From the IMG/VR virus record IMGVR_UViG_3300030012_002750, positions 516 through 64,515 of that record: a stretch of 64,000 bases of DNA. One strand, written 5' to 3'. The translations under genes and the position numbers were made by a program. Under the pieces are notes generated by a model. That model did not search any database. It saw nothing but the letters and a program-made list of their open reading frames with translations, and was not told where the DNA came from. This document shows positions 1-64,000 of this stretch, piece by piece (within the stretch, counting starts at the first letter, position 1; each line of letters opens with the position of its first letter). The DNA is from a virus (taxonomy: Duplodnaviria > Caudoviricetes).

Positions 1-2
1 GT

Positions 3-3000
3 TATAGCGGCTTAACACAAAGAGATGCTTCAAGAAGTATTCACGATGAGCGCGAAGATGACAATATGAGTTTAGGTGAAGAACCTCTCATTAACGCGCC
101 AGTTATGTTGCACCTAAAGCGATTGATTGCTAAACACCCCGAATTACAGGAAGCGCGCGATGAAGACGAAAAAGTAAATGGGAGTTTAGAAGATGCTATG
201 GCGGGTATGGATGGCATACGACCCGACATATCGGAGTTTATCGCTAAACCATACAATAAAAACCGATTTGCGCAAGAGCATGAAATCAATGGGATTCATA
301 ACTTATTTGAGAAATATATGCACCCAATAGCACCTACGATTGTAGCAGACGCTAAATTAGCCGGAAGTCAAATTCAACCTAATATCAAAAGACGGAAGCC
401 GCAACCGCGAGTAAGAGTCACAGGTCCTATGACTGATACATCTTTTGAAGATGAAATGAACCAATTAGTGCAACAACAAAAAGAAAACATGAGGTTCAAA
501 GACGATAAGAGATTCAAATATGGTGGTGAAAAACAACAGCGCGCCGCAGAAGATTACTACGACAAATTCTTTTCACAGACTGATATTGACCGTGGGCCAA
601 AAGCCCCAGCGAGTGTGTCGGTAAGAAGGCCACAAACACAAGAAACAAAGGCTTTAGAAACAAAACACAAAGATTTGATGCGAGAATTCAATCTTGATAA
701 AAAAGCCGCTTTTGCTAAGATTCAAGAGGGGTTTAACGATTTCATGATTTCATTAACAGGCAATAAGGCGTTCGGAACATCGGGGCGCGCAGGTAAATTT
801 GGTGCTGAAATAGAAGTAGGGCGAACACCCGACGCGATTACTCCGTCAATGAATGAATTAGGCAGAAGTCTTGGTATTGGTATGCAAGCACCAAACATAC
901 CGGATTTCATCGGTAAGAGGTGGAGGGAAGATGCTAACCCTTTCAGTATGAATCTTAGAGAAGAAATAACAGAACAATTATCTAATGAAACATCTAATCA
1001 AGGTTTTCACCCAACATTGTTAACTGCGATGGGCGAAGATGGTTTGTTAAGCACTTTGTATGGCGACCCAAGAGCATACACAACCGATACTGCTTTTATT
1101 AGTGGCGACCAAGAAGAAAAAGAAACACGCGCTAAAGAAGCACGCAGAAGTGAGAAAGGTGGTGCTGAAACCGAATCATCGTTGATGACACCCGAAGATG
1201 AAATACAAGTCTTGCGCGGTAAAAGAAAATTGACTCCTTCGCAAAAAATACAACAATTAGAGCGACAATTGAACATCGGTGAAATTGACGATTATGATTA
1301 CAAAATGCAAATGATGGCAATGGATTTAGACGGACGACATCTATTAGACCCGGATGCTAAATTAGGAGGTTTAACTGGTGATGATTTTGATGTCAACCAC
1401 CCATTGCATGGTAAAAACGAAGATGATTTGATTGCTTCAACAGATACATTTGTTGATGGTCTAATTGGTATGGGTCGTATAATGCGACAGTTGAGATATG
1501 AAGCATACCAACATAGTGGTGCAGAATCACCAAAAGAAAAGCAAGACATTGATGATAAAATAGCCGCTTTGAAATTAGACGCGGAGAATATTGTTGCATT
1601 TGGCAAACCCCAAGAAGAACGCACCAAAGAAGAAAATACGCGCTATAAAAAATTAGATGCTTTGATGAATGGTAAATTATCAGCATTCATTCCGAGGTTG
1701 ACATCAACAATGAGTTATCAACAAAAATTGCTGAATAATTTAGGATTAAACCCTATTGATATTGTCAACGCCGCGATAAAATATGCAAACGCAGATATGA
1801 CTACAACAGGCTACAATGAAGCATTCACATCTCTATTAGCATCACAAAGAAAAGACGGCACCCTAAACACATACCCGATAAGCCGTTTGTTAAAATATCT
1901 AAAAGATGTTGGATATAGACGCGCTTTAGATGAAGAATATCATGCACCGTTGATGGAGCAGAAAGAAAAATTCCGTAAAAACCATGAAGCGCGACAAATT
2001 ATGCAAAAGCAAAAAGTTGACATCAATGACCCCGACCACGAACACGCCGGAGATGTTGTTCATGATAGCGAAGAATGTCTTGCTTGCCACCCCGACAGAT
2101 TTGGTAATAGAACTGCGAAAGAAGCGTATGCGCGTGGAGTAAGAAAACCCGACTATAAGGGAGGGCGATTAAGAAATGTCAAAAGCCCATTCGCTCATAA
2201 ATCAGTAGTAGTGCCGTCATTGACAGGATATAGTAAAGGCGGTCAAAGTGGTATGTTGAGAGTGGTTGCACCCAAAGGTAGCCCTTCATTAGCCGCTATT
2301 GCTAATCACATATTCCCTAATAAGTATGACATTGATGATTTGTTAGAGCAAGATAAAACAGCACTTGAGCAAAAACGACATCAAAAATGGGAAAAAAAGT
2401 TGAAAGACAAGTTGAAGCGTGAAATCAAAGATGCTGTGATTACAGGAAACCCACGCGCGGCAAACATTTACAAAAAATTCGGACTAAGTAAAACTCTTGA
2501 AAATCCATTAGCGACAGGACCAGCAGGTATGTCCAATAAAGAATTAACAGCCGCGTCATTTTTCTTAAACAATGACGACGCTTATGATAAACACTATGAG
2601 AAGGTAAGGAGTAGGAATTTATTAGCGACTCGCTACAATGCAATAGAAGATGCGCTATCATTCATCAAGGAGTTGACCGAGGGTGCTTATGGTAATAAAA
2701 TAAAAGCGGGAGCATTAGCACAAGAGTCGTATAGACGCGACACATTAAAAGATATGATTTCACAACCATTAAGCGGTATAGAGAAACAACGAGGTGTTAT
2801 TGCGCGAAATGAAATTGAAAAAGCAACATACAAGAAGCAATATGCGCGCTATTTGAAAGAACAAGCGGAGTATGAAAATTTGTTGGCTGAAACCAAGATG
2901 GTGAAATATACAGATGAAGATGGCATTGAGCGCGAAAGACGCGGGAAATACGGTGAACCAGCGCAAGTAGCAATCATCAAAGATATGGGTCAAAAAATAA

Positions 3001-6000
3001 AAAAAGAACACGGTAATATGTTAGCCATTATGAAACAGGCTGATAGAAAAATTGAGAAAGCCAAGAAAAAAATAGATAGATACGAAGACAAAAGTAGCCA
3101 ATCTATTGAGCGCGCAAATAAACTTATGCTTGGTGCTTTTGTTATGGGTGGTGAAGAATTAGCAAACTTTGTTAAAAATCCTAAAGAAAGTAGCGAAAGA
3201 GAAGTTATTGAGAAAGTCTATAATAAATTATACGCGGATAGCCCTTCGGGTGAATACGATTCAATCATAACTGCTGATATGAAAGGCAACATAGGATATG
3301 ATAAAACGCACAGTTTGTCCAAATACAAAGAAGGAAGATTAGGTCAAATGGCTGGAACAGGTATAAGATTTAATATCAACAACAAAGCAATGCCGCGTAT
3401 TAATTCCCAAATGCAATTAATTGCTCATCGTATGAAAAATGGATTCCCACTTAGCGAAGAACAAATTGCGCAAGCCACCGCGATGATGGACGACGCAGAA
3501 AACGCAGATGATAGTTTTGATGATGAAGCGTTAAATGAAGCAATTGCTAATTTATCATTAGAAGAATTAGCCGATGTCAACATGTCGGAGTTAAGACATC
3601 GTCACCACGACTCAAACGAAGATGAGTTGGGGTTGCTGTCCGAAGAAGAAGCGGCGCGTAGAGAGTTGAATTCACACTTTACAAGAGAAGCAGAAGAAGC
3701 AATTGCGCGTGGTGATTTCGCCAGCGCAAATCAATTGATAAGCAATTGGCGACAGCACGCGCCAACATTGTGCGGAACATGCCATGGACATAGATTTGTG
3801 ACAAGAGATGAAGCAAAAACATACTTGCGCCATCATATACCGGAATTAAGAGATGAACCAATGGGAAGTCCGAGGTTTGATAGATACATAGCGGATAATC
3901 TGCGACCACGCGGTGCTTCTTCATTCGCGGGACACGCGATGGCTGATGATATGGAAGATGATGAACATGAACAACTCGCTTGTCCTTCTTGTAATCACAG
4001 CGCGGATTATGTTAGGGGTGGACAATTATGTAATGGTATTTGCTCCGAGTGTGGCGGTAGCGGTATTCGCGACCCCGATGATGAAGCCCACTTGTATGAA
4101 GGTTATACAGACAAAGAAGGAAATAAGATAGATGGTAAAAATCACCACTATACACACAATGGTGCTGTTGACGCGAAGTTTGATTTCCTTAACTCATTAA
4201 TGTTGCAAAGCGCGCAAGCCTCAATTGATGGTCATAAAATGCCAGCGGGTATGTTAGCACCATCAAAACCTCTATGGCAAATGTATGGGGACGCTACTGA
4301 TAGTGGACAGTTTAGAACACTTGAACAATTACGCGAAGCGCGCAAGAAGAAAGAGTTGCCGAAAATAGAAATTGACGAAGATGCCCCGGAGTTCCAAGGT
4401 GTGCCGTCGCGACAAATTGACCCCGCGATAGCAGAAGAGGTGCGTCAAAAGAAATTAGCAGAAAAACTTCTTGAGGAACCAACAAAACCTAAAGCGGAGA
4501 TAAAATTACCTACTGTTCACAACACCGCAACAGAAAAACACAATCAACTTATGCTCGGAAATCATATTGATAAATTAGCGCGAATGGCGATAGCAGGTCA
4601 AGGTAATGCTCCACAGTTCCAAAGTCAATTCAAAGGATTAACAAGCGATGGTGAAGAAATTTACGAACAGGTGCCGATAGATGTTAAACAACAAATTAAC
4701 GATTTAGTTAATGAAATAAAAACACACCCAGCATTCCTCAACGGTGATGTCCACGGCAACACAGAACATCATTTGCTTGAGCAAATACATAAATTGCAAG
4801 AATTAGCGGAAGCACCTTTTGTTGACGACCTAAGCGATGTTGAGGCTGGAAGACCAATGAAGAGAAAAGATAGAAACAAGTTAATTGCTCAAAGGAGAAG
4901 ATTGCCCGTTGATGAAAAGGGCAACATTTCTTTGACAGCCGCAGATGTGTTTGGTGGTAATTCACCTATGACATTTGGAGATTTTCAAGCACATTACCCC
5001 GCGCATGGTCGTATGTTGACTATGAAAGAAATCCGCGAAGGTGTCTTTAAGCCGGGTGCGACACACGCACCAAGCGATATAACCGATGAAGATTTGAAAA
5101 GATTATTTGCAGGTAATAGAAAAGCGCAAGGTGTAATAAAAAGACGCGAAAGAGTCAATGATTATAGCCCCGAAGCGATACAAAGTATAGTAGATGTATT
5201 TGATAAGATAAAAAGACCTATGACTCGTCGTAAGACAACAAACTTGACGAGTTCCGCGTTAAACGATTTGCTTAGAAATTATGGTGAAAAAGAAATGGTT
5301 GGTGAAATGGAAGACCATCATTTGACTTATAGCGATGAAACTATGAAAGCAATTGCTGATAGTGATATTACCAAGAGTAAAGTTAACAATCTTTTGACAT
5401 CGGCTAACGCAGATGGAAAACAACGCCCGTTGAATAGCCGATACACGATGGGTTTGAATATGGCTATACGAGAAATGTGGCAAAAATACGCTATAATGAG
5501 CGCAATGAGTGTATTTATGCGCGAAATTAATAATCCTCTTGAATTCCCTAAGATACCGCAAAGTATCAATCAAAATAACTTTCAAGATTTGACACGCGAA
5601 GATAGTGCATTGTATGAACTGATGCATGACGAAGCCGCGAAACTACTTGGGTATGATGATTACAACGAGTTTGAAAAGAAGTTTAACTTAAAGAAAACAG
5701 CACAGATTACTGGTGGAAGAGGTAATATAATTCAAGAAATTAAACCGTTAGAGTTCAAAGACAGCGTGATGGCGAATGCAAAACACAGCGATGAAGGTGA
5801 ATTCCCTATCGGTTATGAAGAATTAAAAAGAAATGAAGACGGCGAGATAGAGAGTAAGTTTGTTCCTTCTATGACATCAGCAATACTTGAGCGAGCGAGA
5901 AACTCTTTAACAACACCAGCAGACCAACAAATGTATGATGTCATGAAGAAGGTTGGTAATTATCACGAATGTCCAAATTGGTATCATCGCGACACTATAA

Positions 6001-6374
6001 ACAACTTAGTTAAAGGCCAAGAAGGTAAAGAAGATGGATTCGCTAACTTTGAAGAACTTAGACAAGCACACGCTAATAACGCTTTACCGCCGGAATTAGC
6101 AAAAGAAATTACTACATCATTTATGTTAGCATACATGTCACACCCGACATTATCACTTCAAAACCATGATGATATGCTCAAATACGAACATGCTGTAAAT
6201 GAGGGGCGAGCCGCGACACCTCCTGTGCAACCTGCACCGCAACCTGTTCAACAACCTGCACCACCTGTTCAACAACCTGTTCAACAACCTGTTCAACAAA
6301 TGGAATATCCACGCTATGAAGTCATGTTTGGTCGGCCTATAAGAAGAATAGATAGCGACGAAGATTCTCAATAA
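3..6374 (+). CDS. Giant hypothetical protein (>2120 aa, 5'-truncated), charged and helical, with a Cys/His cluster; possible internal virion protein
   Basis: The frame is open from position 3 (YSGLTQRDASRS...) into the tracked ATG at 66, so the true start is probably upstream of the window. Contains CLACH, CGTCHG, CPSC and CNGICSECGGSG motifs and a Pro/Gln-rich C-terminus. Confidence 0.85.
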   Translation, partial: YSGLTQRDASRSIHDEREDDNMSLGEEPLINAPVMLHLKRLIAKHPELQEARDEDEKVNGSLEDAMAGMDGIRPDISEFIAKPYNKNRFAQEHEINGIHNLFEKYMHPIAPTIVADAKLAGSQIQPNIKRRKPQPRVRVTGPMTDTSFEDEMNQLVQQQKENMRFKDDKRFKYGGEKQQRAAEDYYDKFFSQTDIDRGPKAPASVSVRRPQTQETKALETKHKDLMREFNLDKKAAFAKIQEGFNDFMISLTGNKAFGTSGRAGKFGAEIEVGRTPDAITPSMNELGRSLGIGMQAPNIPDFIGKRWREDANPFSMNLREEITEQLSNETSNQGFHPTLLTAMGEDGLLSTLYGDPRAYTTDTAFISGDQEEKETRAKEARRSEKGGAETESSLMTPEDEIQVLRGKRKLTPSQKIQQLERQLNIGEIDDYDYKMQMMAMDLDGRHLLDPDAKLGGLTGDDFDVNHPLHGKNEDDLIASTDTFVDGLIGMGRIMRQLRYEAYQHSGAESPKEKQDIDDKIAALKLDAENIVAFGKPQEERTKEENTRYKKLDALMNGKLSAFIPRLTSTMSYQQKLLNNLGLNPIDIVNAAIKYANADMTTTGYNEAFTSLLASQRKDGTLNTYPISRLLKYLKDVGYRRALDEEYHAPLMEQKEKFRKNHEARQIMQKQKVDINDPDHEHAGDVVHDSEECLACHPDRFGNRTAKEAYARGVRKPDYKGGRLRNVKSPFAHKSVVVPSLTGYSKGGQSGMLRVVAPKGSPSLAAIANHIFPNKYDIDDLLEQDKTALEQKRHQKWEKKLKDKLKREIKDAVITGNPRAANIYKKFGLSKTLENPLATGPAGMSNKELTAASFFLNNDDAYDKHYEKVRSRNLLATRYNAIEDALSFIKELTEGAYGNKIKAGALAQESYRRDTLKDMISQPLSGIEKQRGVIARNEIEKATYKKQYARYLKEQAEYENLLAETKMVKYTDEDGIERERRGKYGEPAQVAIIKDMGQKIKKEHGNMLAIMKQADRKIEKAKKKIDRYEDKSSQSIERANKLMLGAFVMGGEELANFVKNPKESSEREVIEKVYNKLYADSPSGEYDSIITADMKGNIGYDKTHSLSKYKEGRLGQMAGTGIRFNINNKAMPRINSQMQLIAHRMKNGFPLSEEQIAQATAMMDDAENADDSFDDEALNEAIANLSLEELADVNMSELRHRHHDSNEDELGLLSEEEAARRELNSHFTREAEEAIARGDFASANQLISNWRQHAPTLCGTCHGHRFVTRDEAKTYLRHHIPELRDEPMGSPRFDRYIADNLRPRGASSFAGHAMADDMEDDEHEQLACPSCNHSADYVRGGQLCNGICSECGGSGIRDPDDEAHLYEGYTDKEGNKIDGKNHHYTHNGAVDAKFDFLNSLMLQSAQASIDGHKMPAGMLAPSKPLWQMYGDATDSGQFRTLEQLREARKKKELPKIEIDEDAPEFQGVPSRQIDPAIAEEVRQKKLAEKLLEEPTKPKAEIKLPTVHNTATEKHNQLMLGNHIDKLARMAIAGQGNAPQFQSQFKGLTSDGEEIYEQVPIDVKQQINDLVNEIKTHPAFLNGDVHGNTEHHLLEQIHKLQELAEAPFVDDLSDVEAGRPMKRKDRNKLIAQRRRLPVDEKGNISLTAADVFGGNSPMTFGDFQAHYPAHGRMLTMKEIREGVFKPGATHAPSDITDEDLKRLFAGNRKAQGVIKRRERVNDYSPEAIQSIVDVFDKIKRPMTRRKTTNLTSSALNDLLRNYGEKEMVGEMEDHHLTYSDETMKAIADSDITKSKVNNLLTSANADGKQRPLNSRYTMGLNMAIREMWQKYAIMSAMSVFMREINNPLEFPKIPQSINQNNFQDLTREDSALYELMHDEAAKLLGYDDYNEFEKKFNLKKTAQITGGRGNIIQEIKPLEFKDSVMANAKHSDEGEFPIGYEELKRNEDGEIESKFVPSMTSAILERARNSLTTPADQQMYDVMKKVGNYHECPNWYHRDTINNLVKGQEGKEDGFANFEELRQAHANNALPPELAKEITTSFMLAYMSHPTLSLQNHDDMLKYEHAVNEGRAATPPVQPAPQPVQQPAPPVQQPVQQPVQQMEYPRYEVMFGRPIRRIDSDEDSQ
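6219..6299 (+). repeat. Imperfect 12-nt tandem repeat (CCTGTTCAACAA) encoding PVQQ/PAPQ
   Basis: Directly visible; encodes PPVQPAPQPVQQPAPPVQQPVQQPVQQ. Confidence 0.85.
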
Positions 6375-6470
6375 TATCATTTTATTATTACAAAGATAAT
6401 TAATATATTGTTATAATAATAATATTATAATATTGATAAAAAGGTGAATCAATAGACTTATTTATGGTTC
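6372..6470. promoter_or_regulatory. Very AT-rich intergenic tract with palindrome AATATTATAATATT; probable promoter/terminator region for the GTPase cassette
   Basis: The longest non-coding stretch in the window and almost only A/T; TTATTTAT near 6458-6465 precedes SD AGGAGGT and ATG 6503. Confidence 0.5.
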
Positions 6471-6502
6471 GCGCCACGCATTACGCAAGGAGGTTGGTTG
6501 TT

Positions 6503-7021
6503 ATGCAAGAGCGAACACCACAAAATAAAGACGAATTAAGAGTATTAGGGCTAATTTCATTTGTAAGCATACTTGTTGGTTGCGCTGTCGCGGTATTTGA
6601 TGCAGGGCTATGGTTGAAAGATACTTCAACCCATACAAATGCAATCACATATATGATGGGTGCATTCACATTACAGGGAATGGCCTATTTCATTTACAAA
6701 ATGTTGGCTCAAGACGGAATGGACCAACGCGCAATCATTTCAAATATGCAACGGAACATGACGCGACAAATGCAAAGCCAACAAATGCGATTTGCGCAAG
6801 CGCAAATGGATATGGAAATCAAAAAACAAGAAGTGGCATTCGCGAAACAGATGGAAGAATTAGAAAAAGACCCCGAAGTTCAACAATATCTTGGATTGAT
6901 GGGTCTTGACACCGAAGAAGATACCCCACAACATAAAGCCACAGAAAAAAAAGCAATTAAATTAGGCACTAATAAGCCACGAAACGCTGATGGCACTTAC
7001 AAAAAGATAAACAAGGGGTGA
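6503..7021 (+). CDS. Membrane protein with two predicted TM helices and a Gln/Met-rich coiled coil
   Basis: SD AGGAGGT before ATG 6503; hydrophobic VLGLISFVSILVGCAVAVF and AITYMMGAFTLQGMAYFIY followed by a helical segment. Confidence 0.8.
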   Translation: MQERTPQNKDELRVLGLISFVSILVGCAVAVFDAGLWLKDTSTHTNAITYMMGAFTLQGMAYFIYKMLAQDGMDQRAIISNMQRNMTRQMQSQQMRFAQAQMDMEIKKQEVAFAKQMEELEKDPEVQQYLGLMGLDTEEDTPQHKATEKKAIKLGTNKPRNADGTYKKINKG

Positions 7022-7026
7022 AAGTT

Positions 7027-7263
7027 ATGGGTTGGTTATTCAAAACCCCAAGCGATGATGCGACAGAAGCCACGCTACGCGCTTTACATACACAAAATAC
7101 GCTTGATACATATTATGAGCGTGGTAAAGCCTTAGTGTTGTGTATAATTGTTGGTTTTGTATCAGCATTAGGTGTGTCTTGGTTTGAGTATGGCACAGAT
7201 TTTAGCGTTTGGGAGAATACTGTTAATTGGTTCTTAGAAAAAATACGCGGCTGGGTGGGGTGA
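7027..7263 (+). CDS. Small membrane protein (one TM plus amphipathic Trp-rich C-terminal helix)
   Basis: SD GGGGTGA; ALVLCIIVGFVSALGVSWF, then VWENTVNWFLEKIRGWVG. Confidence 0.8.
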   Translation: MGWLFKTPSDDATEATLRALHTQNTLDTYYERGKALVLCIIVGFVSALGVSWFEYGTDFSVWENTVNWFLEKIRGWVG

Positions 7264-7986
7264 TTGGTTGCAACATTCGCTGGAAGCGCACTTATGGGGG
7301 CAGTTGTTTATGGTCGCGAACTATACAACTTCCTCAAACCGCGCAGAATCGGCGTTTATGGACCAACACAAGTCGGTAAGACGACACTTGACCAATTTAT
7401 GAGAACGCCGGGAGAAATGGACGATATAGAGGAAAGGACTATGCACGCTCAACGGTTATTTGGTGGTGGATATGTGCTTCCTAAAGCAAGTCGTAAGCGT
7501 ATTCGCTGGAAAGGAGAAAAAAGAGTAGTGCATTCCGCTGACATTGGCGGTCAACAGCGTTTTTGGAACCTATGGATTGATGATATGGTTGATAGACAGG
7601 TTGAAATTGCTATTTTTATGACTGATACGCGCGTTTTGAAAGGAAATGGTGCGCAAATTATTGACGCGGTGGGTGGTTTTGAGTATCTTGTTGACTCGTT
7701 GATAGAAAAAAGATGGAAATATCGCTCTTTAAAATCAAGATTGAAAGGAAAACGCTACGCTCCAAAGCAAATATGGCTTGTAGCGAACAAAGCCGATGAA
7801 TGGTGGGACGATAATGCTAACATTTTATGGCAATCTAACCGTTTGCGAGAACATAAAGTGTTTGATGCGCACCGCCCAGCCATGCGAAGACTACAAAAAG
7901 CGGGTATTCCGTGTCGTGTTAGCATGATGGCGACTAAAATTGGCTGGAATGTGGAAAAAACAATGATAGAAATGCTAAGTTGGTGA
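7264..7986 (+). CDS. Ras-superfamily small GTPase, Arf/Sar1-like
   Basis: G1 GPTQVGKT, probable G2 Thr (EERT), G3 DIGGQ followed by RFWNLW, strand IFMTD, G4 VANKAD, G5-like MATK; hydrophobic/amphipathic N-terminal extension; TTG start. Confidence 0.88.
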   Translation: MVATFAGSALMGAVVYGRELYNFLKPRRIGVYGPTQVGKTTLDQFMRTPGEMDDIEERTMHAQRLFGGGYVLPKASRKRIRWKGEKRVVHSADIGGQQRFWNLWIDDMVDRQVEIAIFMTDTRVLKGNGAQIIDAVGGFEYLVDSLIEKRWKYRSLKSRLKGKRYAPKQIWLVANKADEWWDDNANILWQSNRLREHKVFDAHRPAMRRLQKAGIPCRVSMMATKIGWNVEKTMIEMLSW

Positions 7987-7990
7987 TAAA

Positions 7991-8875
7991 ATGCTTGGAA
8001 ATACACCCCAAAATGACCTAATGCGCCTTGCCGCACAAACACAGATGAGTCTTGCACAAATGCAACAACAGGCTACCGCACAAGCCGCGATGAGCAACAT
8101 AAGTGAGCATATTGAAGTCCCACAAGTCAATTTTTACCCTTCACAACACCCAAATCCCAAAAAAGCGCGCAGAAAAGACATAAAACAAGCGTATAAACTG
8201 CTAAAACCGACAAAAAGAAGCATTTTTTCGCCGCGAAGGTGGTTATTTGGTGGAAAATACCGATATAATACCAATACAATGCGTTGTGTTATTGATGGAG
8301 CGGATATTGAACACCTTTTACGGCACGCAGGGAACATATATGAGCAGGTAATTGATGAAGAAACTGGTCAATCTTTATGGGATTTATACTTCAAAAACCC
8401 CGTTACAGGGGAGGTTGAAGCCTTTGTAGCGCGTGAAAATGTTACAAGTGGGCGTAAAATGCGCGGAACATACTGTCCCGAACACCTACATTTGTATCAT
8501 TTATTATGTAAATGGGAAAAAGAAGAAGAAAAAGAGCAAGAGGCGAACAACGGAACACTAAGAGCCAAGTTGAGAAAGGGTGTTTCAACGGTTGCTGTGC
8601 CGATAAGTAGCATAAAAAAGAAAGATAACACACCCCCTATATTATCAAAATACGAACAATTCTTTCAAATGCTAAAACAAGACAATATTCCTATCACACA
8701 TCTAACTAATGCCGCGACAGGCATGAATGATTTAGTAATGATTGTCTTTGATATGCGTCAATTTCAAGCAGGGAATAATGCAAGATTGCTATATGATGCG
8801 CTCGCTATCCATCAATCCCAGCAACAATCGGCACCTCTCCCACTACCGACAGAATCAAATGATGGGAGCGCGTGA
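7991..8875 (+). CDS. Hypothetical protein (Gln-rich N-terminus, basic/aromatic patch, Cys/His residues)
   Basis: 294-aa ORF after SD GGTGA; RCVIDG and YCPEHLHLYHLLC suggest a metal site. Confidence 0.8.
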   Translation: MLGNTPQNDLMRLAAQTQMSLAQMQQQATAQAAMSNISEHIEVPQVNFYPSQHPNPKKARRKDIKQAYKLLKPTKRSIFSPRRWLFGGKYRYNTNTMRCVIDGADIEHLLRHAGNIYEQVIDEETGQSLWDLYFKNPVTGEVEAFVARENVTSGRKMRGTYCPEHLHLYHLLCKWEKEEEKEQEANNGTLRAKLRKGVSTVAVPISSIKKKDNTPPILSKYEQFFQMLKQDNIPITHLTNAATGMNDLVMIVFDMRQFQAGNNARLLYDALAIHQSQQQSAPLPLPTESNDGSA

Positions 8876-8884
8876 GGTGGTATC

Positions 8885-9463
8885 ATGGTGTGGCCGTTCA
8901 ATAACAATAATCAACAAAATCAGCAACAAAATGGTGCTTTGAATCTTGGATTACCCGGTGGACAACAACAAGTTGCCGCGCAAGGTCAACAGCAATGGAG
9001 TCAACAACAATATGGCTTTCAATATCAAGCACCTCCGACTGAAATGGAGATACTATCAGCGATGATAACAACAAATCCAATGATAGATAAGTGGTTGTCC
9101 GACAATAATGGCTCCAATATGAATATGTTTGTATCACTTTTGAGCAGTTTAGTCGCGGTATCAGTTAATACTTTACTCAAAGATGCGCGTTTAGTTGAAG
9201 ATGGAGATGGATATAAGTTTGATTTTAGCGGAGTTCAAGGATTACCGACTGTTGATAGCGTAACTATGTCGCAAACTCAATTACTAAACAACGCATCAAA
9301 CAATGTTCAGCAAAAAAATATGCAGTTCCAACAAATGGTTCAACTCGCGAATCAAGGTGTAATGCAAAACATGTTGAACGAGGCTATGGCTGACCCCGGA
9401 TTGATGCAAAATGTCGGCGGTGGTATTGGTTCATTTGTTCGTGGAATAGCCGGAGGTAGATGA
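8885..9463 (+). CDS. Gln/Asn-rich hypothetical protein with Gly-rich amphipathic C-terminus
   Basis: SD GAGGTGG; starts MVWPFNNNNQQNQQQ and ends GGGIGSFVRGIAGGR. Confidence 0.8.
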   Translation: MVWPFNNNNQQNQQQNGALNLGLPGGQQQVAAQGQQQWSQQQYGFQYQAPPTEMEILSAMITTNPMIDKWLSDNNGSNMNMFVSLLSSLVAVSVNTLLKDARLVEDGDGYKFDFSGVQGLPTVDSVTMSQTQLLNNASNNVQQKNMQFQQMVQLANQGVMQNMLNEAMADPGLMQNVGGGIGSFVRGIAGGR

Positions 9464-9464
9464 T

Positions 9465-9698
9465 ATGGATATTGGCTCTCTTTACACCACTATTAGTGAT
9501 ATGACTAACTTGCGTAAGTCTGTTGTTGTTGATATGATTATGGTTCAACTTATTTCTTTGACACTTGGTTGTTTCTTAATTTTGGTTTTCTCCGGCCCAC
9601 AGATGTCCTCAACAGATTTAAGTTGGGTTATAGGTGCTTTATTCATCTGTTTCAGCGCAAGCGGTATTGTTTATCGTCGGCTCGGCCAACAAGGTTGA
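9465..9698 (+). CDS. Small two-TM membrane protein
   Basis: SD GGAGGT; two hydrophobic segments and a basic C-terminus (holin-like topology only). Confidence 0.75.
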   Translation: MDIGSLYTTISDMTNLRKSVVVDMIMVQLISLTLGCFLILVFSGPQMSSTDLSWVIGALFICFSASGIVYRRLGQQG

Positions 9699-9947
9699 CC
9701 ATTTTCCAATAGGGCATTCGCTGTTTTTAAAAATAGTTTTTGTTTTGATAAAACAACCACAAAGACTGCATCTATCGTGGTTTCTTTCGGAGCATGTCAA
9801 GCAAATGTTGTAGCGACGCTCTCTTTCTGTTAAGTCTGCGCGTTGATTTGTGATTAAATCAGCCGCGGCTCGCGAAAGACTCTTAGCGGTTCCTAATGAG
9901 ATTGGAACTCCGCCTATTTTTGGTGCGCGTTTCAATCTCTTTCTCAT
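9639..9947 (-). CDS. Small Cys-rich protein, DUF6171-like
   Basis: Pattern RYNICLTC...RCSLCGCFIKTKT...CPIGKW recalls the viral DUF6171 family; the only convincing minus-strand gene. Confidence 0.75.
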   Translation of the reverse strand: MRKRLKRAPKIGGVPISLGTAKSLSRAAADLITNQRADLTERERRYNICLTCSERNHDRCSLCGCFIKTKTIFKNSECPIGKWSTLLAEPTINNTACAETDE

Positions 9948-9985
9948 GGGAAAGACTCTTTTGCTACCACTACTTGGTCTTTGCT

Positions 9986-10654
9986 ATGGCGGAGCGTATA
10001 TCAAGAGCCTCTTGTAAGTTCTGTCAAGACCCCGACCGCGATGGTATCGAAGAAATGATGAAGGCTGGGTTGATTACTGCGAAGCAATTAGACAAAGATA
10101 AAGGGTGGCGAGAAGGCACCGCTGATAGGCATTTTCGCAACCACATGGGAGAATATCACATGGGTAGTAATAGCGAATGTGGTTTTTGTGTATCTTCAAA
10201 AAGAGAAAGTTTGGAGATGGCGTATTTTAACGCCAGTATGACTGTTGAAGAAATAGCCCAAGATTTGCAAATGCCCGAATCCAGTGTTTATCATCATCTT
10301 AAACATCATCTTAAGCCAGTAGTGCAGAAAGGCGCGGCAGATATTATCATAGTTGAGGCTGGTAAAGAAATGGAGAGTTTGCGAACAAATTTATCGCGCA
10401 TAAATGGCGAATTGGGTCATTTTCTTGACGATGCAGACCGCAATGACCCACAATATGTTCGCAACATAGTATCTTTACACAAAGAAGTTCGCGAAACAGT
10501 CAAAGATATTATGAGAGTGCAAGAACGCGCGGCTGGTAATACTAACGAAACCATGAACGCACAGACGATAAACATACTCAAAGTTGAATTAGCGAAAGAG
10601 TCCCCCGAAGTATGGGCGCGGTTGCGTGGTAAATTGATAGGGGGTGATGAATGA
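9986..10654 (+). CDS. Zn-finger/HTH DNA-binding protein with coiled coil; candidate terminase small subunit
   Basis: Duplicated CxxC...HxxxH units (CKFC..HFRNH, CGFC..HHLKHH), HTH TVEEIAQDLQMPESSVYHH and a helical C-terminus; lies upstream of TerL. The TerS role is inferred. Confidence 0.55.
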   Translation: MAERISRASCKFCQDPDRDGIEEMMKAGLITAKQLDKDKGWREGTADRHFRNHMGEYHMGSNSECGFCVSSKRESLEMAYFNASMTVEEIAQDLQMPESSVYHHLKHHLKPVVQKGAADIIIVEAGKEMESLRTNLSRINGELGHFLDDADRNDPQYVRNIVSLHKEVRETVKDIMRVQERAAGNTNETMNAQTINILKVELAKESPEVWARLRGKLIGGDE

Positions 10655-11940
10655 TGGTAGGTGGTCCCGAAGGTAGCACCGCAGGTATGCGATTTAATCC
10701 TCGTCAAAGTGCAGAAGAATTACAAGACGACTCAAGTGTGGGTCGTGAAGATTCGGAAGAACGCGCACTTCATGATGCTAAAAAGCGTGAGAAACAAGAG
10801 AAACGCGCTAAAATGATGCAAGGTCTTCAACACATGAAGATAAAAATACCACAAAAGCGCGATGATGAAGAAGATAGCGACATGAAAAGACAGGCCGAGG
10901 CCGGTCAAATGTCCGGTCAAGTTGGTCAAAATGAGGCTATTGATGGTGCTAACCCTCGCGGTAGTTTTGGTGGTGGTGCTGGAATGAACATGTTGTTGTC
11001 AACTGCACCGTTTATTGATGATGCTTTTGAGTCAATACGCAAGGCCAAAAAAAACGAGCCGAAATACGACGACGAAAAGCCTAAGAAAACTACTACACTT
11101 GAAACACAACAAGCAAGAGCGCGTGCAAAGAAAGGTAGGCGTAAAAAGAAATACGGTATGAAAGATACTGAAAGCGCGAAAAGAAGTCGTAGCACAAAAA
11201 AGAGAAGACTCAAAGGTGGGAATGTAAGAACACCAAGCATCGCTTCAACGATGTCAGCGGCTCGCGCACCTTATGTTTCATTTGGTTTAATGGGTTCAAG
11301 AAGACCCTCTCCGACAGGACCAAGGTTTTTGACTTTCTCAACAGGAAGAACTCAAGCAAGAACAGCCACTAATCCGCAAAAAAAGGTGGAGCAAGACTTA
11401 CGACAGGCTATGCGTCAAGACACACCGACACAAGACATTACCCCTCCTATACCCACAGTTAGCCCTCAATCAAGAGTAGCACGCGCACCACGCGGTTCGC
11501 GAGATTCAAGACCACACAAAAAAGCACTAAGGCAACCAAGAACTGCCGCAACACCGGGTGGAAAAGAAGCGTCGGAAGCGACTTCTCTTGCTGGTGGTAG
11601 TGCTTCTGCTATGGCCGCGGGCGGTATTGGTTCAAGTGATGCTATATTGGCTTCCGAAGAGTTCTTGCATAAGCGCGCACAGAAGTTGAAATTAGGCATA
11701 TCTCATCGCGACCGTATTGAATATCGTCAATTAATAGACCAACTCAATCATCTATTGCGCCGATTAATGCGCAAAGAGGATAAGTCAATGCAAGGTGCTG
11801 ATGAAAAATCATCACCTAATTCATCGGGTGGTTTAACATCTAATCCAACAGGCGCAACTGAAACAGACCCCGATGACGACGCGACAAGATGGGGCGCGCA
11901 CCCTTACGATTTGTATGTTAGAAGGGGTGGTGTAGGTTGA
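10651..11940 (+). CDS. Basic, low-complexity hypothetical protein (probably disordered)
   Basis: 429-aa ORF after SD GGGGTGA; Arg/Lys-rich tracts. Confidence 0.8.
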   Translation: MMVGGPEGSTAGMRFNPRQSAEELQDDSSVGREDSEERALHDAKKREKQEKRAKMMQGLQHMKIKIPQKRDDEEDSDMKRQAEAGQMSGQVGQNEAIDGANPRGSFGGGAGMNMLLSTAPFIDDAFESIRKAKKNEPKYDDEKPKKTTTLETQQARARAKKGRRKKKYGMKDTESAKRSRSTKKRRLKGGNVRTPSIASTMSAARAPYVSFGLMGSRRPSPTGPRFLTFSTGRTQARTATNPQKKVEQDLRQAMRQDTPTQDITPPIPTVSPQSRVARAPRGSRDSRPHKKALRQPRTAATPGGKEASEATSLAGGSASAMAAGGIGSSDAILASEEFLHKRAQKLKLGISHRDRIEYRQLIDQLNHLLRRLMRKEDKSMQGADEKSSPNSSGGLTSNPTGATETDPDDDATRWGAHPYDLYVRRGGVG

Positions 11941-13709
11941 GCGATATTATCTTGAAAGGTCAAGGAGTTTGGTATATGGACGAAAATGGTATGATGCACC
12001 CAATGTCATTTCCACCTCCCGATTCCGACCATGAAAATTTATCACACTTTCACATCAATAGTAAAACAGGAAAGCCGTTCAAAGAACTTGAGGGTAAAGG
12101 TTTAGTCGGTAAATTCCCAATAGAAATAGCCGCTGGTATTTTTGCACGCGAACTTATGGAGCAAGGATACAAAGATGAAAACGGTATTAGAAGAAAACCT
12201 GCTTCGGAAGCATCGGCGTTGAGAGTAGCAAAAACTGTATTCAACAATGCGACAAAAGACTTCAATAAAATTAAGCGCGAAAATAATGATGATTTCAATG
12301 TTTTACCGATGAAGTTTGATGAGAACGGTCGATTGCACCCCGATTATAAAAATAACCATTATGGAGGTCATGTTTCTCGCCGCGTTCCAACATCTAAGAG
12401 AGCAACAAGAACTAAAGATGGTAAAGTCATTAATAATCACCCGCGAAATGAACAACATAAACAACTTGGACAACATCTTGAATCGGCGGCTTTTCATGTT
12501 GAAAAAGAGTTCCGTAAAATAGCAGAACAGATGGGTGTTGAAAGCGTCCTTGGTGCTAAACAAAATGTGCTTGAACCACAACAATTAACACAAGGTATAA
12601 CACATCGTTATACTTCAAAAGACAAACCTCCGACTCATAGAGATAATACAACATATCCTTCTCATTACAAAGATTTGCATTCACAAACTGCCGCTTATGG
12701 TAAGTATAGTCCGATGGATATAGTATCTATATTACCTCCCGATTTTTTTGTTCCTTCAACAGAAGGCAATATGTCAAAGAAAGTTATGAATCAATTAATA
12801 GAAATGGGCTACGACCAACCAACTGCGCGCTCAATGGCTCGCGCACCAATCAATCAATTGTTATATGGACGCGGCTCGGAAGGTGCTGAAACTAATGTCA
12901 ATAAGATAGTTCGCAACATGCGTAATGTTCTAAGAATAAATACTGATGAAGATGTGCATAACATGTTTGCTAATCACCGAAGCCATATAGCAAGAGAGGT
13001 TGAAGGTGGAGATAGAGGAAGAAACGGTAAGGCTGTTGAAATTTTAGCAATGATGAAAACAGCGCAAGAGTTAGGTGTTGAGCCAGCCGAGTATTCTTTA
13101 TTTGGTTCACCACCACCAAGCATAATGAATGGTTGGCGACAAATTGCTTTGAATGAGGGTGGCAAGAAAGTTGATTTAGACGCTCTTGGTAGTGTTGATG
13201 AAAGACACGCGATGAGAGGTAATTTCGCAAGTGATATGAAACACATATACGAATCATTCCCCGAACATTTGAGCGGTGGTTCAACCGCTGATGTATTACC
13301 CCCTCAACCTATTGTATCGGATATGCCTATGAGTGAACCACCACCCGCGCTGTCAACACAAGAGCCACTACCGCCAGCACCAGTTCAGCCACAAGTCAAT
13401 CCATCGTTCAATCCTTACTTTGACCCGTCAAGTTTTCAATTCTCCGATGACGACCCAATGGGTGTTATCGCGACTATCATGGAGCGCGTGCAAATGCATG
13501 ACGCAGGTGGCTCTTTGTTAGTGAAATATGACCCTATGGATAATTTTGATATGCAGAAATTGGGTCAAAATGTTGGCATGTCAAGTATTGATGTTCGCGC
13601 GATTGCTATGTCGCTTGGTGATTGGGGGGTTATAGCGAAATCCTTTAACACTACCCACGATGTGGTTCGCGCTATCAAGAGGTCTTGCGGAGGTGCAATC
13701 AATGGTTGA
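11937..13709 (+). CDS. Hypothetical protein with Pro-rich linker and small C-terminal HTH-like domain
   Basis: 590-aa ORF, TTG start overlapping the upstream stop; begins MSDIILKG. Confidence 0.8.
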   Translation: MSDIILKGQGVWYMDENGMMHPMSFPPPDSDHENLSHFHINSKTGKPFKELEGKGLVGKFPIEIAAGIFARELMEQGYKDENGIRRKPASEASALRVAKTVFNNATKDFNKIKRENNDDFNVLPMKFDENGRLHPDYKNNHYGGHVSRRVPTSKRATRTKDGKVINNHPRNEQHKQLGQHLESAAFHVEKEFRKIAEQMGVESVLGAKQNVLEPQQLTQGITHRYTSKDKPPTHRDNTTYPSHYKDLHSQTAAYGKYSPMDIVSILPPDFFVPSTEGNMSKKVMNQLIEMGYDQPTARSMARAPINQLLYGRGSEGAETNVNKIVRNMRNVLRINTDEDVHNMFANHRSHIAREVEGGDRGRNGKAVEILAMMKTAQELGVEPAEYSLFGSPPPSIMNGWRQIALNEGGKKVDLDALGSVDERHAMRGNFASDMKHIYESFPEHLSGGSTADVLPPQPIVSDMPMSEPPPALSTQEPLPPAPVQPQVNPSFNPYFDPSSFQFSDDDPMGVIATIMERVQMHDAGGSLLVKYDPMDNFDMQKLGQNVGMSSIDVRAIAMSLGDWGVIAKSFNTTHDVVRAIKRSCGGAING

Positions 13710-15330
13710 AACATGGGAAATAGAATGGAATAGTAGTATGCTGGAACATGGTCGCGACTTAGGGACTATGGAATTTATTTTTGCAAAAGGCGGCACCATC
13801 GCGGATATGAACTATGTTATGTTTGATGTTCAAGACACCACTTGGGAACCTCTCATCAAGGCTGTTGCGGAGCGCGACAACTCTCACCCCGACATCATTC
13901 GGAAGAATGTTCCACAACAACCGATATTCGGTATGCCTAATGAACAATTTAGACCTGCTGTTCCGGCGGCGGGAACTGCTGTCGCGCCAAACCCAAGAGC
14001 GGCGAAGCAAGCAAACCGCGCTATGCGTTCCGCCCAAGCAGGTGAAGCAGTCCGTGGTGGTAGCACTAAAGTTGGAGATTTAGCGAATGCTGGTTTTTAC
14101 GGCCAAGCCGCTATGCAAGCGGGTAAGAATATCTTTCAAGGAATGAAGGACCGAAGAGCCGCGAGAGCCGCTGACACTTCTAAAGAAGGAGGTATGCGAC
14201 AACGCATGGGTGATTTCATGGGTAAGGTTGGTCGTGGAATTAGCGACTTACGACATGCCCCACAAGCCGCTATGCAATCATTTAGAGATAGCCGCGCAAG
14301 AAGCGAAGATGAAGCACGAAGAAATACACTTGAAACTGGTCTTGGTCGCGGACAGCGACAAATTCAAGACGCAGAACGCAGAAATGTTCCGGGTAGTCAA
14401 AACTTTGACACAAATATGGATAGAGCGCGGGGAGCCATCAATCAAGGACTTGCTCGCGACTACAACATCAATGTTCCAACCGATAGTGAAGGCAATCCAA
14501 CTATGACTGTTCAAGACGCTATGCGTGATGAAATTAAACGGATTGGTGATAGACGCGCTGAACCAAAAGAAGGATTCCTCGCTGGTATGAAGCGACGCGG
14601 TGAAGAGCGACGAGCAAGGAATCAAGCACAAAAAGAAGGAGCGGCATACGCACCTTCTAATGTCGTGCCGGAAGCAGAACCGGAGCCACCAGCAATGCCG
14701 GAACCACCAACACCCGAAGCGGAGCGAGCGGCTAATACTGATATAGTGCCGAAAGAAGAAGAAGAAGAATTTGTATTCAACAATCCGCAAAGCGGACCCG
14801 AAACAGGAACACCACCACAAGACGCGGGGCAACCAATGAAGGTTGAACCCGAAACCGCTACGGCGACTGAACCAACATTTGGACAAAGGTTTGCTAACGA
14901 GGCTGGTATGAAATTAGGTGCAAACGCAGGTGATAGAGTCGCGGGTGGGTTAGATAAAGTGTATGCTCAACACCAAAAAACCCCATTCGCTAATTACGAA
15001 GATGCAATGCAAGCCATGTTGCAAGGTGGTGTAGGAACAAAAGGTATGATTGACGCTGGTAAGTTTAGTGGTAAAACAGGAAAGGCTGTTGAAGCGGCTT
15101 TAATAGAAATGGGTTATACTCCGGCACAAGCAAAGGCTATTGACCAAGCCGCGAAGCAAGGTAATCCCGATGCAAAAGAGATTGTTGAAGAAGCAACAGG
15201 TGAAGAAGAATTCCAATTTAATAATCCCGATATGGCAAGTGAAATGGCGGATATAGGCAACTTTGGTCTAAGTGAAGATAATCACAAAGCGTCGTGGAAT
15301 TCACTATTAAAAGGGTTAAATATTAGGTGA
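13702..15330 (+). CDS. Ala/Gly/Arg-rich hypothetical protein; possible internal virion protein
   Basis: SD GGAGGTG before ATG 13702; internal repeat EEEF(V/Q)FNNP; ends SWNSLLKGLNIR. Confidence 0.8.
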   Translation: MVETWEIEWNSSMLEHGRDLGTMEFIFAKGGTIADMNYVMFDVQDTTWEPLIKAVAERDNSHPDIIRKNVPQQPIFGMPNEQFRPAVPAAGTAVAPNPRAAKQANRAMRSAQAGEAVRGGSTKVGDLANAGFYGQAAMQAGKNIFQGMKDRRAARAADTSKEGGMRQRMGDFMGKVGRGISDLRHAPQAAMQSFRDSRARSEDEARRNTLETGLGRGQRQIQDAERRNVPGSQNFDTNMDRARGAINQGLARDYNINVPTDSEGNPTMTVQDAMRDEIKRIGDRRAEPKEGFLAGMKRRGEERRARNQAQKEGAAYAPSNVVPEAEPEPPAMPEPPTPEAERAANTDIVPKEEEEEFVFNNPQSGPETGTPPQDAGQPMKVEPETATATEPTFGQRFANEAGMKLGANAGDRVAGGLDKVYAQHQKTPFANYEDAMQAMLQGGVGTKGMIDAGKFSGKTGKAVEAALIEMGYTPAQAKAIDQAAKQGNPDAKEIVEEATGEEEFQFNNPDMASEMADIGNFGLSEDNHKASWNSLLKGLNIR

Positions 15331-15336
15331 TGGCGT

Positions 15337-16737
15337 GTGCAGTCGTTATCACTTGAAGCAATTGAGGAAATTGACTTTGAGGTAGCGAAGCGTGATTTCA
15401 AATTTTTCTTTGAAGAAATACTTGGGTTTCAACTATCGTGGCATCACGAACAATGGTTCAACAATCTTGAGTCGCGTAAAAGATATTGTGTTAAAGCGGC
15501 GCGTGACCACGGCAAGTCAACGCTATTTCTTGGTTATATGCTTTGGAAAACAGCGTTTAATCCAAAGACCAAAGCGGTATTGATTTCACACAGTCTTCAC
15601 CAGTCTATACATCACATGAGAACACTTAACGATTTGATTGATAGTGTGCCGTTTCTTGCTAAAATGAAGAAGCCGGATTCTTGGTCAAAGACATTTTTTG
15701 GTTTTGCTAATGGTTCTAACATTAGCGCGAAGTCGGTTGGTGGTGCTATCCGTGGTATTCACCCCGACCTTATTTTATGCGACGACATTCTGTGGGGAAC
15801 AACTGACACAGAACTTGCTCGCGTCGCATCATGGTTTTATGAAGTCCTTGTCCCGACGCTCCACCACACATCAAAACTAATGATAGTTGGGACACCCTTT
15901 ACTCCAACTGATTTATACACAGAACTTGAAAGTCGCGACGGTTATCTTGTTGAAACATATCCGGCTATCAATCTCAAAGGTGAAGCGTTGTGGCCGGAGC
16001 GTTGGGACTTAGAATCATTAGATGCGCGCAGAAATGATATGCCAGCGATAGCATTCGCGCGTGAATATCTTTGTGAACCAATGGACGATGTATCAAGTCT
16101 ATTCCCATCAACCATTCTTCAAGCCGCTAAAGACTCATCGTTGAAGTTGATTGAACGCGAAGTAGGCGACCCCGACGACCAATACTTCATTGGTTGGGAC
16201 CCTGCGATTTCAAGCGACCGAGCGGCTGACTATACTGTAATGGTGGTGCTTCGCCGTCCATCAACTAATCCCGAACTGCTTGAGTTAGTTCACGCAATCC
16301 GTCGTAAGAATATGGACTTCCGCACACAGATTATGGAGATTCAAAGACTCAACGCGAAGTTTAACCCCGATGTGATTGAACTTGAAGCAAACAACTTCCA
16401 GCGTGTGTTTGCGACTGAATTACGCGCAGATACAGATTTACCTATCAAGACATTTATTTCCACACGCCAACGCCGCGAGTCGCTTCTCATGGGTTTGGTG
16501 TTGCGCTTTGAGAAAGAGCAAATCCGTTTGCCGTGGGGTGATGACCGTTCTCGCACGCTGATGTCCGAACTTGAGCGGGAGTTGCTTATGTTTGGTATGA
16601 GCAAGAAAGGTCGGCTTGATAGCATCGGTAGGCACGATGACTTTGCTATTGCTCTCGCGTTGGCGCATTGGGCGACCACGGAGTTCCGTGAGCGCATTGT
16701 GGACTTAGATGAAATAATGGCGGGGTTGTTAGATTGA
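15337..16737 (+). CDS. terL: Terminase large subunit
   Basis: Walker A-like AARDHGKST, Walker B LILCDD, coupling motif VGTP, RNase H-like IGWDPA..DYT and C-terminal HDDFAIALALA. Confidence 0.95.
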   Translation: MQSLSLEAIEEIDFEVAKRDFKFFFEEILGFQLSWHHEQWFNNLESRKRYCVKAARDHGKSTLFLGYMLWKTAFNPKTKAVLISHSLHQSIHHMRTLNDLIDSVPFLAKMKKPDSWSKTFFGFANGSNISAKSVGGAIRGIHPDLILCDDILWGTTDTELARVASWFYEVLVPTLHHTSKLMIVGTPFTPTDLYTELESRDGYLVETYPAINLKGEALWPERWDLESLDARRNDMPAIAFAREYLCEPMDDVSSLFPSTILQAAKDSSLKLIEREVGDPDDQYFIGWDPAISSDRAADYTVMVVLRRPSTNPELLELVHAIRRKNMDFRTQIMEIQRLNAKFNPDVIELEANNFQRVFATELRADTDLPIKTFISTRQRRESLLMGLVLRFEKEQIRLPWGDDRSRTLMSELERELLMFGMSKKGRLDSIGRHDDFAIALALAHWATTEFRERIVDLDEIMAGLLD

Positions 16738-16934
16738 GCGATTGTAATTGTGAATTTTGCGTAGGAACGAATGCGGCTTTTGGCTATCTTGAAAAGAAAC
16801 TATGTCCGGCGGGTAAGGCCGCGGCAAAGCGTAAATTCAAGGTTTATCCAAGCGCGTATGCAAATGGTTGGGCTGTCCAATACTGTCGCGGTAAATTCAA
16901 AGGCAAGAAAAAGAAGGGAGGCAAAAAGAAATGA
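16734..16934 (+). CDS. Small basic phage protein (AAKRKFKVYPSAYAN type)
   Basis: KLCPAGKAAAKRKFKVYPSAYANGWAVQYCRG recalls a widespread marine phage basic protein; overlaps both neighbours. Confidence 0.75.
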   Translation: MSDCNCEFCVGTNAAFGYLEKKLCPAGKAAAKRKFKVYPSAYANGWAVQYCRGKFKGKKKKGGKKK

Positions 16935-17095
16935 AACTGAAAAAAGACAAATGTTGTTGTGGCGGAACTAAAGATACGCCTTGCGTTTGTATGATTGAAG
17001 GTAATCAATGTTCTGCTAAAAAACCTAAATGCCCTTGTTATAGATTAATGGATAAACAAAAAACGACTTTGAAAAAGATGGTGCGCGTAGTATGA
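16931..17095 (+). CDS. 54-aa Cys/Lys-rich microprotein (8 Cys), not in the ORF track
   Basis: Manual translation MKLKKDKCCCGGTKDTPCVCMIEGNQCSAKKPKCPCYRLMDKQKTTLKKMVRVV; ATGA overlaps with both flanking genes. Confidence 0.7.
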   Translation: MKLKKDKCCCGGTKDTPCVCMIEGNQCSAKKPKCPCYRLMDKQKTTLKKMVRVV

Positions 17096-17769
17096 CAGTA
17101 GAAAAAAACTTGAATCGTTGGTTTAAGGAGAAGTGGGTCGATGTTTCTCGTAAAAATAAAGACGGCTCACACCCTCCATGCGGTCGAAGCAAAGCCAAGA
17201 CTTCAAGCAAAGGTTATCCTAAATGTCGTCCTTCCGTCAAGGTATCAAGTAAAACTCCAAAGACTTCCGGCTCTATGTCCGAGGGTCAAAAACGCGCGGC
17301 AACAAAACGCAAGCGCAGTAAAAAACAAGGTGTGGGTGGGAAGCCCACGGTGGTAAAAATGGAATATGAATACATTATGCACGAACCAATAACAGCAGAA
17401 GAGTTAGCGATGATGAACGACGAAGATATAGCGAAAGAGGTATCTTTTTGTGATTGTTGCTCACCGTTTGACATAGCAACTTCTGTATTGAAAGCCAAGA
17501 AAAAAAGCAAGCCATTTCATGGTTACAACCCGAATAAGCACAGTCGTAAAGGTGGGCTAAATGCCAAAGGACGCGCCGCCGCAAAGCGTAAGAGTGGTGC
17601 TAATCTTAAACCCCCTGTAACTACCAAACCAAGTAAATTAAAACCGGGCGGCAAGAAGGCTAAAAGGCGTAAATCATTTTGCGCGAGAATGAGTGGTGTT
17701 AAAGGACCGACCAGTAAAGGAGGCAAATTGACTCCTAAAGGTGCGGCGTTGAAAAGATGGAATTGTTGA
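17092..17769 (+). CDS. Fusion of two small basic phage domains (DUF5872-like and DUF6321-like) joined by an acidic linker
   Basis: N-domain LNRWFKEKWVD...PCGRS...YPKCRPS; C-domain GGLNAKGR...NLKPPV...RRKSFCARM...ALKRWNC. Family names are from recall. Confidence 0.7.
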   Translation: MTVEKNLNRWFKEKWVDVSRKNKDGSHPPCGRSKAKTSSKGYPKCRPSVKVSSKTPKTSGSMSEGQKRAATKRKRSKKQGVGGKPTVVKMEYEYIMHEPITAEELAMMNDEDIAKEVSFCDCCSPFDIATSVLKAKKKSKPFHGYNPNKHSRKGGLNAKGRAAAKRKSGANLKPPVTTKPSKLKPGGKKAKRRKSFCARMSGVKGPTSKGGKLTPKGAALKRWNC

Positions 17770-17770
17770 A

Positions 17771-17893
17771 ATGTTTGAATATTGCGGGTGGTGCTATGTT
17801 GATGAAAGCGTCTATCCGTTCGGGCTATGTAAGAAGTGTTGGATTAAGTATGGTAAACCTCAACCAATGAATGTGAAAGGTGAGGCAACATGA
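17771..17893 (+). CDS. 40-aa CxxC-CxxC zinc-finger microprotein, not in the ORF track
   Basis: MFEYCGWCYVDESVYPFGLCKKCWIKYGKPQPMNVKGEAT; fills the gap exactly and overlaps the next ATG. Confidence 0.6.
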   Translation: MFEYCGWCYVDESVYPFGLCKKCWIKYGKPQPMNVKGEAT

Positions 17894-19281
17894 TTATTGA
17901 TTTATCCGATGAAAATACTTTCATTGATATGATATTGAAAAATACTATACAGGGTGCATCATTTGGTGATGCGCCACAACCAATTAATCAAGGTCAAGGA
18001 CAAGCAAACGCTAATCCAACACCACCAAAGCCCAACGAAACTGGTGAGCAAGAAGAAAAAGACAAAATAAAACAAGTGGTGCAAGAACAACTCAAGCGTT
18101 CATTACCCGATGGAGGTTGGTTTCAATCAATGTTTGGTCGCGGTGCTGGTGATTTAGTTAAAGATTTGAGATTGGCGCGGCGTGAACATAAAGACATGCG
18201 CGATGCTATCGACCACGCTATCGACGCTATTCGCATTGCTAAAAAACAAGAGGTTGAGGCTACCCTTCAATCAATTGAATGGATTGGTAAGCACGAAGAT
18301 ACAGTTAGAAATTTAGGTATTAGTGAGCGTGATTTACAAGCGTTGCGCAAACATGGTGTAAATCGCGAATATGCACTTCGCCGCGCTTGTGTTCAATGGG
18401 AGAAAGCAAATGATATTATCAGTAAATTGCTTTTGATAGATGGGGAATTCAATGATGAACAAAGGCAAATGTGGGTTGACGCACAACAATTAAAAAAGAA
18501 TTCTAAGAAAGAATGGAAAAATAGTTTGCACTCGATTGACAACATCAAAAAAAGTGAAGCGATATGGTTGACTAAAGCAACATCAATACTTGAAAAGCGG
18601 GGTCCGTTATCAGCGAGAGAACTTGTTGGTAGTATGAGCGGAGTGAAAAGTTTAACTACACAGAAATTGAGCGCGCTCTTCAAAATGCATGGAGTTGAAT
18701 ATGATATTGAAAAGATTGGCGCATCATGGGGTATAGTTCGCGATGACACAGTTATTTTCAAAGATGTATGGGCTTACGCCGCTGGATTTCTTGACGCTGA
18801 TGGTTATATTACAATCACTAAGCGTCTTGAGCCAAGGGCTGGGTTTATAGCCACAGGAGAAAGAGGTAAGATGCATTGTGAACAATTACACAAGGCTCTT
18901 GGATGCGGTGTTCTTCAAACAGATTTGAAGATTCATAAAAATAGCAGACGAACGCAACATAGATTACAGTTTTATAGTGAGAATGATTTAAGGAAATTAA
19001 TGAAAGGTTTGCGTCCACACCTCCGAATGAAAAAAGGTCAAGCGGGTGCTGTTCTTGAGTTGCTTAATTTGCGCGGTCGCAAAACTGACATTATCAAATC
19101 TCGACGCGATGAATTGTATCGTATAGTAAAATGGTTAAACTGGAAAGATGTGCCGGACAAGCGTGAAGAATTGCTTAAAGAGTGGAACATTGATGAACTC
19201 GGACTTCATGCGATGTTTAATCGGGATGGCGAAACCCTGCGTCTTCTTGACGACGCTAACCGACTTGTGGAGATGATGTGA
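17890..19281 (+). CDS. Multidomain protein with winged-helix-like region and C-terminal LAGLIDADG endonuclease-like domain
   Basis: WAYAAGFLDADGYITI motif and downstream LRPHLRMKKGQA typical of LAGLIDADG_3-type domains; ILEKRGPLSARELV resembles a winged helix. Confidence 0.8.
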   Translation: MIIDLSDENTFIDMILKNTIQGASFGDAPQPINQGQGQANANPTPPKPNETGEQEEKDKIKQVVQEQLKRSLPDGGWFQSMFGRGAGDLVKDLRLARREHKDMRDAIDHAIDAIRIAKKQEVEATLQSIEWIGKHEDTVRNLGISERDLQALRKHGVNREYALRRACVQWEKANDIISKLLLIDGEFNDEQRQMWVDAQQLKKNSKKEWKNSLHSIDNIKKSEAIWLTKATSILEKRGPLSARELVGSMSGVKSLTTQKLSALFKMHGVEYDIEKIGASWGIVRDDTVIFKDVWAYAAGFLDADGYITITKRLEPRAGFIATGERGKMHCEQLHKALGCGVLQTDLKIHKNSRRTQHRLQFYSENDLRKLMKGLRPHLRMKKGQAGAVLELLNLRGRKTDIIKSRRDELYRIVKWLNWKDVPDKREELLKEWNIDELGLHAMFNRDGETLRLLDDANRLVEMM

Positions 19282-21122
19282 TGGTAGAAGAGAAAGGCTT
19301 AGTTGGTCGTTTTTTGTCAAGATTGACTAAACCGTTCAGTCGGCGAACAACACCCGAACCACAAATGCCTCTTTGGAAAACTGGTATCCAAGAACCCGTC
19401 TTGGTTCAAGGTGTATCAATCCCTGCTCTTTACGCAACAGTTCAAGAGTCAATAATTTTGAGAACAACAATCAATACTTTATGTCAAGAAATATTCCGTC
19501 GCGGTTATTATTGGGAGAAAAAATTCCATAAGAAATGCACTAATTGTCAAGAAGAATATCAACACGATACAGTCAATGAATGTCGTATTTGTGGTAATGA
19601 AGAATTCGATAGCCCCGATGCTGACCAAATACTATACCCGCGCTGGTTGTTGAAGCAACGCAACAGTATGGACCAATCATTTATTGAAGTGATGAAAGAG
19701 ATTGAATGGGATTTAGATATTGTCGATGATGCATTTTTACTGCTCATCAAAGAATACTTCATTGACCCAAAAAGTGGTGAGATTGAGTTTTTCCGAGTCA
19801 AAGAATTAGTGCGTGGCGACCCAACATTCATGCGAATTGTAGCAGATAAAGCGGGTAAGCGCGGAGGTAGATATTTGCTATGCCCTGTTCATCGCGACAA
19901 AACATACCCGCATAACGGCAACCATAGCAAGTGTGATGTGTGTTCTCTTCCTCTTCAAGATGTTCATTATATCAATACAGCAGGTAGTGGTAAAACGCAA
20001 TATTATCTTGACGGTGAAGTATTACACTTGTCCAAATTTAATCCTACCAAACTATACGGTCGTTCACCCGTCGCGAGTATGTGGAGGCAAGCGCAATCAC
20101 TTACTGCTATGGATAATTATATTTATCTCGCATACCAAAAGCGAAGAATACCGCGTGGTGTTCTTGCAATCACTACTGACAATATTCAATCAACTGCTTC
20201 ATTTTGGAAGGGAGCAGAAGAAAAAATGGAGCGCGACCCGCACTATATACCGAAAGTTGGTGTTGAATCTTCATCGGGTCGTGGTAAAGTTGAGTTTGTT
20301 CGCTTCATGGATAGTCTTGATGAGATGCAATACGCGCAAGTCCGTGATGAGATAAGAATGCGTATCGCGGCGTTTTATGGTGTATCTAATGTTTTTATGA
20401 TGGACGCTGGTAAGTCCGGTGGTTTGAACAATGAAGGTATGCAAATCCTTGTGACAAATCGGGCAGTCGAGTCCGGTCAAAAATTATATTCACGCGAATT
20501 ATTCCCAAGAATGTTAGACCAAATGGGAGTTGAAGATTGGTGTTTAACATTATATCCGAATGAAGAAGAAGATGAAATTACACGACTTCGCCGCGATGAA
20601 CAGGAAGTTAACATCGCACAGCGTATGCAAGCACTTGGATTCCAACCGGAATTGACAGAAGATGCAGGTCGCGATATACGCTTTGTCTATAAGAAACCCG
20701 ACCCACAAGAAGCCATGATGCAACAACAAGGTGGCGCGATGGGCGGTGCAATGCCACCGGGAGGCGGTATGCCGCCGGGTGGCGGTATGGCTCCACCAAT
20801 GCCGCCGGGGGGCGGTGGCATACCTCCACAGGGTGGGGGCGCGATGATGCCGCCGGGGGTAGGGGCTTCTCCACCGGCAGGGGGAGCGTCCCCACCCGGA
20901 GGTGGTCAAATAATGATGATGGAGAAAGCAATCGGGTTAGGTGAAGGAACAGGTCAACGCGACCGTGGCCCTGCACCTATTAGTTCCGAAACTCATCAAT
21001 CCGGCGCACCTTCCACTAAGAAAAATCAGCGCGGTGCTAAGAAGACACCGTTAGAGCAAGCACTTGATAGTGTTCAAGCCGCGAAAGACCCAACTAATAA
21101 AGAAAAAGAAAGTGGTTTTTAG
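19281..21122 (+). CDS. Portal protein with zinc-ribbon insertions and Gly/Pro/Met-rich tail
   Basis: DLDIVDDAFLLL, YGRSP, EMQY..RIAAFYGVS..GGLNNEG portal-like motifs; CTNC..CRIC and CPVH..CDVC inserts; sits after TerL. Confidence 0.88.
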   Translation: MVEEKGLVGRFLSRLTKPFSRRTTPEPQMPLWKTGIQEPVLVQGVSIPALYATVQESIILRTTINTLCQEIFRRGYYWEKKFHKKCTNCQEEYQHDTVNECRICGNEEFDSPDADQILYPRWLLKQRNSMDQSFIEVMKEIEWDLDIVDDAFLLLIKEYFIDPKSGEIEFFRVKELVRGDPTFMRIVADKAGKRGGRYLLCPVHRDKTYPHNGNHSKCDVCSLPLQDVHYINTAGSGKTQYYLDGEVLHLSKFNPTKLYGRSPVASMWRQAQSLTAMDNYIYLAYQKRRIPRGVLAITTDNIQSTASFWKGAEEKMERDPHYIPKVGVESSSGRGKVEFVRFMDSLDEMQYAQVRDEIRMRIAAFYGVSNVFMMDAGKSGGLNNEGMQILVTNRAVESGQKLYSRELFPRMLDQMGVEDWCLTLYPNEEEDEITRLRRDEQEVNIAQRMQALGFQPELTEDAGRDIRFVYKKPDPQEAMMQQQGGAMGGAMPPGGGMPPGGGMAPPMPPGGGGIPPQGGGAMMPPGVGASPPAGGASPPGGGQIMMMEKAIGLGEGTGQRDRGPAPISSETHQSGAPSTKKNQRGAKKTPLEQALDSVQAAKDPTNKEKESGF

Positions 21123-21124
21123 GG

Positions 21125-21160
21125 ATAAGTTAAAGACTTAGCCGCGCCTCGTCCACCGCA
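21125..21160 (+). promoter_or_regulatory. Putative archaeal TATA-type promoter for a leaderless transcript
   Basis: AAGTTAAAGA lies about 25-30 nt before ATG 21160, which has no SD; a T-run ends the portal gene just upstream. Confidence 0.4.
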
Positions 21161-21501
21161 TGAGCCTATTAGCAAAGATGGACCCAATAGTTCGCAAATT
21201 AGAAACTGCGGTAGCAGAATTCAAGGTTGCGCTCGCAAATAATGACTTAGTATCAGCCGAACAATTTTTGAGAAGCATACAATCAACAAGTGATTATCTT
21301 GCTGATGATGTAACAGAAATCTACAAGTCACAAAATGGCGGAGATAAAACTCTTGGTGTAAATGATAGATTTGCTGGTGGCTTCCCCGTCGCACAATTTA
21401 ACAGCACACAAGGTGTTATCGCGAAATCCGAGGATAGACCGTTGGGATACATAGGGCCGGACAGAATTGGTGGATATTTTAAGAAGCAAGGACAGGTGTA
21501 A
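21160..21501 (+). CDS. Hypothetical head-module protein
   Basis: 113-aa ORF with an N-terminal helical hairpin. Confidence 0.75.
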   Translation: MSLLAKMDPIVRKLETAVAEFKVALANNDLVSAEQFLRSIQSTSDYLADDVTEIYKSQNGGDKTLGVNDRFAGGFPVAQFNSTQGVIAKSEDRPLGYIGPDRIGGYFKKQGQV

Positions 21502-21503
21502 GC

Positions 21504-21848
21504 GTGGCAGAAGACACCGACGCAATGGTGCTGATGAAGGCTCTTATCACTAAAATGGAGTCCATGGACGCTGAAATTAACGCTATGCGAAAAAGTATAG
21601 ACACACCGGAGATGTTACTAAAGCGTGCTGGTTTTGTAAAAGCCAACACCCCTGCTAATGAAGATGTGTGGGGCGACCCTCTCCGCGGCGACCGCGATTC
21701 TGTTATTAGCAAAGCCGCCGCCGCCATTGATGATGCAGGTATGAGTATGCCGGAGTCAAATGAAGCATGGCATGATATGTCTTGGGAAGAAATTCACGCG
21801 ATGGCTGACACCGCCGCGCAAGCAGAAGGAAGGAGGATTGACCAATGA
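21504..21848 (+). CDS. Small scaffold-like protein
   Basis: N-terminal coiled coil; C-terminal MSWEEIHAMA matches the protease/scaffold C-terminal MSWDDVHRLA. Confidence 0.65.
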   Translation: MAEDTDAMVLMKALITKMESMDAEINAMRKSIDTPEMLLKRAGFVKANTPANEDVWGDPLRGDRDSVISKAAAAIDDAGMSMPESNEAWHDMSWEEIHAMADTAAQAEGRRIDQ

Positions 21849-22201
21849 AACCAATAAAAGTTGAAGCAGGGCAACTTGCCCCCGATGTTGACCAGTTACT
21901 TGAGAAAGCCAACAAATTGATGGAAAAGGCAGAACAAAAAGAAACTGATAAGTTTGGTTCGGAACATGCTGATTTGTTTGTGAATGTCACAGGTAAAGAC
22001 AAACCCGTTAAGACTGGTTATTATGATACTAACCAGCGACGCATAGAAGTCAAAGATGTTGCCAAAACAAAACCGAAGATGGAGAATGTCAATTTAACTC
22101 CTATTGGTTATCCATATCCACTTGAGGCGCGTGAAAACAAGAAGGGCGACCCATCGGACAAAAACCCTCCATCAGCATACAACCTCACAGATTATCTATG
22201 A
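21845..22201 (+). CDS. Hypothetical head-module protein
   Basis: 118-aa ORF with SD GGAGG, overlapping the upstream stop. Confidence 0.75.
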   Translation: MKPIKVEAGQLAPDVDQLLEKANKLMEKAEQKETDKFGSEHADLFVNVTGKDKPVKTGYYDTNQRRIEVKDVAKTKPKMENVNLTPIGYPYPLEARENKKGDPSDKNPPSAYNLTDYL

Positions 22202-22212
22202 GGTGATGAAGT

Positions 22213-25200
22213 GTGCGCGAAGATGCTTTTCAATATCATCAACGCGTGGTAAATGATTTTGCGCAAGCGATTATCAACAAACAAGATGCTCGCGACGAAG
22301 CAGTTAATGTTTTACTAAGTGCGAATAACTTAGAGAATCATGGGTATTTACATATACCGTTTAGAGAAGAAGCAGAAAACTTCCTCAAAGGACCACAATT
22401 ACAAATAAAAACTCCAACTGAAAAAGGCATGGAGAGAATTTTCTCCGGTGGTGAAACAAGGGCTGAACCTGCACCCCAGCGACACCACAAGCCACGACAG
22501 TTGTTCAATAGCGATAAATGGAGCGAGGCTAATGAGAATCTAAACGAAGATGAAATTGACAAGATGGTTAGAAAATTAGTAGGCTTCCGTTTTGAAGATA
22601 GTATCCCAAACCTAAGAGATTTTAGTTCCGATGAAATTATTGGCAACCATTCCAAATTCAAAACATTAGGTCTTCACCCTCCACGCGCAGGTGAAATTTC
22701 TTACAACGAGAAACCGTTATGGCAACAATTAGCGAGATTTCTTTTCAGTAATAACGGAGCAAACGCTGAAAGACTACACGATGCGATGGTGAAGACAGCA
22801 AAGGGTTTGCACCCTGTCTTGAAACAAATACATCATTTTGGTGATTGGAGAGGTAATAATGCTTCTATTCTAAAAATATTCAACCGTGGGTTAGAAGATT
22901 TCAAAGAATCGTTTGCTAAAAAGTTTGGACACGCGCACCCTGTATTATCACATGAGCAATTAAATGAGTTGTTTTTAAGACAAAAGTTTTGGGAGAATGA
23001 AGGTGTATCGCGCCAACAAGCGTTTGACATATTATACAATGACGGAGGATTCCCTCGTAGGTTTTCGGACGAAGGTGATACAACGCCTGTTGAACAGTTA
23101 CGCGCTATCGCTGACGCTAAAAGAAAAAGGCGGTCAAGACCAATGGAAGGTGAAGAAAATCATGGTATAGTTGGCGATGATGCTTGGCGATATGGTATTG
23201 CTTTACTTCCCTACGATGATATTTACAGAATTAAAAAGTGGCTTTTAACAACCAACGGTGGTATGAAAGATGATGGGACAGTTGGTAATGATGATGTGAT
23301 TAAAGATATTCTTGGACCCGACGCGAGAGGATACATGGCTAACCACGCGTTCATGATAGATAATATGCTTAACGAGTTATACGCTGGTAATCCTTTGAAA
23401 AACGGTATGAGTCATGTATTACCTAATCGCTTTACTGCTAAAGGAAGAGCAGAAATGAAGAAGCAAATGGCTCAAAGAGAACAAGATTTGACAAAGAAGT
23501 TTGAAAGAAACAATTGGTCTAATATTGATGCTGATACTCTTCAATCAGCGTTGGCGGGTTTTGACATAAAAACCATGGTGAAGAAATATGCTGATAAAGC
23601 CAATGCTGAAATAATAGATGATGGTGGTTTATATCCACATATTGACCATAGTGAATATGGCTCTTTCATTTACATGTCGCCCGACTTTGAACCTCGCGAC
23701 ATGAAAAGTTTGGTTAATCATAATTTCTTTGAAAAAGAAGAATTGAAAGACATAATAAAAGTAAGCGCGAATCTTGTTGGACAAAGTGAATACGCAGATA
23801 GTATTCGCGAAACTGTTGCTGGATATACTCATAGTCATAATGTTGATGGGGAGTTTAGTATGCTTGACAAACCCGAAGTAAATTTAACTCCGTTGGGTAT
23901 TTTGATGGAAGGTGTCGGCACCAAAAGAGGTAGTGCTGGTGGTGAATCCGGTGACTTTGGTGTTGCTTACGATAATGCTTTTCCTAATATCTTCCGCGTT
24001 GAGTTGCCCGAAACAGCGTTTATGATACCGAGTAGGGGCTTGAAAGAAGGTGGTGGTAAAGCAAAGTCGGTTGAACAACAAGATGTTTTTGACCCTCAAA
24101 AAGAAAATGATGAGGGGCAGGTTGAACAAGATTTGTTGAGAGCGATGGACAAATATAATGTTGATAATAAAGATGAGATACTTGCGCGTTTTAGAAATGG
24201 TGAAGTGGTTAGTCTTGATGTTCCGCGAAAAGTAAAGACCACAGATGACATCGTTAATGAAATCATCAATCCTTACTCAAATGAACTAAGAGAAGAAGAA
24301 GGAGTTGACCCGATAAGAGGTTTTGAAGGTATAGAGGCATACACCGAAGGTATGCCACAACTTAGAAGTCCATCATCATTAGGTATGAATTCTTTTATGA
24401 TGGCTCACAGCGATGCTTTGAATTTACTTCTAAGAAGCCATGTTGGGTTTTTGAGTAATGATAACAAATCCGTTCATAGCACAGAAGCCTCGTTAAAAAC
24501 ACCAAGATTCACCGCGCAGAAAGAAAGGATAAATAGTGAAAAAAGAGGCCGCAGAAGAATGCTTGACAGAAATCAAATGTCCGGTGGTAAAGGTTCGGGT
24601 CAAGCCGATACAGCAAGAGAATTTGGAACTAAGAAAGGTAATATTACCAATGAACTTAGAATGGCGATAGACGCGCTTTTACTTGGTTCGCACCATGCGC
24701 AACACATTCATGATGATGAATCGCTTGATTTGCTTACAGCGATTCTCAACGCGAAAAAAGGAGAAAGACTAAACATACTCAAGAATGGTTCACACAAAGA
24801 TATAATCGGTTATGGTGGAAGAACAGGCGAAGATATGGTTAAAGAAATACTGGAAGGTGTTGAAGAACCATCAAGGCTTGCGCTATACAAAAAAGAAGAT
24901 TTTGATAACCACCTCAACCATTTAATGAGTTTTGACAAACCCTATGAACTACCCGACCATCAAGTAAAAGGAATTAAATCAAGAAATAGATTGATTCAAG
25001 AGATTAAAAATCTCGACCACGAATATCAACAAGCGCGCGAAAATGATGATGTTGACAAGATGGCTACTATCCAACAACGGATAGAAGGTATGTTGAACTC
25101 CGAAGATGATGTTGTTGGATATATGCACGACGAAGATGAAAATAAATTATCCGCGATTGTTGTCGGACCAAGCCCTGCTTCGCTTATATCTCAACATGAA

Positions 25201-28182
25201 GCAATGTTAGGTAATGCTTTACAGATTGCTCGCAATGAAGGTGATGAGATTTCTCAAGAAGTCATTGAGAAAAGAATGCAACAACTCCGTCAAATTGCTC
25301 AACGCGAACCTTCTTACGAATCTTCAATAAAGAATGATGAAGACCATATACAGAATCACATTGACACTATCTTAGGTGTTGGAAAAATATTCAAAGCATT
25401 ACGCCCAGCGATTGAAAAAATATATCCTAATATATTTGCTAAAGACAATCGCGAAGCGCACGCGGCTACTGCATATACATTGAAACTCGCAGAACAAATA
25501 CTTACAATGTCGCCCGATGCGAGAAGAAAACTATTCACAGGAAAAGACAATATCCGTTTAGGTGGTAAAAAAGCATCATTTGATTTATCCCCACAAGAAG
25601 TTGATGAGTTAGAGGGAATAACAGCAATGCGCGCTACACACGAAGGCTCCGACTATGAAGATGCAGAAAAAATACTTGATAGCAAATTCGGCGGTGTTCA
25701 ACCAAAAGGATACAATGTGTTAACACATCTTGCTCAAAATGCTAATAACATCAATGAAGATGAAATAAGAATTTTTGATGAACTAATAAAGAATGTCAAA
25801 GAGTCAGCGAAAGAGCAAGGTATAACTTTCAACCAAGCATTTACCGCGAGATATTATCCTATCAATGAGGCTGGTAATCCTATTAGCGGCATAGAAAGAA
25901 AAAGATTGTTTGACATACTCAACATACCTAAGAGGGGTGGTAATAATTTTATCTATAACGAAGGTGGTATTTTTCACGGTCGCGAACAGTTAAGAAGTGG
26001 TGGTCAAAGTATTCTTGATAAAGACGGTAAAACAATCAGTCTTGACAAAGAGCGCGATTTAATTTTTAGACTATTACACAATACTCATCAACAAACAAGA
26101 AAGGGTAGTGATGTCGCTTTGGATTTCAAAAACATGAAGTTCTTTAAAAATAACAGACCCAACACTAAGAGCGTTATGAATTTTAATAAGTTAAAATCAA
26201 TTCAAAATATAGCAAGTTTGCTTAGTAGCGACACTAAAACTGATATGCTTGACAAATCAACAGCGGGTGAACAAGCAACCCCTATGGGTGGTCACAACTT
26301 TGACCACGCGCCTGTTGTTCCTATATTTACCAGCACACACAAAAAATTCCACTACGGTGAAGATACGAATGTGCCGTTTATTGTAAGACCGGACGCGTTG
26401 AATGATGGTATGTTGCTTCTTGAAGACGAAGGTAATCACGCCTATAACACACTACCTAAGCAAAGATTGTTTGCTCCGCGAAATTTGAGAAGATATGTCA
26501 ACCCTTCCCTCAAGCCGTTGACTACGGCTCAACAAGGAGATAGATATTATGGTGATTATGCGGAGTTTAGCGAAGGCCAAGAACCGAACCCGAACACCCG
26601 TATGGGGCAAGTGGTGAATCAAGCAATGGCTACTTCACCCGAACCATTACAGTCAACTGATGATAATATGAGATACTCGTCGCATGTTCTTGATGTCGCG
26701 CTTGATGACACCCTCATTATCAAAGACGATGGCAAACCACAACCTATCAAATTCATGCATCGCATTTTTGATTTAGAAGACATGACTCATCTGCGCGGTT
26801 TTACTGGTGATTGGGTCATAAGTCTATATCCGCATGGTGAACACATCATCGCTACTAAGAAAGATAACAAGATAAGCGCGTATAGCGTTGATGGTGAAGT
26901 TAAGTTAGATGATGTGTTTAATGAAGAGGTTAGCAAAGTGTATGAAAAAGATTTCATAGTTCACGCGATATTACATGATGGTATCATGACAGTAATTGAT
27001 TTACTTAAGACGGCTGATGAAGATACACATAACATGCCGACTAAAGACCGTATCCGCCACCTTCGCGCTCAATACGAATCCAGCGAACACATCAAGATGC
27101 CCGAACCTATCAACACAAAGCGTAGCGATGATGAAGGGTTGAAGACAGCAGTTGAAGGGTTGAGAAAAGAAAATGATATGGATATACTACTTAGAGATGC
27201 TAACGCTACATATATGAAAGGTGAACCTCGTCACCCTAAGTGGGTATTATTAACTCAAGAAAAAATGGTTGATGTTGTCATTTTATCCGCCAGCGGAAAA
27301 AATTACACGGTTGGTGTTGGTCCATTGATGCACCCCGAAAATTACGGTAAGCGCGCACAGCAAGTTGGTGATGAACATTACATGAATGTTGGAAGCGCGA
27401 AAGGACCACGCGGATTGAAGGTTGGAGATTTCGCTACTGTTAGTTGCACAGGTGTAAGCAGTTCTAAGAAAGATAATCCAGTCTATCGTATCCGGTCTGC
27501 TAAGATAACAGACAATGAACCACTTGCCGCTGACAGTGTTGAAACTCTCGCAATCATGTGCGGCGACCATCATATTCCTCAACAAGTCAATATGAAGAAA
27601 GGCAACATCACTATTCTATTCCCCGCATTTGATGATGAGGTTGTTTGTAAAACACGAAAAGAAGATGGACATTGGTTTGTTGAGCCTCAATCTTCAATTT
27701 GGGGCAACGATTACCTTGTCAAATTAGCACGCGACCAAGAAGTGTATTGGGGTGCAAAGGCCGCTTGGTTGTTGAAAAGAGATGAAGAAGAACCCGAATA
27801 CGACGAGGTTGACCCCGAACCACCAGCGGGTCATAGCAAGAAACCGAAGAAGGTGCTTGAAGAAGAAGAAGAAGTTATCAAGCGTGGGTTGGAATTGATT
27901 GAGCGCGGTCTTGAACATATTAGTAAAGAGAAGATTACAAGCACAGGAGTTCAAGGGTTGGGAATGGATTATGCAACACCCGATGAATCACCGCGAGGAC
28001 CAACACAAAATATACGCGACAATACTATGCCCGACTTTGACCCCCAATCGCGAACAGATGATGAATTAAAACCTGCTACTAAGAAAAAAACCAAGCGACT
28101 GCGAACAAGTCAAGGCGAAACTGCGCGTCTTGAAGACGATGGAGTTGTCGCGATTGAGAACAGTTCCATTGATATACAATGA
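22213..28182 (+). CDS. 1989-aa protein with a C-terminal degenerate ATP-dependent DNA ligase-like (NTase plus OB) region
   Basis: About 26750-27570 follows ligase motif spacing: WVISLYPHGEH (I), FIVHAIL (III), TVIDLL (IIIa), DILLRDANATYMKG..HPKWVLL (IV/V), VDVVIL..YTVGVG (OB). Confidence 0.75.
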   Translation: MREDAFQYHQRVVNDFAQAIINKQDARDEAVNVLLSANNLENHGYLHIPFREEAENFLKGPQLQIKTPTEKGMERIFSGGETRAEPAPQRHHKPRQLFNSDKWSEANENLNEDEIDKMVRKLVGFRFEDSIPNLRDFSSDEIIGNHSKFKTLGLHPPRAGEISYNEKPLWQQLARFLFSNNGANAERLHDAMVKTAKGLHPVLKQIHHFGDWRGNNASILKIFNRGLEDFKESFAKKFGHAHPVLSHEQLNELFLRQKFWENEGVSRQQAFDILYNDGGFPRRFSDEGDTTPVEQLRAIADAKRKRRSRPMEGEENHGIVGDDAWRYGIALLPYDDIYRIKKWLLTTNGGMKDDGTVGNDDVIKDILGPDARGYMANHAFMIDNMLNELYAGNPLKNGMSHVLPNRFTAKGRAEMKKQMAQREQDLTKKFERNNWSNIDADTLQSALAGFDIKTMVKKYADKANAEIIDDGGLYPHIDHSEYGSFIYMSPDFEPRDMKSLVNHNFFEKEELKDIIKVSANLVGQSEYADSIRETVAGYTHSHNVDGEFSMLDKPEVNLTPLGILMEGVGTKRGSAGGESGDFGVAYDNAFPNIFRVELPETAFMIPSRGLKEGGGKAKSVEQQDVFDPQKENDEGQVEQDLLRAMDKYNVDNKDEILARFRNGEVVSLDVPRKVKTTDDIVNEIINPYSNELREEEGVDPIRGFEGIEAYTEGMPQLRSPSSLGMNSFMMAHSDALNLLLRSHVGFLSNDNKSVHSTEASLKTPRFTAQKERINSEKRGRRRMLDRNQMSGGKGSGQADTAREFGTKKGNITNELRMAIDALLLGSHHAQHIHDDESLDLLTAILNAKKGERLNILKNGSHKDIIGYGGRTGEDMVKEILEGVEEPSRLALYKKEDFDNHLNHLMSFDKPYELPDHQVKGIKSRNRLIQEIKNLDHEYQQARENDDVDKMATIQQRIEGMLNSEDDVVGYMHDEDENKLSAIVVGPSPASLISQHEAMLGNALQIARNEGDEISQEVIEKRMQQLRQIAQREPSYESSIKNDEDHIQNHIDTILGVGKIFKALRPAIEKIYPNIFAKDNREAHAATAYTLKLAEQILTMSPDARRKLFTGKDNIRLGGKKASFDLSPQEVDELEGITAMRATHEGSDYEDAEKILDSKFGGVQPKGYNVLTHLAQNANNINEDEIRIFDELIKNVKESAKEQGITFNQAFTARYYPINEAGNPISGIERKRLFDILNIPKRGGNNFIYNEGGIFHGREQLRSGGQSILDKDGKTISLDKERDLIFRLLHNTHQQTRKGSDVALDFKNMKFFKNNRPNTKSVMNFNKLKSIQNIASLLSSDTKTDMLDKSTAGEQATPMGGHNFDHAPVVPIFTSTHKKFHYGEDTNVPFIVRPDALNDGMLLLEDEGNHAYNTLPKQRLFAPRNLRRYVNPSLKPLTTAQQGDRYYGDYAEFSEGQEPNPNTRMGQVVNQAMATSPEPLQSTDDNMRYSSHVLDVALDDTLIIKDDGKPQPIKFMHRIFDLEDMTHLRGFTGDWVISLYPHGEHIIATKKDNKISAYSVDGEVKLDDVFNEEVSKVYEKDFIVHAILHDGIMTVIDLLKTADEDTHNMPTKDRIRHLRAQYESSEHIKMPEPINTKRSDDEGLKTAVEGLRKENDMDILLRDANATYMKGEPRHPKWVLLTQEKMVDVVILSASGKNYTVGVGPLMHPENYGKRAQQVGDEHYMNVGSAKGPRGLKVGDFATVSCTGVSSSKKDNPVYRIRSAKITDNEPLAADSVETLAIMCGDHHIPQQVNMKKGNITILFPAFDDEVVCKTRKEDGHWFVEPQSSIWGNDYLVKLARDQEVYWGAKAAWLLKRDEEEPEYDEVDPEPPAGHSKKPKKVLEEEEEVIKRGLELIERGLEHISKEKITSTGVQGLGMDYATPDESPRGPTQNIRDNTMPDFDPQSRTDDELKPATKKKTKRLRTSQGETARLEDDGVVAIENSSIDIQ

Positions 28183-28199
28183 AATTATGTTCGTGAGCA

Positions 28200-29651
28200 A
28201 TGGCGATTCTCGCGGCACCGTCTGTATCCAGCAACCCTGTCATTTTGAAGGGTATTGGTGACGACCTTGTTGTTGCTGGATATGCGTCTGTTGAGATGGT
28301 TGACAAGCAAGGCGATTTAATTACTCGCGGTGCTTTGAAAGATGCTTTTGGTAAATTTATGAAAGCAGATGGATTCCGCAATGTTCAACTTGCTCATTCT
28401 AATATTCAAGTAGGAAGTGTCATTCCTTCCTACACAGATTCAAGTGGTCGTGTTTGGAAGTCCGAAGTGGACGACACAGGTATGTTTGTAGTTATCAAAC
28501 TACGCGGCGACATAGAGAAGGCACGCGAAGTGGCTTCCGAAATCCGCAAAGGGAACTTGCGCTCGTTCTCTATCGGCGGTCAAGCATTTGAGCGCGTTAA
28601 CAAGAGCGACCAAACTCGCGGTGATTACCGCGAAATCCGTCGTATGGAACTCCATGAGGTTACAATTTGTGAGAAGGGTATCAACCCCGAAGCGCAATTT
28701 AGGATTCTCAAGGAGGACAAAGGTGATAATATGACTAACACAATGAGCGAATTGCAAAGTGTCCTTGAACGCTTGTCAAAGAAACTTGACGACAAGGACA
28801 AAGACAAGGAAAACGATAATGACAAGGCTATGATGGCTGATGACAAAAAGAAAGATGATAAAGAGTCCAAAAACAAAGGCATTGAAGACCTTCTTGACGC
28901 GCCCGATAAAAAGGACGAGGACGATGACGGCAACATGACGGAAACTCTTCGTGAAGCGCGACAAGACAAGAAGAAAGATGACGATGACGAGGACATGGAA
29001 GACATGAACTATGGAGATGATGATATAACAAACAAAGCAGATGATATGATAACGAGCGATTATTTGACTTGGTTAGAGCAGACCGCAAAAGGCGCAGGTT
29101 TTGACCCGTCTGCGGCGCGCGACCATTTCAATAAAGGATACGGACCGGGCGAAAGTGCATTTGACATGCGTGGACAAGGTTCTCTTGAAGGAGCAGGTGA
29201 AGACGACTCCGGTAAGAGGCCACAACCAAACTTTGGTTCTGCTCCAACAGGAAATAAGAATGTAATTAAGGGCGACTACCTAAACGCACACAATGTTTCA
29301 CCAAGTGAAATAGAAGCGGCGTATGAAGTGTATAAAGCGGCGGCAATGGAACAACAATTCAAGGCTGACCTAAACAACAACTTCACAGACAGGTTCCTAA
29401 AAGAACAAAAGCAAGAAGCAGATGCGATAGCAAAGCAAGACTTTGACGCTCGCGCACCTCTTGTTGAACTACAAAAGGCTGTTCTTGCGCTAAACGACAG
29501 AATTGACAATGTTTCCTCAACAGCAACAACAATAGCAAAGTCCGCTAACAGCGCGACTGTTACAATTCCCGAAACTACTGAATTAGCATCAATGTCGTGG
29601 GACGATGTCCACCGACTTGCTAACAAGGCGTTGAAGGGAGGTGAATACTGA
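28200..29651 (+). CDS. HK97-type prohead protease fused to scaffolding domain
   Basis: VAGYASVEMVDKQGD, LAHSN, LRSFSIGG, LHEVTICEKGINPEA; acidic coiled-coil C-terminal region; directly precedes the MCP. Confidence 0.92.
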   Translation: MAILAAPSVSSNPVILKGIGDDLVVAGYASVEMVDKQGDLITRGALKDAFGKFMKADGFRNVQLAHSNIQVGSVIPSYTDSSGRVWKSEVDDTGMFVVIKLRGDIEKAREVASEIRKGNLRSFSIGGQAFERVNKSDQTRGDYREIRRMELHEVTICEKGINPEAQFRILKEDKGDNMTNTMSELQSVLERLSKKLDDKDKDKENDNDKAMMADDKKKDDKESKNKGIEDLLDAPDKKDEDDDGNMTETLREARQDKKKDDDDEDMEDMNYGDDDITNKADDMITSDYLTWLEQTAKGAGFDPSAARDHFNKGYGPGESAFDMRGQGSLEGAGEDDSGKRPQPNFGSAPTGNKNVIKGDYLNAHNVSPSEIEAAYEVYKAAAMEQQFKADLNNNFTDRFLKEQKQEADAIAKQDFDARAPLVELQKAVLALNDRIDNVSSTATTIAKSANSATVTIPETTELASMSWDDVHRLANKALKGGEY

Positions 29652-30799
29652 TGGCAAGAAATTATGTAAGAACAGTTCAAGACATGGAAAGATACTACTA
29701 CGGCGGAGCATCGCAGACAGGATATACCTACGGCTCCGGTGACATACTAAAGGCAGATGCGCCTCTACTATCATCCACAGCCGGAACATACCAAGCAATA
29801 TACGGCAGAAAAGTATGGTCGCAATTGAATCAAGAATTCAATGCATTTTCTATACTACCAAAGAAGCCGTGGGAAAGAAGTGGATGGAGAATCCTAACTG
29901 GTCGTGCTGACTTTACCAAAGGTGGAGGAATCGCGGAGAACGGAACACTACCGGACACAAGCAGACCGGAATTCCTACATGTAGCCGCAAAGCCAAAGAC
30001 CATCGCGCACACTTTTGACCTATCCGAAGTGAGCATGTTCTTGTCCGACAAGGACGATGGTTTGGGCGATGTCCGACAAGTCTTGAAAGAAGAAATGGGT
30101 AAGCATCACGCTGAACACATTAACAGAATGCTTCTTGAAGATGTTGACACACCAGTTGGAAATGACTTTGAATCTCTTGATAGATTAACTTCCGACCCCG
30201 ACAAGATGACCACAGGAACAGGCCATGTAAGCGCAACTACTGACCACGACATTTACTCCATTACTCGCGACGGAAGTGCAGATTTCCACAGCGCGGAAGT
30301 TGATGTTTCAGCAAGTTCAAGCACTAACAGAAACCTATCTTTAAACCAACTTGACGGATTGTTCCAGCAACTATGGACTCGCGGTGGTAATCCAAAGGTT
30401 ATGCTAACTGGATATGATACTCTAATGAGAGTTCAGCAGTTGCTACAATCCCAACAAAGATTCATGGACAGCAAGAGAATCACACCAACCTATAACGGTG
30501 TAAAGGGTGTTCCGGGGCTTGAGGCTGGTTTCATTGTGGCTACCTATAATGGTGTCCCAATTATCCCAACCAAAGACATGCCTCAAGATGGAGCGGGTTC
30601 AATATCCCGTATGTATTATCTTGACACAGATTACCTATGGTTCCAAACTGCTATCCCAACTCAATATTATGAATCCGGTATAGAAACTGGCGACCCATTC
30701 GCGATTAACCGTCTTGGACAAGAGGGGCTTTACAGAACTATGGGAGAACTATGGTGTTCTTTCTTTGGTGCAAGTGGTAGCATTCGTGACTTACAATGA
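29651..30799 (+). CDS. Major capsid protein (HK97 fold, halovirus/magrovirus-like)
   Basis: 382 aa immediately after the protease; YGRKVWSQLN, LPKKPW..SGWR, FESLDR, YNGVPIIP, YRTMGEL motifs. Confidence 0.9.
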   Translation: MARNYVRTVQDMERYYYGGASQTGYTYGSGDILKADAPLLSSTAGTYQAIYGRKVWSQLNQEFNAFSILPKKPWERSGWRILTGRADFTKGGGIAENGTLPDTSRPEFLHVAAKPKTIAHTFDLSEVSMFLSDKDDGLGDVRQVLKEEMGKHHAEHINRMLLEDVDTPVGNDFESLDRLTSDPDKMTTGTGHVSATTDHDIYSITRDGSADFHSAEVDVSASSSTNRNLSLNQLDGLFQQLWTRGGNPKVMLTGYDTLMRVQQLLQSQQRFMDSKRITPTYNGVKGVPGLEAGFIVATYNGVPIIPTKDMPQDGAGSISRMYYLDTDYLWFQTAIPTQYYESGIETGDPFAINRLGQEGLYRTMGELWCSFFGASGSIRDLQ

Positions 30800-30810
30800 G
30801 GTGATTAGAT

Positions 30811-31233
30811 ATGGCAAATGATACACATAGAGGAATAACAGTAACTACCAGCGGAAGTGCAACAATCAATATTGATTATGACCTTCCACTTCAAGCAGGT
30901 GTTGACCAAGATGATACTACATGGTTTGGCCCCGATTATCCGGGTGCTAACTCTTTAACAACATCTTTCGGTCCACAACAGACTGACCGAGCAAACCGAA
31001 TGCAACCGCGATTGTTGTGTTTAACACTTGGTAATCTTGCAGAAGCAGAAACCATTACTTTTAGCGGTGGCGTAAATGTCATTCTAAGCGTAATTGCACA
31101 CGGCTCCGACGCGACCGCCAATCTTGGCGTAGCCAAAACAGCCGACCTTGTGCTGACTGCTGATTGTGAAGCAACGACTGACGGAACTACCAACGACACC
31201 AGCAACGCGACCATTTGGGTTCTTGTGGCTTGA
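30811..31233 (+). CDS. Putative capsid decoration or minor structural protein
   Basis: Thr/Ala-rich beta-type 140 aa directly after the MCP; SD GAGGTGA. Confidence 0.6.
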   Translation: MANDTHRGITVTTSGSATINIDYDLPLQAGVDQDDTTWFGPDYPGANSLTTSFGPQQTDRANRMQPRLLCLTLGNLAEAETITFSGGVNVILSVIAHGSDATANLGVAKTADLVLTADCEATTDGTTNDTSNATIWVLVA

Positions 31234-31238
31234 GGTGA

Positions 31239-31610
31239 TTGCTTCTGCCAACTATAACTTACAAAGGCCCACGACGCGCTGGCGCGAATATGGGTCGTTT
31301 AGGTTGGTGGACTTGGGGTAAAGCGGTTGAAGTATCGGCTGAATGGCTTGATGCTAACCGCAAAGAAGTTGATGGGGCAGACTTTGTAATCAAAGGGCAT
31401 ACCTTTGAATCAGTTGACCTTGGAAATGACGGTATCCCCGATATGGGTTGGAAGAAAGGCGATATTATGGCTTGGTGTGATGACAACGGGGTTGAATACT
31501 CCGCGCTCTCCACCAAAGCCAAGTTGCTCGCGTTAATTGATGCGCACCTTAACCCACCCGAAGAGTCTATAACCGAAGGCGAAGAAGCAGATACAACAGG
31601 AGATGAATGA
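31239..31610 (+). CDS. Protein with HeH/LEM-like helix-extension-helix domain
   Basis: WKKGDIMAWCDDNGVEYSALSTKAKLLALI; such domains are common after the MCP in tailed viruses. Confidence 0.7.
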   Translation: MLLPTITYKGPRRAGANMGRLGWWTWGKAVEVSAEWLDANRKEVDGADFVIKGHTFESVDLGNDGIPDMGWKKGDIMAWCDDNGVEYSALSTKAKLLALIDAHLNPPEESITEGEEADTTGDE

Positions 31611-31858
31611 TTATGGCATTTACAAGTGATAACAGACCACATACATTGGGCGATTTGATAGCGATTACAGGCACAGTAGCAAACGGCGACACAGAAGTTG
31701 ACCTTAGCGATTTCATGACAGAAATACTCATGGTGCAAGTTCAACCTCTCAACAAGTTAGGCACAGCAAGTGTAGCGCAGTTTACTGGAACAGTGGTGCA
31801 ATTCACTAACATCGCAAACGCTGATGGTGGCAGACTATTCGCGCTTGGTAAGAGATAA
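31607..31858 (+). CDS. Small putative structural protein
   Basis: About 82-aa beta-rich ORF (start 31607 or 31613). Confidence 0.7.
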   Translation: MIMAFTSDNRPHTLGDLIAITGTVANGDTEVDLSDFMTEILMVQVQPLNKLGTASVAQFTGTVVQFTNIANADGGRLFALGKR

Positions 31859-31869
31859 GGTGATTCACC

Positions 31870-32043
31870 TTGTCCGATACCAAAGTGTTTGAGTTCAACC
31901 CGGAAGAAGCGTGTGAAACAGGCGCGGCTGTTGCGGGTGGAGTCCAACAGGTGCTTGATGCTTATACTTCAACCAAGACCGTTCTAAGTATAACATCATA
32001 TATCATGCAGGGCAACTTATATGTTGTAGTCGTCACCTCATGA
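31870..32043 (+). CDS. 57-aa hypothetical protein, not in the ORF track
   Basis: SD AAGGTGA, TTG start; MSDTKVFEFNPEEACETGAAVAGGVQQVLDAYTSTKTVLSITSYIMQGNLYVVVVTS. Confidence 0.65.
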   Translation: MSDTKVFEFNPEEACETGAAVAGGVQQVLDAYTSTKTVLSITSYIMQGNLYVVVVTS

Positions 32044-32054
32044 GGGTGAGCGAC

Positions 32055-32321
32055 ATGGACATGCAAGAACTCCGACGACTTGAGAAACAGGGCTGGCGCA
32101 AAGCCGAAGAGTCAATGGTCAAGACCGATGAGCGCGATAAGTTGAAAGGCGTTGTAAAGCGTCAAAACATGAAAACGCGCAATATACGAGATATTGTCAA
32201 CATTGGTTCGGGAACGCGATGCCGTTTTTGCGGTATGCTTCACTTCTGTTATCTTGAGCGTTGTGGTGCTTGTAAGAAACCCATGGACTATAATCTCGCG
32301 AAGACAGAAGAGGTGATTTAA
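32055..32321 (+). CDS. Small zinc-ribbon protein
   Basis: CRFCG...CGAC; SD GAGGGTGA before ATG 32055. Confidence 0.75.
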   Translation: MDMQELRRLEKQGWRKAEESMVKTDERDKLKGVVKRQNMKTRNIRDIVNIGSGTRCRFCGMLHFCYLERCGACKKPMDYNLAKTEEVI

Positions 32322-33925
32322 TGCCAACAGTATTTCAAACAGGGGAGCGCGAAGGAAGACCTTTATTCCCCGATAGACTATACTATACTTCTCCACAGAA
32401 GGTTGCGGACATATTACAAATCCCCTTACCCGACCCTGTTCCTATGTATCAAAACAATACAGCAACGCATGTTTTCATATCACCAAGAGATTACCGATTA
32501 GTCGGTTTTGAAGTGGGGGACACAATTGAACTTACTTCGGACAACGAATTTCCTCATGAATGTGTAATAACCTCAATAGCCGCCGCCACTTCCGGTAGCA
32601 ATAGATTTGTCGCGTTAGAAATGTCCCCCGGCTCAAGTAATACATTTGATATAGCAGACAACGCGGAAGTTCAAAGTCTTCAATCATTCACTAACGGTAA
32701 GCGTAAGGGCGTTACAAAGAAACAAGTTGAAACTCTTATTATGCGAACACAAGACAAGATAGACAACTTGACAAACAATTCTTGGCGACCCATGTTGCAG
32801 ACTGCTGAATATCTTAATTTCGATACTTACAAACCATATCGTCGCAGATACTATACAGATTATGTTGGTTCTGTTCCTTTGATGTTCCGCAATGCTCAAC
32901 AAATACTGCGACTTGAAATATGGCAGGGTGCTGACTATCGCGAGATAGCCGCGGCTGAAATACGATTGAAAGTTAATGACTTCACACAACTAACCGCTAA
33001 TACAGATAAAGTGTTTTTGTGTCCGGGTGGAGGCGGTGTTGCTACGCTGACTGTTGGTGATGGGGCTTCTAAGTTCCGCGCACAATTTGACAATGTAAGC
33101 ACAGCACAGCAATTATCCGACCTTATCAACAAAGACTTGCGTAAAGGTAAAGCCGCAACAGAATTTGTCCCATCATTCATATTAGAAGATGCGACAGAAA
33201 CAGACGGAACAATAACAGCAAATGTGCATCATGAGTTTATGGCATCCGCTAACGCAGATTATGGCGGCGGTCAAGTAAAAATTACTTCTATGCGTCGTGG
33301 TGAAGCGGGTGAAAATTCAACTTATGCTTGCACATCTTCCGGTATAACATTCTCCGGCGCGACTGATATTAACACAAAGATAACATCGTTTGATAATGCG
33401 GCCGACACGATTACTGTCGAAGACATCACAGGGTTTGTCCCATTCGGTATCATTAATGTAGGTAATGGGTTTGCGCACTATACGAGTATTACAGGAAACA
33501 CACTTAACGGTATTACCGACCTTGGGGGACCAACGCACATACATACAGCAACCAGTAATGGTGCTACTGTTACACAAAAGAAATTCAAGATTGATTATGT
33601 CGGCACGACCACAGGTGATGAAGCAAGACTCCGCGATTGGTGGGCTGACTATGATTTAGGAGTTGTGTATTTTAACAACTCATACCCCTATTTCTCATGG
33701 AACGCAGTCAAGGTATCGTATGTCTATGGTGAGCGATATGTTGAGAAAGCGATTGAAGATATATGCACCAAGTTGGTCGCGATGGATTTGATACTGTCCG
33801 ACGACCGAAGCGTGCTACTACCCGAAGGAACACAGAATGTTGACTTGGGTAGCAAGTATCAATTGTTCAAAGCGCAGGTGGCTGAAACATTACCGCGCTA
33901 TACAGAAGTGATGACGGTGTTGTGA
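32321..33925 (+). CDS. Head-tail adaptor/connector protein with large insertions
   Basis: N-terminal YYTSPQKVADIL, central VETLIMRTQDKIDNLT, C-terminal VKVSYVYG..AIEDICTKLVA typical of adaptor families; position after the MCP. Confidence 0.7.
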   Translation: MPTVFQTGEREGRPLFPDRLYYTSPQKVADILQIPLPDPVPMYQNNTATHVFISPRDYRLVGFEVGDTIELTSDNEFPHECVITSIAAATSGSNRFVALEMSPGSSNTFDIADNAEVQSLQSFTNGKRKGVTKKQVETLIMRTQDKIDNLTNNSWRPMLQTAEYLNFDTYKPYRRRYYTDYVGSVPLMFRNAQQILRLEIWQGADYREIAAAEIRLKVNDFTQLTANTDKVFLCPGGGGVATLTVGDGASKFRAQFDNVSTAQQLSDLINKDLRKGKAATEFVPSFILEDATETDGTITANVHHEFMASANADYGGGQVKITSMRRGEAGENSTYACTSSGITFSGATDINTKITSFDNAADTITVEDITGFVPFGIINVGNGFAHYTSITGNTLNGITDLGGPTHIHTATSNGATVTQKKFKIDYVGTTTGDEARLRDWWADYDLGVVYFNNSYPYFSWNAVKVSYVYGERYVEKAIEDICTKLVAMDLILSDDRSVLLPEGTQNVDLGSKYQLFKAQVAETLPRYTEVMTVL

Positions 33926-33929
33926 TAAC

Positions 33930-34202
33930 ATGAAAGATGTAATCAAGAAGGCTATCGGACAGGCTCTCACAGAACCTATCAAACAGGCGCGTGAAATGTC
34001 TATTTTCAATGATAGTGGCCGAGTCTTTCTTGATGCAACAGCGAGTCTTTACGGAGCGGCAGTCAACAGTGAAGGAGAGTTGATTGACGCAAATGGTAAA
34101 GTCATGGACGAAAAACACCCCGACTATCAAAATATTATCAACGCGGCGAAAAAACAAGCACGCGCACAATCAAGTATAGGAAGTGATTTGATTGGCTCTT
34201 GA
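33930..34202 (+). CDS. Hypothetical neck-region protein
   Basis: 90-aa ORF between the adaptor and tail genes. Confidence 0.7.
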   Translation: MKDVIKKAIGQALTEPIKQAREMSIFNDSGRVFLDATASLYGAAVNSEGELIDANGKVMDEKHPDYQNIINAAKKQARAQSSIGSDLIGS

Positions 34203-34632
34203 ATCTGTTGAACTAATTAAAAAAATTCTTAGCGATGGATGGAATCGCGGCAACACAGACCAGCGAACACCTATCATTGAAGACATTACTACGGCCGAGG
34301 CTGGGCGTGGTAAGCGGTTTTCTCTTGCTAACAAAGACGCTATATATCTTTATGAAACTGTCCACAATGAAGAACAGCCGGAAGTGTTCTATGATTTTGT
34401 CCACACGCGAATTAATATCACGGTTGATGCGCGAACAATGAGCGGGAGAAAGCATCTCATGAAGATGGAAGATGAGATTCGGCGCATCGTGCATAGTCAA
34501 AGAAAGGGTGATGGCGCGAATTTTGACCGATTACTCTATAAGATGCGGACTGACCTCTCCGACCGGACAAAGAGGTTGCATAGAATGACCTTCCAAGTGG
34601 AAATAGTTATCTTTAGTGAACTCATCGCGTGA
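34192..34632 (+). CDS. Putative tail terminator/completion protein
   Basis: 146 aa directly before the tail tube; alpha/beta pattern (RINITVDART..EDEIRRIV..RMTFQVEIV). Confidence 0.6.
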   Translation: MALESVELIKKILSDGWNRGNTDQRTPIIEDITTAEAGRGKRFSLANKDAIYLYETVHNEEQPEVFYDFVHTRINITVDARTMSGRKHLMKMEDEIRRIVHSQRKGDGANFDRLLYKMRTDLSDRTKRLHRMTFQVEIVIFSELIA

Positions 34633-34651
34633 AGTAAGGCGGACTGATAAT

Positions 34652-36568
34652 ATGGCATCAACAGTGTATAAAGGCGACATATCCGAAGTGACTTTCGGTA
34701 AAGAATGTGGGTTGGCATTAAAGCATGGTGGTTTCGGCGCACTTCAATTTGAAACTGATGCGACTGGAACAGTTATTACATTCAGCGGCGCGAATCAAGG
34801 TTTCTTTGACGGCTCATCTAATTTGAAATACCCTGTTGGTATGCTTGTTGGTTCACAACTTCGCGTTAATGGTGCTGGTAATTTTACTGATGACGACAAC
34901 GCTACGAAAGGCCATGTCTATACCATTGTTGCAAACAGCGGTGACAAAATTACCGTATCACCTGCTATGAAAGAATTAAGCACAACTTCAACTACTGGTG
35001 ATGAATTACTCATTGATACCATAGGAACACCAACAATTGATGTAGGAATGACTTTCAATGCTCAAGCCGCTTCTTCCGATGAGTCGGTTCTTACTGACCA
35101 ATTTATCGGTCTTGCGGCAACCGTCGCGCTACCGGAAACAAAAGTGGAAATTAGACGCTCTCACATTGTCGGTGTTGGTCGTGATGTTGTTATTCAAGAA
35201 CCACAGCGATTTTCTAACGAGGGTGGCTCTCTTGAAACAATGATGAACAGCGCGCGTTGGTTGTATTATTCACTTGGGCGCGAAGTAATTGATGTGCCTT
35301 CCACTACAATGACTGGCGACCCAACAGTAGGCGGCAAGGTGGACATCGCGGCTGGTGATACTTTTATTGCTTATACAGGTGCAATTTCTAACCTCGCCGT
35401 AGGTGAGTATATCATCGTTGTTGATAGCACAGCAACAGACTTCCCAAAGGACACACCTGCCGCCGCATCAAAAGAATGGGGTGCTGACGGACTTGGTATA
35501 GATATGGAGAATACCGAGCGAAATGAAATCCGTCAAGTGTTATACATAGACCCTAATTTGAGAAGAATACATGTTGATGAGCCATTTTACTTCAATCATG
35601 ATAGCGGCACTTATACTTTCAAGAGGGTCAAATACATGCCCGGTTCTGCCGACGGTTCACCAAATTTTGACACAACTGCCGCCTCTTTCGGAACAATCAC
35701 TAACCGCCAATCACGACTTTTATTCTCCGGTGCCACTCTCCCATCTTTTGCAATAGAATCCAGTATTCGCACACACAACACAGGCTCATTTAATGCAAGC
35801 GGTGAAGGTCTTGCGGAACCGGGTTCGGTGAATGATAGCAAGCAACTTACGCGCGTTTGGAAAGGTTGTAAGGTTAAAGACTTCTCTCTCGCGGCAGACG
35901 CAGATGCAGAAGTAAAACTATCAGTCAACTTCGATGCGCTTTATTGCTACACCGACACAGGCCGTCTTGAAGACACCAACAAAGGTGATAGATATACAGC
36001 ACACAGAATGTTTGAGAATACTGCTAACAGCACAGTAAATAGAAAGAAAGCAGGTATCGCGCCTAATACAGAAAAACCATTTTTCTTTTACAACGGGCAG
36101 ATTAGTTCATTTGGAATTAATATTGCACAAGTGACAAACTTTGCTCTAAGCGGCAACAACAACGCCGAAGCAATTTATACTATTCGCGGCAACAGTCAAA
36201 CAGAATCACGCAATAACGCTGGTAGTTCTCTTGAGCAAATACCATTTGGTGGGTCAAGAAATGCTAACATTATGATTGAAAAAGCAATGGAGTATGAATT
36301 ATCTATGACCGTCATTGCTTCCGACCCTCTCATTTGGCATGAATTTAGAACTAACAGAACTCATAATTTTACTGAACCTATTACACTAACTTTGACAAAG
36401 GCTGGCGCAGGGGCTAACCGCGAAGAAGTTATCATAGTCATTGATGATTACATCATTGATTCAGCACCACTACCGATACCGGAAGACAAGGGTGTTATTA
36501 AGTCCGAGTTGACTATAAAACCAAAGCATGTGAGGGTAATATCTCATGATGCTTTCCTACACATGTGA
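34652..36568 (+). CDS. Major tail (tube) protein with inserted domains
   Basis: YKGDISEVTFGKE at the N-terminus, TRVWKGCKVKDFSL, PFFFYNG, FALSGNNN; precedes chaperone and tape measure. Confidence 0.78.
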   Translation: MASTVYKGDISEVTFGKECGLALKHGGFGALQFETDATGTVITFSGANQGFFDGSSNLKYPVGMLVGSQLRVNGAGNFTDDDNATKGHVYTIVANSGDKITVSPAMKELSTTSTTGDELLIDTIGTPTIDVGMTFNAQAASSDESVLTDQFIGLAATVALPETKVEIRRSHIVGVGRDVVIQEPQRFSNEGGSLETMMNSARWLYYSLGREVIDVPSTTMTGDPTVGGKVDIAAGDTFIAYTGAISNLAVGEYIIVVDSTATDFPKDTPAAASKEWGADGLGIDMENTERNEIRQVLYIDPNLRRIHVDEPFYFNHDSGTYTFKRVKYMPGSADGSPNFDTTAASFGTITNRQSRLLFSGATLPSFAIESSIRTHNTGSFNASGEGLAEPGSVNDSKQLTRVWKGCKVKDFSLAADADAEVKLSVNFDALYCYTDTGRLEDTNKGDRYTAHRMFENTANSTVNRKKAGIAPNTEKPFFFYNGQISSFGINIAQVTNFALSGNNNAEAIYTIRGNSQTESRNNAGSSLEQIPFGGSRNANIMIEKAMEYELSMTVIASDPLIWHEFRTNRTHNFTEPITLTLTKAGAGANREEVIIVIDDYIIDSAPLPIPEDKGVIKSELTIKPKHVRVISHDAFLHM

Positions 36569-36578
36569 GGTGAACGAA

Positions 36579-36746
36579 ATGGATGCAATAAATCACGCGT
36601 GGACAATGTTAAAAGATTACCGCGGTGAAGAATATCAAAGTTTTTGTCAACGATGTCATGCACCAATAGACAGTAAATCATTACCTATGCTCGCAAAAAT
36701 AAGAGGGCTTTGTCTTGATTGTTATGGTGAAGAGCGAGGATATTGA
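36579..36746 (+). CDS. 55-aa zinc-finger microprotein with N-terminal AWxxLK tag
   Basis: SD GAGGTGA; MDAINHAWTMLK then CQRC...CLDC. Confidence 0.7.
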   Translation: MDAINHAWTMLKDYRGEEYQSFCQRCHAPIDSKSLPMLAKIRGLCLDCYGEERGY

Positions 36747-36756
36747 GGTGAATGAA

Positions 36757-37110
36757 ATGAATCCTATGGATAACGCATGGCTTTTATTAAAACAGAAATC
36801 GTATAGGCCAAAAGCGCATTTGCGACAGGCCGGGGCAGATTTAAGCGATAGACATAAGAAAGAAAGGGACCGATTATATATGCAACAATTTGCTGATGGT
36901 TTTGGACCTCAAGCACCTACGGAAGAAGAACAAGCCCAACAGAAGAATAATTTACGCGAAAGGCAAAAAATAGAACAAAGTGTTTTATCATCTCAAAGAT
37001 ACCCATACGGCTCTATGAGATATAGAGATGGGCCTTCGCCATTAGAACAAAGACGCTTACAAAGAGGGGAAGACGATTTAAAGCAAATGCAAATGCAACG
37101 CTATGAATGA
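36757..37110 (+). CDS. Hypothetical protein with N-terminal AWxxLK tag
   Basis: SD GAGGTGA; MNPMDNAWLLLK then a Gln/Arg-rich helical body. Confidence 0.75.
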   Translation: MNPMDNAWLLLKQKSYRPKAHLRQAGADLSDRHKKERDRLYMQQFADGFGPQAPTEEEQAQQKNNLRERQKIEQSVLSSQRYPYGSMRYRDGPSPLEQRRLQRGEDDLKQMQMQRYE

Positions 37111-37128
37111 AGCAAGGACTGTGATAAA

Positions 37129-37272
37129 ATGAACAATGTATTTAGAGAAAGTTGGGGAACGCTATTGAAAGAAAGTATGTGCAAAGGTAAAGATTGCAAA
37201 GGTTGTCGCGGTTGTAAGACCTGTCCTAAGTGCGAACCGAAAGGCTCAACTTGTGAAAAGGCCGGGTGTTAA
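37129..37272 (+). CDS. 47-aa metallothionein-like microprotein (8 Cys) with N-terminal WxxLLK tag, not in the ORF track
   Basis: MNNVFRESWGTLLKESMCKGKDCKGCRGCKTCPKCEPKGSTCEKAGC. Confidence 0.7.
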   Translation: MNNVFRESWGTLLKESMCKGKDCKGCRGCKTCPKCEPKGSTCEKAGC

Positions 37273-37275
37273 TTA

Positions 37276-37704
37276 ATGAAGCGCGATATGCACATTGGTG
37301 GTGAGCGACCACTTCACATTCGTGCTGTTGAGAAAGATACTTTCCTTGTTGAAGATGTATTTAACCCCGAAGCCGCGAAGACCGACGGCAACCCATTCCC
37401 CGAAGAACTGCAAGAAGAAGCAGTTGAAACGACCCCGCTTGAAGAAGAGGGTCCAACCGATTACGAGTCCATGACAGTTGAAGAATTAAAAGCACTTTTA
37501 CGAGCGCGCAGTCTTGATGTCAAGGGTAAAAAGGCGGAACTCATTACCCGCCTTACCGAAGCCGATACCCCCTCCGATGAGGCAGTTGAAGTGGAGGCTG
37601 TCGCTCCCTCCGTTGAGGCCGCGACCAGTAGTGAGGGAGTAAGTGATAACAATGCCGAAGATAGCAGACCCGATGAGCCTCTTGGTGAACAGCCAAGCGG
37701 TTGA
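37276..37704 (+). CDS. Acidic protein with SAP domain
   Basis: YESMTVEELKALLRARSLDVKGKKAELITRL fits the SAP consensus. Confidence 0.8.
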   Translation: MKRDMHIGGERPLHIRAVEKDTFLVEDVFNPEAAKTDGNPFPEELQEEAVETTPLEEEGPTDYESMTVEELKALLRARSLDVKGKKAELITRLTEADTPSDEAVEVEAVAPSVEAATSSEGVSDNNAEDSRPDEPLGEQPSG

Positions 37705-38014
37705 GCATGAAGTAAGAGCAGATGAAGAAGACCCCAATGTGGTCGTAAAAGTATGGGTGAAGGAATTGTCCTTCATGCAGTTGCAAGATGCAATCAAAAC
37801 TTTTGTGGCTATTAATGCGGCAGGTTCAGTTGATATTGACCTCGCGCAGTATTGGAAATACATGTTTGCCGAAGCAATTGAAAAGACCGAACCTCGGCTA
37901 TCTATCCCGCAGATGTTGTCGCTAAGACCTTACATCGCTAATCAAATAACTGCGTTGCTACCGCAACCACAGGACTTGATGAGCGGCCCTTTAGCGGGTG
38001 GGGCGACAGAATAG
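37652..38014 (+). CDS. Tail assembly chaperone (lambda gpG equivalent)
   Basis: 120 aa between tail tube and tape measure, with a slippery heptamer near its 3' end. Confidence 0.75.
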   Translation: MPKIADPMSLLVNSQAVEHEVRADEEDPNVVVKVWVKELSFMQLQDAIKTFVAINAAGSVDIDLAQYWKYMFAEAIEKTEPRLSIPQMLSLRPYIANQITALLPQPQDLMSGPLAGGATE

Positions 38015-38053
38015 AGGAAGCATACAGTTTTCTCAAAAAACCGTCGCCCGACC
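37987..38053 (+). promoter_or_regulatory. Programmed -1 ribosomal frameshift signal
   Basis: In-phase X XXY YYZ heptamer C CCT TTA (37987-37993); 7 nt later GGGCGAC (38001-38007) pairs with GTCGCCC (38043-38049). Confidence 0.8.
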
Positions 38054-38280
38054 TTGAACACGGTTTCAACGCGGCGGCTTATTTTGTCGCTAAACATTAC
38101 GGAATCAGTATTCAAGAGGTATGGGATATGAGCATAGAAGCATTTGAGCAGTCTTTCATTTGGGCTAACGCCGCTGAAAGAATGAAAGCAGAACAAATGG
38201 AAGAGGCGACGAAAGGAACAAAGAGTAAGAGTCGCGTAGGCTCAACACACGGACCAATGCCGTTTAGCGAAGGGTGGTGA
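37987..38280 (+). CDS. -1 frame extension of the tail chaperone (gpGT equivalent)
   Basis: Open -1 frame from the slippery site to TGA 38280 (...AYFVAKHYGISIQEVWDMSIEAFEQSFIWA...), ending 2 nt before the tape measure ATG. Confidence 0.78.
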   Translation, partial: PFSGWGDRIEEAYSFLKKPSPDLEHGFNAAAYFVAKHYGISIQEVWDMSIEAFEQSFIWANAAERMKAEQMEEATKGTKSKSRVGSTHGPMPFSEGW

Positions 38281-38282
38281 AC

Positions 38283-39995
38283 ATGGCTGAAAGTGTTAAA
38301 GATGTATCCGACCAATTAGACCAGTTGCAAAAGCAACTTGAGCAGGTTGGAGTCTTTAGCCAAAACACTACGAAGACCATGGGGTTGTTTGAAAGACAAC
38401 AACTTAAAATTACCACAGCGTTGAAAAAAAGCCCTATCTATGGGTTGGCTCAAACACTTAAAGGATACGCGCAATCTGTATCAAAAGTCACAGCGATAAC
38501 AGGAAAGAATAGCACTATGACAGCAGAACAAAAAGAAAAGTTGCGCGAAAAAATGACAGTAATGGAAAAACTTACTGCCGCGACTATTGGATTTGGTGTT
38601 GCTCAAAAAATAAGCAACAAGTTGTTAGCAGTTTCTAATAATGGATTTACACGGTTGTTAGTATCAGCATTCTCTTTAGTTAGTATTTTCATGATAGTCG
38701 GCTTTGCTTTGGCCGCTTTGTCAATAGCGTTTGATGGTGCTAATAGCCCCATTCTCAAAATGACCGAGGACTTAGGACCACTTCATGATGCGGCGCAAGG
38801 GTTGGTGCTTGTCTTAACGGGAGAAGGAGATGAAGGTGGTTTATCTTCCGCGCTTGATGTTCTTGCTATAAGTCTATTCGCCGCTGGTGCCGCGGCACTT
38901 GTCTTTGGTGGGCCTGTTGGTATAATTGTCGGTGCGCTTACTTTAGCGGTCGGAGCCGCGAGAATATTTTACAATGAGTTTGAAAATCTCTACGGTTCTA
39001 TTCTTGTTGGTGTTGGTGTATTTACAACTTTGATTGGTTCAGTTTTGATGTTAAAAACTGTTTTCGCCGCGTTAAAAGCGGGGACTGTTATCGCAGTTAA
39101 AGGAACAATAGGTGCAGTAGTAGCAGGTATTGGTATGGTCATTGCTGGTATTGGAGGGCTTGTTGCCTTCGCGATGGGTGCTGGTGAAGGTATTAAGGGT
39201 GTTCTTCTCGGTATTGTTAGCGCGGTTCTTGTATTTGTTGGTTTATTATTAGCGGGTGTCGCTTTAATCCCTGCGGCTATCATTGCTGGTATCGCTCTTT
39301 TAATTGCAACTATTATTCGCTATTGGGACGAGATAAAAGCATTCTTAGGTAGTGCTTTAGATTGGTTGATTGGAGCAGGTGCTTTCATTATCAACGGTGT
39401 AATTAGCGGTGGAGCATGGTTAATCAATTCCATAGTGAATATCATAACAGGGGCTATCGGGCTTGTTGTTGGCGCGGTCGTTGCCGCGTTTGTTGGAGTT
39501 ATTAATGTCGGTAAGGGTTTCTTTACATTAATTAAAAATGGTTTTATTGCTGGAATTAAATTCATAGTTGGCTTACCCGGAATGATTCTAAAAGGTATTG
39601 TTGCAGGGTTAAAATCAATCATTAATGCTATAATTGATATTTACAATGGTTTCGCGGATAAAATGACTTTCACAGTTCCGAAGTTAATTCCTAAGATTGG
39701 TGGAACAAAGATTGGATTACCTAAGATACCAAGACTCGCTAAAGGTGGTGTGGTTGATTCAGCAACGCTCGCAATGATTGGTGAAGATGGACCGGAGGCT
39801 GTTGTTCCTCTTAATCGTAAAAACAACCCAAGAGGTATAGGTTTAGGTGGAGGTGAAATAACCGTCAACATCAATGTTGGGGGTGTGACAGACAGAACCG
39901 ATAAGCGCGCATTAGCAAAAGAAATAGGCGACTTGATACGCGCTGAAATGACTCGCGGTGGTCGGTCGCATGGCAATAGGAGGTCAAGTGTATGA
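38283..39995 (+). CDS. Tail tape measure protein
   Basis: N-terminal coiled coil, long Gly/Ala/Ile-rich hydrophobic repeats, C-terminal IPRLAKGGVV..ATLAMIGEDGPEAVVPL. Confidence 0.88.
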   Translation: MAESVKDVSDQLDQLQKQLEQVGVFSQNTTKTMGLFERQQLKITTALKKSPIYGLAQTLKGYAQSVSKVTAITGKNSTMTAEQKEKLREKMTVMEKLTAATIGFGVAQKISNKLLAVSNNGFTRLLVSAFSLVSIFMIVGFALAALSIAFDGANSPILKMTEDLGPLHDAAQGLVLVLTGEGDEGGLSSALDVLAISLFAAGAAALVFGGPVGIIVGALTLAVGAARIFYNEFENLYGSILVGVGVFTTLIGSVLMLKTVFAALKAGTVIAVKGTIGAVVAGIGMVIAGIGGLVAFAMGAGEGIKGVLLGIVSAVLVFVGLLLAGVALIPAAIIAGIALLIATIIRYWDEIKAFLGSALDWLIGAGAFIINGVISGGAWLINSIVNIITGAIGLVVGAVVAAFVGVINVGKGFFTLIKNGFIAGIKFIVGLPGMILKGIVAGLKSIINAIIDIYNGFADKMTFTVPKLIPKIGGTKIGLPKIPRLAKGGVVDSATLAMIGEDGPEAVVPLNRKNNPRGIGLGGGEITVNINVGGVTDRTDKRALAKEIGDLIRAEMTRGGRSHGNRRSSV

Positions 39996-41161
39996 CCAAA
40001 GTTCGATTGATTCGTAATGATGGTGAGGTGTTAGTAGTTGATGCTACGGACTATTCTCTTAACATAACAAGAGCCGTTCCTGTTATGCCTGTTCCTGTTC
40101 TCGGTGAAAGATACGCGATTGATTTAAACATGGTTACAGCAGATTTCAAACTCAATGTCATACTTGCTGATGACGATTGCGCGGCTGTTGAAAACTTACC
40201 AACTGCGGCATCAGCAAATATAGATTTTAGCGCGTTAGCCAATAGTGATGGTGGAGTTCAGCAAGCATATATGTCAAGCGGGACTGTATCGGTTAATGAT
40301 TTGCACAATAACTTTTTTGAAATTCATTCAAGTTATACAGGAGAAAGCACCATTCGCCCTCCCGTCCGTATCAAATTCAACAAAAACTCCGCTGGACACA
40401 GTGCATCAAATACACCATCAACTGTCCTTGTTGGTATTCAAGGTATCACAACAGACAATGCTTTAGCGGCGGCTGTAAAAACTGCATGTGAAGCGGCTAA
40501 TTTTACGCAACAACTGACGACTGCTGGTGGAACATCATTCAGTAGCGCATTTACTATCAAAGTAAGCAATGGTGTTTTGACAAATAATGCGAGATTAACA
40601 TTTACACAAACAGAAGCAGGGTTCGCTGGCAATAACGCAACACCAGTTTTCAATAGAGGATTTACTTCTGTCAAACCTTTGTTTGATGAATTTGCTGGTG
40701 GTTCTAACAAATCTTGTCGTAGCGCGGGAGATAAGTTGCAAGACCTCATCGCGTATGTAGGAAACGCGAGTCTTCTTGGTGCCTCCGGTTCTGCTCTTGG
40801 TGGTCGCGCTGACCCCGATGATTCTAATTCTTTAATTGAGGCTGATGTGAGTTTGTCGGATAAGCAAACCGCGGATTACATAGTTGGTATTCAAGTGCCT
40901 TACAACTCTATGATTACAAGCACATCGGCTAATGACGATTACATAGAGCGCAATCTTATCATGATTACAGGAAGAAGCGACGCGAATCAACAAGACGCGT
41001 TAGCCAACACTCTTGATGTTGGAGTTGTATTTGACCCAACTAACAAATATACAGGTATTGCCGGAACAGTAGTCGCAATGTCTATGAGTTATATTGCCGG
41101 AGAAAATGTGTATGAAGGCTCTTTGACTTTCATGCCAGCAGATTTCATAGTGGGGAGTTAA
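39992..41161 (+). CDS. Putative distal tail/baseplate protein
   Basis: Directly after the tape measure; beta-rich with a central Thr/Ser/Ala-rich insertion. Confidence 0.55.
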   Translation: MTKVRLIRNDGEVLVVDATDYSLNITRAVPVMPVPVLGERYAIDLNMVTADFKLNVILADDDCAAVENLPTAASANIDFSALANSDGGVQQAYMSSGTVSVNDLHNNFFEIHSSYTGESTIRPPVRIKFNKNSAGHSASNTPSTVLVGIQGITTDNALAAAVKTACEAANFTQQLTTAGGTSFSSAFTIKVSNGVLTNNARLTFTQTEAGFAGNNATPVFNRGFTSVKPLFDEFAGGSNKSCRSAGDKLQDLIAYVGNASLLGASGSALGGRADPDDSNSLIEADVSLSDKQTADYIVGIQVPYNSMITSTSANDDYIERNLIMITGRSDANQQDALANTLDVGVVFDPTNKYTGIAGTVVAMSMSYIAGENVYEGSLTFMPADFIVGS

Positions 41162-41162
41162 G

Positions 41163-44100
41163 ATGACGGTTATTACTCATTCAACTCATGCTATGTTTTT
41201 CAATGGCATCAGCGATAGTGTAGTTTGTCCTCAAGGAATTTTTACCAAAACTGGTCATAAGCGCGAGATATATGGCGGGGTTGCTCGCTCTTCTGCGCCT
41301 ATATTACAAGACGACGACGGCCACCGTTTTGCTAACGCAAATAACCAAACGCTGGGTAAATTCACAGTTGAGGCTTGGGTATCTCCCGATTGCGGTGGTA
41401 TAATCGCAAGTAAAGATGAACTGTTTGAATTGCGTATGGGGACAATTGATGCTCCGGGTGTTGCATCTTTTAAAGTTCAATTTAGCAACGGTGTTACAGC
41501 AATTGCTTCAAGCGCGAATAATTATCCGACAGCGGCGGCAAGTTTTGTTAGGAATGATGTTGGATACAATAAAGGACAGCGCGAATTATATCACATATCG
41601 GGAGAGTTCAACGGTGAACAGGTTAAACTATATGTCAATGGAGAATTGATGGCTTCACATAAAATGAACAAAAAATACACATGTAATCTCAACGACCAAG
41701 ATTTTTACATTGGTGGTAAAGGTGGAGAGTATCGCGGATACATAGAGTCTGTTCAATGGAAAAATGATGTATCAACAATGGAAAGTCGGACTAAGCCTTT
41801 GATGTTGTCGAACAGCACTATTGGTCTTTGGCGATTTGAAGAACCAGTTGAGGTTGATGATGATGTTTTTTACATCACATCAAATGTTAACGCTGGTGAT
41901 ACTACAATTACGATAGGAGCCGCCGCGTGTCAATCATTATACGAAACAGTAAGTGGTAAATCCGGCACACTGTTTACTACTTATACTCTTGAAAGTCTTG
42001 GTAATTATCAAGTTGCTAACGCCGCTCATAGCGGTGGTGCGCAAGTTATTGAAGTTCCGCACACGATGTTTAATTTAATTATCAACCCAACAGGAACCGA
42101 TGTATTATCTCAACAACCTAACGGTTCACCACCGGAGCGTGTGCGTCTTAAATCAATCAATCCTCTCGGAACAATCACCGTTGAAAGCATACATCTTGAT
42201 TTCAGTGTATCAACAGACACAGGTGCGCGTGGTGTTTTACATTCGCGCACAGCATTCAACAGCGGTAATAACCTCGCTAATGACTCCGCGATGGTTTTGG
42301 TGCGCTCGGATTTATTGATTGATGGTGAAACAGGCAAGCCGTATCAAAGAATTGGGACAGCAAGCCAAGCCATTGATAGAACAGGTGCAATGGTTATTGA
42401 TGAAAGCCCAAATGAATTTCATGGTTTTTTATATTCAAGAAGTCTTGCCGTTGGTAATAATTTTTCACCCGCTTCTTGGACTATCGCGGAGCGTTTCAAA
42501 TCCGGTCATACTGGCCGTCATAAATACACACATAGAGAAGGACACCCTTACCTTCATTTGCTACCACCTATACACGAACAGGAGTTAACAAGAACTATTG
42601 ACGGTATATCCGATGACGCGCTGATTACATTTGCGGGTAGTTATATTGGTTTAAAATCAGCAATACCAATCAATAGCAAAGCCTTTGTTTCGCACACAGC
42701 ATTTAACGGGAAAATAATGAAAGTTAAAACATCGGCTACAACTAACGGTGTTGTTCGTAATGGTCTTGCTTCTATTGATGCTCACCGCGATGGTATAATC
42801 GCAATATCAGTTGATGATATTGAGCCATTTTTATTAAAGGGTGGAGGTATAGGTGTTAATTCACAATCGGATAGTCAATACATAAACCATCTTACACCGG
42901 AAAAAGATTCGCGTGTTGCTATCCTTGAAGTGGCGGGTTTGACCGCTAAATATGTTGAGATTCATTATAACGCTATTGACCTCACAGGAGGTAAAATGGG
43001 GTTAGCAAATCCAGCAATTCTTGTCGAGAAAACAGTCCCCGATGGTGGTTGTTTATTAGATGGTAAAAGAGTTGCCGCGCATATCGCTGATGCTGTTGGT
43101 GCTGGCGCGACAATACATTCTCCGGGCGGTATCATTACTGCTTCACCGCAAGATGTGGGCGATGCTCAAGTTGCTATGAAACCTCACCATCTCGTAGGAG
43201 ATAACGCAGGTGGGTTTGATTATGAAAAGGGATTGAATGAATCATTTTTACCATCTGCATATACACCTCGTAGCACAGGTGACGAACCTAATAAGCCACC
43301 ACAAGGGGTAGCAACAACAACTCACCCATCAGTATATCACAGAATACATATTCAACCAATGCAAAGAAGTGCAAGCGACCCACCAATAAATGAAGCACCA
43401 ACTCACTATCAAGAGAGTGTTCAGTTTGCTTCACAGAAAGGTGGGGCGTTTGAGATGTTTGATGTGATTGATAACAATAAGCAAGGTGATTCATATATTT
43501 TTATTGTTCAGCCGAGTAAGCGCGAAAGAACAATGCAATTGTCGCGAACAACACCTGCTACAATTGATTCTAACGATTGCACTTTCTTTACAATTGAGTA
43601 TATTCAATCAACCGTAAGAGTAGTTTCAATGCAGGTAAATGATACAGGCGCGGGTCGTTATTTAGTTATGGAGGGGCAAGGTATGATGAGTGATGTGTCC
43701 GACCAAACAGTATCTTATGGTGGTGATGGCAGTCGTGATTCTCATATCGTCAAAGAAATACAACCGGGCGCACCTGTTGTATCTGTTACTCTTGGTGGTG
43801 CGGGTCAAGGTGCTATCAATACAAAACCATCATGGGACCCTGCATCTATATCGCGCGTTGGTTGGAATACTCGACAGACTTGTGCAGTTAGAGTTGCCAG
43901 TTTTGATACTACGGCAAACACAATAACAGTAATTACACTAAACAATAAAGCGCGACACATTGGTTCGATGCAATCAACTTCTTGGGGAACATATTGTTTT
44001 CCAGCGACAGGTCGCATATATTTACCGAATGGTGCAAATGCTGAATATACATCTAAAACTGGTTCAGCATTTACATTCCCTGCATTCTCAACACTCTCAC

Positions 44101-47100
44101 AAAGAAAATTCATTCTTCAAGATGGAAATCCTGTTGCAAATTTGGCTGATTGGATTGCTAAAAGTCAACTTACTGCTGATACAGGAATAATATTACTTGA
44201 CCCACACTTTGACTCAACTTCGGTATGCGCTGATGGAACTACTATTAACGATAGATTGTTTCAATCAATAAGTTCAGTCAATCACGATTATCAATTAGGA
44301 ACTCAATACGCAAGCACACGCGCGCTTGTTGAGATACCTTTATTTCCCAATCAATTTTTTGAAGACCGCGATGCTGGAATATTCCCCGGACCGGACAACA
44401 GCATGAAATTACATCTTGATGCAACTATGACTGCTCAAGCATGGAATCCTTCACCAGTTGGTCGTCGCGCAAATGGGCGACGAGCGTTAGACTACGAAGC
44501 AGTTGGTCATTATCAATATAATATTTCACCATCTGTAAGAGCAACTATTACACAAATGACAAGAAACCCATCAACTAATACTGTAACAGTTGATACAACG
44601 GGTAAAGTTCCAGTTTCAAGTTTTGACAGCGGTGCTGATGTTAAAGGTATAAGCACGCGAAGAACAAGAAGGATTGTATTAGGAAATGGAGAATGGGCTT
44701 ATTACGAAAGTAGTGGAACTGAAACTTTAACACTAAGCAATAAATCATCTTATTCAAGCGAAAATTTCTTTTCGAGTGTTCAAGTCGGCTCACAAGTTAT
44801 AGTCGGGCAATTACCTAATGATACTCTTGCTCAACTCACAGGTAATGTTTCACACACTTCATCTGCTCAAGAGTATCGTCGTCCATTTTATTATGACCGC
44901 GGTAGCGTTATGACACAAGGTGGTAATCTTGATTATGGTTTGCGACAATATGTTAGCGCGGTTGAGTTTAAGGCTGGACCAACTGCAAACCCGCATGTAG
45001 CAAGAATACAATCTAAAAACGCAAGGTTGACATTGCTTTCTCAAATCGCAGGTAATAATTATAGATTTACTGGTAATTTACCAAAAGGTAAATTGCCTAC
45101 AAATTATAAATTCGCGGCAATAAATGAATCAACGGGTCGTAAATATGCCATAGAATATAATTCATCAACAGGTCCTACTCAAATAACAATAGACCCTCAC
45201 CCAATTTTAGATTCAACAGCACCAGCAATAGGCGCGTTATCAACAACAGCGGACACCGTTTTGACATTACTTGGTATATATTCAACTTCTGCTACGACAC
45301 TACCGTTAAAAATTGAAGATGGTATAGCAAATCAAACTTGGAATAACCCTTATTGTCCCGGCGGTCTTCGCTATGGTGATACTGTTTGGGCGAATATGCA
45401 TTACACTAACCCTCATGCGATAGAGGGTTTGTTTGCTAAATCTCGCGGTGTCTATAACGAGTATGAAGTATGGCGTGGTTTTAATGGTGGTAAAGGTGAA
45501 TTGGGAGTTGAAGCACGCGATACTCTTCCGCTTGAAAATTTCCTTATTGGCGATACTTGTCTTGAAACTGCTCGCAATTATGTTCAACATGTAAACAAGA
45601 CCATTGAACTTAATTGGACTGAATTAGGTCATACAAACACACCACCTATTGTTGCATACCTTGACCCGTATCTAAGCACAGAAACACATGCGCGTGTGTT
45701 GCTTTACGATGTAGCACACGACCGTGAATTTATCGCGTTCCATGATTTACACATGCAAGTTCAAACAAGCGCGATAACCCCAACAATCAACGGGCTTGAT
45801 GTAGCGGCAGGGTTTAGGACACAAAGAAAAGATAAAATATTAAAGACAACAACACATACACAAACAATTCATTCTGCTTCATATACTTACGAAGACGGTG
45901 ATGGTAAATCTCACTTTGTTGAAGGTGCATACGCTCACCGTAGTTGGTATTTGATGGACGAAAGTATGTTAGTCACAAGCGGTGGAGCAACGCTTCAATT
46001 CAACCGACCCAGCAGAAACACACCCCATCATATTCAATTCGGTAGCGAAACGAGTCGTTATGGACACGGTAGGTTAGAGCAATCAACTGTTGATAGTCGC
46101 GTTCAAGTTGGTTGGACTACTGTTGGGGATGCAGAATTAAGACATGCTGAAACTATACCCTACGAAGAATCCGAAGATGTCCAACAAAATACTATTGACA
46201 GAACAAGATTTTATGCTACTTTCTTTGATACACCCGAAGGGACGCGTGTTATATCAGCGTTCCTTTGTTTGAAAGGAAAACGCGCTACAAAAAATGATGC
46301 AAGAGAGCATTACGAAGACAGGTTGCAACATCTTGAGCATTGGACAAATATGGACTTTGTTCGCCGTCTTACGATTGATATGGGCGAAATTGGTTTAAAA
46401 GAAGGTGTCACAGATATAGAAGCGGCGGCGCGAGAAGTTGTCCGTATGATTAATCAAGGCGGTGCTGAAAACGGTCGTAGTAGTCAAAGACGACCCTCCG
46501 ACCAATATCCGGGTGAAGGAGAAAGATTTGACATAAACCGTCGCTCTATTTCAGTTGGTGGAACGGATACAGAAGAGCCAACAGATGCAACAGCCGCGCA
46601 TCAACATGCTGATTTTGCCGTCACAGGTTCAACATACGACCCCGCGCCATTTTGGTTAGATACTGCATTTACATCTTTTGACCGAGGTTCACACATGGGT
46701 TATGTTCGCGCACATTTGGGTCGTGTTGTTGAAGATGCTAATGGTAATGAAGGATATAGTATTGTAATCCACAGCACAGTTCCGGGTGCTACATCAAGAA
46801 ACTTTTGCGTTTGGTTAGACAATAGTAAATCTCAAGCGGAATATAAACCACAATTCCTCATTGGTCATGGTGGCCGATTCCGTAATTTTTACTGCCGACC
46901 TCCCGAACTGGCAGGTGAAAACATGCACCCTGCGCCTATGCCCATTGACAAAAATGGAAAACCGTTTGCTCCTATTACTACACTAAGAGAGTATGTTTCA
47001 TTAGATGAAGACTCCGATGAATTATTTATTAATACACATCTTGGGTTTGGTGCTAACTACAATAATGCTTACACAGGTGATACAGCCAATACAGGAGCAA

Positions 47101-50100
47101 CAACTGGTCGCGCATCAAATACTGGAAACATGGAGTCGTTTGAAAATTCCGGTCAAAAATATACTATTCGCGAGGGATTACAAACTGGAACTCACGCTTA
47201 TGGAAGAGTTAACTTTGGTGGTATAGTAGCCGCAGGTATTCCCGGTTTTGCTCCCGATGCTGGGAAATGGGGTTTTGGTGAAAACAGCAAATCTAATTCT
47301 CGTTTTACATCGTCTATATATGGTAATTATATTGCCGCTGATAGCGAAACGGGTCTTTACGCTAATTACTCATTATATGCACCTTCGATAGAAACAGACG
47401 ATGATGCTATCGGCACTTCCAGTCTTTACGGTATGAAATTAGTTGACCATCGTGGTAAATCTCACATACTTAGATATATTTATAGACGCGCTGGTGAATC
47501 TTTTTCTCACAAAAATGCTCTTATGCCTAAGACTATTGATGAAGAAACGCTAATTTATTTTGACGACCGCGATATTGCGCAAGGTGGATTTACAATAGGA
47601 ACTAATATGTGGGGTATTGGTAATGACGGAACACCTTTCTTTTATACACCATCAGTCAACACAAACGGGTGGAGAGGAAATGTATGGCGTGGTGTCCACA
47701 CACCTAACGCCGGATACGCTGTGTCAATTGACCCTGCAACAGCGGCTAATACATTGACATTGAAAGCAGGGACAAATTATGGGTATCATGGCGGTGGTAT
47801 ATGGCATGTTTTACCCGAAGACGACCCAACTGCAAATGTTAGAGATATGCTCGGTCATTTAGGATTCCCCGATAGTGGTTTGATATGGTTAGCAATACCA
47901 AACTCAACCCCCAACGCTTATGAACACACAGGAGTTGTTTTTTCTTACGCATCGCGAACACACAACGGTCGCGGTGGGCCACATTCTTTCTTTGGACTAC
48001 AAGGTGTTGATGCAAACACCATAGCGGCATCTTGGTTCCCCGACCAAAATAGATGTGGGCCAACAGGTATTACAGACGCGCGTATTCCTGTTATCTTAAG
48101 TCCCCATCTTAACCAAACAACTATTATTACAGATGAATTGATTGCCGCGGCAACTAATTACGCGTTTAATGTTGACCCTAACGAAGATAACCAATTCTTT
48201 GATTGTAGCGATTTGCGCGCACCCGATGGTCGCACATACGGTGAAATACTTGGAGATAATGCGCAGACTGCTGTTAAAATAACCAAGTTCAACCAAAATA
48301 AACAAATTACACCCCTCGGTGATATGTTCACAACAACTTTATCGCGAGATTGGGGACTTCATGCGAGTAGTATGGAGTCGGCACCAATACAAGCAGACTT
48401 CGGCTCACAAACATCAATATTCGGAGGTGCGGGTCAATACGGTGGTGCAGATGCCATCTTAGACAAGTCAAAGGCTCATGGTGATTTTGGTTATTTGCCT
48501 TACACATTGTTGCAAATCAAAACGCGTTTCAAAGGTAGTAATGCTAATACTGCAACACCAATATTTATTGACCAAACAAATAATGCTATTTCAACTGATG
48601 AATGGAAAAAACATTTACGCGGTGAAAAATTTACAAGATACAAAGGCGACCATATTACCCCATCGCTTGAATCTTCAACATATACTATTATTGCTTTCGA
48701 CGGTGCTGTTCCAAGTTCAGCCTTACCCGCTGGAACCGCCTATGACACTTATCAAGTTCATTTCCGCGACCCTGCTCATTTTGCTGTCCTTGGTCGTCAA
48801 TATGCATGGCAATTGCAACACATTAGCGGTGGAACAAATCTCAATCAAGAAACTGTAACAACTAATTTTGGTGGTAAAATAGATGGTTCATGGACACCGT
48901 TTAGACGAATGGAATTAGATGAAGATACTTATTTATATGCCGCGGCACTAAGCCCTATATTAGACCCAAAAGATGCTGACAGAAGTGTATTGGCTTGGAA
49001 ACATGTTGATTCAAAAGGTGATTTTAAAGATAAATTGGTCGCTGGTGAGATTTTACAACCTTTCAAATTTGATAATGATATTCAAGGATTAAGATTGAAT
49101 GGTAATATTCACGGAAACCCAACAGTTTATTTCCGCGGTGCGCAAGATAGTGTTGACCATCATGTTCCGCTTTACTTTGGTGGTGGTTTTAGCGGTGTCG
49201 TAATGGACATTAACGACGGCTCTCGCGTTGATTATTCAACTCACAACAAACACCCATACGCTAAGGGGCCGACTGGTAGTGCTGGATTGCAAGACATAGG
49301 TGAAAAAATGGGAGCATACGCGCTTCTTGACACCACAGCAATGTTCGCTATGTTCCCCGGAACTATACTTGCAAATCAACATCGTGGTGAAGCAAGCCCA
49401 CCATTTGCTAATCAAGATGCTCTTCTTAGCCCCGACATTGATGGTAATACAAATACTCACACTATACCTAATACAACTTACACTAATGTAAAAATAGCAA
49501 AACCAACACCTATCGTTCTTCGCTTTGCTCACCCATACGCGCGATATGATGATTCAGTTAATAGCGTGGCTTACATGATATTTGGTCCGGGTCAAGCAGT
49601 TCCTAAACATTGGAGCGGTGAAAGTGCTACCTTGACAACATCAGTTGAACCTTCGGCTAAATGGACTGTGGCTAATAAAATATATACCGCGCTTGATGGA
49701 ATAGTTGGAACAACATATAACGCTGGTGTTGAGTCGGGACATTTCTTACCGAATGAATTAAGCAATACTAATTTAGATGGTGGAGGGCATCAATTTTTAC
49801 CAATGACAGACGCTTACGGTGCTAAAAATATATTACCATATAGGGCATGTCGGCATTGGGAACCTTCCTATGGTTCACCAAACACTAATTGGAATAACAC
49901 ATTAGCCACAGAATCAAGATATTCACATTCTCATTATTTCAAATCAACGGGAGCAAGCGGAAATACACATTCGCAATACGCTCACCCATTTACCAATTAC
50001 AAAGCACAAACATTATTCACAAACAGTTCATTTCATGTTAGTGGGTTAATTTATCATCTTGAAGGTGGATACACCGCTGGTGGTTCATGGTTTGATAATA

Positions 50101-53100
50101 GCGTTAGAAAAAACCCACCACACCCTGTAAGCGCAACGCTGGTCAATTCAGCAAACGCGGCTGTTCAATACATTGATAGAATCGGTTTGAATGCTACAAT
50201 GTTCCGTGTTGGTTCACAAGTTTTAACAGATTATGACCATGATTTAGACGCGGCTGTTCCCGATGATGTGTTTTTAATTGATGCAACGCGTTGTCAAAAC
50301 AGCGAAGAATTAGGTGCAGTTGTCGCGTCGGCAATTAATACATGGCCGGGTCGCGCTAATCTTAAGGCACTTGGTGGAACTTTCTTACCGTCATTTCAAG
50401 ATGCCCAAAGACAAGATAGATATGCTTGGATTGAGGTTGCGAATTTTGATAGTTATACACCTGTTTCTAATGACGGCACCGGAATCGTAAGTGTTGTGGG
50501 TGCTAAATTACCAATGAATCTACCGGAGTTTGGTTGGATTCGCTTATCTAATGGAACCAAAACTTACTTTGGATATTACGCACACTACGATAGAACAAAT
50601 GGAACATTCATACTCGGCAGTCTTCAACACAGACATGGTTTTGGAAGATTGGAAGAGGCTGATTTTGGTGGCGCAGGTGGTGGGAATGCGGGTGCTGGTG
50701 TGAGTGGCGCACTTGATACTTCGGCTGGTGCATTGAAAGTGTTTGTTTGGTCTAAGGCTGGCAATTTGCGATGGGATAATGGATTTCAAAATGCAACAGA
50801 CGGAATACGCTCAACAAGTGCTACAAGCGAGGGTGAAGCATCTAATAGCCCATTTGACCATTATGCGACAACACAAGTTCATTTCAACGGTGCCACCGAT
50901 GCCATAGATAGAACACGCGCGGTTGGTGCTGTTGGTTGGCATGGTGAGCGTTATTCTATGTTGAACAGTTTGACTATCACAGATGATGGTCCGAAAGTAG
51001 CATCGGGTCTTGGTCCGTGGCTTCCGGCATTAGGATTTACACCATACGGTGCCGCTACCACTTGTCATTATCAAAATTCAATAGAATGGGATTTGTTAAA
51101 AGTAAACGGAGAAGAACAAGAAGGAAATTGGGTTCCAAAGACAGGAATAAATCAAGCATTTGGGCTTCACCAACGCCATTTTATTGTTGTATCATACGAA
51201 GGAGATTTACCTATTATCGCTAAAGCATCGCGCAACGGTCAACAAACTTGTGGTGATATGTTACAACTTAAATGGTCTTCAAGCACACAAGGTGGAACAG
51301 TTGTTGCGTATCACAATGAGCGATTCAACAATGACCGATATAGTGCTGAATCAAATGCTGGACCACATGTTGAGGCTATGACTGACCCTGCTATGACACC
51401 ACCTGCCGAACTTGACGAAGGAGTAAGTGAAGCCGAAGTTGAAGCCGCGTCGTTGTGGACATCGGCGGCGGCAACATCATTAGCGCAAGCAGAAACTTGT
51501 TTATATCCAACAGGGGATTTGTTCTACAACATAAATGAAAATAGAAACAAGGATAGAAATTACCCAGCCGATAAGATATTTGATAATGAAGCGGTAACAG
51601 TTAGTAATCAAGGATACGAAACTTACTTTGAACACCGCTCAAAAATATACAACCATTGGAAAACAAGAAACGCGGCTCGCAATTTCTTTACTGAACATGT
51701 AGTATGGAAGCGTATGGGTGGTGGTAATGTCACATTACCTGCTCAAAACGCGCGTGGGCTTGGTTCTATTCCATGGCAGGTTCACAAAGTTGGTAGTGAA
51801 TACATTAAGTTTGGAGAAACAATATACGGCAATGTTCGCTTCTCGTTTGAAACAACCAACGCCGCTATGTATCCAATTATACAAGCCCAAGAGTTAGCAC
51901 ACCCAGCGTTGGCTGAACAATTCCCTTACGAAGTAAGAAATGCATTAACAATACCCAACGAAGAAATGCAATTTGAAGAAATACCAGTTGTTGATGATAC
52001 AGGACAAGAACACAAGTTACCCGGTGGTTCACCGCTTGGTATTATTATTCGCGATTATGAATTAATACAAGACCGGGAAAATGAAGGTCTTGCACCCGCA
52101 GTTGCCGGTTCGGGTGTATCACCTAACATGGAAATACAATTACCCGACCACGATGAGATACCGGGCAACATTCTTGTTCGCGCAGGTTTTGATAGATTAC
52201 AAGCATATCAACACGAAACGCTTGGTAGTGGTGGTCTGCAACAACCATCGCAACCATCAAATGTCGTTAGAGAATCATTTACTTCGGACGGTTCACGACC
52301 GCGAACAGAACCTTATTGGGAGCAAGACGGTTATGAACACATCAATCAAAATCCAAACAACTTCCCCGATAGCAACAATACTTTACAATCCGAGAACATT
52401 CTTGAAACATCATACGAACCTCACGACCGCGCGTTGTATTTCCATGTAACTAAGATGGGATACACTTACACTGAACGCGAACCATTGGCTATCATTAACA
52501 ATGCTATGACGGTCAATCGTCTTACAATTGACACCATAGGAACTAACACTATTACCGCGAAAGAAACCATCATGGCTGATATTTGGAAACAAGACCCTAC
52601 ACCCGATGGACGCTACTTCCTTTCAGTCAATGGAACAATTGCTTCATTTACAAATGTTAGCGGTAAGCAATTCACAGGTGTTGTTTTTGCACCGGATTTC
52701 ACAGCCAAAGAAAACAATCAAATCAAACCATCATTCTATATCCCCGCTGGTTCAACAAGACAATTTGCGGCACGCAGATTGCGCGACCATGCAGAAGTAA
52801 GCGGCAACAGCCCCGACAAACCACACACTGATTGGATTGGGGTGTCTGCTGGAACAAGCCCTGCGACCGCTGTGCGCGCGGCTAACAAACTTACACCTAT
52901 GCCACTACCGCGTATGGGGCATCATTATGTTATGCCAACTATGTCTGTGATGCCCGGACATCTTGCTCACCCTCAATATCAGCAAATATATCAAGCAAAC
53001 CGCGCTTGCTATGGAGTAATTAAATATGATTCAACACAAGATATTTACAACAATGTTTTGTGGTTTTCAAGCCCTACCGCATCCCACCCACCAAGTGATA

Positions 53101-56100
53101 TACACGGTGATGGTTTTACTCTATTAACTGAAACTAAAATACGATTTGATGGATACGGTATTGCCGACGATAGCGCATCATGCAACGCCGCGGGTGGACA
53201 CAGAATACAACTTGAAGTTGGAACTAATTACAACACAGCGTTTCATTTCCCCGACCCAGCAGAAGTAGGCGCGTATCAAATTGTCATTCAACCTAACTTG
53301 TTCAGTAAGCAATTCATGGGTAATAATGAAAATACAACATTTGCTTCAACTGATGCACCGGAAGACCCAAGTGGAACAAATACTACCGTCACAGTTCTAA
53401 CAGACCAACTTGTTGCTACGGTTGTTGCTACACAAGGTCGCGACTTGATATTATCCGAAGCAACCATGGCAGATGTGCGCGGTTGTGAAATATACCTCAA
53501 TGAGATAATGCTTGACATTGACCCTTCAACACGCGAACAATTTACTAACATACCTATTCTTGGTTTGAGCAACCCGTTTGGTGTTAACGCTACATCATCG
53601 GGAGCATTTACGCGTCGCAGTTTGCCGTATTCTCCTAACATGTTTCATCGTTCATCTCCGGGTATTCCCATAACTGTTCCTTGGTGGAGCGTAGCATTTG
53701 CATCTTCAACAATCTTTACCGCTAATGCTCCGTGGAAAAGCACAGAACATTATCACCCCGATGATTACTACCATTTCTGTCGCTCAACGCTCGGTGGTGT
53801 TGGTTGTCAAACGACTATGCTTGGTTATCCTTCTGTATATCTCGATGTTTATACAGATTATTTAACATCAACAAACCCTGTTGGAATAATCGAACACATG
53901 GACACTTCTGCAAATAAGTTATATGTTCGCAATAATACTTTATTCCCTGTTGCGGGTGTTGATTATTTCAATCATAGATTAACAATTATTAGCGCAAACG
54001 GAACGCGACACGATGCAACTTATACAAATAGAGGATATATTAGTGGCGTTGGTTTAACCGACGGTGCTGTTGTATTTCATAATGTAGTTAATGTCGCTGG
54101 TGCAGGTGATTTTCAAACAAATGCAACAAAAGGTCTTGAAGTAAGATTAACAAGAAAATACGGTTTTGATGATTCAAAAGAAATTTACACAGATTCTCAA
54201 TCAAGTATTGCTACGCGCAACTTACCACAGTTATTATCGGGAACGCGAGATACTAACAGCCTACATTTACCCGACGCGTATCTTTGTATGTGGCATTACA
54301 ATCTTGGTCGCCCTATGACTTGGTATTCCGATTCAAGGACAAATAACAGCGATGCGGCAGTTGATAAGAAAGCATACAATCATGCACCGGAACACTTTGA
54401 GATGGTTCATTATCACGAATTCGCATACGCTATGAGCGATGGTCCATTTAAATTCCGAGCAAAAAGTATAGAAAATTATACAGGTGGTCTTACTGATACA
54501 TATTCTGTTAGTGCTTTAGCACACCAAGCAGGGACAGATGGTAAATCGCGCAAATATAATTTTGGTGCGTTTTGGCCGGGTGGACATCGCTTTGGTGCGC
54601 AGATGAGTTCACTTACTCTTTATGGAACAGCCGCTCCGGGTTGGCGCGATAAGTGGGATAACCCTAACATTAAGCAGGTATCCGACGCAAAAGGTTTGAC
54701 TGTAACTAACGGCGATGTTGAAACAATCACCGATTCGCTGTTCAGCAAGAATGTGCATAAACAAGCAGGTTGGGGATACCGTATATCAGTAAGACAACCT
54801 TACAACAGACCAAGATGGGCTATCAAAGCAAATCAAGGTTTGCGCGACCCTCATGCGTATTATCACTTCCATGCCGAAGGACCATTTGTTAGTAGCCAAG
54901 AAGTCACTACGCGCACAAATACACAATCGGAAGACCTTAATACTACACTAACAACCATTACCCAACCGGATTATACAGGTATTATAGAAAGACAAACTAA
55001 CGCTTCCGCGCTTATTAATAATGATTTAAGAGGTCAACAAGTAAGATATAGCGATGGTCGTCGTATGACCAAAGGGTTTGGTTGCGCTGTTCGCAACATA
55101 CGAAACCCAACAACAGCGATTCGCAAGTTTCATGCAGACACACCCGCTGGATTTAAAGCCGGAACAGATGTTGTTGACCAGCGTGTTAACCTCGCTCTTG
55201 CTCAAGCACATTACATGGTTGATTGGTGGGGCAACACAACGGGTGAAGAGGTAAGACGATTCCCTGTGCGCGGGTTTGGTATTCGCCCATCATGGGACCC
55301 CGAAGATGCATACCGCGCTACGGACAGAACTAAAGTTGCTGAAACTATGTATAATGACACAACAGGTGTGAATCTTGCGGAAGCAGAAGTTAATTTCTTT
55401 GACCCTGCTACTGCAAAGCGAGTCGGCGACCGTGGTGATGGACGCGGTGTGCGATACCCAACATACTTTAACGAAGATATACTACAAGATGTATCCGAAG
55501 ATATGCGACCGTTTGGATTAGTATTATCTCATCATACAAGTGAACCTCCATTTACAACAGGATTTATGCGCCCTGCTAATATTGCGTTAGAATCATTTGA
55601 AGTTCCAAGAGGTATAAGCGCAAGATTAGAAATTGCGGGTGATGATGGTCTATTGAAGCGTGAAGCAAATGTAGGAAGCAATATTGAGAAAACAAATTTT
55701 GACTTTATGATAGAACCAATTGCAAAATCAAAACCCCGTATTGGAATTGACGGCATGAGCGTTGTTGAAAATGATGGTAATATATCTCCGCGATATGTTG
55801 TTGCAAGCACAGAAGCAACCAGTTTGCACACGGATAGGCAAGCAGGTCAGCGTTTCATATTCTCCGGTGGAGTATCAACAGCGAATCGCGCACTAAGTGA
55901 TTTAAGATTAGATACACTAAACTTTTCTTCAAGTAAGCAAGTTATGAAGTTCGGAACAACGCATGGTATTCCTCCGATTGGTGGAACTTACATTATGGAA
56001 CTTTCATCGGAAGGTGCGCCAATAAACGACTTTGGTTGGGGTGCTTCAAGTGGTGTTACAACCAATCCTTATCAAACTTCTAACCACGACTCAAAATCGT

Positions 56101-56651
56101 TTAACACTAATGTTAAAGATGAAACAATCAAGTTCCTTGTTCGCCCTGTCCGCGTGCTTGATAATAAACACATTGAACTATTCCGTAGTGATAGAACACA
56201 TGTGCTTTCAGCAACAGCCGCAGGTCGTTATGGTGTGTTTGTCTATGATGCTCCTAACGCGCGTGCCGCAGATGCCGCATCAAACTACATGCGTAATACA
56301 AACCCAGCACCGAGCAACCCACCTTATACTCCTGTTTATCTTTTCACACTTGGAACTTCAACAAGCGCACCTTCAAGCACCGGACCAAGAATACCCGGTA
56401 GTGAATCTTCAACATTTACAACATCATCAACACAAGCAGTAGCAAGAATGGTTGTAACAAACAACACACTACAACATCTTCGCGCTGATGCATCAAGGCT
56501 TCAATCAGTAGTTAAAAACGATGATGCCTTTATACGAAAAAATTACACGGTTCAACCGAGATACACACAATCATTATACGCGGGAGATAGACTTAATACA
56601 GTAAATCATTCCGGTGAAGGTAATAGAAGTGATAATGGGGTGGGAGCATGA
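41163..56651 (+). CDS. 5162-aa giant tail-associated protein with N-terminal LamG/concanavalin-like domain
   Basis: FTVEAWV..HISGEFNGEQVKLYVNG..FYIGG..YRGYIESV..GLWRFEE LamG signature; Gly/Thr/Ser/aromatic-rich, uninterrupted 15.5-kb ORF in the tail module. Confidence 0.85.
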   Translation: MTVITHSTHAMFFNGISDSVVCPQGIFTKTGHKREIYGGVARSSAPILQDDDGHRFANANNQTLGKFTVEAWVSPDCGGIIASKDELFELRMGTIDAPGVASFKVQFSNGVTAIASSANNYPTAAASFVRNDVGYNKGQRELYHISGEFNGEQVKLYVNGELMASHKMNKKYTCNLNDQDFYIGGKGGEYRGYIESVQWKNDVSTMESRTKPLMLSNSTIGLWRFEEPVEVDDDVFYITSNVNAGDTTITIGAAACQSLYETVSGKSGTLFTTYTLESLGNYQVANAAHSGGAQVIEVPHTMFNLIINPTGTDVLSQQPNGSPPERVRLKSINPLGTITVESIHLDFSVSTDTGARGVLHSRTAFNSGNNLANDSAMVLVRSDLLIDGETGKPYQRIGTASQAIDRTGAMVIDESPNEFHGFLYSRSLAVGNNFSPASWTIAERFKSGHTGRHKYTHREGHPYLHLLPPIHEQELTRTIDGISDDALITFAGSYIGLKSAIPINSKAFVSHTAFNGKIMKVKTSATTNGVVRNGLASIDAHRDGIIAISVDDIEPFLLKGGGIGVNSQSDSQYINHLTPEKDSRVAILEVAGLTAKYVEIHYNAIDLTGGKMGLANPAILVEKTVPDGGCLLDGKRVAAHIADAVGAGATIHSPGGIITASPQDVGDAQVAMKPHHLVGDNAGGFDYEKGLNESFLPSAYTPRSTGDEPNKPPQGVATTTHPSVYHRIHIQPMQRSASDPPINEAPTHYQESVQFASQKGGAFEMFDVIDNNKQGDSYIFIVQPSKRERTMQLSRTTPATIDSNDCTFFTIEYIQSTVRVVSMQVNDTGAGRYLVMEGQGMMSDVSDQTVSYGGDGSRDSHIVKEIQPGAPVVSVTLGGAGQGAINTKPSWDPASISRVGWNTRQTCAVRVASFDTTANTITVITLNNKARHIGSMQSTSWGTYCFPATGRIYLPNGANAEYTSKTGSAFTFPAFSTLSQRKFILQDGNPVANLADWIAKSQLTADTGIILLDPHFDSTSVCADGTTINDRLFQSISSVNHDYQLGTQYASTRALVEIPLFPNQFFEDRDAGIFPGPDNSMKLHLDATMTAQAWNPSPVGRRANGRRALDYEAVGHYQYNISPSVRATITQMTRNPSTNTVTVDTTGKVPVSSFDSGADVKGISTRRTRRIVLGNGEWAYYESSGTETLTLSNKSSYSSENFFSSVQVGSQVIVGQLPNDTLAQLTGNVSHTSSAQEYRRPFYYDRGSVMTQGGNLDYGLRQYVSAVEFKAGPTANPHVARIQSKNARLTLLSQIAGNNYRFTGNLPKGKLPTNYKFAAINESTGRKYAIEYNSSTGPTQITIDPHPILDSTAPAIGALSTTADTVLTLLGIYSTSATTLPLKIEDGIANQTWNNPYCPGGLRYGDTVWANMHYTNPHAIEGLFAKSRGVYNEYEVWRGFNGGKGELGVEARDTLPLENFLIGDTCLETARNYVQHVNKTIELNWTELGHTNTPPIVAYLDPYLSTETHARVLLYDVAHDREFIAFHDLHMQVQTSAITPTINGLDVAAGFRTQRKDKILKTTTHTQTIHSASYTYEDGDGKSHFVEGAYAHRSWYLMDESMLVTSGGATLQFNRPSRNTPHHIQFGSETSRYGHGRLEQSTVDSRVQVGWTTVGDAELRHAETIPYEESEDVQQNTIDRTRFYATFFDTPEGTRVISAFLCLKGKRATKNDAREHYEDRLQHLEHWTNMDFVRRLTIDMGEIGLKEGVTDIEAAAREVVRMINQGGAENGRSSQRRPSDQYPGEGERFDINRRSISVGGTDTEEPTDATAAHQHADFAVTGSTYDPAPFWLDTAFTSFDRGSHMGYVRAHLGRVVEDANGNEGYSIVIHSTVPGATSRNFCVWLDNSKSQAEYKPQFLIGHGGRFRNFYCRPPELAGENMHPAPMPIDKNGKPFAPITTLREYVSLDEDSDELFINTHLGFGANYNNAYTGDTANTGATTGRASNTGNMESFENSGQKYTIREGLQTGTHAYGRVNFGGIVAAGIPGFAPDAGKWGFGENSKSNSRFTSSIYGNYIAADSETGLYANYSLYAPSIETDDDAIGTSSLYGMKLVDHRGKSHILRYIYRRAGESFSHKNALMPKTIDEETLIYFDDRDIAQGGFTIGTNMWGIGNDGTPFFYTPSVNTNGWRGNVWRGVHTPNAGYAVSIDPATAANTLTLKAGTNYGYHGGGIWHVLPEDDPTANVRDMLGHLGFPDSGLIWLAIPNSTPNAYEHTGVVFSYASRTHNGRGGPHSFFGLQGVDANTIAASWFPDQNRCGPTGITDARIPVILSPHLNQTTIITDELIAAATNYAFNVDPNEDNQFFDCSDLRAPDGRTYGEILGDNAQTAVKITKFNQNKQITPLGDMFTTTLSRDWGLHASSMESAPIQADFGSQTSIFGGAGQYGGADAILDKSKAHGDFGYLPYTLLQIKTRFKGSNANTATPIFIDQTNNAISTDEWKKHLRGEKFTRYKGDHITPSLESSTYTIIAFDGAVPSSALPAGTAYDTYQVHFRDPAHFAVLGRQYAWQLQHISGGTNLNQETVTTNFGGKIDGSWTPFRRMELDEDTYLYAAALSPILDPKDADRSVLAWKHVDSKGDFKDKLVAGEILQPFKFDNDIQGLRLNGNIHGNPTVYFRGAQDSVDHHVPLYFGGGFSGVVMDINDGSRVDYSTHNKHPYAKGPTGSAGLQDIGEKMGAYALLDTTAMFAMFPGTILANQHRGEASPPFANQDALLSPDIDGNTNTHTIPNTTYTNVKIAKPTPIVLRFAHPYARYDDSVNSVAYMIFGPGQAVPKHWSGESATLTTSVEPSAKWTVANKIYTALDGIVGTTYNAGVESGHFLPNELSNTNLDGGGHQFLPMTDAYGAKNILPYRACRHWEPSYGSPNTNWNNTLATESRYSHSHYFKSTGASGNTHSQYAHPFTNYKAQTLFTNSSFHVSGLIYHLEGGYTAGGSWFDNSVRKNPPHPVSATLVNSANAAVQYIDRIGLNATMFRVGSQVLTDYDHDLDAAVPDDVFLIDATRCQNSEELGAVVASAINTWPGRANLKALGGTFLPSFQDAQRQDRYAWIEVANFDSYTPVSNDGTGIVSVVGAKLPMNLPEFGWIRLSNGTKTYFGYYAHYDRTNGTFILGSLQHRHGFGRLEEADFGGAGGGNAGAGVSGALDTSAGALKVFVWSKAGNLRWDNGFQNATDGIRSTSATSEGEASNSPFDHYATTQVHFNGATDAIDRTRAVGAVGWHGERYSMLNSLTITDDGPKVASGLGPWLPALGFTPYGAATTCHYQNSIEWDLLKVNGEEQEGNWVPKTGINQAFGLHQRHFIVVSYEGDLPIIAKASRNGQQTCGDMLQLKWSSSTQGGTVVAYHNERFNNDRYSAESNAGPHVEAMTDPAMTPPAELDEGVSEAEVEAASLWTSAAATSLAQAETCLYPTGDLFYNINENRNKDRNYPADKIFDNEAVTVSNQGYETYFEHRSKIYNHWKTRNAARNFFTEHVVWKRMGGGNVTLPAQNARGLGSIPWQVHKVGSEYIKFGETIYGNVRFSFETTNAAMYPIIQAQELAHPALAEQFPYEVRNALTIPNEEMQFEEIPVVDDTGQEHKLPGGSPLGIIIRDYELIQDRENEGLAPAVAGSGVSPNMEIQLPDHDEIPGNILVRAGFDRLQAYQHETLGSGGLQQPSQPSNVVRESFTSDGSRPRTEPYWEQDGYEHINQNPNNFPDSNNTLQSENILETSYEPHDRALYFHVTKMGYTYTEREPLAIINNAMTVNRLTIDTIGTNTITAKETIMADIWKQDPTPDGRYFLSVNGTIASFTNVSGKQFTGVVFAPDFTAKENNQIKPSFYIPAGSTRQFAARRLRDHAEVSGNSPDKPHTDWIGVSAGTSPATAVRAANKLTPMPLPRMGHHYVMPTMSVMPGHLAHPQYQQIYQANRACYGVIKYDSTQDIYNNVLWFSSPTASHPPSDIHGDGFTLLTETKIRFDGYGIADDSASCNAAGGHRIQLEVGTNYNTAFHFPDPAEVGAYQIVIQPNLFSKQFMGNNENTTFASTDAPEDPSGTNTTVTVLTDQLVATVVATQGRDLILSEATMADVRGCEIYLNEIMLDIDPSTREQFTNIPILGLSNPFGVNATSSGAFTRRSLPYSPNMFHRSSPGIPITVPWWSVAFASSTIFTANAPWKSTEHYHPDDYYHFCRSTLGGVGCQTTMLGYPSVYLDVYTDYLTSTNPVGIIEHMDTSANKLYVRNNTLFPVAGVDYFNHRLTIISANGTRHDATYTNRGYISGVGLTDGAVVFHNVVNVAGAGDFQTNATKGLEVRLTRKYGFDDSKEIYTDSQSSIATRNLPQLLSGTRDTNSLHLPDAYLCMWHYNLGRPMTWYSDSRTNNSDAAVDKKAYNHAPEHFEMVHYHEFAYAMSDGPFKFRAKSIENYTGGLTDTYSVSALAHQAGTDGKSRKYNFGAFWPGGHRFGAQMSSLTLYGTAAPGWRDKWDNPNIKQVSDAKGLTVTNGDVETITDSLFSKNVHKQAGWGYRISVRQPYNRPRWAIKANQGLRDPHAYYHFHAEGPFVSSQEVTTRTNTQSEDLNTTLTTITQPDYTGIIERQTNASALINNDLRGQQVRYSDGRRMTKGFGCAVRNIRNPTTAIRKFHADTPAGFKAGTDVVDQRVNLALAQAHYMVDWWGNTTGEEVRRFPVRGFGIRPSWDPEDAYRATDRTKVAETMYNDTTGVNLAEAEVNFFDPATAKRVGDRGDGRGVRYPTYFNEDILQDVSEDMRPFGLVLSHHTSEPPFTTGFMRPANIALESFEVPRGISARLEIAGDDGLLKREANVGSNIEKTNFDFMIEPIAKSKPRIGIDGMSVVENDGNISPRYVVASTEATSLHTDRQAGQRFIFSGGVSTANRALSDLRLDTLNFSSSKQVMKFGTTHGIPPIGGTYIMELSSEGAPINDFGWGASSGVTTNPYQTSNHDSKSFNTNVKDETIKFLVRPVRVLDNKHIELFRSDRTHVLSATAAGRYGVFVYDAPNARAADAASNYMRNTNPAPSNPPYTPVYLFTLGTSTSAPSSTGPRIPGSESSTFTTSSTQAVARMVVTNNTLQHLRADASRLQSVVKNDDAFIRKNYTVQPRYTQSLYAGDRLNTVNHSGEGNRSDNGVGA

Positions 56652-58318
56652 CATATAGCGTTCCTTCGCCAACAAATGCGTCTTATGTAAAAAAGAGATA
56701 TGGTCGCTCCAAAGAAGTTTATAACGAAATAGGTGCTATTGCTGAAAAGCCAACTTTTGTTGATAATGCAATCCACCACGCGATTTATGAAACTACCGAA
56801 AATTTAAGCAAAAAAACACAAGTAAGCAAACCGAACCAAGGAGATTTTCAACCAACACATCAGCGCAGATACAGATTGACCGAAGAGCAATCTTCAATTC
56901 GGTTAGCACACAAAGACCATGAAGATGCTCCCTTTTTTAACGGAGAGCGATTGGGTGAATTTTCATCAAGACCAATGCTTTTAATTGCTGATAATGACAC
57001 ATCTTTGCGACTAAGAACTAAATCGTTAACTAATACACAGAAGGGTGTTCGCGTTCACTTTAATAACATGAAAGGTAAAACTCTTGCTGATTACAGCATG
57101 GATAGTGTTTCGCATGTTCGCGCTGGACAAACAATCAGCGTTGGTATGAGGTCAACCGATTTAGTTGAGAAACTATTTGACAAAGCATTACATGGTTTGA
57201 ATAGCGTAAGCGCGCAAGGTGTTAGCACATTATTTGTAGCGCAGAATTTTAACTCAACAAACATTCCAACAGCGGTTAGATTTGTAGGACGACATGACCA
57301 TTTTATTATGTATTATGATAGGTTTGGTAATTTCAAATACGCACCTAAAATATTTAATTTTAAAGACCGAGAGTTAGGCACACAACGCGGTATAAGTGAA
57401 ACAAAAATTGACCCAATCGTTGATGTAGCAAATCGTATAGTTGTAAAAGGAAAAGGTATTGCAGTTAATGACCATGTTAGTGTATTAGTTGATGATGCAG
57501 AAGAGCAAAAGAAAAGAGGGTCAATCAAAGAAATGAAGGTTCAAGACCCGACTGTTAATAATGAATCAAAAGCAAGAACAAGCGCGGGTCAATTATTGCG
57601 TTTAAACAAAAAGGCTCAAGGTGCTTTACAGTCAAATGAACACGCGCTATCTTGGGATTTTGAACCGGGTGATATTGTCAATTACAAATCAGCAATAGGT
57701 GATGTTCAACAAGCAATTATTGAATTAGAACACAGGTCCGATGGAACATCGGATTTCCAAATGCTCTCTTATGAAGCGGGTCTTGAAGCAGTTGTTAACT
57801 CATTTGGAGATAGTGCAGACTTAAATGATGAAGATTTTGTCTTCGATAATAGTCAGCAAATATCAACTCTAAATAAAAGCGGTGTCGGTAGTGCAAAAAT
57901 TAGAGTGAGAGGTGTATTAAGAGTCCGACCCGTTATTACAAAGTTAGCAAGAACAAAAACAAGCGCGCTTAACACAGGTTCGGATATACACGCGGGTATG
58001 TTGTTAGGACATCGCAACAGCGGATACGGTGCAGGTCGGTCTGCTCTTGGATTTGGTATTACACCGCGCATTAGCGGCACACATGCGGCGGGGGCTATCA
58101 CAGTTTCCAGCACAACCGGATTTGCTGATAACGGTCATTTGATACTTGATAACAAGTCTTTTGTGTCATATAGCGGTAGAACAGCAACCACCTTCACAGG
58201 GGTAAGTTTGGTAAGCGGAGCCGCCATAGCCTCACCTATCGCGGAGATTCGTATGCTCCGCCCTCGCGGACATGAGATGAGAACAGTCAAGGGTAGAAAG
58301 ATAAGGAGGAAGATTTGA
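56648..58318 (+). CDS. Putative baseplate hub/tail tip protein
   Basis: YYDRFGNFKY..ANRIVVKG..FEPGDIV pattern typical of hub proteins; C-terminal STTGF..G beta domain. Confidence 0.6.
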   Translation: MTYSVPSPTNASYVKKRYGRSKEVYNEIGAIAEKPTFVDNAIHHAIYETTENLSKKTQVSKPNQGDFQPTHQRRYRLTEEQSSIRLAHKDHEDAPFFNGERLGEFSSRPMLLIADNDTSLRLRTKSLTNTQKGVRVHFNNMKGKTLADYSMDSVSHVRAGQTISVGMRSTDLVEKLFDKALHGLNSVSAQGVSTLFVAQNFNSTNIPTAVRFVGRHDHFIMYYDRFGNFKYAPKIFNFKDRELGTQRGISETKIDPIVDVANRIVVKGKGIAVNDHVSVLVDDAEEQKKRGSIKEMKVQDPTVNNESKARTSAGQLLRLNKKAQGALQSNEHALSWDFEPGDIVNYKSAIGDVQQAIIELEHRSDGTSDFQMLSYEAGLEAVVNSFGDSADLNDEDFVFDNSQQISTLNKSGVGSAKIRVRGVLRVRPVITKLARTKTSALNTGSDIHAGMLLGHRNSGYGAGRSALGFGITPRISGTHAAGAITVSSTTGFADNGHLILDNKSFVSYSGRTATTFTGVSLVSGAAIASPIAEIRMLRPRGHEMRTVKGRKIRRKI

Positions 58319-58665
58319 TGCCAATGTTAAATTCAGTCAAACGACGCTTGGTTGAGCATCTTGCTACACTTGTTAACGAGTTGCATGTTGGTAGTGATGG
58401 AACGGTTGCAACCTCCGAAGACGGCGGTGCGCGCACACTTGCAAGAATAACACCGCGTGTGCAAATTATTGACGACACCAGCATACTTGTTGAGGGTGTG
58501 TTAAACGCATCGTATGTCTTCACCAAACCAATCCAAGAAATCTATCTTCAATACAAAGACGCAACAACAGGCGAGTTTGTTCCTGTGTATCGCGCGGACA
58601 TTCACTCTCTTACAAAGAGCGCAGATAATGAAGTGCGCTTCTCATTCATATTGGAGGTATCGTGA
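58318..58665 (+). CDS. Small tail-tip protein
   Basis: 115 aa; LHVGSDGT...IQEIYL..KSADNEVRFSFILEV resembles fibre-attachment domains. Confidence 0.6.
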   Translation: MPMLNSVKRRLVEHLATLVNELHVGSDGTVATSEDGGARTLARITPRVQIIDDTSILVEGVLNASYVFTKPIQEIYLQYKDATTGEFVPVYRADIHSLTKSADNEVRFSFILEVS

Positions 58666-60932
58666 TGGCGACAGATAACATAGCAGGGCATACAGCCGCG
58701 CAGAATACGCTTGGTGAAGACGGACTACGAGATGGAGATTCGTTATCACCCACGACGCTTACCAATTTAATTCAAGGTGTTCATGGCAACGGTATCCTTC
58801 GATACCAAGATGGAGCATACGGCTCATCAAGAAATGAAACAAATAGCGGTAATCAACCCGGTTCAATGGTGCGCGCATCAGCAAGCACTCTTGGTGTAAG
58901 TGGTGGTTTTGTTGTGCTTGACGGAGCATTGTATGAATTCGCTAATGGTGTTGGTGACGGAGTTCTTCTTGATTTAAATAACCCTTCACATGGTAGTGGT
59001 GCGCTTACTCTTGCCGCAAACCAAGAAGCAATCTATACAATTTATGTTGCCCCAAGTGGTGGAGTTAACAAAGTTGCTTTTGAGGCTGGAAGTCCTGTTG
59101 ATACTACAACGGGGATATATCCTTCCGCGTCTAATCAATACCTTATTGACTACGATGGAACCACTACACAAGACAACATGAAAACAATTGTGCTTGCTCA
59201 TGTCCGTGTTCAGTATATTGGTTCCGGTGGAGGTAGTAATAATCTAAACATTGTTGAGATAAATGATAAGCGCGTCTTTTTACAAGGTTCAGCAGACTAT
59301 CGCATTCCGCTTTCAACAGGAACAATATCATCGGGAAGTGGAGTAAGCGTTGCTGAAATTGCAGATGGTGGTTCGGAAGGTGTTAACACAATTGCGCATC
59401 TTAACGCTATTCACAATGAGAACGGCGAACTTGCTGTGACAGATACAGTCAATGTTCATTGGGTAAGCCACCCGCGCTATGGCTCATTTGACCAGTTGCC
59501 GCCGGGACCGGGTGATGCAGGGTATGGACAAGGACCGTCGCGCGGTGCAGACCGCGGAGGTGGTCATGTTGCAGACTCATTCTATTTCGCAGGGCGCAAC
59601 AACCAACAGACCGGACACTACTCGGTAAGGTTACAAGGGCGCGGTGTTGATGCCACAAGCACAGCACTAACCACATCGGGTATTTGGAAAATTACAGCGG
59701 ACGGAGATTCTTTCTTTATGCTTGCACCTAACAATAGCGTTGATATTACGCTACAACCGGAGCAAGATTCAGCGGGCAATTACATGTTCCCCGAAGGACA
59801 TACTATTGAAGTATGCAATAACGGATTAGGCAATATCATCTTCGATGACTTAAGCGGCTCTAATGAAACAATCGCACCAAGTCATCGCGCTACATTTATT
59901 TACGAAGGTAGCGTATGGGTGCGTTGTGATTATCAATCAGCAATTTTAGGTATAACTCCGGCTATTGTTGATAATAGCGGGACTCCCGATTTTGCCACAG
60001 GTATTACACAAGGAGAAGTGCTAACGCTTCTTGGTATCGAAACAGGTGCCACAGCAGACCAAACTGATGCTGAAATACGCGCCGCTGTTGAAGCCGCAAC
60101 TGACTCTAATGTATTCACCGACGCAGACCACAACAAGTTGAATGCAATTGAAGCAAACGCAGATGTCACAGATGAAACAAATGTCAAAGCGGCAATTGAC
60201 GGTATGACTCTTACAGACATTGGAACTCCCGCTTCCACCGACAGGATTCTTATTCAAGACGCGGATGATTCTAATAATCTTAAGTATGCTGATTTCAGCG
60301 AATTTGGTGGTAGTGGTGGTGGTAGCGGAACGGTGACAAGCATTGGGACAACCGCGCCTATCACCGGAGGAACAATCACAAGCACAGGGACAATTGGAAT
60401 TAGCGCGGCTACTACAAGTGCGGCAGGTTCAATGTCTGCGGCTGACAAACTCAAGTTAGATGGTATAGCCGCAGGTGCTAATGTATATACTAATGGTGAC
60501 GCACTATCGGCAGTTTCGGGCAATGACCTTTTTATGGATAACGAGCGAACATTTAGAGCATCAACATGTGTAGTTGATTTCGGCCAAAATCCACTTGGAC
60601 TTTTCCCTAACCCAACGGTATATGAGTTAATACCGGATGAAGCGGGGACAGTAATCTTAGCACCGGGAGGAACAACTTGGGGGCTACCCGACCCCTCCCC
60701 ATTTTCGGGGACACAGGTAGGCGATACCTATGTTATTATTAATATAGATACGGGGGCGGGCGCGGGAACTCCCGTAACGATTGACAGAACAGGTAATCCG
60801 GGGGGATTGGGTGGACACGGAACTGCTCAAGACTTGAACGGGGCGGCAACCAATGGTTCGCTTCCCGCGCATGAGGCTGTTACTATAATTTACACAGGAC
60901 CGGTAACGGGTTGGTATGGAATAGGATTGTGA
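58665..60932 (+). CDS. Tail fibre-like protein
   Basis: GIETGATADQTDAEI, GTVTSIGTTAPITGGTIT and ATTSAAGSMSAADKLKLDGI are recurrent fibre repeats. Confidence 0.75.
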   Translation: MATDNIAGHTAAQNTLGEDGLRDGDSLSPTTLTNLIQGVHGNGILRYQDGAYGSSRNETNSGNQPGSMVRASASTLGVSGGFVVLDGALYEFANGVGDGVLLDLNNPSHGSGALTLAANQEAIYTIYVAPSGGVNKVAFEAGSPVDTTTGIYPSASNQYLIDYDGTTTQDNMKTIVLAHVRVQYIGSGGGSNNLNIVEINDKRVFLQGSADYRIPLSTGTISSGSGVSVAEIADGGSEGVNTIAHLNAIHNENGELAVTDTVNVHWVSHPRYGSFDQLPPGPGDAGYGQGPSRGADRGGGHVADSFYFAGRNNQQTGHYSVRLQGRGVDATSTALTTSGIWKITADGDSFFMLAPNNSVDITLQPEQDSAGNYMFPEGHTIEVCNNGLGNIIFDDLSGSNETIAPSHRATFIYEGSVWVRCDYQSAILGITPAIVDNSGTPDFATGITQGEVLTLLGIETGATADQTDAEIRAAVEAATDSNVFTDADHNKLNAIEANADVTDETNVKAAIDGMTLTDIGTPASTDRILIQDADDSNNLKYADFSEFGGSGGGSGTVTSIGTTAPITGGTITSTGTIGISAATTSAAGSMSAADKLKLDGIAAGANVYTNGDALSAVSGNDLFMDNERTFRASTCVVDFGQNPLGLFPNPTVYELIPDEAGTVILAPGGTTWGLPDPSPFSGTQVGDTYVIINIDTGAGAGTPVTIDRTGNPGGLGGHGTAQDLNGAATNGSLPAHEAVTIIYTGPVTGWYGIGL

Positions 60933-60936
60933 TACG

Positions 60937-61719
60937 ATGAATCCAATGTCGGCGTTGAAAATAGGCACAGCCATGAAAGACAAGAAGAAGCGCGCGGGTG
61001 GAGGTGGGCCACCACCACCACCACCTGCCGGAATTTTCCCCGGCGCAATAGATTCTAATAATAACCTCGACAACATTTTCGGAGTCGTGGGTCATGACTT
61101 CGCCACAGTCCAAGCAAATCTTGATGTCGCGTCTATGACGATATTAGCAATAATGGATTTGAATACTAATGCCTTAGTTTCTCCTTATTCGGGAACCAAC
61201 ATACAAGTTGCTGACTTTATAGCAAGGGGTAATAGCCAACCGGGAGGTAGTGCTATCAGTCCCGCACCGAGCATAGGTAGCGGTTATGCAGGGTTCACAT
61301 TGATAGATGGTGAAATAACTTTGAACATAGCAAACAACGGTAGCGATACAGGGATTGGAATAGGCGTATCTGCTTACAACCCTACCAATCAAAGATTTGG
61401 TGGTGCTACCCGTTTCTTTTTGAGTGTTTATCATGACGCGCTTAACTTAGTAGGAAATGGTCATTTATTCCTTGGTCCAAGTTTGACTAAGAACTTCGTT
61501 AGTGCCGGTCACGGCGTTCAAGCGGCAAGTAGTCCCGCCGCTATCATATTCCAAAACCCTCCACCTGTTGCGTCGGGTGAATTAATTTTTGAAGTGCGAG
61601 GCGTTTTACAATCAAAAAGAGCAGGTTCTCCGCATGCAACGATTCCCAGCAGTTTAAATCCCGCTACCGGTGGTTCTGTTTACGGGGGAAATGCTTATCT
61701 TAGTGTAGTGATTAATTAA
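60937..61719 (+). CDS. Hypothetical protein with GGGGPPPPPP linker; possible receptor-binding or fibre-associated protein
   Basis: 260-aa Gly/Ser/Ala-rich ORF after the fibre gene. Confidence 0.65.
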   Translation: MNPMSALKIGTAMKDKKKRAGGGGPPPPPPAGIFPGAIDSNNNLDNIFGVVGHDFATVQANLDVASMTILAIMDLNTNALVSPYSGTNIQVADFIARGNSQPGGSAISPAPSIGSGYAGFTLIDGEITLNIANNGSDTGIGIGVSAYNPTNQRFGGATRFFLSVYHDALNLVGNGHLFLGPSLTKNFVSAGHGVQAASSPAAIIFQNPPPVASGELIFEVRGVLQSKRAGSPHATIPSSLNPATGGSVYGGNAYLSVVIN

Positions 61720-61728
61720 GGTGAAAAA

Positions 61729-61884
61729 ATGTTATGGATATGGTTTTTGTTAGCAGTAGTGGCTGGATTTGTATTGACTTGGTTTTCTATGATTGACGAT
61801 AAAGATACAAATTTTATTATTTTTGACTCGGAAGAGGAACTTCAACAGGCATGTTGGAACGGATTACGGAAAGGTGTGAAGTGA
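61729..61884 (+). CDS. 51-aa single-TM membrane protein, not in the ORF track
   Basis: SD AAGGTGA; MLWIWFLLAVVAGFVLTWFSM followed by an acidic tail. Confidence 0.7.
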   Translation: MLWIWFLLAVVAGFVLTWFSMIDDKDTNFIIFDSEEELQQACWNGLRKGVK

Positions 61885-62087
61885 TGGGTAAACTGCGCGA
61901 TAGATTAAGTCAAAAATGTCCAAGTTGTGGTCAAAATGTTGTCGCGCTAAGAATTGAAGGGCGATATGTTAATGACCGTGATACGCGTGTGCTTGTATGG
62001 GAATGCCCGTTATGCCAAAGATTATGGCGCGAGTCGCGATTAAATAAACCTAAATTTAAACACCACGGAGTTGAGCAAAATGTCTAA
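61884..62087 (+). CDS. Small zinc-ribbon protein
   Basis: CPSCG...WECPLC; ATG overlaps the upstream TGA. Confidence 0.75.
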   Translation: MGKLRDRLSQKCPSCGQNVVALRIEGRYVNDRDTRVLVWECPLCQRLWRESRLNKPKFKHHGVEQNV

Positions 62088-64000
62088 AGAAAAACCAAAG
62101 AAAAGCGGCATGGTATTGATTATCGGTATGGGCGCGAAACCTAAGAAAGAAAAAGATGGTGTAAAGAAAGCAGATAAAGCAGATGAAATGACAGCCCCAC
62201 GAAAGCGTGGTGGGCTTGGTAATAAAGAGAGAAAAAGATTGTTTGCTTTCAAAAACAGATTGCGCGCAAATCCAAATGTAGTTGAAGAAACACTAAGCAA
62301 ACTCAACATACCCGAAAAAATGTTCCGTATGTATTTACAAAAAGTTGAAGGTATGACTCTTGAAGAAGCGAAGACTAAAGATACTAATTTCCCAAAGTTG
62401 ATTGATGAAGTCAAAAGAATTAACAATGCAAACTTAGGACAGTTTGATGAAGCGGGTAATATCAAAAATAAAAAATTACAAGAGTCAATGCAAAAGCAAG
62501 GGATTAGACTTAAGGATTTCAAACAATCCATAGAAGACGACCCTTTCATGAATTTCCAAGATAGAATGGCGAAACTAAGAGGTGAAAGAGGTCCGCGTGT
62601 AAAACTTGACCGCGCGCCAAGAAGAAGAGTAGGACAGAAGAAAAAGCGTAATCCGAAAGGTGATATGTTTGACATACCGAGCGACGACTCCGAAGAAGAA
62701 AAAACAAAACCCAAAACCTCTTTTAACGCGCCAATGACACCCTTAGAACAAGAACGCCGAAAAAGAACAAATAGATTATACCAACTTAAAGAACCGTATG
62801 GTTATAGGCATAGATTAGATAGCGATGAAACTTACGAAGACCTATACAGTCAAATGTTTCAAAATATAGAAGAAGCAAAAGCCAACGACCCGCGTATAAG
62901 AGATAAAAAAGATACATTCACAGACTTTGAAGGAGATTTTGAAGACGCAGAAGATAAAAAACTTAGAATGCTTGAAAGATTATTCCAAGCCAACCAATCC
63001 GACCCGACAGAAGCGGCGTTGAGAGCGTTGGGTCAAGGTGGTGGAGCAATGAGCGAACCAAAGTATCGGTTTAGAACAGTTCAAGGAAGAGTTCAAAGTC
63101 AACCATCAACTATATTCCAAGATGAGCATGTAAGTCCTTTTGCTAAATTACCATCACCTCAAGACGATGACGATATTGCAACATCTTCCGATTCGCGCAA
63201 TGTCATGGACCCAGCGTGGGTGTTGCTCAAAGGTGCTATGAAAACTATTGACTTGATAGCACAAGAAACAAACACAATGGAGGAAGCACTACAATCAATG
63301 AAAGAATCATTCCCTAACATGCCGTCGCAACAAGCAATACAACTTGTCACAGAAGCAAAGAATCAACAAGCGCGTGAAAGAATGCAAGAGCCAGTTGCTA
63401 ATATCATTGATAGTTCACCACAAGAGATGATGGATAGAAACCCCGGCATGAAAAATTTTGCATCACCAACAGGCAATCTTGATGATGTAGCAACTTCCTC
63501 CGACTCAAGAAATGTCATGGACGCGGCGTGGGCTTTGTTGAAAGGTAATCCCGAATTCCGCGACGCAGAAGGGCGCGCTATCAATCACCCTGCCGCTATG
63601 GTGTATGATAACTTAGCAAATCAAATAGATTTAGAATTTGGCAACCCAACTAACATGAGCGACGATGATGATACAAGCGCGGCAGATGTGATGGAACGAA
63701 TAAAACAAGGAGATATTGATTTTCGAGGAAAAAGACTTCTTGATACATTAAAAGATATTGCGGAGAGCGATTTTTTACACGGCACAGATAATATGAGCGG
63801 AGCGATGAGGTCGGCGAAAAATCTTCAACATAACCAAAGAGATGAATTACAACGACAAAGAGGAATCGCAAGGGATATGACACGCAATGAAATGGAGTTT
63901 GGAAACGACCCCGTAATTGGAGATAGAACCCCATCACCTCAATACGGTGTGAAAAAAAGACCAACCTTTTCAATACCACACCCTAACCCTCGCGATGGAG
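62080..64000 (+). CDS. Hypothetical protein (about 640 aa visible, 3'-truncated) with duplicated 22-aa AWxLLKG motif, not in the ORF track
   Basis: ATG 62080 (MSKEKPKKSGMVLIIGMG); the frame is still open at the window end, which explains its absence from the track. Confidence 0.8.
   Translation, partial: MSKEKPKKSGMVLIIGMGAKPKKEKDGVKKADKADEMTAPRKRGGLGNKERKRLFAFKNRLRANPNVVEETLSKLNIPEKMFRMYLQKVEGMTLEEAKTKDTNFPKLIDEVKRINNANLGQFDEAGNIKNKKLQESMQKQGIRLKDFKQSIEDDPFMNFQDRMAKLRGERGPRVKLDRAPRRRVGQKKKRNPKGDMFDIPSDDSEEEKTKPKTSFNAPMTPLEQERRKRTNRLYQLKEPYGYRHRLDSDETYEDLYSQMFQNIEEAKANDPRIRDKKDTFTDFEGDFEDAEDKKLRMLERLFQANQSDPTEAALRALGQGGGAMSEPKYRFRTVQGRVQSQPSTIFQDEHVSPFAKLPSPQDDDDIATSSDSRNVMDPAWVLLKGAMKTIDLIAQETNTMEEALQSMKESFPNMPSQQAIQLVTEAKNQQARERMQEPVANIIDSSPQEMMDRNPGMKNFASPTGNLDDVATSSDSRNVMDAAWALLKGNPEFRDAEGRAINHPAAMVYDNLANQIDLEFGNPTNMSDDDDTSAADVMERIKQGDIDFRGKRLLDTLKDIAESDFLHGTDNMSGAMRSAKNLQHNQRDELQRQRGIARDMTRNEMEFGNDPVIGDRTPSPQYGVKKRPTFSIPHPNPRDG
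63169..63546 (+). repeat. Two copies of a 66-nt/22-aa direct repeat (63169-63234 and 63481-63546)
   Basis: DDIATSSDSRNVMDPAWVLLKG versus DDVATSSDSRNVMDAAWALLKG, 19/22 identical with many synonymous differences. Confidence 0.9.

Follow-up and report, generated by a model that had tools for sequence, protein, structure and literature searches.

The window analyzed here, a 64-kb stretch of viral DNA, carries six nearly abutting genes on the plus strand at 6503–9698, which we refer to as g1 to g6 (Table 1). The original prediction described six tight, co-directional genes behind an AT-rich gap, and this layout was borne out. Specifically, the intergenic spacings from g1 to g6 are 5, 0, 4, 9 and 1 nt, and the corresponding junctions across related loci have medians of 0 to 9 nt, which suggests that the genes of the cassette are co-translated. 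All six genes (6/6) show an excess of differences at third codon positions, a signature of coding sequence. The region 6341–6475 is the sole place in the window where 80-nt windows reach a GC content of ≤0.20 (minimum of 0.10), and in 26 of 72 related loci the 350 nt 5′ of g1 likewise include a window of GC ≤0.20. The AGGAGG that precedes g1 resembles a ribosome-binding site. For g2, the start that begins MGWLFKTP, as in relatives, replaces the start at 7018 that was implied earlier, and for g3 the TTG start is supported by residues 1 to 10, which are kept in relatives that have an ATG start.

Table 1. Features of the GTPase gene block and its borders in the 64-kb window
Feature	Position	Strand	Description
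AT-rich intergenic gap	6375-6502		25% GC; promoter-like by sequence; ends in AGGAGG before the g1 ATG
g1	6503-7021	+	172 aa; ATG start behind AGGAGG; predicted membrane protein
g2	7027-7263	+	78 aa; start MGWLFKTP as in relatives
g3	7264-7986	+	240 aa; TTG start; small GTPase
g4	7991-8875	+	294 aa; soluble Cys/His protein
g5	8885-9463	+	192 aa; Q/N/G-rich protein
g6	9465-9698	+	77 aa; two predicted transmembrane segments
g7	9639-9947	-	convergent Cys-rich DUF6171 gene; bounds the unit

The upstream neighbor of the block is a 2102-aa ORF, and the block itself heads a long rightward cluster that contains terminase, portal, protease, capsid and tail genes. As had been noticed originally, a convergent gene closes the unit. 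This gene, g7, overlaps g6 by 60 nt at its 3′ end, matches Pfam DUF6171 (31.6 bits against a cut-off of 27) and phrog_13558 (E = 2.3e-14), and probably lies outside the module. Among the window proteins scanned against Pfam and PHROGs, none matched a lysin or holin family, and no endolysin was found in the 64-kb window with these libraries, in agreement with the original prediction. Because holin families are too diverse for a missing match to count, the lack of a holin match carries no weight.

The virus that carries the block was compared with the traits of the Magrovirales, namely a marine tailed virus of ∼90 to 110 kb with a Druskaviridae-related capsid protein, its own PolB and a chaperonin. 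All 11 matches (11/11) to the capsid protein of the window come from archaeal viruses, led by HCTV-1, HVTV-1 and HCTV-5 at 34 to 35%. PolB is present in 3/3 related full-length records of 103 to 118 kb, a related clade carries a chaperonin, and some family members come from Tara sources. Likened by these traits, the virus looks like a marine archaeal tailed virus resembling magroviruses.

We analyzed the hydropathy of the six proteins by the Kyte–Doolittle method (19-residue window, threshold of 1.6), and three to four of them are predicted by sequence to be membrane proteins (g1, g2 and g6, with g5 weak). For g1, which had been described as a two-span protein, one strong segment was confirmed; the second stretch, though conserved, stays below threshold. 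A charged, Q/E/M-rich helical region and then a basic tail follow the hydrophobic part, and g1 matched no family in Pfam, PHROGs or further profile searches. Hydropathy agrees with the predicted single segment of g2 and two segments of g6 (three overlapping windows flagged in the latter), and g2 also has a conserved N-terminal soluble motif, FKTPxDD..E.TLR..H..N..D. None of the small membrane proteins of the cassette matched a family in profile searches. Neither g3 nor g4 has a segment above threshold, and the latter agrees with its prediction as a soluble Cys/His protein: C99, C162, H165, H167 and H170 are invariant and lie partly in the motif TYCPEHLHLYH, which indicates that g4 is probably zinc-binding. 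g4 is the second most conserved member of the cassette, and its fold model is poor (pLDDT of 58.8). The Q/N-rich character noted for g5 also holds (15% Q and 11% N); the protein has one weak hydropathy segment, a central hydrophobic helix, a conserved PPSEMEI motif and a conserved Gly/Arg C-terminal tail.

The product of g3 was examined for the hallmarks of the Ras superfamily, namely G1 (GxxxxGK[ST]), G3 (DxxG), G4 (NKxD), G5, the fold and a match to a curated profile. It harbors G1 as GPTQVGKTT, G3 as DIGGQ, G4 as NKAD and a G5-like MAT. The residues G33, G38, K39, D93, G96, N175 and K176 do not vary across 16 sequences of the wide family, and D178 is kept in ≥90% of these. The G5 motif of Ras-superfamily small GTPases is SAx; the position reads MAT in the clade of the window and SAR, SAK or SAL in distant members. 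G3 of Arf, Arl and Sar1 is of the DxGGQ/H type, and the residue after DxGG is the catalytic Gln in Arf. In relatives of g3, the motif appears as DIGGE, DIAGE, DIGGD, DIGGH or DVPGQ, and Q, E, D or H follows DxGG, a variation suggesting that GTP hydrolysis in this family may be slow or dependent on a partner.

The AlphaFold2 model of g3 (pLDDT of 75.5, pTM of 0.76) has a small-GTPase fold with an insert of ∼30 residues between G1 and strand 2. A Foldseek search of the PDB with this model returned at least 500 matches at E ≤ 0.001, and all of those listed are small GTPases. As modeled, the fold, together with the complete nucleotide-binding motifs, identifies g3 as a small GTPase. In a wide VIA-align search, the best match was SRbeta (2fh5_B; Z of 14.3, rmsd of 2.7, 164 aligned residues), followed by LokiRagA (Z of 14.0), Arf6 (13.9), a mimivirus Rab (13.7) and Sar1 (13.2), so that no clear lead emerges among SRbeta, Rag, Arf6 and a Rab. 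In a second structure comparison, the best 17 matches were all of the Arf/Arl or Rag/Gtr type, with Arl8b first (Z of 15.1, rmsd of 2.7, 161 aligned residues) and the first Rab at rank 18 (Z of 13.7). Further scores were 14.4 for Arl1, 14.2 for an Asgard ArfR1 and 13.8 for Arf6, and the lead of Arf/Arl over Rab and Ras is just 1 to 2 Z units. The best 50 matches in a viral structure library are all Rab/Ras-type GTPases of giant viruses of eukaryotes.

By sequence, g3 matched no Pfam family even at E ≤ 10, including Ras, Arf (PF00025), Roc, MMR_HSR1 and SRPRB, and nothing in PHROG or the PDB; against NCBIfam TIGR00231 (small_GTP) it scored 13.1 bits, below the cut-off of 42.5. Among 12 distant relatives, Pfam Arf matched 7 below threshold and 1 above it. 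The latter, P0205, scored 36.2 bits against a cut-off of 22.3 and aligns with the g3-family profile (hhalign 97.4%, E = 1.6e-11). P0205 alone also exceeded the cut-off for SRPRB (26.2 bits), with sub-threshold matches in P0143 and P0197; the other relatives stayed under the curated small-GTPase cut-offs. In Arf-type proteins, the N-terminal helix is amphipathic and inserts into the membrane upon GTP binding. The model predicts a helix at residues 2 to 24 of g3, residues 1 to 15 are hydrophobic throughout (hydrophobic moment of 0.02 to 0.2), with the hydrophobic helix at ∼2 to 16, and a hydrophobic N terminus is present in 16/16 family sequences examined. At 11 to 15 residues, the hydrophobic stretch is short for a membrane span. 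The original prediction of an Arf/Sar1-like GTPase is thus upheld as to a small GTPase whose nearest structures are, by small margins, of the Arf/Arl type, but demonstrable membership of the Arf/Sar1 family is not, given the lack of a Pfam match, the non-amphipathic, hydrophobic helix and the variable residue after DxGG.

A search with the g3-family profile found 86 representatives at E ≤ 0.001 among 1.84 billion proteins, and in 185,579 species genomes there were 3 matches, each on a short contig, from MAGs that are not related taxonomically. Hence, on sequence evidence the family appears to be virus-only. In three related genomes, the identities are 94/73/62% for the GTPase, 98/77/53% for the terminase and 92/87/75% for the capsid protein, and the conservation of g3 is similar to that of the large terminase. 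When records were sampled via the capsid gene, the GTPase was present in 4/5 long and 2/2 complete ones. The module was without mention in the literature searched.

The cassette is a conserved unit: in 77 of 80 related viral contigs, all six genes occur in the same order, and the three exceptions are loci that end <400 nt upstream of the GTPase gene, at a contig end. By gene, presence in these 80 loci is 77 for g1, 79 for g2 and 80 each for g3, g4 and g6, with g5 found in 79 by tblastn and 80 by blastp. We also examined 84 loci in all from two distant clades, P0125 and P0143. In the P0125 clade, g1 HMM matches are present in 4/4 loci, a homolog of g4 directly follows the GTPase gene (HMM E = 2e-46 and 2e-30) and the block lies after a chaperonin gene. 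In the P0143 clade, homologs of g4 (hhalign 94%, E = 1.4e-7; motif CVvCG...RGTYCeKH) and g5 (hhalign 89%, E = 2.3e-6) occupy positions +1 and +2 after the GTPase gene. Upstream are proteins of ∼145 aa (−2) and ∼74 aa (−1), in which, of those shown in the maps, a TM-like segment is found in 5/5 and 3/5, respectively. The ∼74-aa protein has the position and a layout similar to that of g2, but homology of the upstream proteins to g1 and g2 is not significant (hhalign 1.1% and 1.4%), such that only three genes are demonstrably common to the window and the P0143 clade. In hhalign cross-comparisons, the +1/+2 proteins gave ≤2.1% in 10/10 cases and the −2/−1 proteins in 9/10, the exceptions being at 15.3% and 3.6%. 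The terminase of the P0143 clade shares only 36% identity, and the genes on either side of the block are all different; in that clade the block follows a capsid gene and a SAP-domain gene and has on its other side a phrog_17057 gene, which is also found in the structural region of the window.

In each of the three contexts, the GTPase comes after small hydrophobic proteins. The same gene block beside different flanking genes in three virus clades indicates, at the level of sequence comparison, that a five-gene core (two small hydrophobic proteins, the GTPase, the Cys/His protein and the Q/N-rich protein) moves as a unit, where the place of g1 and g2 in the P0143 clade is kept by layout rather than by significant homology, a g4-like homolog occurs in both distant clades and a g5-like one in one of them. 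g6 and g7 had HMM matches in 0/84 distant-clade loci; by this measure g6 is clade-specific and lies outside the conserved core. A check of synteny had been set beforehand, and it was passed more strongly than asked, in three genomic contexts. The expectation behind it held for related viruses and for the order of the core, but not for g6, nor for the related haloviruses searched, in which no homolog was found (one of the searches being without a positive control).

Several known systems resemble the block in part. An operon of the euryarchaeon Haloferax volcanii encodes the Arf-like GTPase ArvA and a Zn-ribbon protein, which function in vesicle formation, with ArvA acting on the cytoplasmic membrane (PMC10927574). 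The viral block is like ArvA-ArvB-ArvC in having an Arf-like GTPase whose N-terminal helix may touch the membrane and whose gene shares a compact operon with those of a zinc-binding protein (probable for g4) and a further small protein (PMC10927574). It differs in that g4 and g5 have no detectable match to DUF2072 (the ArvC Zn-ribbon) or DUF2073 (ArvB) in Pfam at E ≤ 10, nor any of the six proteins at E ≤ 0.01, in that two to three predicted integral membrane proteins are added, and in that the viral helix is uniformly hydrophobic, not amphipathic, in a family that appears to be virus-only. With just the 86 profile matches noted above, a close relation of g3 to ArvA (HVO_3014) is unlikely. The eukaryotic and Asgard Arf/Arl/Sar1 proteins provide the best structural matches, though by just 1 to 2 Z units over Rab and Ras, and g3 of the window has a G3 of the DxGGQ type, which varies in relatives; g3 lacks a Pfam Arf match and an amphipathic or myristoylated-type helix and has the ∼30-residue insert. 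SRbeta has a hydrophobic anchor at its N terminus, after which comes an Arf-like G domain. It is the best structure in the unbiased search, and g3 likewise has a hydrophobic N terminus and then an Arf-like G domain; unlike SRbeta, g3 has no Pfam SRPRB match and its hydrophobic stretch is shorter than the usual span, and no SRalpha/SRX-like partner was recognized. Giant viruses, too, encode small GTPases, of the Rab/Ras type, but these are recent captures from eukaryotic hosts that are recognizable by sequence, whereas the g3 family resides in an archaeal tailed virus, without a detectable cellular counterpart and in an operon with membrane proteins. Finally, phage holin/antiholin cassettes likewise encode small proteins with one or two spans and charged tails and adjoin late genes. 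A holin is taken here as a small protein that crosses the membrane at least once, ends in a charged C-terminal tail and adjoins an endolysin, or as a member of a holin family; unlike phage lysis cassettes, the viral block has no endolysin and no holin family match, and g1 (172 aa) is long for a holin. We know of no described lysis cassette that contains a GTPase and two soluble partners.

The module may control an action of the virus on the host membrane, possibly cell exit. Our leading reading, to which we assign a probability of roughly 40%, is a virus-specific, membrane-associated GTPase module that brings about a timed late change in the host membrane and thereby releases virions. The cassette proteins would come together at the cytoplasmic side of the host membrane, with g1, g2 and, in the clade of the window, g6 as the membrane-embedded parts. 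The GTPase, tethered via its N-terminal helix, would switch between GTP and GDP, g4 could tune this switch in the manner of zinc-finger ArfGAPs and as proposed for ArvC, and g5 could be a multimerizing or coat-like part. The small membrane proteins would act in a holin-like manner, gated or timed by the GTPase, to release virions. A role in egress or lysis is plausible. The players in the egress of archaeal tailed viruses are completely uncharacterized, according to a review (PMC10791045). As context for egress, no lysin or holin family is seen in the window, and the ArvA operon combines an Arf-like GTPase and a Zn-ribbon protein in vesicle formation (PMC10927574).

Several observations weigh against virion release. 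The hydrophobic stretch of the GTPase is short for a span, g6 is absent from the distant clades and the AT-rich gap is kept in about a third of the related loci (26/72). The upstream proteins of the P0143 clade are not demonstrably homologs of g1 and g2, g4 and g5 lack the Pfam domains of the Arv partners, and related viruses can retain synteny even where genes are not functionally coupled. The residue after DxGG, the catalytic Gln in Arf, is variable in relatives. In addition, fast evolution is usual for holins, whereas g2 and the GTPase are strongly conserved, and we know of no precedent for GTPase-gated lysis.

An unlikely alternative is that the host membrane is remodeled for the use of the virus and not lysed, as a replication or assembly platform, a compartment or vesicles like those formed by ArvA or Arf/Sar1 coats. 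The nearest structures (Arf/Arl, Rag, SRbeta and Sar1) are those of effector-recruiting proteins that act on membranes. The Q/N-rich g5 might self-associate as part of a coat or scaffold, and conservation at the level of a hallmark gene fits a core step of the infection cycle. To our knowledge, however, tailed viruses do not need membranes for assembly. No coat-like or BAR-like fold was identified, the g4 model (pLDDT of 58.8) being too poor for a structure search, and because the block adjoins late or structural genes in 2/3 contexts, a late event fits at least as well. ArvA with its Zn-ribbon partner drives vesicle formation in Haloferax (PMC10927574), but homology to the ArvB and ArvC domains is lacking at the Pfam level.

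It is rather improbable that the block is a device for host takeover or exclusion, in which an anchored GTPase would block or redirect secretion or SRP-type targeting, division, motility or a receptor in favor of the virus or against superinfection. The first rank of SRbeta in the unbiased search (Z of 14.3), the apparently virus-only family and small membrane proteins that match no family would accord with this. However, SRbeta stands no more than 1 Z unit from Arf6 and Rag, in effect a tie, there was no match in the PADLOC defense library, and genes for exclusion and takeover tend to be variable and accessory, whereas the present block belongs to the core and equals the terminase in conservation. 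A role in virion morphogenesis, with the GTPase and its partners as a possibly membrane-tethered factor in head or tail assembly or maturation, is suggested by the position of the block inside or beside the structural gene cluster, as in the P0143 clade, between the capsid and phrog_17057 genes, and in the window, at the head of the terminase-to-tail cluster. We consider it more improbable still: the block of the P0125 clade adjoins a chaperonin gene and not structural genes, related haloviruses with a similar capsid protein show no homolog (one of the searches being without a positive control), and we know of no tailed-virus assembly pathway that uses a small GTPase or integral membrane proteins. 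Least probable of all is that the genes are neighbors by shared descent alone and the GTPase works by itself, for although synteny in the clade extends past the six genes to g7 and g8 (80/80 loci each), as in related genomes generally, and g1 and g2 homology is not significant in the P0143 clade, the GTPase, g4 and g5 genes stay adjacent and in order there despite 36% terminase identity and differing flanks, small hydrophobic proteins precede the GTPase in three contexts and the 0- to 9-nt junctions suggest co-translation.

Returning to virion release, a more specific proposal, which we regard as doubtful, is that the block is the release machine of archaeal tailed viruses, in which a tethered Arf-like GTPase and a zinc-binding regulator would time or drive membrane opening, scission or vesiculation via two to three small membrane proteins and a self-associating Q/N-rich protein. 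If true, this would be a nucleotide-gated lysis system without a counterpart in bacterial phages, and it would be at work in a virus group that ranks among the most abundant in the surface ocean.

The cassette comprises six genes, g1 to g6, separated by gaps of 5, 0, 4, 9 and 1 nt and preceded by a 128-nt gap of 25% GC. A scan of the 64-kb window found 80-nt stretches with a GC fraction of 0.20 or less only in this upstream gap, where the minimum was 0.10. These data agree with the original prediction of six tightly packed, co-directional genes behind an AT-rich gap, closed by a convergent gene. The closing gene, g7, shares 60 nt with the 3′ end of g6 and has a weaker codon-position signature than the six cassette genes (position differences of 208/82/319). 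A sigma-70 promoter scan returned 16 sites versus 10.5 ± 3.2 expected, and a terminator scan 4 versus 3.7 ± 1.7 expected; neither scan is informative for an archaeal virus. None of the six cassette proteins matched a family from Pfam, PHROGs, NCBIfam or PADLOC. By Kyte–Doolittle hydropathy (19-residue window, threshold 1.6), g2 contains one hydrophobic segment, g6 two and the Q/N-rich g5 protein (15% Q, 11% N) a single weak one, and g3 and g4 contain no segment above the threshold. The membrane proteins foreseen at this locus were therefore recovered for g2 and g6 and only in part for g1, in which one segment is strong and a second, conserved stretch falls below the threshold. Just past the cassette, g8 encodes a helix-turn-helix protein that is kept throughout the related loci, with a possible role as regulator or small terminase.

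Features of the window and of related records, with the number of loci carrying each gene
Feature	Sequence	Position (nt)	Strand	tblastn match (of 80 own-clade loci)	HMM match (of 84 distant loci)	Description
g1	window	6503-7021	+	77	4	172 aa, from ATG after AGGAGG
g2	window	7027-7263	+	79	0	78 aa; start MGWLFKTP as in most relatives
g3 (GTPase)	window	7264-7986	+	80	84	240 aa; TTG start directly after g2 stop
g4 (Cys/His protein)	window	7991-8875	+	80	18	294 aa
g5 (Q/N-rich protein)	window	8885-9463	+	79	7	192 aa
g6	window	9465-9698	+	80	0	77 aa
g6/g7 overlap	window	9639-9698				60 nt
g7 (convergent, Cys-rich)	window	9639-9947	-	80	0	Pfam DUF6171, 31.6 bits (cut-off 27); phrog_13558
g8	window	9896-10654 (probable true start near 9983)		80	0	helix-turn-helix protein; weak ArsR, sigma-70 region 4 and Csa3-like matches
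Giant ORF	window	66-6374		37		2102 aa, upstream of the cassette; several Cys clusters
Giant ORF	window	22213-28182				1989 aa
Giant ORF	window	41163-56651				5162 aa; Laminin_G_3 domain at its start
Gene with an HNH-endonuclease-like region	window	17890-19281				463 aa; phrog_5046, E 1.5e-11; between large terminase and portal genes
Motif-bearing stretch	window	36569-36714				taken as intergenic; encodes ...MDAINHAWTMLKD...
SAP-domain protein	window	37276-37704				Pfam SAP, E 5.4e-15; structural gene region
SAP-domain protein	L090 (P0143-clade locus)	4475-4987				E 2.3e-9; structural gene region, just upstream of the GTPase block
Motif-family copies	L056 (related locus)	67-384, 1748-2062, 4080-5105
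Motif-family copies	L064 (related locus)	6721-7047, 7040-7534				pair inserted between GTPase and g4
Motif-family copies	L078 (related locus)	590-895, 2546-3493, 3831-5033
GTPase with TGA in frame	G010:C1 (related record)	44482-45192

To follow the cassette within its own clade, we analyzed the best 80 of 153 IMG/VR loci found through the GTPase, with GTPase identities of 56 to 99%. All six genes were colinear on a single strand in 77 of the 80, with median gaps of 0 to 9 nt, and the loci that lack g1 or g2 break off less than 400 nt ahead of the GTPase. Third codon positions hold an excess of differences in all six genes. Among the 27 most distant loci, median identity was 59% for g3, 54% for g4, 49% for g2, 36% for g6 and 34% for both g1 and g5. 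The upstream neighbor changes within the clade, being an ORF of 2102, 1664, 946 or 341 to 400 aa, and one locus carries three small genes inserted between g3 and g4. These genomes also hold several copies each of a family of small to mid-sized proteins that share an approximate N-terminal motif, F-(E/D)-x-A-W-x-x-L-K, and a motif of this type is encoded by a stretch of the window taken as intergenic; the motif could be a shared targeting or packaging signal.

More distant clades were reached through divergent GTPase family members. P0143 led to 140 loci (80 retained), P0125 to 4 and P0158 to none, and the resulting 84 loci were searched with HMMs built from the window-clade genes. Besides the GTPase, g4 and g5 were the profiles that matched most often (see the table); the four g1 matches all came from the P0125 clade. 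The P0143 clade shows an order of ∼145-aa, ∼74-aa, GTPase (223 aa), ∼226-aa and ∼235-aa proteins. In profile–profile comparisons (hhalign), its GTPase matched g3 with a probability of 99.9% (E 7e-36), the +1 protein matched g4 with 94% (E 1.4e-7) and the +2 protein matched g5 with 89% (E 2.3e-6); among 10 cross-comparisons involving the +1 and +2 proteins, the highest probability was 15.3% and no other exceeded 1%. Both g4 and the P0143 +1 protein contain RGTYC-x-x-H as well as, further upstream, a Cys pair, seen as CVvCG in P0143-clade sequences and as C99 in those of the window clade. The −2 and −1 proteins gave no significant match to g1 (1.1%) and g2 (1.4%), respectively. TM-like segments are present in the −2 protein in five of five maps, with two segments in three of these, and in the −1 protein in three of five.

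The genes around the block differ between clades: it follows a 2102-aa ORF in the window, a chaperonin (Cpn60_TCP1, E 5.5e-133) in the P0125 clade and a capsid gene plus a SAP-domain gene in the P0143 clade, where a phrog_17057 gene comes after it. Identities to the window for the GTPase, terminase and capsid protein were 94, 98 and 92% in related genome record G001, 73, 77 and 87% in G002, 62, 53 and 75% in G003, and 34, 36 and 53% (best segment) in a P0143-clade genome; a P0125-clade record, 79% complete, had a GTPase of 33% identity and no match to the terminase or capsid protein. When records were picked by their capsid gene, the GTPase was present in four of the five long ones, including both complete genomes with terminal repeats, and the long record without it is 74% complete. 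Because the order GTPase, g4, g5 recurs in a distant clade and the flanking genes differ from clade to clade, sequence comparison suggests that these three genes, placed after two small hydrophobic proteins, form a core that behaves as a unit and is conserved like a hallmark gene, on a par with the terminase. By the same comparisons, g6 and the DUF6171 gene are clade-specific additions.

The window represents nearly the whole of a 64.5-kb viral contig and codes for a large terminase, portal, prohead protease, HK97-type capsid protein, tail tube, tape measure and fibre-like proteins. In a phage collection, capsid protein matches were archaeal viruses in 11 of 11 records, the best being Haloarcula viruses HCTV-1, HVTV-1 and HCTV-5 (34 to 35% identity). 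A family B DNA polymerase is encoded in three of three related records (103 to 118 kb, 98 to 100% complete), a group II chaperonin is present in a related clade and Tara samples contain GTPase family members. Since these features fit the published description of magroviruses, said to be kin of Druskaviridae haloviruses (PMC11706807, PMC10768690), we infer that the virus group is magrovirus-like. The best terminase matches are Bacteroides phages (27%), but a bacterial crAss-like phage was rejected because all capsid protein matches are archaeal viruses. The structural gene regions of both the window and the P0143 clade include a SAP-domain protein, and the Laminin_G_3 domain is the sole family match in the three giant ORFs of the window.

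The g3 protein is established as a small GTPase by its fold and motifs. It contains G1 (GPTQVGKTT), G3 (DIGGQ) and G4 (NKAD) motifs, and residues G33, G38, K39, D93, G96, N175 and K176 are invariant in a 16-sequence alignment reaching down to 22% identity. Sequence searches gave no Pfam match even at E ≤ 10, none in PHROGs, 13.1 bits against NCBIfam small_GTP (cut-off 42.5) and nothing significant in the PDB with either g3 or a 29-sequence family profile. A model built with AlphaFold2 on the family alignment (pLDDT 75.5, pTM 0.76) gave 500 or more PDB matches in Foldseek (E ≤ 0.001), and those among the matches listed were all small GTPases. A second, independent fold search of 48,161 representative chains placed SRbeta first (Z 14.3, rmsd 2.7, 164 residues aligned), followed by a Lokiarchaeal RagA-like GTPase (14.0), Arf6 (13.9), mimivirus Rab (13.7), Gs-alpha (13.6) and Sar1 (13.2), scores that we read as ties. 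On re-alignment of Foldseek's best 1000 chains, rows 1 to 17 were all Arf/Arl or Rag/Gtr, including Arl8b (Z 15.1, rmsd 2.7, 161 aligned), and the first Rab ranked 18th (Z 13.7).

Several sequence leads agree, if weakly, with these Arf-like structural matches. Of 12 distant relatives, 7 matched Pfam Arf below threshold and one, P0205, above the cut-off (36.2 versus 22.3 bits); P0205 also matches the family profile with an hhalign probability of 97.4% (E 1.6e-11); Pfam Arf also occurs in 17 to 67% of members of the nearest non-viral ESM Atlas clusters. The predicted N-terminal helix (residues 2 to 24) opens with 11 to 15 uniformly hydrophobic residues, whose hydrophobic moment is only 0.02 to 0.2, and thus is not amphipathic, and the position following DxGG varies among relatives (Q, E, D or H). 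Both features make simple Arf/Sar1 membership doubtful. Thus, of the proposed Arf/Sar1-like GTPase, the small GTPase stands, but its place in the Arf/Sar1 family is not demonstrated, and it is best described as "Arf-like." Among related records, one contains a TGA within the GTPase reading frame, which could reflect an error in sequencing, a defective copy or recoding.

A word-indexed search collected 388 GTPase relatives. A HMMER search of all 1.84 billion representatives gave only 86 matches at E ≤ 0.001, indicating that the profile does not spill into cellular GTPases. A scan of 185,579 prokaryote species, each represented by one genome, gave three matches; it used alignment A1 because A7, the wide alignment, had diverged too far. 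All three matches lie on GTPase-carrying contigs (L169, L170 and L171; 8 to 16 kb) from MAGs labeled Promethearchaeati, Maricaulis and Parvibaculum, which are most likely mis-binned viral contigs. The ESM Atlas clusters closest to g3 are 82 to 100% viral, and the best 50 matches in a viral structure library all come from giant viruses of eukaryotes. P0158 and P0205 had no locus in viral contigs, nor P0205 in genome contigs, and a search for longer, fused GTPase forms found none, which is weak evidence. A synteny test across magrovirus and halovirus genomes had been proposed. The magrovirus-like relatives keep the block, but g3 had no tblastn match in 50,697 phage records, and HCTV-1 gave no match to the family profile in a search run without a positive control. 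We regard the family as a virus-only branch of archaeal Arf-like GTPases, beside ArvA.

In Haloferax, the ArvA operon combines an Arf-like GTPase with ArvB and the Zn-ribbon protein ArvC, which its authors compared to ArfGAP zinc fingers (PMC10927574). The viral block likewise joins an Arf-like GTPase with a Cys/His protein, g4, a suggestive parallel. However, viral g4 and g5 have no Pfam match to DUF2072 or DUF2073, and the parallel is therefore one of functional analogy only. A g4 profile search gathered 660 relatives, all unnamed, the ESM Atlas gave no usable match and the g4 structure model was poor (pLDDT 58.8, pTM 0.41). Complex prediction of the GTPase (with GTP and Mg) and g4 scored 0.00 in two runs without controls, which is no evidence either way.

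We propose that the block proteins would act jointly at the host membrane, with the GTPase tethered through its N-terminal helix and cycling between GTP and GDP states, a cycle that g4 may regulate. Late membrane-directed release, the switch model included, is the single most likely output, to which we assign a probability of roughly 0.4. Release is favored because no recognizable lysis gene was found among the genes of the window, in line with the endolysin noted as missing there, because every lytic virus, to our knowledge, needs a release system, because the block is core and because it is accompanied by late genes in two of its three genomic contexts. The block may alternatively remodel membranes for assembly or vesicles, may serve host takeover or exclusion of other viruses, or may take part in virion morphogenesis; its order may also reflect mere inherited adjacency of genes. 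A defense system was rejected, as there were no PADLOC matches and the block is core.

Two family members were automatically named "GTPase SAR1 family protein" by JGI, so the GTPase nature had already been noticed by annotation pipelines. The searched text of selected papers on these viruses contains no GTPase term, although the supplementary tables of PMC5434244, outside that text, may name the gene; the searched supplement of PMC11706807 likewise has no such term. Full-text searches yielded no paper that ties a GTPase of this kind to magroviruses, to viruses of Poseidoniales or to Caudoviricetes, and we found no description in the searched literature of the module, with its membrane partners, mobility as a unit and core status. 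We would place the module among Arf-like GTPase systems acting on membranes. Magroviruses rank third in abundance among marine viruses according to Philosof et al. (PMC5434244), and a 2024 review calls the egress players of archaeal tailed viruses "completely uncharacterized" (PMC10791045). The block provides a tangible candidate, amenable to cloning, for a viral machine that acts on membranes, and a virus-only Arf-like branch bears on the origin of GTPase-driven membrane remodeling.

Follow-up and report, generated by a model that had tools for sequence, protein, structure and literature searches.

In the 64,000-nucleotide stretch of viral DNA analysed here (the window), a giant protein of the head-gene block most likely carries, at residues ~1509-1775, the adenylation (NTase) and OB module of a magrovirus structural-module ligase, its chemistry lost and the module itself kept in a non-catalytic capacity. 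The source is a magrovirus-like, marine archaeal virus. A first-pass annotation of the DNA had proposed a 'pseudo-ligase' at this place, a reading that is borne out by the fold of the module, its homology to intact ligases, the family-wide loss of catalytic residues and purifying selection. Coordinates are collected in Table 1.

Table 1. Positions in the window of the giant protein, its parts and the neighbouring head genes
Feature	Position	Strand	Details
Portal protein	19278..21122	+	phrog_18178, 6e-72
Giant head-module ORF	22213..28182	+	1989 aa, GTG start; portal gene and three small ORFs before, prohead protease after
N-terminal 1489 residues	22213..26679	+	Poorly conserved, no recognisable family
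Flexible linker	26680..26736	+	Conserved motif LT-x-x-D-L-L-x-K; TLIIK at 26710-26724
Ligase adenylation (NTase)-like domain	26737..27264	+	Z 19.6, rmsd 2.6 Å, 175 residues vs human LIG1 (9bs4_A)
Motif I, YPHGEH	26827-26844	+	Against P0210 KYDGMR: K to Y, D to H, R to H, ungapped
Motif III, FIVHAIL	26953-26973	+	D to H, no Glu (H and I at the Asp and Glu positions)
Motif IV, MDILLRD	27178-27198	+	EGxxxK reads MDILLR
Motif V, KWVLLT	27238-27255	+	WxKxK reads WVLLT
OB-fold domain	27265..27537	+	2cfm Z 20.9, rmsd 3.8 Å, 269 aligned, model residues 8..297
Small helix and beta-sheet extension after OB	27538..27690	+	Secondary structure, pLDDT 64-85
Conserved C-terminal tail	27691..28179	+	Stretch ending AAWLLK (27760-27777), acidic stretch, then motif
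Prohead protease (S78)	28200..29651	+	PF04586 6.2e-10, residues 25-178 of 483
Major capsid protein	29651..30799	+	phrog_24667, 1.6e-59

Fold and homology of the module

The ligase-like module spans residues 1509-1775 (window 26737-27537), the NTase domain preceding the OB domain. Its AlphaFold2 model (pLDDT 87.2) gave 132 matches against the PDB at E<=1e-3 with Foldseek, and all 48 of the matches listed are ATP-dependent DNA ligases or complexes holding one. A structural match to ligase NTase and OB domains, on which the first-pass annotation had made its reading depend, was therefore found, both by Foldseek (best E 2e-13) and by VIA-align, for which the Z 20.9 match over 269 residues is the P. 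furiosus ligase 2cfm.

At the sequence level, BLASTP connects the protein to an 832-aa ligase whose motifs are intact (E 4e-21), and hhalign of our alignment A3 against the intact ligase P0210 reaches 99.9% (E 3e-33, 292 columns) and runs through the OB domain. The Pfam profile PF01068 is matched at E<=1 by 17 of the 24 family members scanned, three of them above the curated cut-off (26.2 bits); the matches of these relatives involve profile positions 79 onward only, mostly ~100-204 of 204. The window protein itself has no PF01068 match at E<=10 and no match to any ligase family in Pfam, and in its closest relatives the PF01068 match is likewise gone. Searched against the PDB with phmmer, the window domain found at best an unrelated protein (E 1.2), and the full-length family profile gave spurious low-complexity matches only to PDB sequences. 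Because neither PF01068 nor any PDB sequence is matched, what identifies the module as a ligase is its fold and its intact sister. With a fold match this strong, and substitutions that recur in 336 distinct homologues, the resemblance is not due to chance. Aligned by hhalign to T7 ligase alone, A3 gives no significant match (E 0.099, 64 columns); this alignment served solely to recheck motifs IV and V, for which it is consistent with the one to P0210.

Loss of the catalytic motifs

Motif changes were mapped by alignment to the intact sister ligase P0210. Motif I without its adenylated Lys, motif III as HAI and motif V as WVLLT had all been read correctly in the first-pass annotation, at coordinates that we verified. 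The loss at motif IV stands as well, although the 'DI' quoted for it was one residue off, the motif reading MDILLR. The spacing of the ligase motifs, said to be kept, is so only roughly: about 22 residues present between motifs III and IIIa in the intact form are absent from the window form. With the motif I Lys replaced by Tyr, the motif III Asp by His without the Glu, the motif IV Lys by Arg and the motif V Lys gone, formation of ligase-AMP and sealing of DNA should, judging from the sequence, be impossible.

Whether this loss is conserved among homologues had been suggested as a check, and it is. The motif I Lys is absent in 331 of 336 distinct domains, the position being occupied by W in 106, M in 99, Y in 77 and K in 5; the five domains with Lys come from a subfamily whose proteins are about 1100 aa long. 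Of the 336 domains, 241 retain the motif III Asp, which is lost in the clade of the window; the motif III Glu occurs in none, and the motif IV Lys has become Arg in 335. At motif V, the first Lys is never found (0/336) and the second is K in 33. Not one of the 336 domains has the complete catalytic set.

Selection on the module is strong. From the 14 unsaturated pairs among 465, dN/dS is 0.048 for the module, 0.165 for the N-terminal 1489 residues and 0.069 for the C-terminal tail; the 56 pairs at 60-97% identity are largely saturated (dS >1), and the dN/dS values from them were set aside. Column conservation follows the same division, with 0.45-0.67 for the module and tail versus 0.04-0.35 for the N-terminal part, and alignment A3, whose rows go down to 33% identity to the window, has 36 invariant residues. 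The module is the best-conserved part of the giant protein and is under strong purifying selection, and therefore must work non-catalytically.

The giant protein and its gene setting

The giant ORF lies between portal and protease, as had been reported. The ligase domain had been thought to end it, which is not so, since it is followed by a small alpha/beta part (residues 1776-1826) and then by a conserved tail of 163 aa. The protein has no Pfam or PHROG match, and neither this search nor the model of residues 1-500 showed a MuF-like domain of the kind known from portal-associated, ejected minor head proteins such as SPP1 gp7. Among metagenomic proteins it is kept as a single ORF of ~1600-2500 aa, and at least 581 of 599 matched viral-contig stretches were confirmed to hold relatives of it. 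A tblastn search with domain and tail against 50,697 phage records touched 17, all at E>=0.9 and <=15% coverage, and thus there is no cultured relative among those records. A family B polymerase is present in five of five related near-complete records. The prohead protease has a long C-terminal extension that is probably a scaffold. The closest cultured relatives of the capsid protein belong to haloarchaeal siphoviruses (34-35% identity), and these viruses likewise have large uncharacterised proteins between their portal and capsid genes.

Modelled over residues 1-500 only, the N-terminal part is mostly alpha-helical (pLDDT 70.6), with no fold match by Foldseek (best E 0.35) and, by VIA-align, a best Z of 8.3 limited to residues 3-61, a 59-residue generic helical bundle; comparison of the N-terminal 1489 residues with the protein atlas yielded nothing usable. 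The linker is disordered (pLDDT <50 over model residues 1-14), and the lysine K15 within it occurs in 90% or more of the rows of alignments A1 and A3. The LIIK/D and AAWLLK/R sites noted earlier as flanking the module are both where they had been placed, and both are conserved across our alignments. The fold matches hardly reach into the extension that follows the OB domain. Further on, the tail carries the motif TG-x-x-GLG-x-D-Y-A-T-..-SP-x-GPT-..-PDFDP at 27946-28044, and W20, L28, G86, G103, T105 and D115 are invariant in alignment A4 (33 sequences). GLG...RGP tails are common to the portal and giant proteins and are confined to the dead-domain lineage. A complex prediction with the capsid protein, the protease/scaffold and tail residues 46-125 scored 0.00; as controls are absent, it is uninformative either way.

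The intact sister lineage

The question arises as to where such a module came from. Philosof 2017 (PMC5434244) reports that the ligase of magroviruses lies 'embedded in the structural module', and the intact ligase of ~830 aa in the sister lineage is this published enzyme. In the sister record L220, the genes run from terminase through HNH-like ORF, portal and three ORFs to the 832-aa intact ligase (8001-10499), protease and capsid protein; the intact ligase, represented here by this ORF and by P0210, has its place immediately before the prohead protease gene, as the window form does. The two are clearly homologous over NTase and OB, and ahead of motif I both carry a stretch specific to the family, PMYRIFDLEDLxELRGFTG in the intact ligase and FMHRIFDLEDMTHLRGFTG in the window. 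They differ in their N- and C-terminal parts, and whereas the intact form has ~830-980 aa and all motifs, the window form has 1989 aa and no catalytic residue at all. Motifs I, IV and V are kept in all 54 distinct cores of the sister lineage. A 631-aa ORF upstream of the L220 ligase was considered as a counterpart of the giant N-terminal part and rejected (hhalign E 0.17).

A second ligase, of 450-510 aa, is found in five of five records with the intact form. In the dead-domain lineage, the giant ORF holds the sole PF01068 match in five of five records, four records are without any, and near-complete genomes contain no second PF01068 match. In a tree, a single branch separates the 36 dead rows from the 6 intact ones, with support of 90/77 and 88/77, which is below the starring threshold of the tool. 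No published account of the inactivation was found, either in a literature search or in the passages of Philosof 2017 (PMC5434244) that were consulted.

Possible roles of the module

What, then, is the module kept for? It probably binds something instead of acting as an enzyme. The most plausible ligand would be DNA nicks or ends, held as ligases hold them, to which we give about an even chance; otherwise it would be a head protein. The putative role in the virion put forward earlier, in which the module would bind DNA ends and protect or bridge the ends of the genome, derives from gene position and from analogy. Net charge and pI are neutral for the DNA-binding idea, for they do not separate dead from intact cores: the module is slightly acidic overall, with a pI of 5.6 for the NTase part and 9.2 for the OB domain.

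Binding of a head protein has its own case. The ligase fold may have been reused merely as a stable body, so that the module, binding no DNA, would serve inside the head or in its assembly as a structural or protein-protein element (internal core, scaffold-like). The location of the gene inside the head-assembly block, adjoining the protease/scaffold gene, fits this view, as do the large proteins between portal and capsid genes of the haloarchaeal relatives and the replacement of nucleotide-pocket residues by hydrophobic ones (W/M/Y, I/V, L). Inactivated enzymes with structural or accessory roles are also described in poxviruses, including the dead NAD-ligase derivative A20 (preprint 10.1101/2022.11.22.517515). 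However, two invariant Arg residues sit at ligase positions, R172 in place of the motif IV Lys of P0210 and R184 in place of another of its lysines, the OB domain of the window is basic, and no partner is identified; we therefore regard a purely structural role as rather unlikely.

Beyond these Arg residues, the invariant charged positions comprise H27, R28, D34, D107, R124, R129, D150, D173, E182 and H185, and so many of them could mark a new binding or catalytic site instead of plain DNA clamping. The module might accordingly still be an enzyme, using another nucleophile or catalysing another nucleotide-dependent reaction: the dozen or so charged or polar positions that never vary (H27, H185, E182 and D173 among them) exceed what the fold needs, and one subfamily retains Lys at the motif I position. 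To our knowledge, however, no covalent nucleotidyltransferase works without the motif I Lys, and the losses at motifs I, III, IV and V recur through nearly the whole family. A repositioned Lys, which the first-pass annotation had named as evidence against itself, did not turn up either: no conserved Lys lies near the motif I position in the alignment of homologues, and just two lysines are nearly invariant, K15 in the disordered linker and K187 in the folded part, the latter being present in intact ligases too. We consider continued catalysis very improbable. That the module is a functionless, decaying remnant fused to its neighbour, as the missing catalytic residues and the lost PF01068 match of the closest relatives might suggest, is hardly tenable for the segment of the protein that is conserved best, given a dN/dS of ~0.05, its 36 invariant residues across such divergent rows and a presence in hundreds of viral contigs.

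For the non-catalytic binding module that we prefer, a more detailed course of events can be imagined. We lean slightly towards the giant protein being loaded into the procapsid. It is doubtful, though conceivable, that the prohead protease encoded next to it frees the module by cutting at the conserved hydrophobic-hydrophobic-Lys sites; cleavage at LIIK/D and AAWLLK/R is a conjecture. In the full scenario, a large magrovirus lineage, in which no match to an ATP-dependent ligase of its own is recognised, would have turned the head-module ligase into a packaged clamp for genome ends or nicks. Cuts by the protease at the conserved LLK sites would release the clamp from a 220-kDa precursor, the GLG...RGP tails of the portal and giant proteins would serve as a loading or processing signal, and the clamp would enter the cell with the DNA and hold or shield the linear genome ends until host enzymes take over. 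Taken as a whole, this chain is improbable.

Magroviruses rank with the most abundant archaeal viruses in the surface ocean, and the presence of a second ligase in their structural module has stood as a puzzle since 2017. As found here, the module is a conserved pseudoenzyme within a giant protein in a very large sister lineage; automatic 'DNA ligase' labels on such genes are therefore misleading, and the role of the head-module ligase may not depend on ligation. An intact and a dead ligase in the same slot form a clean natural pair on which the part played by a ligase fold in a virus head can be probed.

Comparison with known systems

ATP-dependent DNA ligases of the minimal two-domain and the archaeal/eukaryotic kinds (P. 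furiosus ligase 2cfm, human LIG1, LIG3 and LIG4, the ligase domain of M. tuberculosis LigD) have NTase and OB domains in the closed arrangement also seen in the module (Z 16.9-20.9). Identity to them is 12-19%, the essential Lys, Glu and Lys of motifs I, III, IV and V are absent from the module, and no N-terminal DNA-binding domain is recognised upstream of it. For the proposed role, the phage DNA-end-binding virion proteins T4 gp2 and Mu N, which are packaged and hold or protect genome ends after ejection, offer a functional analogy only, no relation in sequence or fold being expected. Another parallel is the poxvirus protein A20 (OPG148), an inactivated derivative of an NAD-dependent ligase that serves as a processivity factor (preprint 10.1101/2022.11.22.517515). 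A20 belongs to the NAD-dependent class and acts in the replisome of a eukaryotic virus rather than in a head module, and no common descent is implied; in both cases a viral ligase fold whose catalytic site is disrupted appears to have been kept for a non-catalytic job.

Ligase descent and loss of the catalytic motifs

Near its C-terminal end, at about residues 1509 to 1775, the 1989-aa giant protein carries a module that has a ligase fold and clear ligase descent, lacks the adenylylation residues, is strongly constrained and lies within the head-gene block; the first-pass annotation had called it a pseudo-ligase, a reading that is well supported. Neither Pfam nor PHROG gave a match to the giant protein, whole or in five pieces. 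A word-based search returned 174 relatives, the best 120 of which are 1379 to 2557 aa long. With the domain-only alignment A3 (27 sequences) as a profile against 1.84 billion representatives, 290 matches were obtained at E<=0.001, including proteins of 696 to 1079 aa with strong matches to PF01068, the ATP-dependent DNA ligase family (about 1e-29 in five of these intact-motif proteins), and a canonical KYDGMR-type motif I. P0210, an intact ligase of the sister lineage, matches the family profile with 99.9% probability (E 3e-33, 292 columns), and a locus copy of this type finds the window protein by plain BLASTP (E 4e-21).

Up to and including motif I, P0210 (GFTGEYVVQEKYDGMR) and the window protein (GFTGDWVISLYPHGEH) align without a gap, and the Lys, Asp and Arg of the motif are replaced by Tyr, His and His. 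Motif III (LDAE in P0210) reads VHA followed by I/L, without Glu, motif IV (EGVVIK) reads MDILLR, motif V (WIKWK) reads WVLLT, and the stretch from motif III to IIIa is about 22 residues shorter in the window protein. All sequence strings quoted in the first-pass annotation were found in place, and its motif reading agrees throughout with the alignment to P0210, apart from a one-residue slip in motif IV.

With 46 homologues as input, AlphaFold2 modelled residues 1490-1826 at a mean pLDDT of 87.2. Foldseek against the PDB gave 132 matches at E<=0.001 (best 2e-13), and among those listed 48/48 were ATP-dependent DNA ligases or complexes holding one. VIA-align matched model residues 8..297 to Pyrococcus furiosus ligase across both domains, adenylation and OB (Z 20.9 over 269 residues, rmsd 3.8 A), and the adenylation domain alone to human LIG1 (Z 19.6 over 175 residues, rmsd 2.6 A). 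Among predicted viral structures, an 827-aa protein ranked first (5e-24), ahead of viral DNA ligases and capping enzymes.

The loss extends across the family. When 336 distinct domain sequences covering the adenylation part were aligned to the family profile, the motif I Lys position was occupied by W (106), M (99), Y (77), I (24), F (8), L (7), H (6), K (5) or others (4). Motif III Glu was found in none (I in 197, V in 99, others in the rest), nor was the first motif V Lys; Arg replaces the motif IV Lys in 335, and the full catalytic set occurs in 0/336. The five domains with a motif I Lys belong to a long-branched subfamily reading QKKPxG (P0216, P0217, P0224, P0225 and P0229; mostly about 1100 aa, and 1100-1160 aa where the ORFs look full-length), which lacks the motif III Glu and the Lys of motifs IV and V. 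In the intact type, motifs I, IV and V are kept by all 54 distinct cores, and the motif III pattern used fits 49 of the 54. Only two lysines of the dead family are near-invariant: K15 belongs to the disordered linker, and K187 is present in intact ligases too. No repositioned nucleophile was seen.

Selection on the module

In 46 full-length relatives, conservation of the giant protein is highest in the module and tail: column means there are 0.42-0.67 (last 34 residues excepted), compared with 0.04-0.35 over the first 1500 residues. Homologues sharing the loss are under purifying selection: among 31 close relatives, the 14 of 465 pairs with unsaturated synonymous divergence gave a median dN/dS of 0.048 for the module, 0.069 for the tail and 0.165 for the N-terminal 1489 residues. 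More distant pairs keep this order, but their dS is saturated.

An intact ligase in the sister lineage

A ligase gene lying within the structural module of magroviruses was reported by Philosof et al. 2017 (PMC5434244). In the magrovirus locus L220, taken from a 92-kb record that has terminal repeats, the slot of the window's giant ORF is filled by an intact-motif ligase of 832 aa. The genes run terminase, HNH-like ORF, portal, three ORFs of 631, 123 and 171 aa, this ligase, prohead protease and capsid protein. The HNH-like ORF is placed as in the window. The roughly 300 extra C-terminal residues of the intact ligases (about 570-858 in P0210) have no Pfam match at E<=0.01 and, in BLASTP, no relation to the tail of the window protein.

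Intact-lineage records carry two PF01068 matches (5/5), in a 450-510 aa ORF and in the structural ORF of 830-981 aa. In the dead lineage, the sole match is a weak one inside the giant ORF in 5/5 records of 88-100% completeness, and the record of the window and three closer relatives (completeness 98% in one) gave none at E<=1; the dead lineage therefore shows no PF01068 match outside the giant ORF. In a tree of 43 cores, one branch separates 36 dead rows from 6 intact rows, with support (90/77 and 88/77) under the tool's starring threshold and T7 ligase, itself very long-branched, as sole outgroup. A single inactivation event would be compatible with this tree, which does not by itself show it.

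The head-gene block and its virus

The window covers nearly all of a 64.5-kb record, estimated to be 61% complete. Among 50,697 phage records, its capsid protein has relatives only in siphoviruses of haloarchaea, at 34-35% identity, and in three archaeal viruses from metagenomes. Philosof et al. 2017 (PMC5434244) describe this pattern for magroviruses, which infect marine group II archaea. A family B DNA polymerase is encoded in 5/5 related near-complete records. The window virus is magrovirus-like.

Features of the window, and two from the record of L220
Feature	Position	Strand	Remarks
Further giant ORF, at least 2123 aa	3-6374		open at 5' end of window; no Pfam match
Large terminase	15337-16737		head module
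HNH-like ORF, 463 aa	17890-19281		weak HNH-endonuclease match (1.5e-11); between terminase and portal genes
Portal	19278-21122		followed by three small ORFs, then the giant ORF
GLG...RGP, portal C-terminal tail	20952-20990		residues 559-571
Giant ORF, 1989 aa	22213..28182	+	after three small ORFs, before prohead protease
GLG...RGP, giant protein tail	27958-28008		residues 1916-1932
S78 prohead protease	28200-29651		long C-terminal extension; head module
Protease start	28200-28280		residues 1-27
Major capsid protein	29651-30799		head module; tail tube protein further on
SAP DNA-binding domain protein, 142 aa	37276-37704		5.4e-15; among tail genes
5162-aa ORF	41163-56651		tail region; N-terminal Laminin_G_3 / concanavalin-like domain (5.9e-10), nothing else recognised; probably giant fibre or adhesin
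HNH-like ORF, L220	L220 1065-2657		2.8e-6; between terminase and portal
Family B polymerase, L220's record	G009:C1:35404-37326		matched in two pieces, one TAA within the first

The N-terminal 500 residues of the giant protein give a helical model (pLDDT 70.6) that matched no known fold. Its 163-aa tail carries a strongly conserved TG..GLG.DYAT..SP.GPT....PDFDP. The GLG...RGP motif is shared with the portal tail and absent from the window's other + strand ORFs of at least 80 aa. In strict form it occurs in 31/117 portals, 65/236 giant tails, 0/185 proteases and 0/153 capsid proteins; in portals it is limited to the dead-ligase lineage (28/77 strict or 62/77 loose, versus 0/32 in the intact-ligase lineage), a pattern defined after being seen and compared between lineages that are not independent. 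We treat it as a lead only. The protease begins ...NPVILKGIGDDL, a hydrophobic-hydrophobic-Lys stretch kept in relatives and similar to TLIIKDD, the linker motif that precedes the module; it could be no more than the protease fold's first strand.

What the module may do

Ligase mechanism depends on the adenylylation residues, and their absence predicts that the module would be unable to ligate. We favour a binding role: a basic OB domain, together with Arg residues conserved at positions of the former ligase, would fit binding to a DNA nick or end. The main rival takes the module, placed as it is among head genes, for a protein-binding or structural part of the head interior. The virion or DNA-end function suggested by the first-pass annotation is a plausible proposal. 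The same annotation conjectured protease cuts on either side; the linker ahead of the module is disordered and carries a near-invariant Lys (LT..DLL.K), and the conserved stretch after the module ends L-L-K or L-L-R in 32/33 sequences, an arrangement that would suit such putative sites.

Comparison with known viruses

Inactivation of the structural-module ligase, or its fusion into a giant protein, is not stated in the parts consulted of PMC5434244, of PMC10160649 (Xu 2023), of PMC11706807 (2025, Poseidoniales viruses) or of PMC10768690 (ICTV, Aoguangviridae); Figure S1 of Philosof 2017, a ligase tree, could bear on the question. The two-piece polymerase match in L220's record recalls the split polymerase genes reported for magrovirus group B1 by Philosof 2017 (PMC5434244). 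The window module is an inactivated variant of the magrovirus structural-module ligase. Poxvirus A20, described in a preprint (10.1101/2022.11.22.517515), provides a precedent for a virus with a dead ligase.

What the first reader, a model, noticed from the sequence alone, without database searches (positions are those of the whole stretch)
36579..37272. Three unrelated small genes share an N-terminal (A/S)WxxLK leader: a portable capsid-targeting tag
Seen: consecutive genes inserted between tail tube and chaperone begin MDAINHAWTMLK, MNPMDNAWLLLK and MNNVFRESWGTLLK, then diverge completely (Zn finger, Gln/Arg helix, Cys-rich peptide). Related strings occur elsewhere: MDPAWVLLKG and MDAAWALLKG (62080 ORF), KASWNSLLKG and TTWEPLIKA (13702), KAAWLLKR (22213), DDAFESIRKA (10651), NAAFGYLEKK (16734) and PFDIATSVLKA (17092). 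Known: T4 internal proteins carry a short N-terminal capsid-targeting sequence removed by the prohead protease. Inference: this is a modular cargo-loading system in which any ORF that acquires the 12-14 aa tag is packaged, cleaved after Lys and injected into the host.
Basis: partly seen in the sequence, partly recalled or inferred. Interest (0 to 1): 0.85.

Follow-up and report, generated by a model that had tools for sequence, protein, structure and literature searches.

The report
Shared docking tag on magrovirus proteins
Many small, otherwise unrelated late genes of this ocean archaeal virus (a magrovirus) carry the same roughly 12-residue peptide, which is most likely a portable label that brings a fast-changing set of proteins into the virus particle, although neither loading nor cutting has been shown.

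Summary
Genes at 36579-36746, 36757-37110 and 37129-37272 begin with MDAINHAWTMLK, MNPMDNAWLLLK and MNNVFRESWGTLLK and then share nothing.

The contig is a group-A-like magrovirus. In relatives the consensus M-N-P-[MFIL]-x-x-[AS]-W-x-[LV]-L-K occurs in 123 non-redundant copies: 91 N-terminal, 24 internal, 8 C-terminal.

- **Real signal:** shuffled proteins gave 1 hit in 20 rounds against 19 real hits.
- **Peptide-level selection:** conserved residues use varied synonymous codons.
- **Late genes only:** 24 of 139 structural-arm genes carry it against 0 of 132 replicative-arm genes.
- **Lineage-specific:** it is absent from 50 kb of halovirus HVTV-1 and nearly absent from cellular genomes.
- **Variable cassette site:** the slot after the tail tube gene holds different numbers of tagged genes in different relatives.

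Best reading (0.5): a position-independent docking helix that recruits cargo to the assembling virion, like the T4 capsid targeting sequence. Packaging, cleavage after Lys and injection are untested. Internal and C-terminal copies argue against an obligatory cleaved leader.

This scan had already noted the same tag on other magrovirus DNA. I found no description in print.

The parts
36579..36746 (+). Gene 1, 55 aa. Tag MDAINHAWTMLK at 36579-36614, then a CxxC...CxxC zinc-ribbon-like tail.
   Evidence: Profile hit 21.2 bits. In the 5.8-billion-protein set, only itself and one 98% variant were found.
36757..37110 (+). Gene 2, 117 aa. Canonical tag MNPMDNAWLLLK at 36757-36792, then a Gln/Arg/Glu-rich tail that is probably disordered.
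   Evidence: Profile hit 24.4 bits. No Pfam or PHROG family. No usable ESM Atlas hit.
37129..37272 (+). Gene 3, 47 aa. Tag variant with two residues between Trp and Leu-Leu-Lys (ESWGTLLK, inside 37129-37170), then a Cys-rich peptide.
   Evidence: Belongs to a 13-member tail cluster in relatives. It is the commonest occupant of this slot. The gapless profile gives it only 0.8 bits.
36566..36581 (+). Junction repeat TGAGGTGAACGAAATG (stop codon, Shine-Dalgarno sequence, start codon). A second copy lies at 36744-36759.
   Evidence: Genes 1 and 2 together are an insertion of about 555 bases relative to L001 and L002, with its ends in this repeat.
62071..63999 (+). Charged ORF that runs off the contig end, with two internal tags (63196-63237 and 63508-63549) inside a repeat of about 24 residues.
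   Evidence: Profile hits 15.7 and 19.0 bits. The G001 orthologue has one internal tag.
13660..15330 (+). 556-aa protein, mostly disordered, encoded just upstream of the large terminase gene. C-terminal tag ASWNSLLKGLNIR (15289-15327) and a weaker internal TTWEPLIKA (about 13837-13863).
   Evidence: The C-terminal peptide is conserved: 43 of 53 loci match strictly and 10 carry close variants.
22213..28182 (+). 1989-aa protein between the portal and protease genes, with a shortened tag AAWLLK near the C-terminus (about 27763-27780).
   Evidence: shared with G001. No Pfam or PHROG family. The profile does not detect it.
17092..17769 (+). Very basic DUF5872 + DUF6321 protein with a decayed tag PFDIATSVLKA (17464-17496).
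   Evidence: Relatives carry full tags in front of DUF6321.
28200..29651 (+). Prohead protease (S78) fused to a scaffold-like C-terminal half. It is a candidate enzyme and partner for the tag. Conserved (I/L/V)(I/L)K at residues 15-17, 169-171 and 355-357.
   Evidence: AF2 model, mean pLDDT 54.
29651..30799 (+). Major capsid protein (HK97-like, SU10_MCP), a candidate partner for the tag. GDILK-ADAPL at residues 30-39 is conserved.
34616..36568 (+). Tail tube gene, the conserved left border of the variable slot.
37276..37704 (+). SAP-domain gene, the conserved right border of the slot, in the position of a tail assembly chaperone gene.
   Evidence: SAP, E 5.4e-15.

Best explanation
The motif [N/E]-P-[M/F/I/L]-[D/E/N]-x-[A/S]-W-x(1-2)-[L/V]-L-K is a short, probably helical docking peptide. 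It works wherever it sits in a chain.

A common partner made from the virion-gene arm recognises it. The peptide thereby brings a changing set of small, mostly disordered or zinc-binding proteins, and a few very large ones, into the assembling particle, most likely the procapsid. They could then travel with the DNA into the next host cell.

New cargo genes enter and leave at a few fixed slots between conserved structural genes.

**Shown here:** the tag exists, it is selected as a peptide, it is portable, it is confined to the late arm, and the slots turn over.

**Inferred only:** the partner, the packaging, any removal by the S78 prohead protease after Lys (my odds about 0.3), and delivery to the host.
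For: 1. **Real and selected as a peptide.**
   - 19 profile hits against 1 hit in 20 shuffle rounds.
   - At conserved residues the codons vary: Pro CCA 26, CCG 26, CCT 13; Leu at position 11 uses six codons; Lys AAA 58, AAG 23.
2. **Portable.**
   - 82 N-terminal carriers fall into 30 unrelated tail clusters.
   - Copies occur at the start, middle and end of chains.
   - One protein carries three tag-plus-zinc-finger repeats.
   - In relative G003 the tag sits directly in front of a Nudix domain that begins at residue 15.
3. **Late, virion arm only.**
   - 24 of 139 late-arm genes against 0 of 132 replicative-arm genes in three complete relatives, Fisher p 4.8e-8.
   - The best opposite-strand profile hit is 10.9 bits.
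4. **Lineage-specific.**
   - The best score in 50 kb of HVTV-1 is 4 bits.
   - There are 4 pattern matches in 596 Gb of cellular genomes. One is a likely viral fragment and three are tiny spurious ORFs.
5. **Cassette behaviour.**
   - In 48 loci the slot after the tail tube gene is 16 to 1186 bases long.
   - 36 of the 48 hold one to three tagged ORFs (my count from the listing).
   - Genes 1 and 2 are an insertion relative to a relative whose tail tube is 95% identical.
6. **Cargo looks like internal proteins.**
   - The tails have 20% VILMFWY against 29-32% in other proteins.
   - Several are very basic.
   - Giant proteins carry tags at their ends.
7. **Precedent.** T4 internal proteins use 10-19-residue targeting propeptides on diverged cargo (PMC9026906, passages).
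8. **Weak support for cutting after Lys.** Conserved (I/L/V)(I/L)K lies at the predicted domain borders of the protease-scaffold protein (after 171 and 357) and at MCP residue 34. The Lys-Ala-Asp there is shared with HVTV-1.
Against: - No virion proteome, no observed N-terminus and no measured binding exists for this virus group.
- Unlike the T4 sequence, the tag is often internal or C-terminal.
- The one tagged protein conserved across the lineage is encoded just upstream of the large terminase gene. It keeps five more conserved residues after the Lys. That fits a binding tail, perhaps for the terminase, better than a cleaved leader.
- The residue after Lys is variable.
- The tag profile gives about zero bits to the protease, scaffold and MCP segments that share (I/L)LK, so that likeness is only a tripeptide.
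- Residues 14-17 of the protease are modelled as a strand of its fold, not a leader. The model is of low confidence.
- The window's three genes lie among tail genes, not head genes.
- 80 of 80 N-terminally tagged proteins of this lineage have no Pfam family at or above its cut-off, so a host-directed activity is conjecture.
Confidence: 0.5

Rival explanations
1. The tag is a docking peptide for a hub that is not the capsid interior. Candidates are the large terminase or portal (packaging vertex), the tail or tape measure assembly, the virus-encoded chaperonin, or a host protein. Tagged proteins would then act in the infected cell during assembly and would not be packaged.
For: - The lineage-wide tagged protein is encoded directly upstream of the large terminase gene and carries the tag at its extreme C-terminus. 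From recall, that is where small terminase subunits carry their terminase-binding tails.
- The window's three genes sit between the tail tube gene and the tail chaperone position.
- All three complete relatives encode a chaperonin.
- The tag's position-independence fits a general short linear motif.
Against: - Disordered cargo needs no chaperonin.
- Tagged genes are spread over head, tail and end-of-arm slots, not tied to one machine.
- The tag is almost absent from cellular genomes, so it is not an obvious copy of a common host motif.
- Late-arm restriction fits virion association at least as well.
Confidence: 0.25
2. There is no portable tag. These are fast-diverging paralogues of one family of disordered virion or assembly proteins, such as scaffold-like or DNA-condensing proteins. 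Only the N-terminal helix is constrained, so the tails merely look unrelated.
For: - The tails are low in hydrophobic residues and rich in E, R, Q and P, a composition that loses detectable similarity quickly.
- Genes 1 and 2 share the same 16-base junction, which suggests local duplication.
- Some tags travel with a longer conserved segment. The segment after the second tag of the 62071 ORF recurs in a 12-member cluster of N-terminally tagged proteins.
- Internal tags share an extended upstream pattern.
Against: - The tag precedes clearly different folds and families: Nudix, DnaJ-type zinc finger, DUF6321, zinc ribbon, Cys-rich peptide.
- It occurs at N-terminal, internal and C-terminal positions, and at the ends of giant proteins.
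- There are 30 tail clusters among 82 proteins.
Confidence: 0.15
3. The shared start is a leader peptide of ribosomally made, modified peptides. A modifying enzyme would recognise it and it would then be cut off.
For: A conserved leader with hypervariable, sometimes Cys-rich cores (gene 3) resembles precursor families of such peptides (recalled).
Against: - Pfam and PHROG scans of 43 window proteins found no modifying enzyme or leader-recognition domain.
- Carriers reach 369 aa at the N-terminal position and thousands of residues for terminal tags.
- Many tags are internal or C-terminal.
- The genes lie inside the virion module.
Confidence: 0.03
4. The conservation is at the DNA or RNA level, as a recombination site or a translation-start element, and the peptide is a by-product.
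For: A 16-base stop/Shine-Dalgarno/start junction is repeated at cassette borders. A G-rich Shine-Dalgarno sequence precedes 69 of 82 N-terminal tags.
Against: - Synonymous codons vary freely at the conserved residues.
- The same peptide occurs in the middle and at the end of ORFs, with no start codon context.
Confidence: 0.02

Closest known systems
Capsid targeting sequence (CTS) of phage T4 internal proteins IPI-III and Alt (review PMC9026906, passages read)
   Same: - A short peptide shared by otherwise diverged proteins.
- The genes lie in variable loci.
- The cargo is small, abundant and partly basic.
- The virus also encodes a prohead protease.
   Different: - The T4 sequence is an N-terminal propeptide cut after Glu by gp21. 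Here the protease is of the S78 (HK97) type and any cut would follow Lys.
- Here the tag also works, or at least persists, inside and at the end of chains.
- The host is an archaeon.
- No sequence likeness is claimed.
- Packaging is unproven here.
Propeptides of ejection and inner-body proteins of giant phages phiKZ and SPN3US (PMC7411985 and PMC10052503, abstracts in the listings; figure legend in PMC9026906)
   Same: Many head-internal proteins are processed by the prohead protease at a short motif, and are packaged with the DNA and ejected.
   Different: Those cuts follow Glu and are made by T4-gp21-like proteases. No single portable tag shared by dozens of families is described in what I read.
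Cargo-loading (targeting) peptides of encapsulins (recalled, no call)
   Same: A short terminal peptide docks unrelated cargo to the inner face of an HK97-fold shell. It can be N- or C-terminal, and no cleavage is needed.
   Different: Encapsulins are cellular compartments without DNA, portal or tail. Their peptide motif is different. Binding of this tag to the MCP is not shown.
C-terminal capsid-targeting tail of the HK97 prohead protease, and scaffold C-terminal helices such as that of P22 (recalled, no call)
   Same: Same protease family (S78). Here the protease-scaffold protein and the small protein at 21504-21848 share their own conserved C-terminal helix (M-S-W, two acidic residues, V/I, H), presumably for capsid binding.
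   Different: That tail motif is not the tag: the tag profile gives it no score. The tag is carried by accessory proteins, not by the assembly machinery.

Membership tests
T4-type capsid targeting sequence system | One short peptide shared by proteins that are otherwise unrelated | tested here: met
   30 tail clusters among 82 N-terminal carriers. Different Pfam families follow the tag.
T4-type capsid targeting sequence system | The peptide is an N-terminal propeptide | tested here: inconclusive
   91 of 123 non-redundant copies are N-terminal, but 24 are internal and 8 are C-terminal.
T4-type capsid targeting sequence system | Carriers are built into the prohead core and are present in virions | not testable with these tools
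   No virion proteome of a magrovirus was available. The only indirect support is late-arm restriction.
T4-type capsid targeting sequence system | The prohead protease removes the peptide at a defined site | tested here: inconclusive
   An S78 protease is present. Conserved (I/L/V)(I/L)K lies at its own predicted domain borders and in the MCP N-terminus. However, the residue after Lys varies, C-terminal tags keep conserved residues beyond Lys, and there is no profile likeness.
T4-type capsid targeting sequence system | The peptide alone is sufficient to load a foreign protein | not testable with these tools
   Needs a tag-reporter fusion in reconstituted procapsids.
T4-type capsid targeting sequence system | Carrier genes lie in variable loci between conserved genes | tested here: met
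   The slot after the tail tube gene is 16-1186 bases long with 0-3 tagged ORFs in 48 loci. Insertion of genes 1 and 2.
T4-type capsid targeting sequence system | Descent from the T4 system (gp21-type protease, cut after Glu) | tested here: not met
   The protease is Peptidase_S78, HK97-type. The virus is an archaeal relative of HVTV-1. So it is an analogue, not a member.
Encapsulin cargo-loading peptide | The peptide binds the inner face of the HK97-fold shell protein | not testable with these tools
   No result that can be used for or against; see Tried and rejected.
Encapsulin cargo-loading peptide | The shell is a DNA-free cellular compartment | tested here: not met
   The window encodes terminase, portal, tail tube and tape measure proteins.
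RiPP precursor leader | A leader-recognising modifying enzyme is encoded nearby, and the carriers are short precursor peptides | tested here: not met
   No such family among 43 window proteins. The median carrier is 116 aa and the longest is 369 aa.
Magrovirus (order Magrovirales), group A-like | MCP related to halovirus MCPs; two divergent arms; family B DNA polymerase, thermosome-type chaperonin and SNF2 helicase on the replicative arm | tested here: met
   MCP is 34-35% identical to HVTV-1 and HCTV-1. The close relative G001 (MCP 91% identical to the window's) has Cpn60_TCP1, DNA_pol_B and SNF2. Group A features are described in PMC5434244 (passages). The window's own contig lacks the replicative arm.

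The most novel reading that the evidence does not exclude
Magroviruses, among the most abundant archaeal viruses of the surface ocean, run a programmable protein-packaging code. A 10-12-residue helix, readable at any position in a chain, loads dozens of quickly exchanged disordered, zinc-binding and giant proteins into an HK97-type capsid. The S78 prohead protease then trims them at (I/L)-L-K, the same site that divides its own protease, linker and scaffold parts. The released set is injected into Poseidoniales cells as a first wave of host-takeover or anti-defence factors. This would be the first such system in an archaeal virus, and one that arose independently of T4.
Probability: 0.25. Interest if true: 0.85.

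Novelty: new variant of a known kind. Interest (0 to 1): 0.65.

Why it matters
- **Unknown biology of an abundant virus.** Magroviruses infect uncultured Poseidoniales, a dominant group of ocean archaea. Most of their genes have no known function. A shared address tag would sort a large part of that dark matter into one functional class, virion-borne accessory proteins, and would point to the genes most likely to be involved in the arms race with the host.
- **Testable without the host.** Capsid protein, protease-scaffold and a tagged reporter can be co-expressed in a laboratory organism.
- **Evolution and engineering.** If it holds, targeting of cargo into HK97-type shells by a short peptide has arisen separately in T4-like phages, encapsulins and archaeal viruses. 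It would also give a compact tag for loading proteins into archaeal virus-like particles.

Tried and rejected
**Complex prediction**
It returned 'no answer': score 0.00 in two runs, and no controls were folded. This says nothing for or against binding.
- An earlier job with MCP, protease-scaffold and the tag failed on the machine.
- Portal, protease-scaffold and multimeric MCP were therefore never tested as partners.

**Second structure prediction**
- Helicity rests only on a hydrophobic-moment calculation. That was unconvincing: 1% to 25% of shuffles reached the observed value, depending on the copy.

**Idea that the tag copies the scaffold's C-terminal tail** (from earlier notes)
- In this lineage the tail (M-S-W-D-D-V-H-R-L-A) and the tag share only Ser/Ala-Trp and a later hydrophobic and basic residue. 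The tag profile gives the tail no score.

**HVTV-1 mature MCP N-terminus**
- The paper that might give it (PMC3592136) is not held. Two halovirus reviews had nothing on it.

**Other searches that gave nothing**
- PDB profile search with the MCP alignment: no match.
- ESM Atlas with gene 2: no usable hit.
- Notes of this scan by place, sequence and a second word set: nothing.

**RNA**
- One 151-base contig of a metatranscriptome library covers 36689-36837, and another covers 37467-37620. The tool warns that DNA can be present in such libraries, so this does not show transcription.
- Parts without cover mean nothing.

**Host mimicry**
- Rejected as the main idea, because the strict pattern is almost absent from cellular genomes. 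Looser host motifs were not searched.

**Literature**
- Term searches found no description of the tag in three magrovirus papers.
- No paper in the held library has both 'capsid targeting' and 'archaeal virus'.
- Supplements were not opened.
Full report
**What is there.** The window is almost the whole of a 64.5-kb viral contig. All of its long ORFs lie on the + strand. Family scans give the following genes:

| Coordinates | Gene |
|---|---|
| 15337-16737 | large terminase |
| 19278-21122 | portal |
| 22213-28182 | 1989-aa ORF, no known family |
| 28200-29651 | S78 prohead protease with a long C-terminal extension |
| 29651-30799 | HK97-like major capsid protein (MCP) |
| 34616-36568 | tail tube protein |
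| 37276-37704 | SAP-domain protein |
| 38274-39995 | tape measure protein |
| 41163-56651 | 5162-aa ORF |

The three genes of the finding fill the gap between the tail tube gene and the SAP-domain gene.

**What the virus is.**
- The MCP is 34-35% identical to those of the haloarchaeal siphoviruses HVTV-1, HCTV-1 and HCTV-5.
- There are 57 related viral contigs, with tail tube proteins 50-95% identical and lengths up to 118 kb.
- I fetched three complete relatives, G001 to G003. They are syntenic with the window over a structural arm of about 65 kb. They also carry a divergent arm of about 40 kb that the window's contig lacks.
- In G001 that second arm encodes a thermosome-type chaperonin, a family B DNA polymerase and an SNF2 helicase. 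These are features described for group A magroviruses of Marine Group II archaea (PMC5434244, passages).

**The motif is real and lineage-wide.**
- In the 14-kb tail-tube loci of relatives the same peptide recurs at the start of many small ORFs. The consensus is M-N-P-[MFIL]-[NED]-x-[AS]-W-x-[LV]-L-K, followed most often by Gly, Ala or Asn.
- I built a 14-position profile from 74 distinct copies. It gave 19 hits of 12 bits or more in the window's genome and the three complete relatives, all on the coding strand of the structural arm.
  - The best hit on any opposite strand was 10.9 bits.
  - Shuffling the residues of every ORF gave one such hit in 20 rounds.
  - Part of the training set came from these genomes. 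Several hits lie outside the training loci, for example at the far end of the G002 arm.
  - G003 has only weaker variants by the profile (best 11.2 bits). A looser pattern finds them.
- Over 268 loci (1.95 Mb) there are 123 non-redundant hits: 91 N-terminal, 24 internal and 8 C-terminal. In the first set, 69 of 82 N-terminal copies have a Shine-Dalgarno sequence.

**Selection acts on the peptide, not on the DNA.** At the conserved residues the synonymous codons vary widely. The peptide also occurs away from any start codon. This rules out a purely nucleotide-level element. A 16-base stop/Shine-Dalgarno/start junction is nevertheless repeated at the borders of genes 1 and 2 and may help cassettes to move.

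**Where the tag is found, and where it is not.**
- In the three complete relatives, 24 of 139 called genes of 60 aa or more on the structural arm carry the tag pattern. None of 132 on the replicative arm does (Fisher p 4.8e-8). Both gene lists come from a crude ORF caller and include some spurious ORFs.
- The structural half of HVTV-1 (50 kb) has nothing above 4 bits.
- A strict 36-base pattern found 33 stretches among 2.9 million viral contigs.
- A slightly looser pattern found 4 stretches in 596 Gb of cellular genomes. One is a 3.3-kb contig of an archaeal MAG encoding a tagged DUF6321 protein, probably a binned viral fragment. Three are ORFs of 13 to 40 codons in bacteria.

**What carries the tag.**
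- The 82 N-terminal carriers fall into 30 clusters once the tag is removed. Their median length is 116 aa, and 12 have two or more CxxC pairs.
- Their tails are poor in hydrophobic residues (20% against 29-32%) and rich in Glu, Arg, Gln and Pro.
- None of the 80 scanned has a Pfam family at or above its cut-off.
- In G003 the tag precedes a Nudix domain and DnaJ-type zinc fingers.
- One G002 protein has three tag-plus-zinc-finger repeats.
- Larger carriers:
  - The G003 orthologue of the window's first, 2102-aa ORF has a tag at both ends.
  - The 1989-aa protein next to the portal gene has a shortened copy near its C-terminus.
  - The 556-aa, mostly disordered protein encoded just upstream of the terminase gene ends in A-S-W-x-S-L-L-K-G-L-N-I-R. 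An ORF ending next to the terminase gene was found in 53 of the 80 loci fetched. Of these, 43 match a strict pattern. The other 10 have Gly before the Trp (7) or an extra residue (3).
- Gene 3 and this C-terminal peptide have two residues between Trp and Leu-Leu-Lys. Genes 1 and 2 have one.

**The slot is a cassette site.**
- In 48 loci the distance from the end of the tail tube gene to the next conserved gene ranges from 16 to 1186 bases.
- 36 of the 48 hold one to three tagged ORFs and 12 hold none (my count).
- A relative whose tail tube is 95% identical has only the gene 3 homologue. Genes 1 and 2 are a clean insertion of about 555 bases.
- Gene 1 has no relative in 5.8 billion proteins apart from a 98% variant.
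- Other slots lie between head genes and after the terminase gene.

**How it most likely works.** The data fit a short linear docking motif read by one partner that is made late. The closest known analogue is the T4 capsid targeting sequence. That sequence is a 10-19-residue propeptide. It carries diverged internal proteins, and engineered foreign proteins, into the prohead core, where the prohead protease removes it (PMC9026906, passages).

Points in favour of a virion destination here:
- restriction to the late arm;
- interleaving with structural genes;
- cargo that is disordered, basic or zinc-binding;
- tags on giant proteins in positions where other tailed viruses encode head-internal proteins (the last point is recalled, not tested).

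- A tag that persists in the middle and at the end of chains need not be a leader.
- In the terminase-adjacent protein the residues beyond the Lys are conserved as well.
- The residue after Lys is variable.

In favour of cutting after Lys there is only the following:
- (I/L/V)(I/L)K is conserved in the protease-scaffold protein at residues 15-17, 169-171 and 355-357, and in the MCP at 32-34.
- In a low-confidence AF2 model (mean pLDDT 54) the second and third sites fall at the ends of the disordered linker. The first is a strand of the protease fold.
- Lys-Ala-Asp at MCP 34-36 is shared with HVTV-1.
- The tag profile gives these segments no score.

I put the docking-to-virion reading at 0.5 and removal after Lys at about 0.3.

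**Rivals.**
- The terminase-adjacent C-terminal tag, and the tail-gene neighbourhood of the window's three genes, keep open a partner at the packaging vertex or in the tail. A non-virion hub such as the chaperonin that all three relatives encode also remains possible.
- A single family of fast-diverging disordered paralogues would explain part of the picture. It does not explain the tag on different folds and at all three positions.
- A modified-peptide leader and a DNA-level element are disfavoured.

**What is known.**
- Term searches found no description of this tag in three magrovirus papers.
- No paper in the held library has both 'capsid targeting' and 'archaeal virus'. Supplements and papers that are not held were not seen.
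- Earlier agents of this scan noted the same kind of tag on at least eight other magrovirus windows and reached the same T4-like reading.
- Their lead that Leu-Leu-Lys borders the virus's own head proteins is partly borne out here.
- Their lead that the tag copies the scaffold tail is not borne out in this lineage.

**Verdict.** I class this as a new variant of a known kind of system. It is an analogue of T4, not a member of that system, because the protease family and cut site differ.

Noticed in passing
window 21504-21848 and 28200-29651: The protease-scaffold protein and a 114-aa helical protein next to the portal gene end in the same conserved helix (M-S-W, two acidic residues, V/I, H, x, L/M, A). 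This is a second shared peptide, distinct from the tag, and probably the capsid-binding tail of the scaffold proteins.
   Followed up: partly
window 36566-36581 and 36744-36759: A 16-base stop/Shine-Dalgarno/start junction is repeated at the borders of genes 1 and 2. The two genes together are an insertion of about 555 bases relative to L001 and L002. This is a possible recombination handle for cassettes.
   Followed up: partly
window 41163-56651: A 5162-aa ORF in the tail module, 73% identical to its G001 orthologue and 45-46% to those of G002 and G003. It was too long for the family scans I ran, so its function is unknown.
   Followed up: no
window 37276-37704 and 37643-38014: A SAP-domain protein (Pfam E 5.4e-15) sits where tail assembly chaperone genes usually lie. 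An overlapping ORF follows it, as in chaperone pairs made by frameshifting.
   Followed up: no
window 17092-17769; G001 (L062): A very basic DUF5872 + DUF6321 protein. In G001 the two domains are separate genes, and a full tag follows DUF5872.
   Followed up: partly
window 66-6374; G003 (L070): A 2102-aa ORF without any known family opens the structural arm. Its 3038-aa orthologue in G003 carries a tag at both ends and follows five consecutive tagged genes.
   Followed up: partly
L059 13734-15227 (G001), with orthologues in G002 and G003: All three complete relatives encode a chaperonin of the thermosome/Cpn60 family (55% identical to one another). In G001 and G003 its gene is the first of the replicative arm, next to where the two arms diverge.
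   Followed up: no
window 17890-19281: A 463-aa protein between the terminase and portal genes has an HNH endonuclease-like segment (PHROG E 1.5e-11).
   Followed up: no
window 37275-37310: Contigs of a DNA run diverge from the window just at the end of gene 3. This suggests strain variants of the slot within one sample series (table 7).
   Followed up: no
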